From assembly GCF_014280175.1 (NCBI RefSeq), contig NZ_CP047931.1:2220001-2252000 (forward strand): a stretch of 32,000 nucleotides of DNA, in the 5' to 3' direction. This stretch comes from Synechococcus sp. A15-28. Its GTDB lineage: Bacteria; Cyanobacteriota; Cyanobacteriia; PCC-6307; Cyanobiaceae. Positions 1 to 32,000 of the stretch are shown piece after piece. A model generated the notes under the pieces. The model saw only the letters and a program-made list of their open reading frames with translations, was not told where the DNA came from and did no database searches. The stretch's first letter is position 1. Every line of letters begins with the position of its first letter. A program made the translations under genes and the position numbers.

Positions 1-1
1 G

Positions 2-313
2 CGGCGCTGGGGACCGCTCCGAGGTTTGTGGTGGCCCTACCGACGCCTGATTCCCCACCGATCGGTCTGGTCCCACGGGCCCCTGATCGGCACGGGCTTG
101 CGATTGCTGCTGCTGCTGGGGTGGTGGAGTCTGCTGTCAGCCCTCACAGGCTGGCCCACGAACGCAGGATTGCCCCAAATGATCCTTTGGCTCGAGCAAC
201 AGCCCCAGCAAGCGATCGCCCTCGTGATCGGCCTTGAGGCCAGCGCCTGGCTGCATCTGGTCCTGGATGGGGATCCCTGGCCTGTGGAGTGGGCCCAGCG
301 GCGCCGGCGATGA
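2..313 (+). CDS. C-terminal part of a hypothetical integral membrane protein (gene probably starts upstream of the window; possibly DUF2227-like)
   Basis: The frame is open from base 2, with no stop before the TTG at 26. Hydrophobic Trp/Leu-rich segments are present (GLRLLLLLGWWSLLSALTGW, AIALVIGLEASAWLHLVL). The HRSxWSH motif is reminiscent of DUF2227, but I cannot verify this. Confidence 0.4.
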   Translation, partial: RRWGPLRGLWWPYRRLIPHRSVWSHGPLIGTGLRLLLLLGWWSLLSALTGWPTNAGLPQMILWLEQQPQQAIALVIGLEASAWLHLVLDGDPWPVEWAQRRRR

Positions 314-343
314 CAAGGTGGGCGCGCATCGATTGCCCCCTCC

Positions 344-1156
344 ATGGCTTCAGACCGACCTGATGCGCTGCAGCAACTGATCGATGTGGTGGCCCGTCTG
401 CGGGATCCCGATCAGGGCTGCCCCTGGGATCTGCAGCAAACCCACGCCACGTTGGTGCCTTACGTGCTGGAGGAGGCCCATGAAGTGGCCGATGCCATTC
501 GCCATGGCGACGACGCCCACCTCAAGGAGGAATTGGGCGATCTGCTGTTGCAGGTGATCCTCCATGCCCAGATCAGCCGCGAGCGGGGGAGCTTTGATGT
601 TGATGCCATCGCGAGCGCCATCAGCGACAAACTGATCCGCCGCCATCCCCATGTGTTCGGCGGAGAGCCACGCAGCTGGGATGAGATCAAAGCCGAAGAA
701 CAGGCCGAATCCCTGGCCCGGTCCACCAGTCCCCTCAGCGATCGGCTGACCAGCAAGGTGCGGGGCATGCCCGCTCTGGCCGGCGCCATGGTCATCTCCA
801 AGCAAGCGGCCAAGGCCGGCTTCGAGTGGGATGACATGGCCGGCGTCTGGGAGAAGGTCCACGAGGAGCTGGACGAACTCAAGGAGGCGGTGGCCAGCGG
901 CGACCAGGGCCATGCCCAGGAGGAGCTGGGGGATCTGCTGTTCACCCTGGTGAACGTGGCGCGTTGGTGCAGCCTCGATCCCGAGGAGGGGCTGGCGGGA
1001 ACCAACCACCGCTTCCTCGACCGCTTCTCCCGGGTGGAATCCGCCCTGGGCGGCGATCTTCAAGGTCGCAGCATCCAGGAACTGGACACCCTCTGGCAGG
1101 CGGCCAAGGCTCAGATCAGGGCTGAACAGGCGCAAGCTCACGCCTCAGGAACTTGA
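344..1156 (+). CDS. mazG: Nucleoside triphosphate pyrophosphohydrolase MazG
   Basis: 270-aa ORF with two MazG-type halves, each carrying the EExxE..D / EELGDLL metal-binding helices (LEEAHEVADAI...EELGDLLLQV and HEELDELKEAV...EELGDLLFTL). Confidence 0.9.
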   Translation: MASDRPDALQQLIDVVARLRDPDQGCPWDLQQTHATLVPYVLEEAHEVADAIRHGDDAHLKEELGDLLLQVILHAQISRERGSFDVDAIASAISDKLIRRHPHVFGGEPRSWDEIKAEEQAESLARSTSPLSDRLTSKVRGMPALAGAMVISKQAAKAGFEWDDMAGVWEKVHEELDELKEAVASGDQGHAQEELGDLLFTLVNVARWCSLDPEEGLAGTNHRFLDRFSRVESALGGDLQGRSIQELDTLWQAAKAQIRAEQAQAHASGT

Positions 1157-1859
1157 TCACGGCAGCCCAGGCCTGATCGGCAAGATCCGGATCCCAGCGC
1201 CAGCCGTCATCACGCATGAAGGTGTGATTGGCCTCAAACAACAGGGTCTCGTGCTTCAGCCCACGCAGGGCCTCGAGAACCCCCTCGCGATCGTCAGCCG
1301 GTACGTGAGGATCGTCCGAGCCGAACAGCGTGAACAAGGCCCCCTGGATCTCGCCGGCCCGCTGCAGAGAATCAGCGACGCCTCGGCCCAGTTTTCCGTT
1401 CTGCAACCCGGTTGGGTAGAGGCAAGCCGTTGCACGCACCTCGGGTCGCAGAGCAGCACGGAAGGCGAGATGGCCACCGATGCAGAAACCGATGGCACCA
1501 AGGCGCTGCTCATCCACCTCGGCCTGGTCCCTCAGCCAGCTCAGCAACGCCTGGGCATCCGCGTCGTAGGCGGCGATCTCCGTGCGACGGGCGGCGTCGT
1601 TGCCCCGCAGTCGACCGATCGCGTCGGGCTCGATCACCGTCCCCACCGGCTCCAGGCGATGGAAGATCTCCGGCGCCGCCACCACAAATCCATAGCCGGC
1701 CAGGCGATTCGCCAACCGCAGGATCGGATCGCCGAGTTGGTAGATGTCCGAATAAAACATCAGCCCGGGCCAGGGGCCCTGCTCGACGGGCCGAGCCAGA
1801 TGAACCCGCATCAGGCTGTCGTCCACGGTCAGACCGATGGTCTGTTGCTCGATCCGCAT
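1116..1859 (-). CDS. Dienelactone hydrolase family protein
   Basis: Alpha/beta-hydrolase with the DLH-type nucleophile region GFCIGGHLAF and typical N-terminus (LMRVHLARP...PGLMFYSDIYQL). Start set at ATG 1859 (MRIEQQ). The longer 1919 start would overlap arfB by 47 nt. The 3' end overlaps mazG convergently by 41 nt. Confidence 0.8.
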   Translation of the reverse strand: MRIEQQTIGLTVDDSLMRVHLARPVEQGPWPGLMFYSDIYQLGDPILRLANRLAGYGFVVAAPEIFHRLEPVGTVIEPDAIGRLRGNDAARRTEIAAYDADAQALLSWLRDQAEVDEQRLGAIGFCIGGHLAFRAALRPEVRATACLYPTGLQNGKLGRGVADSLQRAGEIQGALFTLFGSDDPHVPADDREGVLEALRGLKHETLLFEANHTFMRDDGWRWDPDLADQAWAAVIKFLRRELAPVQP

Positions 1860-1872
1860 GGCAAGCGGTGCG

Positions 1873-2307
1873 TCACTCCTCAAGTGTTGGCCGATTGCCG
1901 CGCTGACGCTTGAGATCACCGCGCTTTTTCTTGGCCTGCAGACGACGCTTCACCGCACCGCGTCCTGGACGGGCGGACTTCCGCGATGGTGGCGGAGGCT
2001 GCAGACCTTGCCGCAGCAGCTCGGCCATGCGATGCAGAGCCTTCTGACGGTTCTGCCACTGGGAGCGCTCGTCCGCCACCACCACCCGCAAACAACCATC
2101 CGACAGCCGGGACGCCAGCTGCTCCAGCAATCGAGCCCGGCGGAAGGGGCCCAGCACCGAACAGGTTTGAAGATCCAGCACCAGCTCCACCCGCGAATCG
2201 GTGGTGTTCACCCCCTGGCCCCCCGGACCGGAGGCCCGCGAGAAGCGCCATTGCAACTCCCCTGAGGGAATCACCAGGCGGTCGGTGACATGGAGATCCA
2301 GGACCAT
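1873..2307 (-). CDS. arfB: Alternative ribosome-rescue factor ArfB (peptidyl-tRNA hydrolase, class I release-factor domain)
   Basis: GGQ motif ([17 protein letters not shown]) followed by a Lys/Arg-rich C-terminal tail. The ~144-aa size fits ArfB/YaeJ. Start taken at ATG 2307 (MVLDLHV). Confidence 0.85.
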
Positions 2308-2371
2308 GACCTCAAGCTGGCACCTCGACCCCATCAGCGAGTTCACTGGAGAGATCACGAACACCAGCGCC

Positions 2372-3214
2372 ATGGGCGGATGGATCGATGAAGAACACCG
2401 TGGGGTCCGCTACGGCCTTGCCGGAGAGGTGCTCGTGGAGGAGACCAGCCCGTTTCAGCGGATCAGCGTGATCCGCAGCGAGCGGTACGGCAAAGGCCTG
2501 CTGCTCGATGGCTGTTGGATGACCGCCGAGCAGCAGGAGCGGCACTATCACGAAGCGCTGGTCCATCCAGCCCTCTGCAGCGCAGAGGCAATCGAACGGG
2601 TGCTGGTGATCGGCGGCGGCGACGGGGGCACCGCCCGCGAATGTCTGCGTTACCCGGACGTGAGTCACCTTGACCTGGTGGAGATCGACGGACGGGTGGT
2701 GGAGCTCAGCCGGAAGCACTTACCGGGCATCGGCGGAGCGGCCTGGAGTGATCCCCGCTGTCACCTCACCGTGGGGGACGGCATCGCATGGGCCGCCGCC
2801 GCTCCTGATCAGAGCTACGACGTTGTGCTGGTGGATGGATCTGACCCGGCGGGCCCGGCGGAGGGCCTGTTCAATCGAGCGTTCTTTGAACACTGCAGGC
2901 GCATCCTCCGACCTGGCGGGGTGTTCGCCACCCAGAGCGAATCCCCGGAAGCCTTCCGCGAGGTGCATGTGGCCATGGTGCGCCTGCTGCGTGAGGTGTT
3001 CGGCCATGCCGACCCTCTCTACGGATGGGTGCCGATGTATCCCAGCGGCTGGTGGAGCTGGACCGTCGCTGCTGTGGATGGCCCCCGTTACCGAACGGTC
3101 CAGCCGGCACGGGCAGAGCAGGTGGCCGAGGGCTGTGAGATCTGGAGCCCTCGCTGGCAACAGGGCGCCCTGGATACCGTCCCCGCCTTCATCGCACGGG
3201 AGTTGGCGCGATGA
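2372..3214 (+). CDS. speE: Spermidine synthase (polyamine aminopropyltransferase)
   Basis: Family motifs are present: [38 protein letters not shown]. Start ATG 2372 (MGGWIDE) is preferred. In-frame ATG 2306 is an alternative that would abut the arfB start back-to-back. Confidence 0.9.
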
Positions 3215-4074
3215 CCCCTTTCGACAGCGACGGCAGCATCTTCATGGGATCCCGCCGCGACCCAGCCGGCTGCCGCATCGGCCTGTTCGGCGTCCCTTAC
3301 GACGGCACCACCTCCTTCCGGCCAGGCACCCGGTTTGGACCGGCCGCGATCCGTGAGGTGAGCCAGGGCCTGGAAACCTATTGCCCGCAACTGGAGATGG
3401 ATCTGGAGGACCTGGCCTTTGCCGACCTCGGTGCTGTGGACATCCCCTTCGGCGCACCTGAACCCGTTGTGGAGGCCGTGCAACAGGCCACAGGGACTGT
3501 GCTCGATCTGGGTCTCAAACCTCTGATGCTGGGGGGCGAGCATTCGATCAGCTCCGGGGCTGTCGCCGCCGTCGCTGAACAACATCCCGATCTGGTGCTG
3601 GTGCAGCTGGATGCCCATGCGGACCTCCGGGAGGAGTGGCTCGGTGCCCGCCACAGCCATGCGTGTGCCATGCGGCGCTGCCTGGAGGTGCTGCCCAGTG
3701 GCGACCTGCTGCAGCTGGCCATTCGCAGCGGCACCCGCGATGAATTTCAAGAGCTGCAGAGCAGTGGACGGCGCATCACGGATGCAGCAGCGCTACAGCA
3801 AGCCCTGAAACCACTGCAAGGGAAACCGATCTATCTGACGGTGGATCTGGACTGGTTTGATCCAGCCGTGCTGCCCGGAACTGGGACCCCGGAACCCGGC
3901 GGCTTCCTGTGGAGGGATTTTGCAGCCGTGGTGGAGGTTCTGCGGGAGCATCGGCTCATCGCGGCCGATGTGGTGGAACTGGCGCCACAGCTCGACACCA
4001 GCGGGGTCAGCTCAGTTCTGGCGGCCAAGGTGACGCGAAGCCTGATCCTGCTGATGGGTGCGGCCGATCAATAG
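3211..4074 (+). CDS. speB: Agmatinase (arginase/ureohydrolase family)
   Basis: Mn-binding ureohydrolase motifs are present: [27 protein letters not shown]. The ATG overlaps the speE stop (ATGA at 3211-3214), and the pairing with speE matches the agmatine route to polyamines. Confidence 0.9.
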
Positions 4075-4475
4075 AAGTGCCGTGCATCAGCCCGCTGTTG
4101 TCGCAATCGGGTGTGCTGCTGAGCGATCAGCTCCAGCACAAGGGTGGGATGGCGATGGATCAAGGCGAGGAAGCCGGAACGGTTCAACCGGATCACTGCC
4201 AGGGGAGTCAAGGCCTTGGCATCGCGGCTGTGGAATTGGTTGCTGGCCACAAGATCTTCGTAGAAGAACAACTGACCAGGGCCGTAACGAATGCGATTGC
4301 GGGGGCCACTGATCAGTTCCACCAGCCCCTGTTCAACGATGTGAATGGCCTGAACCGGCTCGCCACGGCGGAACACACACGCTCCCGTCGGAAGAGTTAG
4401 CCGATCGGCTTCAGCATGCTCACCGATCAGCTCCAGCGCGTTACTCACCCGAGACGACGAAGCCAACCAATTCAC
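4068..4475 (-). CDS. Cyclic nucleotide-binding domain protein
   Basis: 135-aa ORF with a Crp-type cNMP-binding beta-barrel pattern (VFRRGEPVQAIHIVEQGLVELI...GPGQLFFYEDL...AKALTPLAVIRL). It has a 7-nt convergent overlap with speB. Confidence 0.7.
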   Translation of the reverse strand: MNWLASSSRVSNALELIGEHAEADRLTLPTGACVFRRGEPVQAIHIVEQGLVELISGPRNRIRYGPGQLFFYEDLVASNQFHSRDAKALTPLAVIRLNRSGFLALIHRHPTLVLELIAQQHTRLRQQRADARHFY

Positions 4476-4566
4476 AAAAACAACATCTTATTTTGGCTGA
4501 CGAAAAAATTTGATCGCGTAACCGACAACACACCCAGCGACTCCTTGAACAAAGCTTCACCAATCC

Positions 4567-4869
4567 TTAAGCGAGGGCACGGTCAAGTTCAAGCTGCTGG
4601 TCCATTTCCTCATGCTGAGCTTTTTTGATCACCGGCAGCTGCGGCGAGCGAGGGGTCCAGTGATGGCAGACCACGAGATCTGCCACGTCCGCATGCACGG
4701 CCAATCGACGCAAACGGCACCAGCCCTCGACTGTTCCGGCTCCAGAACAATGCTGACAACTGCGACAGCAGTGCGTGCCCGCCAACAACAACCCTCGAGG
4801 AGCGCTCAAGTTAGTGACGGTCAAAAAAATGGACCAGTCCCGCTGGCAGATCTGCTGTTTCCTTTCCAC
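4567..4869 (-). CDS. Hypothetical Cys-rich small protein
   Basis: 100-aa ORF in a locally lower-GC gap between the cNMP gene and gcvT, with the Cys/His cluster THCCRSCQHC...C...CHH. I recognise no family. The coding call rests only on ORF length and plausible codon usage. Confidence 0.3.
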   Translation of the reverse strand: MERKQQICQRDWSIFLTVTNLSAPRGLLLAGTHCCRSCQHCSGAGTVEGWCRLRRLAVHADVADLVVCHHWTPRSPQLPVIKKAQHEEMDQQLELDRALA

Positions 4870-4912
4870 TTTCCACAGCTCTCAATGAGAATGCTGCGTT
4901 TTCCAGCCGTCC

Positions 4913-6016
4913 ATGACCCTGCAGCGCACGCCTCTCCATCAGCTCTGCCAGGACGGCGGCGGCCGCATGGTGCCCTTTGCAGGCTGGGAGATGCCTGTGC
5001 AATTCAGTGGGCTGATCCATGAGCACAAAGCCGTCCGCGAACACGTGGGCATGTTCGACATCTCCCATATGGGGGTTTTACGGCTGGAGGGGCCCAACCC
5101 CAAAGATGCACTGCAACAGCTGGTGCCGAGCGATCTGCATCGCATCGGACCCGGCGAAGCCTGTTACACGGTGCTGCTGAACGAGGCCGGCGGCATTCGG
5201 GATGACCTGATCGTTTACGACTGCGGTGCCCTCGACGACGACCAAGGTGCCCTGGTGCTGGTGATCAACGCCGCCTGCGCCGATGCAGACACCGCCTGGA
5301 TCCGAGAGCGCATGGAACCGGCTGGCCTCACGGTGACCGACATCAAGGACGGCGGCGTGCTGCTCGCTGTCCAGGGCCCTGACGCCATGGGATTGCTGGA
5401 GGAGTTGAGCGGTGAGGACCTCAGCGGGTTGCCCCGCTTCGGCCACCGCAGCCTCAACCTCCAAGGAATCACCCATCCGGTGTTCACAGCCCGCACGGGG
5501 TACACCGGTGAGGACGGTGCTGAGCTGCTGCTCAGTGCGGACGACGGGCAGAAGCTCTGGCAAATCCTGTTGGATCGCGGCGTCTGCCCCTGCGGGCTCG
5601 GGGCTCGCGACACCTTGCGTCTGGAAGCCGCCATGCACCTCTACGGCATGGACATGAACGCGGACACCACACCTTTTGAAGCCGGCCTGGGCTGGCTGGT
5701 GCATCTGGAGATGCCGGCGGAGTTCGTCGGTCGCCAGGCCCTGGAGCAAGCCGCAGCGTCCGGTCCCTCCAAACGGCTGGTGGGCCTCAAGTTGCAGGGA
5801 CGCGCCATCGCCCGTCACGACTATCCAGTGCTGCACAACGGAGAAACCGTCGGTGTGGTGACCAGCGGCACCTGGTCTCCAACCCTGGAGGAGCCCATCG
5901 CTCTGGCTTACGTCCCCACCAACCTCGCCGAGGTGGGCAGCGAGCTGAGCGTTGAGATCCGCGGCAAGGCCCAGCCCGCCGTTGTGGTCAAACGTCCCTT
6001 CTACCGCCGGTCCTGA
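4913..6016 (+). CDS. gcvT: Glycine cleavage system aminomethyltransferase (T protein)
   Basis: Strong family motifs are present: [46 protein letters not shown]. Confidence 0.95.
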
Positions 6017-6053
6017 GCTGTGGGAAACTCGCCTGTCTTCGGCTGAGACTCCC

Positions 6054-7886
6054 ATGCGCAGCAACGGTTGCGGCGACCTGCGCGAGCAGAACATCGACAA
6101 CTCGGTGCAGCTCTGCGGCTGGGTGGACCGGCGCCGCGACCATGGCGGGGTGATCTTCATCGACCTGCGCGACCGCAGCGGCACGGTTCAGATCACGGTG
6201 GATCCCGATCTGGGCGCCGACGCCTTCGCCGTCGCCGAGCATCTGCGCAGCGAGACCGTGCTGCAGGTGGAGGGGAAAGTGCGGGCCCGGCCTGGCGAAT
6301 CCCTGAACGACAAGCTGGCCACCGGTGCTGTGGAAGTGCTGGCCAGCGGCATCACCGTGCTCAACAGCGTCAAGGGCAACCTGCCCTTCCCCGTCTCGGT
6401 GCACGACGAGGAGAACACCCGCGAAGAGCTGCGGCTGCGCCACCGCTATCTGGATCTGCGCCGCAAGCGCATGAACGACAACCTGCGGCTGCGGGCCCAG
6501 ACGATCCAGGCCGCCCGTCGTTTCCTGGAAGATGAAGGCTTCATCGAGGTGGAGACCCCGGTGCTGACCCGCTCCACCCCGGAAGGCGCCCGCGACTACG
6601 TGCTGCCCAGCCGGGTCTGCGGCGGCGACTGGTTCGCCCTGCCCCAGTCCCCCCAGTTGTTCAAGCAGCTGCTGATGGTGGGCGGCATCGAGCGGTATTA
6701 CCAGGTGGCCCGCTGTTTCCGCGACGAAGACCTGCGGGCCGACCGCCAGCCGGAGTTCACCCAGCTGGACATCGAGATGAGCTTCATGGATCAGGAGCAG
6801 ATCCTAGAGCTGAACGAATCACTGATCTGCGCCATCTGGAAGGCCGTGAAGGGCATCGACCTGCCGCGACCCTTCCCGCGCATGACCTGGCATGACGCCA
6901 TGGAGCGCTACGGCACCGACCGGCCCGACACCCGCTACGGCATGGAGCTCACCAACGTGAGCGACATCGTCAAGGACATGGGCTTCAAGGTGTTCAGTGG
7001 CGCCGTGAAGTCCGGCGGCGCGGTGAAGTGCATCGCGGTGCCCGGCGGCAACGATGCGGTGAGCAACGTGCGGATCAAGCCTGGCGGCGACGTGTTCAGT
7101 GAGGCCCAGAAAGCCGGTGCCGGTGGCCTGGCCTTCATCCGCGTGCGCGACGGCGGTGAGATCGACACCATCGGCGCCATCAAGGACAATCTCAGCGATG
7201 AGCAGAAGCAGGAGCTGCTCAGCCGCGCTGGCGCGGAACCCGGCACCCTGCTGCTGTTCGGTGCCGGCGACACCGCCACGGTGAACAAGGCCCTCGACCG
7301 GGTGCGCCAGTATCTGGCCAAGGAGCTGGGCATGGTCAAGGCCGACAGCGACAACGACCAGTGGAACTTCCTCTGGGTGGTGGACTTCCCGATGTTCGAG
7401 TTCAACAGCGACGAGAACCGTTACGAGGCTCTGCACCACCCCTTCTGTGCTCCCAACACCGAAGATCTCGGCAGCGATGCGTCGCAGTGGGCCGACACCC
7501 TGCCAGGAGCCCGGGCCCAGGCCTACGACCTTGTGCTCAATGGCCTGGAGCTCGGTGGTGGTTCCCTGCGCATCCATGACTCCGCCCTGCAGCGCCAGGT
7601 GTTGCAGACGGTGGGTTTACCGCTCGAGGAGGCCCAGGAGCAGTTCGGCTTCCTGATGGATGCTCTCGATGTGGGCGCACCTCCCCACGGCGGCCTGGCC
7701 TTCGGTGTGGACAGGATGGTGATGCTGCTGGCCGGCGAGGAATCGATCCGCGACACCATTGCCTTCCCCAAGACCCAGCAGGCCCGCTGCCTGATGACCA
7801 ATGCCCCAGGGGGCGTGGCCGATAAGCAGCTGGAAGAGCTGCACGTCGCCAGCACCTGGGTGGAGCCCAGCGACGACGACGGGTGA
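6054..7886 (+). CDS. aspS: Aspartate--tRNA ligase
   Basis: OB-fold N-terminus ([24 protein letters not shown]) plus class II motifs ([39 protein letters not shown]). Start set at ATG 6054 (MRSNGCGDL). The track start at 5952 would overlap gcvT. Confidence 0.95.
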
Positions 7887-7987
7887 TTCCTCACCTCAGC
7901 GTGGCCGATCCCGAAGGTATTCAGCGCTTTTGTCGCACTGTCCACGGCTGCGGGGAACCCTGAAGACAGTTCCTTTGCTCTCTGCCG

Positions 7988-9121
7988 TTGCCCCGTCAAC
8001 CCAGACGGACCGGGGAAACCCGTGACCGCCGCAGCCGCAGCACGACGGATCTTCTGCGGCTGTACCTGCAGGACATCGGTCGGGTTGATCTGCTCACCAA
8101 CGAGGAGGAGGTGACGCTGGCTCGGCTGGTGCAGCGGCGGGAAGCACTGCTTCAACAGCAACGGGATCTGGCCAGCAGTGACGCCGCCATCGGAGAGCTT
8201 CATCGCCTCGAGGAGCTGCAACGCCGAGAGGCCAACCAACACAGCCATTGGCCCACCAAACATGAGTGGGCCCGGGCCGCAGACCTGACCCTGGCGGAAC
8301 TGCAACAGCGGATCGAAGCCGGCTACAGCGCCTGGGCCAGGGAAGCCAAGCTGGAAGCTCGAGAGCTCAAGACCGCGCTGCGCAACGGTCGCCGCGCCAA
8401 GGACCACATGATCCAGGCCAACCTGCGCCTGGTGGTGGCTGTCGCCAAGAAGTACCAGCAACGCGGCATGGAACTGCTGGATCTGGTGCAGGAGGGCACC
8501 CTCGGACTGGAACGGGCGGTGGAGAAATTCGACCCGACCCGGGGCTTCCGCTTCAGCACCTATGCGTATTGGTGGATCCGCCAGGGGATGACGCGGGCCA
8601 TCGCCACCCAGAGCCGCACGATCCGCCTGCCGGTGCATGTCACCGAAAAACTGAATCGGATCAAACGGGCCCAGCAGGAGATCGCCGCCAATGAAGGGCG
8701 CATCGCCTCGATCGCCGATCTGGCCCGGGCGCTGAAGCTGAGTGAGGACACCGTGCGACAGACCCTCGCCAGGGTTCCCCGCTCAGTGTCATTGGACACC
8801 CGGGTGGGACGTGATCAGGACACCCAGCTCGGAGACCTGATCGAAGACGGCAAGGCCACACCGGAACAGAGCCTCACCCACGACGAGCTGCACAACGACC
8901 TCGAGCATCTCCTCGATGAGCTCACCAGCCGGGAGGCAGCGGTGCTGCGGCGCCGTTTCGGACTGGAGGACGACACGCCCCAGACCCTGGCTCAGATCGG
9001 CGAAGCCCTGAAACTCTCCCGCGAACGGGTCCGTCAGATCGAAACGCGGGCCCTGCTGAAACTGCGTCAACCGCAGCGCCGCAGCAAGGTGCGCGACTAC
9101 ATCCAAGGACTGGATTCCTGA
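7988..9121 (+). CDS. RNA polymerase sigma-70 family factor (RpoD-like, probably group 2)
   Basis: Region 1.2 ([13 protein letters not shown]), region 2 ([24 protein letters not shown]), region 3, and region 4.2 HTH ([20 protein letters not shown]) are all present. The only upstream in-frame start I see is TTG 7988. Confidence 0.9.
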
Positions 9122-9153
9122 GTCAAAATTGCGCGGTCTGCACGCAAACAACG

Positions 9154-9630
9154 ATGAGCAGCTCAATCAACATCGGCATCTCCGAGGACCAGCGTCAGCA
9201 GATTGCCGATGGTCTGGGACGGCTGCTGGCCGACACCTGGGTGTTGTACGGCAAGACCCATGGATTCCACTGGAACGTGACCGGTCCGATGTTCAACTCC
9301 CTGCACGGGATGTTCGACACCCAATACAACGAACTCTGGGATTCTCTGGATGAGATCGCGGAACGCATCCGCGCCCTGGGCATGCCCGCCCCATTCGGTG
9401 ACAGCACCCTCACCAAGCTGGCGTCGCTCCAGGAAGCAAGCTCCATCCCTGCTGCCATGGAGATGGTGCAACAGCTGATGAGCGACCACGAGGCTGTGGC
9501 ACGCACCGCCCGCACTGTCTTTGACATCGCGGATGGCGCCAACGATCAACCCACCGCAGACCTGCTCACCCAACGCCTGCAGGTGCACGAGAAAACCGCC
9601 TGGATGCTGCGCAGCCTGCTGCAGAACTGA
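9154..9630 (+). CDS. dps: Dps family DNA-protection/ferritin-like protein
   Basis: Dps signature is present: [22 protein letters not shown]...[12 protein letters not shown]. The 158-aa size fits. Confidence 0.9.
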
Positions 9631-9642
9631 CCGATTCAGCCT

Positions 9643-11953
<2,311 letters not shown>

Positions 11954-12048
11954 TCCTTCCTTCCGCAATCTCGAAAAACCCTACAAATGTCGGACGCGTG
12001 AATTCGCTCATAACAAGAACATAAATATCAGCTGAAGAACTACGTATC

Positions 12049-15000
12049 ATGACAGACCTCGACGGAAATGGCCTGGTAGATGGCTCTGAGTTGATCGCTT
12101 ATCAGCTTTTCGATGATGGCAACTCGATCACCATCACGAACAGGCGAGGTCGAACATTCTCGGACGCAACATCAAGATTCTGGAATGTCATTGCAGGCAC
12201 GCAAGTTGACGGCGGATTCCTCGTGCTGCGAGCCAGACAAACCCGCCGACGTGGATTGCGATATCAAACATGGACTACAGATGAAACAGGAACAATCAAT
12301 GGAAGATCGCGAGGCTGGCGTAGTGGTCAATCCATGGCCAACCAGGGGATCGAAAACATCTTCAATCTTGACCTCAACAATGATGGATGGATTGGAGATC
12401 AGCCACCGGAAGAATCAGGTCCAATCAACGATGGTGCAGCCACCTTCGCCATTGAGGGCACTCCACAACTGGGGCAGGTTCTCTCCATTTCCCTAACCAA
12501 CAGTGATCCTGATGGTGACGGCACTCCAACCGTTGCATGGCTTGCTTCCAATCCAGATGGAACCTGGTCTCAAGTCGGCTCCGATTCACAAATCACCATC
12601 TCCGCCGATCTTGAAGGTCGTCAACTCCTCGCCAACATTTCCTATATCGATGGTGATGGCTTCAGCGAGGACGTCTCAACCGAACCGGTCTTCGTTCCCA
12701 TCACAAACACGGATGATTACGGAACAACGCCCGAAAGCAGTGGCTTTCTTGCCATGGCAAGCCGTCTTGAAGGTGATCTCGAAGTTGCGGGAGACCTTGA
12801 CTGGTTCAAAGTCGAATTAGAGGCCGGCAGAAGTTATATTTTTGAGCAAATTGGGACAGGATTAGCGGACCCACTATTAACACTTAAAGACGAATTAGGA
12901 TCTATCCTCGCCAGCAATGACGATAGCGAAGGTGAATTAAATAGTCGAATAAACTTTGAAGCCGAAAGATCAGGATACTACTACCTCGAAGCTGGCTCAT
13001 ATCTCAATCAATTCACGGGCAAATATTTCATTGGCGCGTACGAAGATATAACGCAGCCTGAAGATCCCATTAACGACGGTGCAGCCACCTTCGCCATTGA
13101 CGGCACTCCACAACTGGGGCAGGTTCTCTCCATTTCCCTAACCAACAATGATCCTGATGGTGACGGCACTCCAACCGTTGCGTGGCTTGCTTCCAATCAA
13201 GATGGAACCTGGTCTCAAGTCGGCTCCGATTCAGAAATCACCATCTCCGCCGATCTTGAAGGTCGCCAACTCCTCGCCAACATTTCCTACATCGATGGTG
13301 ATGGCTTCAGCGAGGACGTCTCAACCGAACCGGTCCTCATCCCTGTCACTCCCGTCAACGATGGTGCAGCCACCTTCGCCATTGACGGCACTCCACAACT
13401 GGGGCAGGTTCTCTCCATTTCCTTAACCAACAATGATCCTGATGGTGACGGCACTCCAACCGTTGCGTGGCTTGCTTCCAATCAAGATGGAACCTGGTCT
13501 CAAGTCGGCTCCGATTCAGAAATCACCATCTCCGCCGATCTGGAAGGTCGCCAACTCCTCGCCAACATTTCCTACATCGATGGTGATGGCTTCAGCGAGG
13601 ACGTCTCAACTGAACCGGTCCTCATCCCTGTCACTTCCGTCAACGATGGTGCAGCCACCTTCGCTATTGAGGGCACTCCACAACTGGGGCAGGTTCTCTC
13701 CATTTCTCTAACCAACAGTGATCCTGATGGTGACGGCACTCCAACCGTTGCATGGCTTGCTTCCAATCCAGATGGAACCTGGTCTCAAGTCGGCTCCGAT
13801 TCAGAAATCACCATCTCCGCCGATCTGGAAGGTCGTCAACTCCTCGCCAACATTTCCTATATCGATGGTGATGGCTTCAGCGAGGACGTCTCAACCGAAC
13901 CGGTCCTCATCCCTGTCTCAAACTCTGACGATTACGGAGCAAGCCCCGAGAGCAGTGGATCTCTCGAGATTGGAAGCAGTCTTGAGGGTAATCTCGAATC
14001 CCTAGGAGATCTAGACTGGTTCAAAATTGAATTAGATGCTGACAAGTACTACAACTTTGAGTTGACTGGAACTACCCTTGCAGACTCATTCCTGGCCTTG
14101 AAAGAAGCCAATGGCAATGTCATCTCTAGCAATGACGACGGTGGAGAAGGATTCAGTAGCCGCATCATTTTTTCCCCTGAATCTTCAGGCACTTATTATC
14201 TTGAGGCAAGCGCATATAACAACGAGTATACCGGAACATATTTAATTACCGCCGACGAAGCAGATCCCTTGCCCCCTGGCTACAACCCTGAAGACGGGTT
14301 TGGCCATATTAACGCTAAAAGAAGCTTTGAAAAGTTACTTGGAATAACCCTCAATGATGCCGCAGACCTTGGTGGTGATTTATGGGGTCTCGACAATATC
14401 GGGGCACCAGAAGTTTGGACAGGCAGCAATAGCTTCTCGGGCGCAATCGGATCGGGAACAGTCATCGCCGTCATCGACACAGGTGTTGACCTAGATCACC
14501 CGGAATTCCAAAACAGAATTGCTCAAGGTTATGATTTTGTCGATTACGACAATATTGCCGACGATGGTGAAGGCCATGGCACGCATGTTGCCGGGACCAT
14601 CGCGGGCGCTGATGACGGTGAAGGAATCACCGGCGTCGCACCAGATGCATCAATCATGCCAATTCGAGTTCTCGACGATGAAGGCTATGGTTATACATCC
14701 GACATCATCGCTGGAGTCCGATGGGCAGCAGACAATGGTGCCGATGTCATCAATCTGTCGCTTGGAGGCGGAGGGTATAGCCAGGCTATGGCCGACGCAA
14801 TCGCCTACGCATCAGACCTTGGCTCGGTGATTGTCATGGCGGCTGGCAATAATGGCGGTGAATCTCCTATATACCCTGCAGCCCACGCAGAAACCCACGG
14901 CATCGCTGTTGGAGCCGTAAATCAAGAAAAGTCGTTTGCCGATTTCTCGAATCGAGCCGGATTTACGTTTCTTGATTATGTGACAGCCCCTGGAGTCAAT

Positions 15001-15516
15001 ATTTTCTCTTCGACACCCAACGGTAATTACGATTATTACAGTGGGACCTCCATGGCCAGCCCACACGTCGCCGGCATCGCAGCATTGCTGAAAAGCCATG
15101 ACAAAGCGCTAACACCGGAATCCATCGAAACTTTGATCACAAGCACCGCACACAACAACATTGATATCCAGCTCTCGGGCACTCAAACTGATGAGCTCAC
15201 AGGAGAACAATTTGATAAAATTATTACCTTAGAAACACTAGCCCAATTTGACGAAGATCAATTGCAAAGCCGGCTCATCGGAAGCTTGAGCGGAGATCTA
15301 AAGGCTAGAAAATCCGTCATCAGAGAACTTAAGGCTAATGAGAAAGAAGGCCTCATCATTGAAGACATTGATGTGATTAAATCGACTAATAAAAGTTTGA
15401 TCACTCTGGATCTGTCAGGATCAAATCCATCAGATCAATCAGATTTACTGGAGGACTTGCTCTCAGAAAAACAGTTCAACTATTTCGAAGTCGATACTCA
15501 AATGCAAATGATCTAG
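12049..15516 (+). CDS. Large multidomain S8 (subtilisin-family) serine peptidase, paralog A
   Basis: 1155 aa. Domain order: N-terminal module bracketed by DxDxNGxxD loops; a 95-aa repeat; a pre-peptidase C-terminal (PPC)-like module (DDYG...GDLDWFKVEL...NDD...YYLE); three more 95-aa repeats; a second PPC-like module; the S8 catalytic domain (VIDTGVD near 14470, GHGTHVAG near 14572, GTSMASPHVAG near 15043); and a ~140-aa C-terminal domain. An in-frame stop at 12022 excludes a longer N-terminus. No hydrophobic signal peptide is present. G+C is visibly lower than in the flanks. Confidence 0.9.
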   Translation: MTDLDGNGLVDGSELIAYQLFDDGNSITITNRRGRTFSDATSRFWNVIAGTQVDGGFLVLRARQTRRRGLRYQTWTTDETGTINGRSRGWRSGQSMANQGIENIFNLDLNNDGWIGDQPPEESGPINDGAATFAIEGTPQLGQVLSISLTNSDPDGDGTPTVAWLASNPDGTWSQVGSDSQITISADLEGRQLLANISYIDGDGFSEDVSTEPVFVPITNTDDYGTTPESSGFLAMASRLEGDLEVAGDLDWFKVELEAGRSYIFEQIGTGLADPLLTLKDELGSILASNDDSEGELNSRINFEAERSGYYYLEAGSYLNQFTGKYFIGAYEDITQPEDPINDGAATFAIDGTPQLGQVLSISLTNNDPDGDGTPTVAWLASNQDGTWSQVGSDSEITISADLEGRQLLANISYIDGDGFSEDVSTEPVLIPVTPVNDGAATFAIDGTPQLGQVLSISLTNNDPDGDGTPTVAWLASNQDGTWSQVGSDSEITISADLEGRQLLANISYIDGDGFSEDVSTEPVLIPVTSVNDGAATFAIEGTPQLGQVLSISLTNSDPDGDGTPTVAWLASNPDGTWSQVGSDSEITISADLEGRQLLANISYIDGDGFSEDVSTEPVLIPVSNSDDYGASPESSGSLEIGSSLEGNLESLGDLDWFKIELDADKYYNFELTGTTLADSFLALKEANGNVISSNDDGGEGFSSRIIFSPESSGTYYLEASAYNNEYTGTYLITADEADPLPPGYNPEDGFGHINAKRSFEKLLGITLNDAADLGGDLWGLDNIGAPEVWTGSNSFSGAIGSGTVIAVIDTGVDLDHPEFQNRIAQGYDFVDYDNIADDGEGHGTHVAGTIAGADDGEGITGVAPDASIMPIRVLDDEGYGYTSDIIAGVRWAADNGADVINLSLGGGGYSQAMADAIAYASDLGSVIVMAAGNNGGESPIYPAAHAETHGIAVGAVNQEKSFADFSNRAGFTFLDYVTAPGVNIFSSTPNGNYDYYSGTSMASPHVAGIAALLKSHDKALTPESIETLITSTAHNNIDIQLSGTQTDELTGEQFDKIITLETLAQFDEDQLQSRLIGSLSGDLKARKSVIRELKANEKEGLIIEDIDVIKSTNKSLITLDLSGSNPSDQSDLLEDLLSEKQFNYFEVDTQMQMI
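12421..12705 (+). repeat. 285-bp in-frame coding repeat, copy R1 (type a)
   Basis: Near-identical at DNA level to 13636-13920. Encodes INDGAATFAIEGTPQLGQVLSISLTNSDPDGDGTPTVAWLASNPDGTWSQVG... Confidence 0.9.
13066..13920 (+). repeat. Three contiguous 285-bp in-frame tandem repeats, R2 (b), R3 (b), R4 (a)
   Basis: Units start at 13066, 13351 and 13636, an exact 285-nt period. By manual comparison R2 and R3 differ at about 6 positions. Confidence 0.95.
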
Positions 15517-15579
15517 AGCTCTCCAATACATTCCGTTGCTCTGCTCGGTCAAGATTGACTCGTTGAAGTTGGAGTTCGT

Positions 15580-15686
15580 TGGGCCGGAGCATCGATTCAG
15601 ACCAGCAGCTGGCGGTGGAGCATGCCCGGCGCGCCACGCGCTGGCGGCTCAGCCTGCAGACCCACAAGTGGCTCGCAATTCGATGA
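15580..15686 (+). pseudogene. queE: Displaced/duplicated remnant of the queE 3' end
   Basis: Translates to ...SDQQLAVEHARRATRWRLSLQTHKWLAIR*, against the live queE C-terminus ...SDQGQQLAVEHAQRNPRWRLSLQTHKWIGVR*. An in-frame stop lies at 15564-15566 with no upstream queE body. It contains the right copy of the 35-nt repeat (15637-15671). Confidence 0.8.
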
Positions 15687-15843
15687 GTCGTTACAACACC
15701 AGAAACACTCACACGCAGCCAACTCTCAGGATCCTTTCAGGGACATTCATGAGAACAGCAACTTAAATCCGTTAGTATATTTAAAGGAAAAGCTTTGCGC
15801 ATCTCCTCTTTTAAAGGCTCAAATCACAACACCCGGTCGACCC

Positions 15844-18800
15844 ATGCCAAGCACAAGCAGCTCTGACAAGGTGCACGACCAAGTTAAAACAGCCACCAAA
15901 AGTGGCAAAAACGGCAATAAAAGCCTCGCAAAAAAAAATATTGCATTCAAAACAACTTATGACATCGATGACAACGGCCTAGTCGACGGCTCCGAAAAGC
16001 CTGGATACAAGCTCTATACCCCCGAAAGCGGGATTTTGATTACCGCCAAATCTGGAAAAACGTTTTCCGAGGCAACATCTGAAAAGTGGTCAGCTATTGC
16101 GGCAGCCCCAACAGAGAAGGGGTATCGAGTCTTAATTACAAACAACCAATCCAAGAAGGGAAAATACAAAATTTGGAAATTGAGCAGCAAGGGAATCGTC
16201 CGCTCAAAAGGTCGCTGGCTCCGGGAAAGAGCTCTTAGCTCAGAGGGCTATGAGGAAGTTTTTGGGATTGATTTTAATGGTGACGGCATGATCGAAGCCG
16301 ACACACTGATCGATGTTGGCGATGCAGATTTTTCCTTGACAGGAAATGCAACAGTTGGCAAGCGATTACGGGCTAAGCGTGCTGACGACGATCCAGATGG
16401 AAATGGAAGACCGCTCATAACCTGGCAGGCATTCTCAGGAGCAAGCATCTGGACAACAGCCGACACCGGCAAATCGATTCGTATCCCTGCAACGCTGGAG
16501 GGCGCTCAGGTCCGTGCCAGGGTTGAGTACAAAGATGGCGATGGGTTTCAAGAAACTGTCTTTACCCAGTCGCGCTCCATTCCCTACGTCGATAACGGCG
16601 ACGCTGCCTTCCTGATTCAAGGCACTCCAGCAGTCGGTCAAACCCTCTCCATCACGCAATCCGTCGCTGATCCCGATGGGGATGGGACACCCTCCTTCTC
16701 ATGGCTCCAATCCAGCGACGGCATCAACTGGTCTTTCCTGAGCTCCAACCCCACCTTCGATATTCCCGACAATCTGGAAGGGCAGACCATCACGGCAACC
16801 GTCCGATATACCGATAACCAGGGCTTTGAGGAATCAATCTCCACGAATGCTCTCACCATTCCCTACGTCGATAACGGTGACGCTGCCTTCCTGATTCAAG
16901 GCACTCCAGCAGTTGGTCAAACCCTCTCCATCACGCAATCCATCGCTGATCCCGATGGCAACGGTGCAGGCACATCCGCCATCTCATGGTTGCAATCCAG
17001 CGATAGCGTCAACTGGTCCGTCATCAGCACCGCACCCACATTCAACATCTCCAAAGACCTTGAGGGGAAGCGGATCAGAGCCATCGTCTCCTATTCCGAT
17101 GGTCAGGGATTCAGCGAATCGATCAACACCGATGACCTGACCATTCCATACGTCGACGACGGCGACGCCGACTTCCTCATCCAAGGCACCGCCGCAGTCA
17201 GCGAAATCATCTCCATCAGCCGCTCTGCAGACGATCCAGACGGCAATGGTGATGGTGCACTTGAGATCGCCTGGCAAGCCTCTCTGGATGGCACGAACTG
17301 GTGGGAAATCAGCACAGCCAGTGACCACCAGATTGGATCCAACCTTGCCGGCCATCAGCTGAATGCTGTTGTCCAATACACCGACAGCCAAGGCTTCAAA
17401 GAGACCATTACAACCGACAGTGTCTCTGTACCAGGCACTGCGGGATCCAACTCAGACGGCAAAGACGATTACGGCGGCAGCACGACCACCAATGGTCGCC
17501 TTACGATCCACAACAGCATTTCAGGCGAACTTGAATTAGCTGGAGATCACGACTGGTTCGCCATCAACCTCACAGCCGGTCGGCGTTATCAATTCGACCT
17601 GAATGGTGTCAGCCTCGAAGACCCGTTTCTCTACCTCCGCAGCAGCTCATCGTCATTAGTCGCTTACAACGACGATGAATCCTTGTTGAGCTTGGATTCC
17701 CAACTCAACTACACCGCAGAAAGCAGCGGCACGCACTACCTCGATGTGGGCGCCTACCAAGACGTTTATGCAGGGACCTACACACTCAGAGCATCCGAAC
17801 TCACCCCTCCGGACCCCGGGTTCAACAGCACCGATGGCTACGGCCATGTCAGTGCTCAACGCGCCTTCGAGCAATTGCTCAACATCTCTCTCGACCCTGT
17901 CGACGCCCTTGGCGGCAATCTCTGGGGAGTTGACAATGTCGATGCTCCCGAAGTGTGGAACGGGGGCAGCGGTTTTGCAGGCGCCACAGGAAGCGGAACC
18001 ACCATCGCGGTGATCGACACAGGGGTCGATCTGGATCACCCCGAATTTCTGGGTCGAATTGTCGCCGGCTACGACTTTGTTGATGATGACTCGATTGCGG
18101 ATGACGGCAATGGCCATGGCACCCATGTCGCTGGCACCATCGCCGGTGCCAACGACGGCACAGGCATCACCGGGGTCGCCTATGACGCCGCGATCATGCC
18201 CCTGCGTGTGCTGGGCAACGACGGTTACGGCTGGACCAGCGACATCATCTCTGCCGTGCGCTGGGCCGCCGACAACGGCGCCCATGTGATCAATCTTTCC
18301 CTCGGTGTTAGCGGTTACAGCCAAGCCATGGCCGATGCCATCAGCTATGCCTCCGGACGCGGCAGCGTTGTCGTGATGGCCGCCGGCAATTCCGGAGGCA
18401 TGGCACCCGAATACCCCGCGGCCCATGCGATTGATCACGGCATCGCCGTTGGTGCTGTGGACAGCAATCGTTCCTTCGCCGGGTTCTCCAACCGGGCCGG
18501 CTCCACGCAACTCGATTACGTGACAGCACCAGGAGTCAACATTTATTCGGCTGTGCCAGGAGGTGGTTACGACACTTTCAACGGCACGTCCATGGCGACA
18601 CCTTACGTCGCTGGTGTCGCCGGACTGCTCAAAAGTCATGACGGAAGTTTGTCCGCATCCGCCATCGAAGATCTGCTGACGGGCTCTGGCAGCAACAACA
18701 GCATCAGCGACAGCACCGCCTGGAACACCACTTCATCCATCCCATGGAGCACAAGGGATGTGATCACGATGCAAACGCTGGACAGCTTCAGCGACAAACA

Positions 18801-19068
18801 ACTCAGCGGCACCCTGATCGCCAGCGTTGACGGCAATGGTCGGGAACGACGCTCCACCCTCCGCGGCCTCAAGCAAGGCATTCGCTCCAACGACGCCTCC
18901 TACGACGGGCTGGAGGCGGTGAAAACGATTGAGGCCAGCCGCAACAGCTTTGCCGTGCTGGAGATCTCCAACGATCACGCCATCAATCAGAGAGCGCTAC
19001 TCACAGAGCTTCTGGGCAGCAACCAGTTCCATTACCTTGAAAAAGAGCAACAATTCTCGATCGTCTGA
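15844..19068 (+). CDS. Large multidomain S8 (subtilisin-family) serine peptidase, paralog B
   Basis: Same architecture as A but with one PPC-like module. Domain order: basic/Ser-rich N-terminus; DxDxNG-bracketed module; four ~93-95-aa repeats (16309-17433); PPC-like module (DDYGG...GDHDWFAINL); S8 domain (VIDTGVD near 18010, GHGTHVAG near 18112, GTSMATPYVAG near 18583); and a C-terminal domain. Start chosen at ATG 15844. The 15622 start would read through the queE remnant in the wrong frame. The 5' third is low-GC and the 3' part has host-like GC. Confidence 0.85.
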   Translation: MPSTSSSDKVHDQVKTATKSGKNGNKSLAKKNIAFKTTYDIDDNGLVDGSEKPGYKLYTPESGILITAKSGKTFSEATSEKWSAIAAAPTEKGYRVLITNNQSKKGKYKIWKLSSKGIVRSKGRWLRERALSSEGYEEVFGIDFNGDGMIEADTLIDVGDADFSLTGNATVGKRLRAKRADDDPDGNGRPLITWQAFSGASIWTTADTGKSIRIPATLEGAQVRARVEYKDGDGFQETVFTQSRSIPYVDNGDAAFLIQGTPAVGQTLSITQSVADPDGDGTPSFSWLQSSDGINWSFLSSNPTFDIPDNLEGQTITATVRYTDNQGFEESISTNALTIPYVDNGDAAFLIQGTPAVGQTLSITQSIADPDGNGAGTSAISWLQSSDSVNWSVISTAPTFNISKDLEGKRIRAIVSYSDGQGFSESINTDDLTIPYVDDGDADFLIQGTAAVSEIISISRSADDPDGNGDGALEIAWQASLDGTNWWEISTASDHQIGSNLAGHQLNAVVQYTDSQGFKETITTDSVSVPGTAGSNSDGKDDYGGSTTTNGRLTIHNSISGELELAGDHDWFAINLTAGRRYQFDLNGVSLEDPFLYLRSSSSSLVAYNDDESLLSLDSQLNYTAESSGTHYLDVGAYQDVYAGTYTLRASELTPPDPGFNSTDGYGHVSAQRAFEQLLNISLDPVDALGGNLWGVDNVDAPEVWNGGSGFAGATGSGTTIAVIDTGVDLDHPEFLGRIVAGYDFVDDDSIADDGNGHGTHVAGTIAGANDGTGITGVAYDAAIMPLRVLGNDGYGWTSDIISAVRWAADNGAHVINLSLGVSGYSQAMADAISYASGRGSVVVMAAGNSGGMAPEYPAAHAIDHGIAVGAVDSNRSFAGFSNRAGSTQLDYVTAPGVNIYSAVPGGGYDTFNGTSMATPYVAGVAGLLKSHDGSLSASAIEDLLTGSGSNNSISDSTAWNTTSSIPWSTRDVITMQTLDSFSDKQLSGTLIASVDGNGRERRSTLRGLKQGIRSNDASYDGLEAVKTIEASRNSFAVLEISNDHAINQRALLTELLGSNQFHYLEKEQQFSIV
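16309..17433 (+). repeat. Four diverged in-frame ~279-285-bp coding repeats in paralog B
   Basis: Units begin near 16309, 16588, 16867 and 17152. The first ~100 nt of units 2 and 3 are nearly identical (about 3 differences), and the remainder is diverged. Confidence 0.8.
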
Positions 19069-19071
19069 GCC

Positions 19072-19926
19072 ATGACCTCAGTGGCTGTCCTGGGAACAGG
19101 ACTCCTCGGCACGGCCATCGCCAAGCGACTGCTGGATGTGGGTCTGGAGGTTCATGTCTGGAACCGGAACCCCGCACGTCTTGCACCGCTCCTGGAGCAA
19201 GGTGCAACCGCCGTCCAGGAGCTGCAGGGTGCCGCCCAAGGCCGCAACGCAGTGATCACGGTGTTGCGTGATGGGGGCGTGACAGCCAGCGTGGTTGATG
19301 CCCTCGGCCCTCTGCACGGCACCACGGTGATGCCCATGGGCACCATGGGCATTGAGGAAAGTCGACAGCTGGCCCGGCATGTTGTGCCAAACAACGGGCA
19401 CTATCTGGAGGCCCCGGTTCTGGGGAGCAAGCCCCAGGCTCTCGATGGCACCTTGCTGGTGATGGCCGGCGGTGACGCGCAGGTCTTCGAGGAACAACGG
19501 CCACTTCTCTCCCACCTCTGCCAAGAGCCCCTGCTCGTGGGCCCCGTCGGTAGTGGAGCCGCCACCAAGTTGGCCCTCAATCAGTTGATCGCCAGCCTCA
19601 CCCACAGCTTCTCCCTTTCCCTGCGACTGATTCAGCGGGCCGGCGTTCCTGTGAAAACGTTCATGGCAATCCTGCGGCCGTCAGCGCTCTACGCCCCCAC
19701 CTTCGACAAGAAGCTGCAACGAATGTTGGATCACTCCTACGCCGATCCCAACTTCAGCACCGACCTGCTGCGCAAAGACCTGCGCCTGTTCCTGGAGGAA
19801 GCGACAACGGCTGGGCTCCAAGATCAGGGGCTGAGCGGTTTGCTGTCTTTGCTTGAACAAGCAAAGGGCACCGACCTGGATGAGCAGGACTACTGCGCCC
19901 TGCACGAACTCACGGCCCTGACATGA
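19072..19926 (+). CDS. NAD(P)-dependent oxidoreductase, beta-hydroxyacid (3-hydroxyisobutyrate/6-phosphogluconate-type) dehydrogenase family
   Basis: N-terminal Rossmann motif [17 protein letters not shown] and a family-like layout (GxxxxK...LALNQL). Starts 3 nt after the peptidase B stop. Confidence 0.8.
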
Positions 19927-20603
19927 GTCACCGCACTGCCATCGCTCTGCTCTCGGGAGGTTTGGATTCCGCCACCGCTGCTGCCCTGGCCCTTGAACAG
20001 GGCGACCGCGTCATCGGCCTGTCCTTTGACTACGGCCAGCGCCATCGCCGCGAATTGGACGCCGCCGCTGCCGTTGCTGAGCAGCTTGGCTTGGCGGAGC
20101 ATCACTGCGTCGCAGTGAATCTGGCCAGCTGGGGGGGCTCAGCCCTCACCGACGCCAGCATCTCCATTCCAACCGACGGCGTGGAGGAAGGTCGCATTCC
20201 GACCACCTATGTGCCCGGGCGCAACACCGTGTTCATCTCCGTGGGCCTCAGCCTGGCGGAGGCACGCGGAGCCGAAAGGTTGGTGCTGGGCGTCAACGCC
20301 GTTGACTATTCCGGCTATCCCGATTGCCGGCAGGATTATCTCGAGGCCTTTCAGTCCCTGGCGAACCTGGCCAGTAAGGCCGGGCGGGAAGGCCACGGCA
20401 CCCAGCTCTGGGCACCGCTGGTGGAGTGGAGCAAAACCAGGATCGTGGAGGAAGCGCTGCGGCTCAACGTGCCGATCCAGACCACCTGGAGCTGCTATAG
20501 CGGTGGAGACGAGGCCTGCGGTGTCTGCGACAGCTGCCGCATCCGCGATGCTGCCCTGCGGGAGGCCGGCCGCCCGGACCTGTGCAGCAGACCATCAGCA
20601 TGA
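19923..20603 (+). CDS. queC: 7-cyano-7-deazaguanine synthase
   Basis: PP-loop SGGLDS, DYGQRH, and the C-terminal Zn-Cys cluster [22 protein letters not shown] overlap with the upstream gene. Confidence 0.93.
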
Positions 20604-21886
20604 GTACTCCCCAGCGGTTGGAGCTGCCCTGGCGTGAGCCGATTGTGGTGGCCCGCCAGCTGGACGGCGATAACGGGCTGATCTGGCTGGATGGGGACGG
20701 CAGTGATCTGGGCCGCTGGGTGACCCTGGCCAGCCAGCCCCAGGAGGTGATCCACTGCCGGGGCCTTCCGGGGGACACCGAAGCCCGCGACCCCTTCGCC
20801 GCACTCAAGGGACTGGGTCCTGGCCACTGGAGCGGCTGGCTGAGTTACGAGGCGGCCGCCTGGACTGAAGCCGGCAACCCCTGGTCCAGGGATGCCATGG
20901 CCAGCCTGTGGATCGCACGCCACGACCCACTGCTGCGGTTTGACCTGCAGCAACGGCAACTCTGGATCGAAGGCACCAATCCGGCGGCGATGCAGCAGCT
21001 GGCGGCGCGTCTGCAGCAGACAGCTCCGATCCCCCCTGCCCCTCCCACGATTCCGCTTGAGGCCTGGCATCAACACACCAGCCGCGAGGGCTTCGCCGAT
21101 GGTGTGCGCCGAATCCGGGCGCTGATCGCCGCCGGTGATTTGTTCCAGGCCAACCTCACCGCCTGTTGCAGCACCAACTGGCCCAGTGATGCCTCCGCGG
21201 TGGAGCTGTTCCAACGGATTCGTCACCAGTGCCCAGCGCCGTTTGCCGGGCTGGTGGCGACAGGCAACGGCGAAGCCCTGCTCTCCTCCTCGCCCGAACG
21301 ATTTCTGCAGGTGGACCCCACCGGTCGGGTCGAGACCCGACCGATCAAGGGCACCCGGCCACGCCACAGCAATCCAGACCTCGACGCCGACATGGCGGCG
21401 GAGCTGGTCTGCAGCGACAAGGACCGGGCCGAGAACGTGATGATCGTGGATCTGCTGCGCAATGACCTCGGCCGCGTCTGCATCCCGGGCTCCATCCAGG
21501 TATCGCAACTGCTCGGCCTGGAGAGTTATCCCGCAGTTCACCACCTGACCTCCGTGGTGGAGGGCCAGCTGCAGCCAGGGCTCAACTGGGTGGATCTGCT
21601 GCGGGCCTGCTGGCCGGGGGGCTCGATCAGCGGCGCCCCGAAGCTCAGGGCCTGCCAACGCCTCCAGGAGCTGGAACCCACCAGCCGCGGCCCCTACTGC
21701 GGCTCCCTGATCCGCATCGACTGGAACGGTCGCTTTGACAGCAACATCCTGATCCGCTCCCTGATCCGCAAGGACCGCACGCTGCGGGCCCATGCCGGTT
21801 GCGGCATCGTTGCCGATTCCGACCCCGACGGCGAAGCCGAGGAGCTGATGTGGAAACTGCAGCCCCTGCTGGAGGCCCTGGCTTGA
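20600..21886 (+). CDS. pabB: Aminodeoxychorismate synthase component I (chorismate-binding enzyme family)
   Basis: Chorismate-binding motifs are present: [44 protein letters not shown]. Start set at ATG 20600, overlapping the queC stop (ATGA). Assignment as PabB rather than TrpE is inferred from the adjacent class IV aminotransferase gene. Confidence 0.85.
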
Positions 21887-22713
21887 CTGGGGGGATCGCC
21901 TGGTGTGAGGGCCGTTGGGGCACAGCGGCTGAGCTGAGCCTTCCCCTGGATGACCGAGGCCTGCAACTCGCCGATGGATTGTTCGAAACGGTGTTGATCC
22001 GGGCCGGTCAGCCCTGTCTGCTGGACGAGCACCTGGCGCGATGGTGTGAAGCCAGCAAGCTGCTGGGCCTGGATCCCCCGCCGGACCACGACCAGTTGAT
22101 GCCCCTGATCCAGGAGGCCGTGCACCGAGCGCTCCCCGACCAGGAGTGCGGCGCCCTGCGGCTCAACTGGAGTCGGGGTTCATCCCCGCAGCGGGGGATC
22201 GCACCACCACTGCCGGGGCGGCATCGGTTCTGGCTGACGCTTCAGCCCTGGATACCGAGCTTCAACCCGATCTCCGCGATCATCAGTCGCCTGGAGCGCC
22301 GTAACTGCGACAGTGTGCTGAGCCGTTGCAAGACCTTTGCCTACGGTCAGGCCGTGCAAGCAAGGCGGGAAGCCTCACAACAGGGCTGCGACGACGCCCT
22401 GTTGCTGAACACCAGGGGCGAACTCTGCTGCAGCACCACCGCCAATCTGCTGTTGAAGCCTGGCGGAGAGGGGGCCGATGCTCCCTGGCTGACACCGCCG
22501 TTGCGCAGTGGCTGCCTGCCGGGGGTGATGCGGGCCCGGGCCCTGCAACTGGGGCTGGCGGTGGAAGCGGAACTGGGAGAGAGCCCTGGCCCCGACAATC
22601 AGCTGCTGTTGATCAACAGCCTCAGCTGCCGAGGGGTGTTGAGCCTCGACGATCAACCCCTCAGCAAACAAGCCCTGGCGGGCGAGTCGTTGTGGCAGGC
22701 ACTGCTTGATTAG
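21883..22713 (+). CDS. pabC: Aminodeoxychorismate lyase (class IV aminotransferase fold)
   Basis: Class IV fold pattern is present: DRGLQLADGLFETV, ...TFAYGQAV.A..EA...G.DDALLLN. Proposed start is TTG 21883, overlapping the pabB stop (TTGA). The start is uncertain. Confidence 0.7.
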   Translation: MTGGIAWCEGRWGTAAELSLPLDDRGLQLADGLFETVLIRAGQPCLLDEHLARWCEASKLLGLDPPPDHDQLMPLIQEAVHRALPDQECGALRLNWSRGSSPQRGIAPPLPGRHRFWLTLQPWIPSFNPISAIISRLERRNCDSVLSRCKTFAYGQAVQARREASQQGCDDALLLNTRGELCCSTTANLLLKPGGEGADAPWLTPPLRSGCLPGVMRARALQLGLAVEAELGESPGPDNQLLLINSLSCRGVLSLDDQPLSKQALAGESLWQALLD

Positions 22714-22759
22714 CACGATATCCTATCGATATTACGTAGATATCACGCAAATATCGTGC
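22713..22759. terminator. AT-rich palindrome cluster / possible bidirectional terminator between convergent pabC and gpgP
   Basis: 9-bp perfect inverted repeat gcacgatat (22713-22721) / atatcgtgc (22751-22759). It encloses nested short palindromes: gatatc twice, atcgat and tacgta. Confidence 0.35.
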
Positions 22760-23552
22760 CGCCCAAAGGAAGCAGCCGTACCACCGCCTCCGCCCATCCC
22801 TCCGCATGGGCGGCGCGGGCGAGCTCAAATCGTCCGCTCTGCACTCCAGCGGACAACTGCGGATGGGGACCATCCACACCAGGCACCACCACCGCCAGGT
22901 CCGCCACCTCCAGCAGGGGCAGATCATTGGGGGAGTCCCCGAGGGCCAGCACCTTCACATCCGGTTTACCCAGACGCTGCTTCAGAGCCGCCAGGGCGTT
23001 CCCTTTGCTGACCCCCCCGCCGAGCAGGTGACACATCCGGTTGCCCCGCACAACGGCCAACTCCTGGGCCGCCGCCAGGGCATCGAGGCGTGGCTGAATC
23101 GCCAGAGGGGGCGGTACAAAGGGCACGCTGCACCGCCGCCGTTGGGCCTGCTGCAGCAACGCGCCGGAGAGTCCAAGCAGGCGTTCCCCCTCCGCCTCCG
23201 TGAGCTCATCGAGCGCCTGCAGAGGTTCAGCCAACTGCTCCGACAGCTCCTGCAAGCGTGGTTTCAACGCCGACCAACCGGGCCCCAGCGCCTCCTCCCA
23301 GGGCTGACCCGTTGCCGTTTCACCGTGGATGGCTCCCCCGTTCTCGACGATGTACGGGTCCCGCAGCTGAGCTGCAGTACGGAAGCGCTCCACCTCCTCC
23401 GCCGTTTTGCTCGTGCAGGGAATCACGGGGACACCTGCCCGTTGCAGAGAGCGCAGCACCGCCGCCGCCGGCGACCAGTCGTACTGATTGTCCATCAGGG
23501 TGCCATCGAGGTCGGTGACCACCCACCAACGGCAACTCTGGGGGTCGCTCAT
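22743..23552 (-). CDS. gpgP: HAD-IIB hydrolase, glucosyl/mannosyl-3-phosphoglycerate phosphatase family
   Basis: HAD motif I VVTDLDGTLMD, CTSKT, and GDSPNDLPLL. Start set at ATG 23552, overlapping the upstream GH13 stop (ATGA on the minus strand). The function is inferred from the family and from linkage to gpgS. Confidence 0.75.
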   Translation of the reverse strand: MSDPQSCRWWVVTDLDGTLMDNQYDWSPAAAVLRSLQRAGVPVIPCTSKTAEEVERFRTAAQLRDPYIVENGGAIHGETATGQPWEEALGPGWSALKPRLQELSEQLAEPLQALDELTEAEGERLLGLSGALLQQAQRRRCSVPFVPPPLAIQPRLDALAAAQELAVVRGNRMCHLLGGGVSKGNALAALKQRLGKPDVKVLALGDSPNDLPLLEVADLAVVVPGVDGPHPQLSAGVQSGRFELARAAHAEGWAEAVVRLLPLGGTIFA

Positions 23553-25294
23553 GCCTGAATCAGCCAATGCACGGCATAAGGTTCCAACTGAAGTTGAGAA
23601 GCGTGGGTCTCGGAGGATCCGCTCAGACAATCGGCCCAGGCGAGACCGGCGTGACCACCGAGACGCCCCAGGGCCAGGGTCAACCGCGAGGAGGTGACGT
23701 TGTGAACCGCCACCAGGGTCTGGCCGCCGCCACGGCGACGCAGCATCACCAGATCGGAGCGGCCAGCACTCAACACCTCCATGGCGGCATCGGGATGCAG
23801 GGCCGGCTGATCGCGGCGCACCCGCAGGGCATGACCCAGGGTCGTGGTCACGGCGGTGGCATCGCTGTCGGGATCCTGAAGTCGCCGCTCAACAGCCTCT
23901 GCCTTGAACTGCGGGCGGTTGAGATCCCTGCGCTGACCGGTGCGACGGAACGTGCCCAGGTCATTGGGCGTGGCCAACAGGGCCGGCAGATAAAAGGCCG
24001 GTACCCCGGGCAGCGCCAACACCAGCAGCTGAGTCATCAGGAAACGGGCCCGCTGCCAATGGGCCGGATCGATTCCGCCATCGGCCATTGCACTCCACCA
24101 ACTGATGTTGATCTCGTAGGGGGCCTCTTCACCGTTGGTGAGGCGGCGATGGCTGATCAGACCGCCCCGCTGCTCGCAGGCGATCAACAACTGCAGCCTC
24201 CGCTCATCCGACATCAACCCCTCCAGGGCCCGCAGACCCACACCGTCATGGCAAGCGGTGAAGTTGAACAGGCCTGTGGACTCCGGCAATGCCGGCCAAC
24301 GGTTGAGCCAGCCGTTCAACAGATCGGCACGCCCACTGATGGCCGCCTCCAGCAACAAAGGCGGCAACGGAAAGTTGTAAGCCAGGTGCGCCTCTCGGCC
24401 ACTGACCAGATAGGAAAGATTCTCCTCTTCCGGCACGTTGGTCTCCGTCACCACCACCCCGTCGCAACAGCTGCGTTCCATCAGCTGCCGCAGCACCTCA
24501 ACAATGCGATGGGCTTCAGGCAGGTGGATGCAGCCGGTCCCTGGCGTCTTCCAGATAAACCCCACCGCATCCAGACGGACCCAGCGGACCCCATGGCGGA
24601 GCATCCGGTCGAGCAGCCGTGTGAATCCCAGCAACACCTCCGGACTTCGCCAATCGACATCAACCTGGTCGGGCCCGAAGGTCGTCCATACCTGACGCGG
24701 ACCGTCCGATCCGCTCAGCTGGGTGAACAGGGAGGAGCTGCGCGGCCGCACCACCTGGTCCCAGCAAGGGTCGGGCGCGGCCTCCAGCACACAGGAGCGA
24801 CCCGGCTCCTCATCGCGCAGGAACTGCCTGACCCAGGGGTGGGCGGCGGAGATGTGATTCAGCACCAGATCCGCCATCAGACGACGCCCCTCAGCGAGGT
24901 CCGCCAGATCGTCCCAGTCACCGAAGCGCGGCTCGATCCGGTCGTGGCTGGCCACCGCAAAGCCGCCATCACTGGTGGAGGTCAGAAACGGCAGCACATG
25001 CACCACCTCAGCGAAGGGCCGCAGGCGGTTGTTGAGTAGCTGACGCAGGCTGCGCAACGCGGGCACCCCATGCTCCACCACCGTATCGGCATAGGTGATC
25101 AGCACCGCATCGGCGCCTGTCCAGAGATCCGTCGCAACGGGCGGGTCGTCGTTTGCTGACGCACCACGCAAAATCTGCAGCAATTGCGACGACAGCTGCT
25201 CGGAATCAGCGGAAGAATCCTCGAGGTAGAGGTTCTCCAGCAGGCCCTGCAGCGTTTCAGCGCTCAAGGTCTGCATATCGGCTCTCCTGAACAT
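23549..25294 (-). CDS. GH13_18 sucrose-phosphorylase-family protein (candidate glucosylglycerate phosphorylase)
   Basis: Sucrose-phosphorylase-like catalytic regions are present: VRLDAVGFIW, VVTETNVP, FTACHDGVGLR. 581 aa. Alternative start at ATG 25276. Confidence 0.8.
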   Translation of the reverse strand: MFRRADMQTLSAETLQGLLENLYLEDSSADSEQLSSQLLQILRGASANDDPPVATDLWTGADAVLITYADTVVEHGVPALRSLRQLLNNRLRPFAEVVHVLPFLTSTSDGGFAVASHDRIEPRFGDWDDLADLAEGRRLMADLVLNHISAAHPWVRQFLRDEEPGRSCVLEAAPDPCWDQVVRPRSSSLFTQLSGSDGPRQVWTTFGPDQVDVDWRSPEVLLGFTRLLDRMLRHGVRWVRLDAVGFIWKTPGTGCIHLPEAHRIVEVLRQLMERSCCDGVVVTETNVPEEENLSYLVSGREAHLAYNFPLPPLLLEAAISGRADLLNGWLNRWPALPESTGLFNFTACHDGVGLRALEGLMSDERRLQLLIACEQRGGLISHRRLTNGEEAPYEINISWWSAMADGGIDPAHWQRARFLMTQLLVLALPGVPAFYLPALLATPNDLGTFRRTGQRRDLNRPQFKAEAVERRLQDPDSDATAVTTTLGHALRVRRDQPALHPDAAMEVLSAGRSDLVMLRRRGGGQTLVAVHNVTSSRLTLALGRLGGHAGLAWADCLSGSSETHASQLQLEPYAVHWLIQA

Positions 25295-25345
25295 CGCTCA
25301 GGTATGGGTCATGACCTCATCAACTGTTGTCGCATTAAGCACCGG

Positions 25346-26623
25346 ATGGATTTTCAGCAGAGCCTGATCACCACGGTTCATGACTACAGCCTGGGCAACC
25401 TGGATGCTGTTGCCTTCAACCGCGAGCTGAGCCAGCGGCCGACGACGCTGTTGATCCCCTGTCTGATGGAGGAGTTCAGCCGTCCAGCACTGGCGCTGAT
25501 CCGCGACACTCTGTCGTCATTGAAAGGCCTCAATCGCCTCGTCATTGCTCTGGCCGCTGAAAGCGCGGAGGACGTAGCCCATGCCGAAGCCTTCTTCGCC
25601 GGCATGCCCTTTCCCGTTCAGGTGCACTGGACCAATGGCCCAGCCGTGAAGTACTTGCTTGAGTCCATGGGCGCCCTGGGACTCGAGGTCACCGGTCCCC
25701 CCGGCAAGGGCTGGGCGGTCTGGCAAGGGCTTGGGGTGGCCTGTCAGGACGCCGAAGTGGTGGGCCTGTTTGACGCCGACATCCGCACCTTCGGCTCGGC
25801 ATACCCGGAGCGGATGTTGCGTCCACTGCTGGATCGCTCCCACGGCATCGCCTACGTCAAGGCCTTCTACAGCCGGCTATCGCTGGAAACCCAGGCGCTG
25901 CAGGGTCGGGCCACCCGCCTGTTCGTCGGTCCTCTGCTGGTCAGCCTCGAACAGATCTTTGGCCCACTGCCGTACCTGCGCTATCTGCAGTCTTTTCGCT
26001 ACCCCTTGGCTGGTGAATTCGCCTTCACCACCGATCTGGCGATGAATCTGCGCATCCCCTCCGATTGGGGCCTGGAGATGGGGTTGCTCTCGGAGGTATT
26101 CCGTCATGTCGCCACCAGTCGCATTGCCCAGGTGGATCTGGGGCTGTTTGATCACAAGCACAAAGGACTCGGAAGCAAACCCAGTGAGGGGTTGCAACGC
26201 ATGGCCGGTGAAATCTTCGGAACCGTTTTGCGCAGCTTGATGGAGCACGAGGGCGCCGTGATCTCGATGGATCAGATTCCCACCCTTGAGGTGCTCTACC
26301 GACGCGTCGGTGAGGATCGGGTGCGCCAATTCGGCATTGATTCGGCGATCAACCGGCTCCCCTATAACCGCCATGGAGAAGAACTGGCTGTGCACAGTTT
26401 TGCTGAACTGCTGCGGCCAGGACTCTCCCGCCTAATGGAGTCTCCAGTTGCTCATCAGCTCCCCAGTTGGTCACGACTGAAAAGCTGCAATCCTTCGCTT
26501 CAAGGCGACCTAAGTGCAGCAGGTCAAATGGATCGCACTACATCTCGAACATTGCCCCAGTCTCAACCATTGCGTCGACCCAATCACAAACCCAGATCAT
26601 CAACATCTGAGCTTGTTGCCTGA
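25346..26623 (+). CDS. gpgS: Glucosyl-3-phosphoglycerate synthase (GT81)
   Basis: N-terminus MDFQQSLITTVHDY and DxD-type motif VVGLFDADIRTF. Divergent from the GH13-gpgP pair. Start at ATG 25346, because the 25184 start would overlap the GH13 gene. G+C falls in the last ~65 codons. Confidence 0.8.
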   Translation: MDFQQSLITTVHDYSLGNLDAVAFNRELSQRPTTLLIPCLMEEFSRPALALIRDTLSSLKGLNRLVIALAAESAEDVAHAEAFFAGMPFPVQVHWTNGPAVKYLLESMGALGLEVTGPPGKGWAVWQGLGVACQDAEVVGLFDADIRTFGSAYPERMLRPLLDRSHGIAYVKAFYSRLSLETQALQGRATRLFVGPLLVSLEQIFGPLPYLRYLQSFRYPLAGEFAFTTDLAMNLRIPSDWGLEMGLLSEVFRHVATSRIAQVDLGLFDHKHKGLGSKPSEGLQRMAGEIFGTVLRSLMEHEGAVISMDQIPTLEVLYRRVGEDRVRQFGIDSAINRLPYNRHGEELAVHSFAELLRPGLSRLMESPVAHQLPSWSRLKSCNPSLQGDLSAAGQMDRTTSRTLPQSQPLRRPNHKPRSSTSELVA

Positions 26624-26714
26624 ACGGACTTGAATAAAATGTAAACGAGTCAAATTGGCCCCAATCGTCAGATTGGAGCCAATTTCTATTCGTTTAGACA
26701 AATCCCAAGACGCA

Positions 26715-26894
26715 TCAAAGAGCCTGCTGCTGCCGCATTACCCATTGCGTCGCAGCGCGCTGGGATTGCCAGGCATGGAGAAGTTGCTTGGCAAGCGTCT
26801 GCAACTGCGCTGGGTCTGCAGTGGCTTCAATGGCACGGTTCATCCGCTCCACTTCAAAGCATTGCGTCGTGGACATTGCAATCGATTCCCGCAT
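26715..26894 (-). CDS. Candidate NblA-like small helical protein (59 aa)
   Basis: The sequence MRESIAMSTTQCFEVERMNRAIEATADPAQLQTLAKQLLHAWQSQRAATQWVMRQQQAL matches NblA proteins as I recall them in length and in the helix-loop-helix pattern (xxxEQxF...V/I......Q...L......R.AT.Q...). GGAG lies 6 nt upstream of ATG 26894. The overlapping plus-strand ORF looks non-coding. Confidence 0.4.
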   Translation of the reverse strand: MRESIAMSTTQCFEVERMNRAIEATADPAQLQTLAKQLLHAWQSQRAATQWVMRQQQAL

Positions 26895-26947
26895 CACTTA
26901 CTCCAATTGAAGACTTCACTATTTTCATGCCACCACGAAAAAGAATT

Positions 26948-26961
26948 GTTTCATTTGAAAC
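26948..26961 (-). promoter_or_regulatory. NtcA-like palindrome GTTTCA-TT-TGAAAC (fits GT-N10-AC)
   Basis: Perfect 6+2+6 palindrome. On the minus strand it sits 21 nt upstream of a -10-like GAAAAT (26926-26921), about 30 nt upstream of the NblA-like start codon. Confidence 0.3.
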
Positions 26962-27160
26962 GAAACATCCACACTGTGTGAACTTTCAGACTTATTGACT
27001 GATCAACCCACACTCCGCAACCAAAAAGAGCCGCGCCATCATCAAAAGGTCGCTAAAGCTACCAAACCAACTGCATCTGTATCACGGGGTCTAAACGAAA
27101 TCTGAAAGCATTTCCAATTCGTGCCCAATCCAACACTCCACTGGCGCAGAGTTCTGCAAA

Positions 27161-27433
27161 GTGGCATCATTCTGGGATTCTGACATGATTGAGTGCGTCT
27201 ACCGCAACGACACTGACCGAATGGTGATTGTTAAATGTGTCGGTGATGACCACTTTTACCGTGAAAAGGTTGTGCTTCCCACTGAGATGTTCTGGTTTGA
27301 AGCCCCTGAACAGGCGCGGCTTGAAATCTGGAAAATGTCGGTGAGCGGTCAGATGCTGCACGTACGCGCCGATGTGAGCGAGTACGCCATGAATCAAGAC
27401 GAGGCGGCCACCGAAACAGTCTGGGCCTGCTAA
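27161..27433 (+). CDS. DUF1830 domain protein (cyanobacteria-specific small protein)
   Basis: The pattern C.Y.N.T......V......FYREKVVLP....WFEAPEQARLEI matches my recollection of DUF1830 (C.Y.N.T...I.RI....W.FERVVFPG..LLFEAP.EA.LEI). Start is GTG 27161 or ATG 27185. Confidence 0.65.
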   Translation: MASFWDSDMIECVYRNDTDRMVIVKCVGDDHFYREKVVLPTEMFWFEAPEQARLEIWKMSVSGQMLHVRADVSEYAMNQDEAATETVWAC

Positions 27434-27463
27434 ATCGCTCCAGCCCCAGGACCTCAAGGAGGG

Positions 27464-27730
27464 CTAGCGGCCAATCAGATCGACTCCGAGCAGCTCAGCA
27501 GTCATCCTTGAGCGCAGAAAGCCCCCGGGACGGAGGGTCTTCGCCTTTGCCGCAGATGCTCCAGCCTCAAATGCATGCCGTTGATCATCTTGCACATCGT
27601 CGGAGAGGCTAAGAAGCTCAGCAGTTTTCTTGGAACGGATGATCTGGCAACTTGCCGTCTTCCGCCCGGAAGGCCGGTAGAGCAGTTGAGACGTTTGAAT
27701 AATCGAGCGTTGAGATTGAAGTTTGGACAT
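27464..27730 (-). CDS. Hypothetical small protein (88 aa) with internal TAELL repeat
   Basis: ATG 27730 is preceded by GGAGAGGACGA (SD-like). It carries two copies of (I/L)RS(K/R)xTAELL(S/G)(L/V). I recognise no family. Confidence 0.4.
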   Translation of the reverse strand: MSKLQSQRSIIQTSQLLYRPSGRKTASCQIIRSKKTAELLSLSDDVQDDQRHAFEAGASAAKAKTLRPGGFLRSRMTAELLGVDLIGR

Positions 27731-27958
27731 TCGTCCTCTCCGAGATGAACAGGTCCCCGTTCCTTGACCTGAGAACCACTGCGCCCTGAACCAGGGTGAA
27801 CGGCTGGTATTGGTTGATACAGATAAATCATGGCAAGCCAATGGATACAGACGTCGTTCGTGTCGAAACAAAATGGCAAACGGTTAATATTCTTCACAAA
27901 GGTCTGCCCCAGCAAAGTAGGAGGTGCCCATGTACGGCATGTCCCTGCCCGAAAGCAA

Positions 27959-28438
27959 TTGAAGAATCTCTTACCAATTGGAGCGATAGCCTGCCTACTC
28001 TCCGTGACAACGACAGCAATTCAAGGGTGCTACCGGCAAGCCAAGGAAACTCCCAGTCATGAAGCTCAACCCGGCGACACGCTTGTGGTGAAGGGAGGTG
28101 CAGAGATACGCCTGACCCACACCTTCAAACCAGGAGAACCCAATGGACTCTTCGATGGAGGAATCAGGGTCACAACGGATCAATCCGTGACGAGCACTGC
28201 AGAGGTGAATGCGGTCTGCAGCATGCCTGATCTGCCGAACTGGCCTCAGTACGACAACATTTATGGACGTTGGTTAACGGACGGCGAAACGCCTGGTGTC
28301 GAGGGGGGAAAAACGGACTGGCAACTGTTGCTCTATTTCAATGGCCAGACCGAGGAGAAGGGCCGCGAACCAGCTCCTGCATGGGCCCAACGCCTCGCGC
28401 AAAACCTTTGTCGAAAAGGAGATTTCCTAGACGACTGA
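27959..28438 (+). CDS. Putative lipoprotein, unknown function
   Basis: From TTG 27959 the product begins MKNLLPIGAIACLLSVTTTAIQG|C, a classical n-h-lipobox-like signal with Cys at residue 24. The longer ATG 27830 start would add 43 non-signal residues. Confidence 0.5.
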   Translation: MKNLLPIGAIACLLSVTTTAIQGCYRQAKETPSHEAQPGDTLVVKGGAEIRLTHTFKPGEPNGLFDGGIRVTTDQSVTSTAEVNAVCSMPDLPNWPQYDNIYGRWLTDGETPGVEGGKTDWQLLLYFNGQTEEKGREPAPAWAQRLAQNLCRKGDFLDD

Positions 28439-28566
28439 GCTACCTAGGGAGGCCAAGCATCTCCGTAATGGCCAACGGTCGCCCAACAAAATGACACAAC
28501 AGTGGCAATTGATACGGCCAGGCTCTCCTCGAGACCTGACTATGGGAATGGTTCTCGTTCTCGCCA

Positions 28567-28869
28567 ATGGCTAGTACCGGCAGTGTCAGTTCCTGGGACG
28601 AGTCTGTGCTCGTCGCAATGATTCAATATCCCGTGCCTGTGATCACAGGTCCAGCCGATATCCAGACACAAGTCGACCAGATTTGCAAAGCCGTAGCGTC
28701 AACAAAAGCTGGATATCCGGAAGCAGACATAATTGTGATGCCTGAGTACTCAACTCAAGGTTTAAACACAGCCATTTGGACCTATGCCACAGAACGGAGT
28801 GACAAATTCGATCCCAGCAACAGCAACAGCCTGACAAAGTTTGCTGCCGCAAGTTTGCTCTCTGTATGA
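28567..28869 (+). pseudogene. amiF: 5' fragment of an AmiF-type formamidase / aliphatic amidase (nitrilase superfamily)
   Basis: The first ~72 codons (MASTGSVSSWDESVLVAMIQYPVPVI...[25 protein letters not shown]) align from the start codon with the Helicobacter AmiF N-terminus as I recall it (MGSIGSMGKPIEGFLVAAIQFPVPIV...[25 protein letters not shown]). Similarity is lost near 28785 and the frame stops at 28869. The Lys and Cys of the catalytic triad would be missing. Confidence 0.75.
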
Positions 28870-28884
28870 GAGCAAACTTGCGGC
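28846..28884. repeat. Perfect 17-bp inverted repeat (hairpin, 5-nt loop) at the end of the amidase fragment
   Basis: gccgcaagtttgctctc (28846-28862) / tgtat / gagagcaaacttgcggc (28868-28884). The stop codon of the truncated ORF lies in the loop/right arm. A partial direct copy (caaagtttgctgc) precedes it. Confidence 0.9.
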
Positions 28885-29043
28885 GAATTAAAGGTTTTAT
28901 TATCATATTGTAGAATTAAAAAAAGTATCACATAAAACAAAGTTTTAGTATCAAAACAGTGCAATTTTTAATTGCGTATAAAGGGCCACATCTTGGCCCC
29001 TTCATTGTGTCTTTAATAAAAGAGTGTTAGCTTCTTGCTATCA

Positions 29044-30249
29044 ATGCCCGAAACGCTTTTCAAAGTTGATCTCACCAAGTCGATGGATCAGCAGGATATG
29101 CCTGGACATAACCGTTGGCATCCAGATATTCCTGCAGTCGCATCAGTTAATCCAGGCGATGTCTTTCGAATTGAGTGCAAAGACTGGACAGATGGACAGA
29201 TTAAAGACAACGACAATCCCCAAGATATTGCTGATGTGAATCTCGAGGTTGTTCACGTTCTAAGTGGTCCAATTTGGGTCAATGGAGCTCAGCCAGGAGA
29301 TATTTTGGTTGTTGATATCCTCGAGGTAGGAGCACTTCAAGGTGATGAGTGGGGTTTTACTGGAATCTTTGCCAAAGAAAACGGTGGAGGATTTCTGACC
29401 GATCATTTTCCAAAAGCAGCAAAAGCAATCTGGGATTTGGAAGGAGTTTTTACGTCCTCTCGCCACATTCCCGGAGTTCGTTTCGCTGGCATCACCCATC
29501 CAGGCCTGATCGGTTGCGCTCCCTCCATGGATCTGCTCCAGGAATGGAACCGTCGAGAAACAGAGTTGGTTCAGACTGCACCAGACCGCAGAACCTATGG
29601 CGCAGGACTTTCTGGAACGGAACCGGTTCTGGCAGCTTTGCCGAACCCAAACAGCGCCATTCTTGGGAACGTCGCTGCTGGAGATTTTGAGAGAATTGCT
29701 AACGAAGCAGCTCGGACTGTTCCTCCACGGGAACATGGAGGAAACTGCGACATTAAAAATCTCACAAAAGGAACACGGATCTATTTCCCTGTGTACGTAG
29801 AGGGTGCAAAGCTCTCCATGGGTGACATTCACTTTTCTCAGGGTGATGGGGAAATTTCATTCTGTGGTGCTATCGAGATGTCTGGATATCTCGATCTTCA
29901 TGTTGAGCTGATCAAAGGAGGGATGGCTAAATATGGCATGGTCAATCCAATGTTCAAGACCAGTCCTGTTGAGCCTCATTACTCTGATTATCTAGTCTTT
30001 GAGGGCATCTCTGTCGATGAATTTGAAGGGAAACAATATTATATGGATGTGCATATTGCTTATCGCAGAGCCTGCCTAAATGCAATTGAATACTTGAAAA
30101 AATTTGGTTATACAGGAGAACAGGCCTATCTCTTGCTGAGCTGCGCTCCGGTTGAAGGCAGGATCAGTGGAATTGTCGACATTCCAAATGCGTGCTGCAC
30201 CCTTGCCATACCAACTTCCATATTTGACAAAGATATTCTCCCCTGCTAA
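29044..30249 (+). CDS. fmdA: Formamidase, FmdA/AmdA (acetamidase/formamidase) family
   Basis: Extensive similarity along the whole length to Methylophilus FmdA as I recall it: NRWHPD, WGF.G.FAKENGGGFLTDHFP, HPGLIGC, TVPPREHGGNCDIKNLTKG, HFSQGDGEI.FCGAIEM, HIAYR.ACLNAIEYLKKFGY.GEQA. Confidence 0.92.
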   Translation: MPETLFKVDLTKSMDQQDMPGHNRWHPDIPAVASVNPGDVFRIECKDWTDGQIKDNDNPQDIADVNLEVVHVLSGPIWVNGAQPGDILVVDILEVGALQGDEWGFTGIFAKENGGGFLTDHFPKAAKAIWDLEGVFTSSRHIPGVRFAGITHPGLIGCAPSMDLLQEWNRRETELVQTAPDRRTYGAGLSGTEPVLAALPNPNSAILGNVAAGDFERIANEAARTVPPREHGGNCDIKNLTKGTRIYFPVYVEGAKLSMGDIHFSQGDGEISFCGAIEMSGYLDLHVELIKGGMAKYGMVNPMFKTSPVEPHYSDYLVFEGISVDEFEGKQYYMDVHIAYRRACLNAIEYLKKFGYTGEQAYLLLSCAPVEGRISGIVDIPNACCTLAIPTSIFDKDILPC

Positions 30250-30283
30250 GCACTTACTTCTACCATTATTTATCGATTTTCAC

Positions 30284-30568
30284 ATGCCAGTCTACGAATA
30301 TTCCTGCCAATCTAGTGAATGCCTCACCTATGAAGTATGGCGATCAATTGATCAACGTTCTGTTCAAACAGAATGCCCTACTTGTGGAAGAGAAGGCAAG
30401 AGGATTTTCAATCCACCCATGGTGTTATCCTCATCTATTCGCTCGAAAATCGAAGTTAAGGAACCAAAACTTGTGAGCAAAAAAAATTCAATATATGCGA
30501 CTGAGCCTTCAAAGCCTCGATTACGCACAAACGATTCACGTCCTTGGATGTTGAATCGAGGTTGCTAA
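30284..30568 (+). CDS. fmdB: FmdB-family zinc-ribbon putative regulatory protein
   Basis: MPVYEY.C......YEVW........CP.CG pattern of the FmdB/CxxC_CxxC_SSSS family, located directly downstream of fmdA. The first Cys pair is spaced C-x4-C rather than CxxC. Confidence 0.75.
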   Translation: MPVYEYSCQSSECLTYEVWRSIDQRSVQTECPTCGREGKRIFNPPMVLSSSIRSKIEVKEPKLVSKKNSIYATEPSKPRLRTNDSRPWMLNRGC

Positions 30569-30590
30569 GAAAAGACTATCAAAATTAAAA

Positions 30591-30624
30591 AAATGGGGTG
30601 TGATTAAAAAATCACACCCCATTT
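30591..30624. terminator. Bidirectional rho-independent terminator between convergent fmdB and urtE
   Basis: 15-bp perfect stem aaatggggtgtgatt / aatcacaccccattt with a 4-nt loop, flanked by an A-tract upstream and a T-tract downstream. Confidence 0.75.
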
Positions 30625-30633
30625 TTATTCTGA

Positions 30634-31380
30634 TTAAACTGTCAGGAATTCTTCAATCACATGATCTGATAATTGTGAGGTTGGACCACTCGATACAATA
30701 CCACCTCGTTGCATCGCATAATAGAAATTAGACTGCTTCACAAAATGAAGGTGTTGCTCAACCAGAAGAACACTAATGCCTGTTTCTTTAATGATCCGTT
30801 TGACAGCACGTTCAATGTCGAGAATAATCGACGGCTGGATCCCTTCGGTTGGCTCATCTAACAAAAGAAGCTTGGGCTTGCCAAGAAGTGCACGTGCAAT
30901 CGCAAGTTGTTGCTGCTGACCTCCACTGAGGTCACCTCCACGTCGATTCAGAAACTGTTCAAGAATAGGAAACAATTCAAAAACAATGGGATCAATATGA
31001 CGATTTCGCCCCATCCCCCCAGACAATGATTCCATTCCGATCAAAAGATTCTCTCGAACTGTAATTCGAGGAATAATATCTCGGCCTTGGGAAACATAAC
31101 CAATTCCTCCCCTTGCTCGTTTATAAGGAGGCTGGTTAGTTAACATTTTTCCGTCATATTCAATCGAACCAGATCGTTGCTCGAGAAGACCAATGATCGT
31201 CTTTAGAAAGGTTGTCTTTCCCACTCCATTACGACCGATCAAACAAATCATTTCCCCCTCAGGGATATGCAGGTCAACATTTCTGAGAATGTGACTCTCG
31301 CCATAATAGACATTCAAGCCATTTGCTCGAAGAACTGTTTTTGCTGAGGTTGGATGTGTGGTGGTTGTCGTTTGTACCAT
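30634..31380 (-). CDS. urtE: Urea/short-chain-amide ABC transporter ATP-binding protein UrtE-like
   Basis: Walker A GRNGVGKTT, signature LSGGQQQQLAIARAL, Walker B LLLLDEP, and a branched-chain/urea-type ATPase layout. The downstream position in the D-E pair is typical of urtABCDE / fmdDEF-type systems. Confidence 0.8.
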   Translation of the reverse strand: MVQTTTTTHPTSAKTVLRANGLNVYYGESHILRNVDLHIPEGEMICLIGRNGVGKTTFLKTIIGLLEQRSGSIEYDGKMLTNQPPYKRARGGIGYVSQGRDIIPRITVRENLLIGMESLSGGMGRNRHIDPIVFELFPILEQFLNRRGGDLSGGQQQQLAIARALLGKPKLLLLDEPTEGIQPSIILDIERAVKRIIKETGISVLLVEQHLHFVKQSNFYYAMQRGGIVSSGPTSQLSDHVIEEFLTV

Positions 31381-31412
31381 GATCTTTAAAGGGATTAGTG
31401 AATAAAAAGATA

Positions 31413-32000
31413 CTATTCAGATTGACCGAGATAAACCTCAATCACTTTTGGATCAGACTTTACCTCATCAAGTGAACCTTCCGTCAACAACTGCCCTTGA
31501 TGCAACACAGTGACTGGTGCGGCAAGATCACGAATAAACTCCATATCATGCTCAATTACCACCACGGTATGTTCACCTGCAAGGGATTTAATCAGTTCAG
31601 CTGTTTTGTTCGTCTCGTCATCGGTCAAGCCTGCCACTGGCTCGTCCAGAAGAATGATATCTGGAGATTGAGCAACAAGCATTGAAATCGCAAGCCATTG
31701 TTTTTGGCCGTGAGACAAAGAACCGGCCAAGACCTTTGCATAAGGAGCAAGGCCCACATAATCCATCAAGCGATAGACCTCATCTTTAGCCGTGTTATTG
31801 AGTTTTTCAAACATAAGACTGAATGGCATCTTGCTCGGTGAAGCAGCCAACTCAAGATTTCTAGAGACCGAAAGATTTTCAAACACGCGAGGTGTCTGAA
31901 ACTTACGACCAACACCTAGTCTTGAAATCTTCTGTTCCGAAAAACCAATAATGCTGGAACCTCGCAGGGAGACTGAGCCTTTGGTTGGCTTAACCTTTCC
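31413..32000 (-). CDS. urtD: Urea/short-chain-amide ABC transporter ATP-binding protein UrtD-like (5' end beyond window)
   Basis: The frame is open to base 32000 (GKVKPTKGSVSLRG...GRKFQTPRVFENLSV). Signature LSHGQKQWLAISML, Walker B IILLDEP, and the C-terminal KVIEVYLG are present. Confidence 0.8.
   Translation of the reverse strand, partial: GKVKPTKGSVSLRGSSIIGFSEQKISRLGVGRKFQTPRVFENLSVSRNLELAASPSKMPFSLMFEKLNNTAKDEVYRLMDYVGLAPYAKVLAGSLSHGQKQWLAISMLVAQSPDIILLDEPVAGLTDDETNKTAELIKSLAGEHTVVVIEHDMEFIRDLAAPVTVLHQGQLLTEGSLDEVKSDPKVIEVYLGQSE

Follow-up and report, generated by a model that had tools for sequence, protein, structure and literature searches.

Two tandem subtilisin-type proteases of marine Synechococcus, here called paralogs A and B, raise the question of what the domain behind their S8 catalytic domain is, and whether it could be a propeptide that has changed ends. 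Both are encoded in the window analysed here, a stretch of 32,000 nucleotides. Subtilisin propeptides are textbook intramolecular chaperones and also inhibitors of their own enzyme; to our knowledge, all described subtilisin propeptides and inhibitors are either N-terminal or free-standing. The initial annotation had read the C-terminal domain of A and B as a propeptide of the I9 type, an arrangement that it did not know as described, and literature searches likewise found no description of a C-terminal I9-like domain. This C-terminal domain of about 100 residues (hereafter the tail) probably represents a new form of propeptide-like autoinhibitor or chaperone, permuted in its position, a putative assignment that the following evidence qualifies.

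Paralog A begins with a weak W_rich_C match, followed by four repeats of about 95 aa with two PPC (pre-peptidase C-terminal) domains interleaved, the S8 domain, a linker and the tail. Paralog B has the same architecture and is 49% identical to A across 830 aa. The PPC of A is N-terminal to S8, the reverse of the order I9-S8-PPC of classical enzymes. The PPC, W_rich_C and Ca-loop-like repeats that Pfam recognizes in both proteins are types typical of exported proteins. No Sec-type hydrophobic N-terminus was found in A, B or the ortholog from Synechococcus UW69, where the maximum Kyte-Doolittle value of any 12-mer was at most 1.0 (2.8 in the signal peptide of BPN'). The flanking genes are housekeeping genes in both the window and UW69 (pyrG, queE, an NAD-binding dehydrogenase, queC and pabB). 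Among the features of type I secretion substrates, neither RTX repeats (no Pfam HemolysinCabind match in A or B) nor neighbouring ABC exporter, MFP or OMP genes (window and UW69 neighbourhoods) were found. Coordinates are collected in Table 1.

Table 1. Features of the tandem protease locus, in window coordinates
Feature	Start	End	Strand	Residues and basis
Paralog A	12049	15516	+	1155 aa; ORF list, Pfam, tandem-repeat analysis
PPC domain of A	14011	14211	+	aa 655-721; Pfam PF04151
S8 catalytic domain of A	14449	15159	+	aa 801-1037; Pfam PF00082, E=4e-60
Linker of A	15154	15216	+	aa 1036-1056; AlphaFold model residues 286-306, pLDDT <50
Tail domain of A	15217	15513	+	aa 1057-1155; AlphaFold and DSSP, family alignment
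C-terminal end of A	15487	15513	+	E-V-D-T-Q-M-Q-M-I-COOH; E-x-D, then six residues (putative P6-P1)
Paralog B	15622	19068	+	1148 aa counted from first ATG
S8 catalytic domain of B	17989	18687	+	aa 790-1022; Pfam PF00082, E=3e-50
Tail domain of B	18745	19065	+	aa 1042-1148; alignments
C-terminal end of B	19039	19065	+	E-K-E-Q-Q-F-S-I-V-COOH; E-x-E, then six residues

Judged by its sequence, the catalytic domain is intact in both paralogs. The Asp-His-Ser triad stands in the D-T-G, H-G-T-H and G-T-S-M-A motifs of Peptidase S8, together with the oxyanion Asn; in A the residues are Asp810, His843 and Ser1001, with Asn934 at the oxyanion hole. In an alignment with 103 homologues the corresponding D60, H93 and S251 show no variation and N184 almost none, and the S8 model of A maps onto D32, H64, N155 and S221 of BPN'. 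The best Foldseek matches of the S8+tail model were thermitase and subtilisins (about 40% identity, E about 1e-25); 7y6m appeared in that list solely as a structural match to S8. The S8 cores of A and B are 73% identical, and their substitutions are not concentrated in the substrate cleft (11 of 36 positions there, 70 of 255 overall), which, if anything, counts against the propeptide-like reading. A comparison by group of cleft residues with tail type was set aside, as phylogeny confounds it. Pfam assigns no domain C-terminal to S8 in either protein. From the Pfam limits of S8 it follows that the range 15100-15516, which had been proposed for the C-terminal domain of A, does contain the tail but also takes in the end of S8 (to about 15159) and the linker.

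The fold claimed for the tail is borne out by prediction, with and without S8. In A, a conserved 'ITLETL' lead-in precedes a beta-alpha-beta-beta-alpha-beta core at about 15271-15513. The AlphaFold model of S8+tail had a mean pLDDT of 87.6 and a pTM of 0.85, with 78-88 in the tail blocks, and DSSP assigned strands to model residues 325-330, 356-359, 367-371, 393-398 and 401-404 and helices to 334-349 and 377-389. Modelled in isolation, the tail adopted the same fold (pLDDT 86). Residues 401-404 form a strand when S8 is in the model (block pLDDT 74) and are non-strand, with pLDDT <50, in the isolated tail; the cleft walls, equivalent to BPN' 101-103 and 126-127, are strand or bridge in the S8+tail model. 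These secondary-structure and confidence strings are an indirect hint that the C-terminus may be docked in the cleft, a placement in which AlphaFold may be recalling prosubtilisin complexes. The 21-residue linker between S8 and the tail of A is probably disordered, to go by its model, and could be the cut site at which the tail is released. The tails of A and B can be aligned end to end at about 30% identity, so that the tail diverges faster than the catalytic core.

The paralogs end in ...RLIGSLSGDLKARKSVIRELKANEKEGLIIEDIDVIKSTNKSLITLDLSGSNPSDQSDLLEDLLSEKQFNYFEVDTQMQMI (A) and ...TLIASVDGNGRERRSTLRGLKQGIRSNDASYDGLEAVKTIEASRNSFAVLEISNDHAINQRALLTELLGSNQFHYLEKEQQFSIV (B), as had been quoted from the start. 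Only two columns of the tail family alignment are invariant, L86 and E95, the latter being the Glu of Y-F-E-x-[DE], located where the last core strand ends; two residues further on, tails have D, E or N. The chain ends six residues past the motif (+6) in 73 of 131 tails, at +5 in 6, at +10 in 44, which is four residues beyond +6, and later in the remaining 8, which run 12-123 residues beyond +6. The proposal that the domain ends exactly at the C-terminus therefore holds for both proteins of the window and for a majority of the family, though some members depart from it, and the tails that continue beyond +6 mean that a free carboxylate at P1 is not universal. Among 48 distinct +6 tails, +3 is F/M/V/W, +4 is S/T/R, +5 is I/M/A and +6 is I/V. 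Subtilisins have hydrophobic S4 and S1 pockets and a solvent-exposed P3, and the hydrophobic +3, +5 and +6 and the polar +4 agree with P4, P2, P1 and P3, respectively. Ile or Val at P1 is uncommon in subtilisin substrates, which counts against this reading. The +10 subgroup ends in Asp followed by four mainly hydrophobic or small residues (for example, DAVLA and DVFNA), and such ends recall the termini of type I-secreted proteases.

The E-x-D pair with which the last core strand of I9 closes is thus present in the tails at the sequence level. Only V12 and E69 are invariant in the I9 alignment. In the BPN' prosegment, Glu69 and Asp71 act as helix caps (PMC6993865), and in PfSUB1 Prodp9 Glu209 and Asp211 stand ahead of the C-terminal Asp217 (PMC6993865), a register that matches that of the tail. 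I9 chains in the PDB that end at E-x-D+6 are 1spb_P (BPN'), the PCSK9 prodomains and POIA1, with Tk-subtilisin within one residue. The I9-like end pattern, as read from the alignments, is more than chance and recurs across the family. I9 propeptides are also N-terminal to S8 and autocleaved between P1 and P1'; here the tail is C-terminal and the chain ends at the P1 equivalent, residues beyond it being found only in the +10 and long-extension subgroups.

Homology searches gave no corresponding signal. Pfam Inhibitor_I9 (PF05922) did not match A or B at E<=1, whether whole or by their last 150 aa, nor any of 41 family tails at E<=10; the sensitivity of this test is limited, since two genuine I9 proteins fall short of the gathering score (the Tk-subtilisin propeptide, with 14.8 bits, and PBI2, with no match). 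The tail profile retrieved no I9 chain from the PDB sequences, and its sole match there, to a pilin (E=0.19), was attributed to chance. In hhalign comparisons, neither eight validated I9 sequences (probability 1.4%, P=0.037) nor 46 propeptides, among them those of the closest S8 relatives (probability 1.1%, P=0.05), matched significantly; over local, low-mact and global modes with these two independent I9 profiles, probabilities were 1.1-1.5% and P values 0.03-0.05. These non-significant alignments paired beta3, alpha2, beta4 and the tail end in the expected register and were co-terminal. Against an I9 HMM, real tails scored just about 1.4 bits higher than shuffled controls, reversed tails being compared as well; the tails are interrelated, and the comparison was dropped as evidence. 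Foldseek of the tail returned nothing at E<=1e-3 and only generic ferredoxin-like folds. The sole subtilase prodomain in its list was 4lvn_P, at rank 30 (TMq 0.48), and RRM, ACT, HMA and de novo ferredoxin folds scored equally, so the fold evidence is not specific to I9. A Foldseek search with the S8+tail model was rejected as a means of finding a permuted prodomain: S8 dominates it, and its sequential alignment makes such a prodomain invisible. The reading as an I9-like C-terminal domain thus keeps the predicted fold, the E-x-D motif and the +6 register, and finds no backing in Pfam, PDB-sequence, hhalign or Foldseek searches. The initial annotation had itself named the lack of an I9 match in profile and structure searches as evidence against its proposal, and hhalign and Foldseek indeed gave none that was significant. 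Common ancestry of the tail and I9 thus draws no support from significant sequence or structure matches; the tail may derive from an I9 propeptide by permutation or may have reached a similar design by convergence.

More than 130 sequences make up the conserved tail family, which was revealed only by an S8+tail query; tail-only word-indexed homologue searches retrieved just seven and one close relatives, and a homologue of the tail of B was 68% identical to it. A tail-profile search of 1.84 billion protein representatives matched 40 cluster representatives. Nearly all had the tail C-terminally or close to the chain end, directly after S8 in all 10 of the long matches scanned, and the members checked were all S8 peptidases from marine Synechococcus or Prochlorococcus. 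None of these matches was an N-terminal I9 domain, and the profile search made no bridge to I9. Scanning a genome collection with the tail alignment gave no confirmed match, and scanning it with S8+tail retrieved mostly generic S8 genes, with the tail covered only in Synechococcus. Prochlorococcus HLII C-termini ('FQNYLENQNNNYSV') look alike by eye and were rejected as members, being non-significant against the tail HMM. Some relatives carry RTX repeats (P0113, P0116 and P0160); in P0160 the tail lies inside the chain and is followed by the RTX repeats and a likely signal. In the members examined, neither an N-terminal I9 domain nor a signal peptide was found. Among the nearest S8 relatives without a tail, which come from other phyla, many have an N-terminal propeptide-like sequence, 'VEYAEP[DN]'+6.

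On balance, we regard the tails as probably a propeptide-like module joined C-terminally to S8 and forming a family-specific alpha/beta domain. In such a module, the tail sheet would pack against the S8 surface at two helices (BPN' 104-116 and 133-144), whose ends would be capped by the tail Glu and Asp in the manner of Glu69 and Asp71 of the BPN' prosegment. In the S4-S1 subsites, the final four to six residues would run as a strand and place the free carboxylate at P1. Docked in this way, the tail would mimic the product complex, a state for which classical prosubtilisins first need autocleavage, and we propose that the enzyme would thereby be inhibited in cis with no scissile bond involved. 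A further role of the tail may be that of a folding template. Activation would require its displacement or degradation, for example through a cut within the disordered linker. A more specific version, possible but doubtful, is that A and B are domain-permuted subtilases whose I9-type prodomain, homologous or convergent, is now C-terminal with its natural end at P1, so that the zymogen is 'born' product-inhibited and undergoes no autoprocessing. PPC-S8-prodomain would then be the mirror image of the classical prodomain-S8-PPC. This mirrored order may arise because these proteins, lacking a signal peptide, are exported with the C-terminus leading, as type I secretion substrates are, in which case a folding template would need to be the first part out. 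For the +10 and long-extension subgroups, the bond past the P1 equivalent could be an autoprocessing site at which the C-terminal extension is trimmed.

The tail could also have no relation to I9 and be an accessory domain of generic ferredoxin-like fold, serving export or localization as a type I-like secretion signal, surface anchor or oligomerization domain, with its likeness to I9 a coincidence within a very common fold. We consider this unlikely. It would account for the exclusively ferredoxin-like Foldseek matches and the non-significant I9 profile matches, for the combination of domains typical of exported proteins with the lack of a Sec-type N-terminus in A, B and the UW69 ortholog, for the RTX repeats of the three relatives named above and for the resemblance of the DAVLA and DVFNA ends to type I-secreted proteases. 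However, type I signals are usually unstructured and poorly conserved, whereas the tail is conserved and confidently folded, and in P0160 it is internal, with the RTX repeats and likely signal coming after it. Around A and B, as around the UW69 ortholog, there are no genes for an ABC exporter, MFP or OMP. Nor would a secretion signal explain the invariant Glu, the stop at E-x-D+6 or the P4/P2/P1 pattern. A role in secretion and a propeptide-like role are not mutually exclusive.

Two further explanations are improbable in our estimation. An ACT/RAM-type ligand-binding regulator or substrate-recognition domain would tune the enzyme allosterically and leave the active site unoccupied. ACT and RAM/Lrp domains are among the best Foldseek matches (the phenylalanine hydroxylase ACT domain 5jk6_B, with TMq 0.49, AsnC/Lrp, aspartate kinase and IlvN), and the faster evolution of the tail relative to the core would suit such a role, but with E>0.1 throughout, these matches go back to the common ferredoxin-like topology; none of the 41 tails has an ACT or RAM match in Pfam, and conservation is centred on the C-terminal strand and the chain end rather than on a loop-type ligand site. 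A removable C-terminal pro-sequence, like that of aqualysin I or a classical PPC, would instead serve translocation or solubility and be discarded later without contacting the active site. The disordered linker would suit such removal, and cleaved C-terminal extensions are common in secreted subtilases, as in AprV2, AprV5 and BprV (PMC3480457). This explanation leaves the I9-type motif and register unaccounted for, and PPC, the usual removable C-terminal module, is here N-terminal to S8.

If the propeptide-like reading is true, the prodomain-protease interface would be accessible from both ends of the chain, zymogens could form without autocleavage, and domain order may track the direction of export. 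It would also give a regulatory logic to an uncharacterized protease family annotated just as 'S8 family peptidase', whose locus is conserved in marine Synechococcus and which has relatives in Prochlorococcus. For engineering, it suggests the design of a cis-inhibited subtilase that is switched on by a cut in the linker.

Among known systems, the I9 propeptides (BPN' 1SPB_P, Tk-subtilisin, PCSK9 and PfSUB1 Prodp9) resemble the tail in being joined to S8, in their beta-alpha-beta-beta-alpha-beta core of about 75-85 residues, in a last strand that closes in [YF]-x-E-x-D with six more residues to P1, in hydrophobic P4, P2 and P1, positions that are putative in the tail, and in outpacing the catalytic domain in evolution. 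Unlike them, the tail sits behind the catalytic domain, possesses in addition a conserved lead-in, 'ITLxTL...QL', about 18 residues long, and shows no significant sequence or profile similarity to I9. Since its chain stops at 'P1', there is no scissile bond and no autoprocessing step.

The free inhibitors (POIA1 of Pleurotus, PBI2 of yeast, SPI-1 of Arabidopsis and SUB1-ProM of Plasmodium) share with the tail a propeptide-like fold that is not cleaved from the protease and a natural free C-terminus at or near the non-prime subsites, which in the tail is a predicted placement. POIA1 and the tail both end at +6. SUB1-ProM, like the tail, escapes detection by sequence search; it ends at +5 and retains its caps as E-x-[DN] (PMC6993865). 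These inhibitors are separate chains that act in trans, whereas the tail would act in cis, through a linker of roughly 20-40 residues to the C-terminus of the enzyme.

Other subtilases also carry extensions C-terminal to S8 (PPC, the aqualysin I pro-sequence, the beta-jelly roll of Tk-SP and the kexin P-domain), frequently linked to secretion, stability or maturation. These extensions are beta-sandwich, jelly-roll or unstructured, and, unlike the tail, are without the E-x-D+6 end. Intracellular subtilisin proteases (ISPs), like A and B, have neither a classical I9 domain nor a signal peptide, and share with them cis-autoinhibition, which for A and B is a proposal. In ISPs, a short N-terminal extension blocks the active site and is then cleaved off; in A and B, a folded C-terminal domain would take the place of this short peptide.

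Genes A and B encode tandem S8 (subtilisin-type) peptidase paralogues that are 49% identical over 830 aa, their S8 cores being 73% identical and their tails, the last ~100 aa of each protein, about 30%. All homologues keep the catalytic Asp, His and Ser, and nearly all keep the oxyanion Asn; the four residues map to D32, H64, N155 and S221 of subtilisin BPN'. In Foldseek, the catalytic domain falls in with thermitase and subtilisins (about 40% identity). Besides Peptidase_S8, Pfam returned a weak W_rich_C match at the N-terminus and PPC domains, and assigned nothing to the last ~118 residues of either protein. The order PPC-S8-tail is the reverse of the I9-S8-PPC order of classical subtilases, in which I9 is the N-terminal propeptide and inhibitor family. 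W_rich_C and PPC ('pre-peptidase C-terminal') are C-terminal by name and lie N-terminal to the catalytic domain here, with two PPC stretches in A. The true start of B may be downstream of its first-ATG start at 15622.

Features of the two peptidase genes and of the second low-G+C region (window positions unless marked aa)
Feature	Position	Strand	Remarks
Gene A	12049-15516	+	1155 aa, tandem with B
Gene B	15622-19068	+	1148 aa, tandem with A
W_rich_C region	12049-12400 (A), 15622-16300 (B)		N-terminal to S8
PPC	14011-14211 (A), 17548-17748 (B)		N-terminal to S8
Peptidase_S8	A aa 801-1037; B aa 790-1022		Pfam
Tandem 285-bp repeats, A	13065-13917		3.0 copies, 97% identity
Tandem 285-bp repeats, B	16577-17218		2.3 copies, 77% identity
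ORF without Pfam match	25184-26623
ORF without Pfam match	27830-28438
Formamidase/acetamidase gene	29035-30249
ABC ATPase gene	30634-31380	-

The N-termini of A and B carry DxDxNGxxDxxE loops that look Ca-binding. The 285-bp repeats encode a ~95-aa module (INDGAATFAIxGTPQLGQ...DPDGDG...W...LEG...Y.DG.GF.E) without Pfam match, of which about four to five copies per protein can be seen by eye; the 97% identity in A points to a recent expansion or to gene conversion. Directly before S8, a ~25-residue segment, 'DG[FY]G.V.A..AFE.LL', is kept across the family (A aa 751-779, 14299-14385, and its equivalent in B); it is predicted to be helical (pLDDT about 90) and is not an I9 propeptide. The N-terminal 120 residues of A, of B and of the Synechococcus UW69 orthologue (12049-12408, 15622-15981 and P0057, respectively) contain no signal-peptide-like hydrophobic stretch, and the domains of A and B look extracellular despite this absence.

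G+C content is 0.48-0.54 across the A/B stretch (12000-18000) and 0.62-0.67 on either side. The drop gives an island-like appearance, yet the slot of the S8 gene is shared with Synechococcus UW69, where locus L001 encodes a single 540-aa PPC-S8-tail orthologue. Both genomes have the order pyrG-queE-[S8]-NAD-binding dehydrogenase-queC-pabB, and the S8 gene is thus a resident of a conserved locus. Judging from gene order, this resident gene is duplicated and expanded in the window genome, and the locus itself seems conserved in place but variable in what it carries. G+C content is also low (0.43-0.53) in a second region, 25184-32000.

The S8+tail query retrieved >100 homologues covering the tail, including S8 family peptidases of Synechococcus sp. 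UW69 and a Prochlorococcus MAG. A tail HMM placed the tail at the C-terminus, or <=7 residues from it, in nearly all homologues, with about 106 extra residues in three. An HMMER profile search of 1.84 billion cluster representatives gave only 40 tail hits (E<=1e-3); in all ten long hits scanned the tail directly followed S8, in most of them PPC, W_rich_C or both preceded it, and Inhibitor_I9 was found in none of the ten. In a scan of species-representative genomes, close relatives were confined to picocyanobacterial loci, the tail being covered only by the Synechococcus locus and the Prochlorococcus locus matching query residues 1-281 only. These sequence comparisons show the tail to be a genuine conserved domain that goes with this S8 protease family, whose members are named merely 'S8 family peptidase' or 'subtilisin-like' in databases. 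In S8 homologues of high-light Prochlorococcus (P0108, P0119, P0121, P0123 and P0173, e.g. MIT 9312 ABB50244.1), about 200 residues follow the catalytic Ser, with internal 'AGTDGFYENQSKN' repeats and an end, ...FQNYLENQNNNYSV, that preserves a Y-x-E spacing of 8 residues from the chain end; these C-termini gave no significant match to the tail HMM. P0160, a distant metagenomic relative of 972 aa, has RTX repeats on either side of S8, a weak internal tail-like region (aa 699-793), then further RTX repeats and the end ...DVTLV. From this layout, a tail-like module may also occur in a likely type I-secreted protease.

An AlphaFold2 model of A aa 751-1155 (model residue 1 being aa 751), built with 103 aligned homologues, reached a mean pLDDT of 87.6 and a pTM of 0.85, which indicates a confident two-domain arrangement. 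S8 is followed by a low-confidence linker (model residues 286-306, pLDDT <50), and the tail comprises predicted strands 325-330, 356-359, 367-371, 393-398 and 401-404 and helices 334-349 and 377-389. Modelled in isolation, it again formed a beta-alpha-beta-beta-alpha-beta core (pLDDT 86), a predicted fold of the I9 class, which at the same time is the ferredoxin-like fold shared by a great many proteins. Foldseek searches of the isolated tail against the PDB gave no hit at E<=1e-3; the list was headed by RRM, de novo ferredoxin, HMA and ACT/RAM domains, with the PfSUB1 prodomain 4lvn_P at rank 30 and a TM-score (0.48 query/0.58 target) on a par with those of the best hits. In a T1SS/efflux review, too, the Tk-subtilisin propeptide is placed alongside RRM, acylphosphatase and carboxypeptidase activation domains (PMC8277102). 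Given this generic list and the score of 4lvn_P, the structure search neither assigns another fold nor singles out I9, so that the I9-like fold proposed in the initial annotation holds as a fold class and not as an I9-specific match.

Profile searches did not yield the corresponding match in sequence. The I9 reference set consisted of eight sequences, which were validated (six of the eight above the Pfam I9 cut-off) and whose profile matched their own PDB propeptide chains at E about 1e-29 to 1e-17. Pfam I9 was detected in 0/41 tails at E<=10, and the tail profile found no I9 chain among PDB sequences. The hhalign probability was 1.4% (P=0.037) against the eight-sequence profile and 1.1% (P=0.05) against a deeper one of 46 sequences, neither being significant; the latter took in propeptide-like N-terminal sequences of the 'VEYAEP[DN]' type, harvested from upstream of the closest S8 relatives that lack the tail and come from other phyla. 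The top alignment in every run was the expected one, pairing the beta3-alpha2-beta4 stretch 'SLITLDLS...DLLEDLLSEKQFNYFEVDTQMQMI' with '...LQEKFKAYSSDPMVEYAEPDFTVRAL' and finishing at both C-termini. In view of these non-significant profile matches, homology of the tail to I9 is not demonstrated. The Pfam negative is weak, since the genuine I9 proteins Tk-subtilisin propeptide and PBI2 likewise fall below threshold.

The likeness to I9 is found in details of the chain end. The observation made in the initial annotation is confirmed: the C-terminal sequences it quoted are exact, and both proteins stop where it placed their ends, six residues after the E-x-D motif or, in B, its E-x-E variant (+6; EVD-TQMQMI in A and EKE-QQFSIV in B). 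The only invariant columns are a Leu in helix 2 and the Glu of Y-F-E-x-D in the 41-sequence tail alignment, and a Val in strand 1 and Glu69 in the I9 alignment. The pair Glu69/Asp71 of the BPN' prosegment caps two helices on the surface of the catalytic domain, its equivalents being Glu209/Asp211 in PfSUB1 Prodp9 and Glu146/Asn148 in SUB1-ProM, an inhibitor undetectable by sequence (PMC6993865). The PDB chains of the BPN' prosegment, POIA1 and the PCSK9 prodomain end six residues after the Asp, and that of the Tk-subtilisin propeptide keeps this register to within one residue; Prodp9 ends at Asp217 (211+6) and SUB1-ProM at +5 (PMC6993865). Among 131 motif-bearing tails, the chain ends at +6 in 73, at +5 in 6, at +10 in 44 and later in 8. 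The 48 distinct +6 tails have F/M/V/W at +3, S/T/R at +4, I/M/A at +5 and I/V at +6. Subtilisins have large hydrophobic S4 and S1 pockets and a solvent-facing P3; read as P4-P1, the tail residues (hydrophobic P4, P2 and P1, polar P3) fit these subsites. N-terminal I9 was absent from every family member examined, and propeptide-like N-terminal sequences that share the motif and spacing of the tails occur in many of the closest S8 relatives from outside the family. The I9 interpretation is therefore partly supported, through a coherent set of I9-specific details such as the cap motif, the +6 register and the residue pattern, and not through any significant database match.

With S8 included in the model, residues 401-404 at the chain end adopt a strand and the final five-residue block has a pLDDT of 74, whereas in the isolated tail the same residues are non-strand with pLDDT <50; the model thus seems to order them via contacts to S8. 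Strand or bridge is also assigned to model residues 130-132 and 155-156, the counterparts of BPN' 101-103 and 126-127, between which a bound substrate strand is sandwiched; this pattern is compatible with, though only suggestive of, a strand between the cleft walls. AlphaFold may here have reproduced prosubtilisin complexes from its training data. We infer that the folded tail would pack onto two helices at the surface of the catalytic domain, capped by Glu1147 and Asp1149, and that residues 1150-1155 would thread S6-S1, with the natural carboxyl terminus in place of the cleaved P1 carboxylate. The enzyme would thus be held product-like and cis-inhibited, the tail might also template folding, and activation would require the tail to be displaced or degraded, for which cleavage of the disordered linker (aa 1036-1056) would be the simplest route. 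We lean towards an I9-like function of the tail; the full account of these proteins as domain-permuted subtilases is more doubtful.

In the +10 (E-x-D-Q-x-[IV]-Q-L-D-x-x-x-x) and long-extension (P0031, P0033, P0037, P0149 and P0159) subgroups, the chain runs beyond the P1-equivalent +6 residue. The 44 +10 sequences (P0057-type) end in ...E-x-D-Q-x-[IV]-Q-L-D-[VA]-[FV]-x-[AT]; two of the eight later-ending tails extend 12 residues and six extend 47-123, and the +6 residue is F, M, L or A in most of these tails. The extensions could mark a site of C-terminal autoprocessing or serve as a secretion motif. If the model holds, the bond after the P1-equivalent would be a substrate-like site at which the extension could be trimmed; if it fails, these variants argue against a free P1 carboxylate being essential.

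The tail could instead be a generic ferredoxin-like module for secretion, anchoring or oligomerisation. The lack of a Sec signal, the extracellular-type domains of A and B, the RTX repeats of some relatives and the Asp-plus-hydrophobic end of the +10 group would suit such a role in export or localisation, which is nevertheless rather unlikely considering the strong conservation of fold and motif, the internal position of the tail in RTX-bearing P0160 and the absence of exporter genes at the locus in both the window and UW69. This role and an I9-like one can coexist: HlyA-type type I secretion is reported to proceed C-terminus first, and a C-terminal folding template would make sense if export followed that direction. 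Foldseek matches, the sole basis for viewing the tail as an ACT/RAM-like regulatory domain, were non-significant, and we hold that assignment to be improbable. A discarded C-terminal pro-sequence would account for the linker but leave the motif and register unexplained, and seems equally remote.

Literature searches gave only N-terminal or free-standing I9 modules and no C-terminal one, in line with the initial annotation, which knew of no description of the arrangement; for Synechococcus, a 2008 survey noted only the W_rich_C-S8 combination (PMC2605481). The tail departs from the I9 family in sequence as well as in position and autoprocessing, and for this reason we do not file it as I9. By analogy, among known systems it would work most like an I9 propeptide and, above all, like the free-standing I9-like inhibitors POIA1, PBI2, SPI-1 and SUB1-ProM, which place their own C-terminus in the non-prime subsites.
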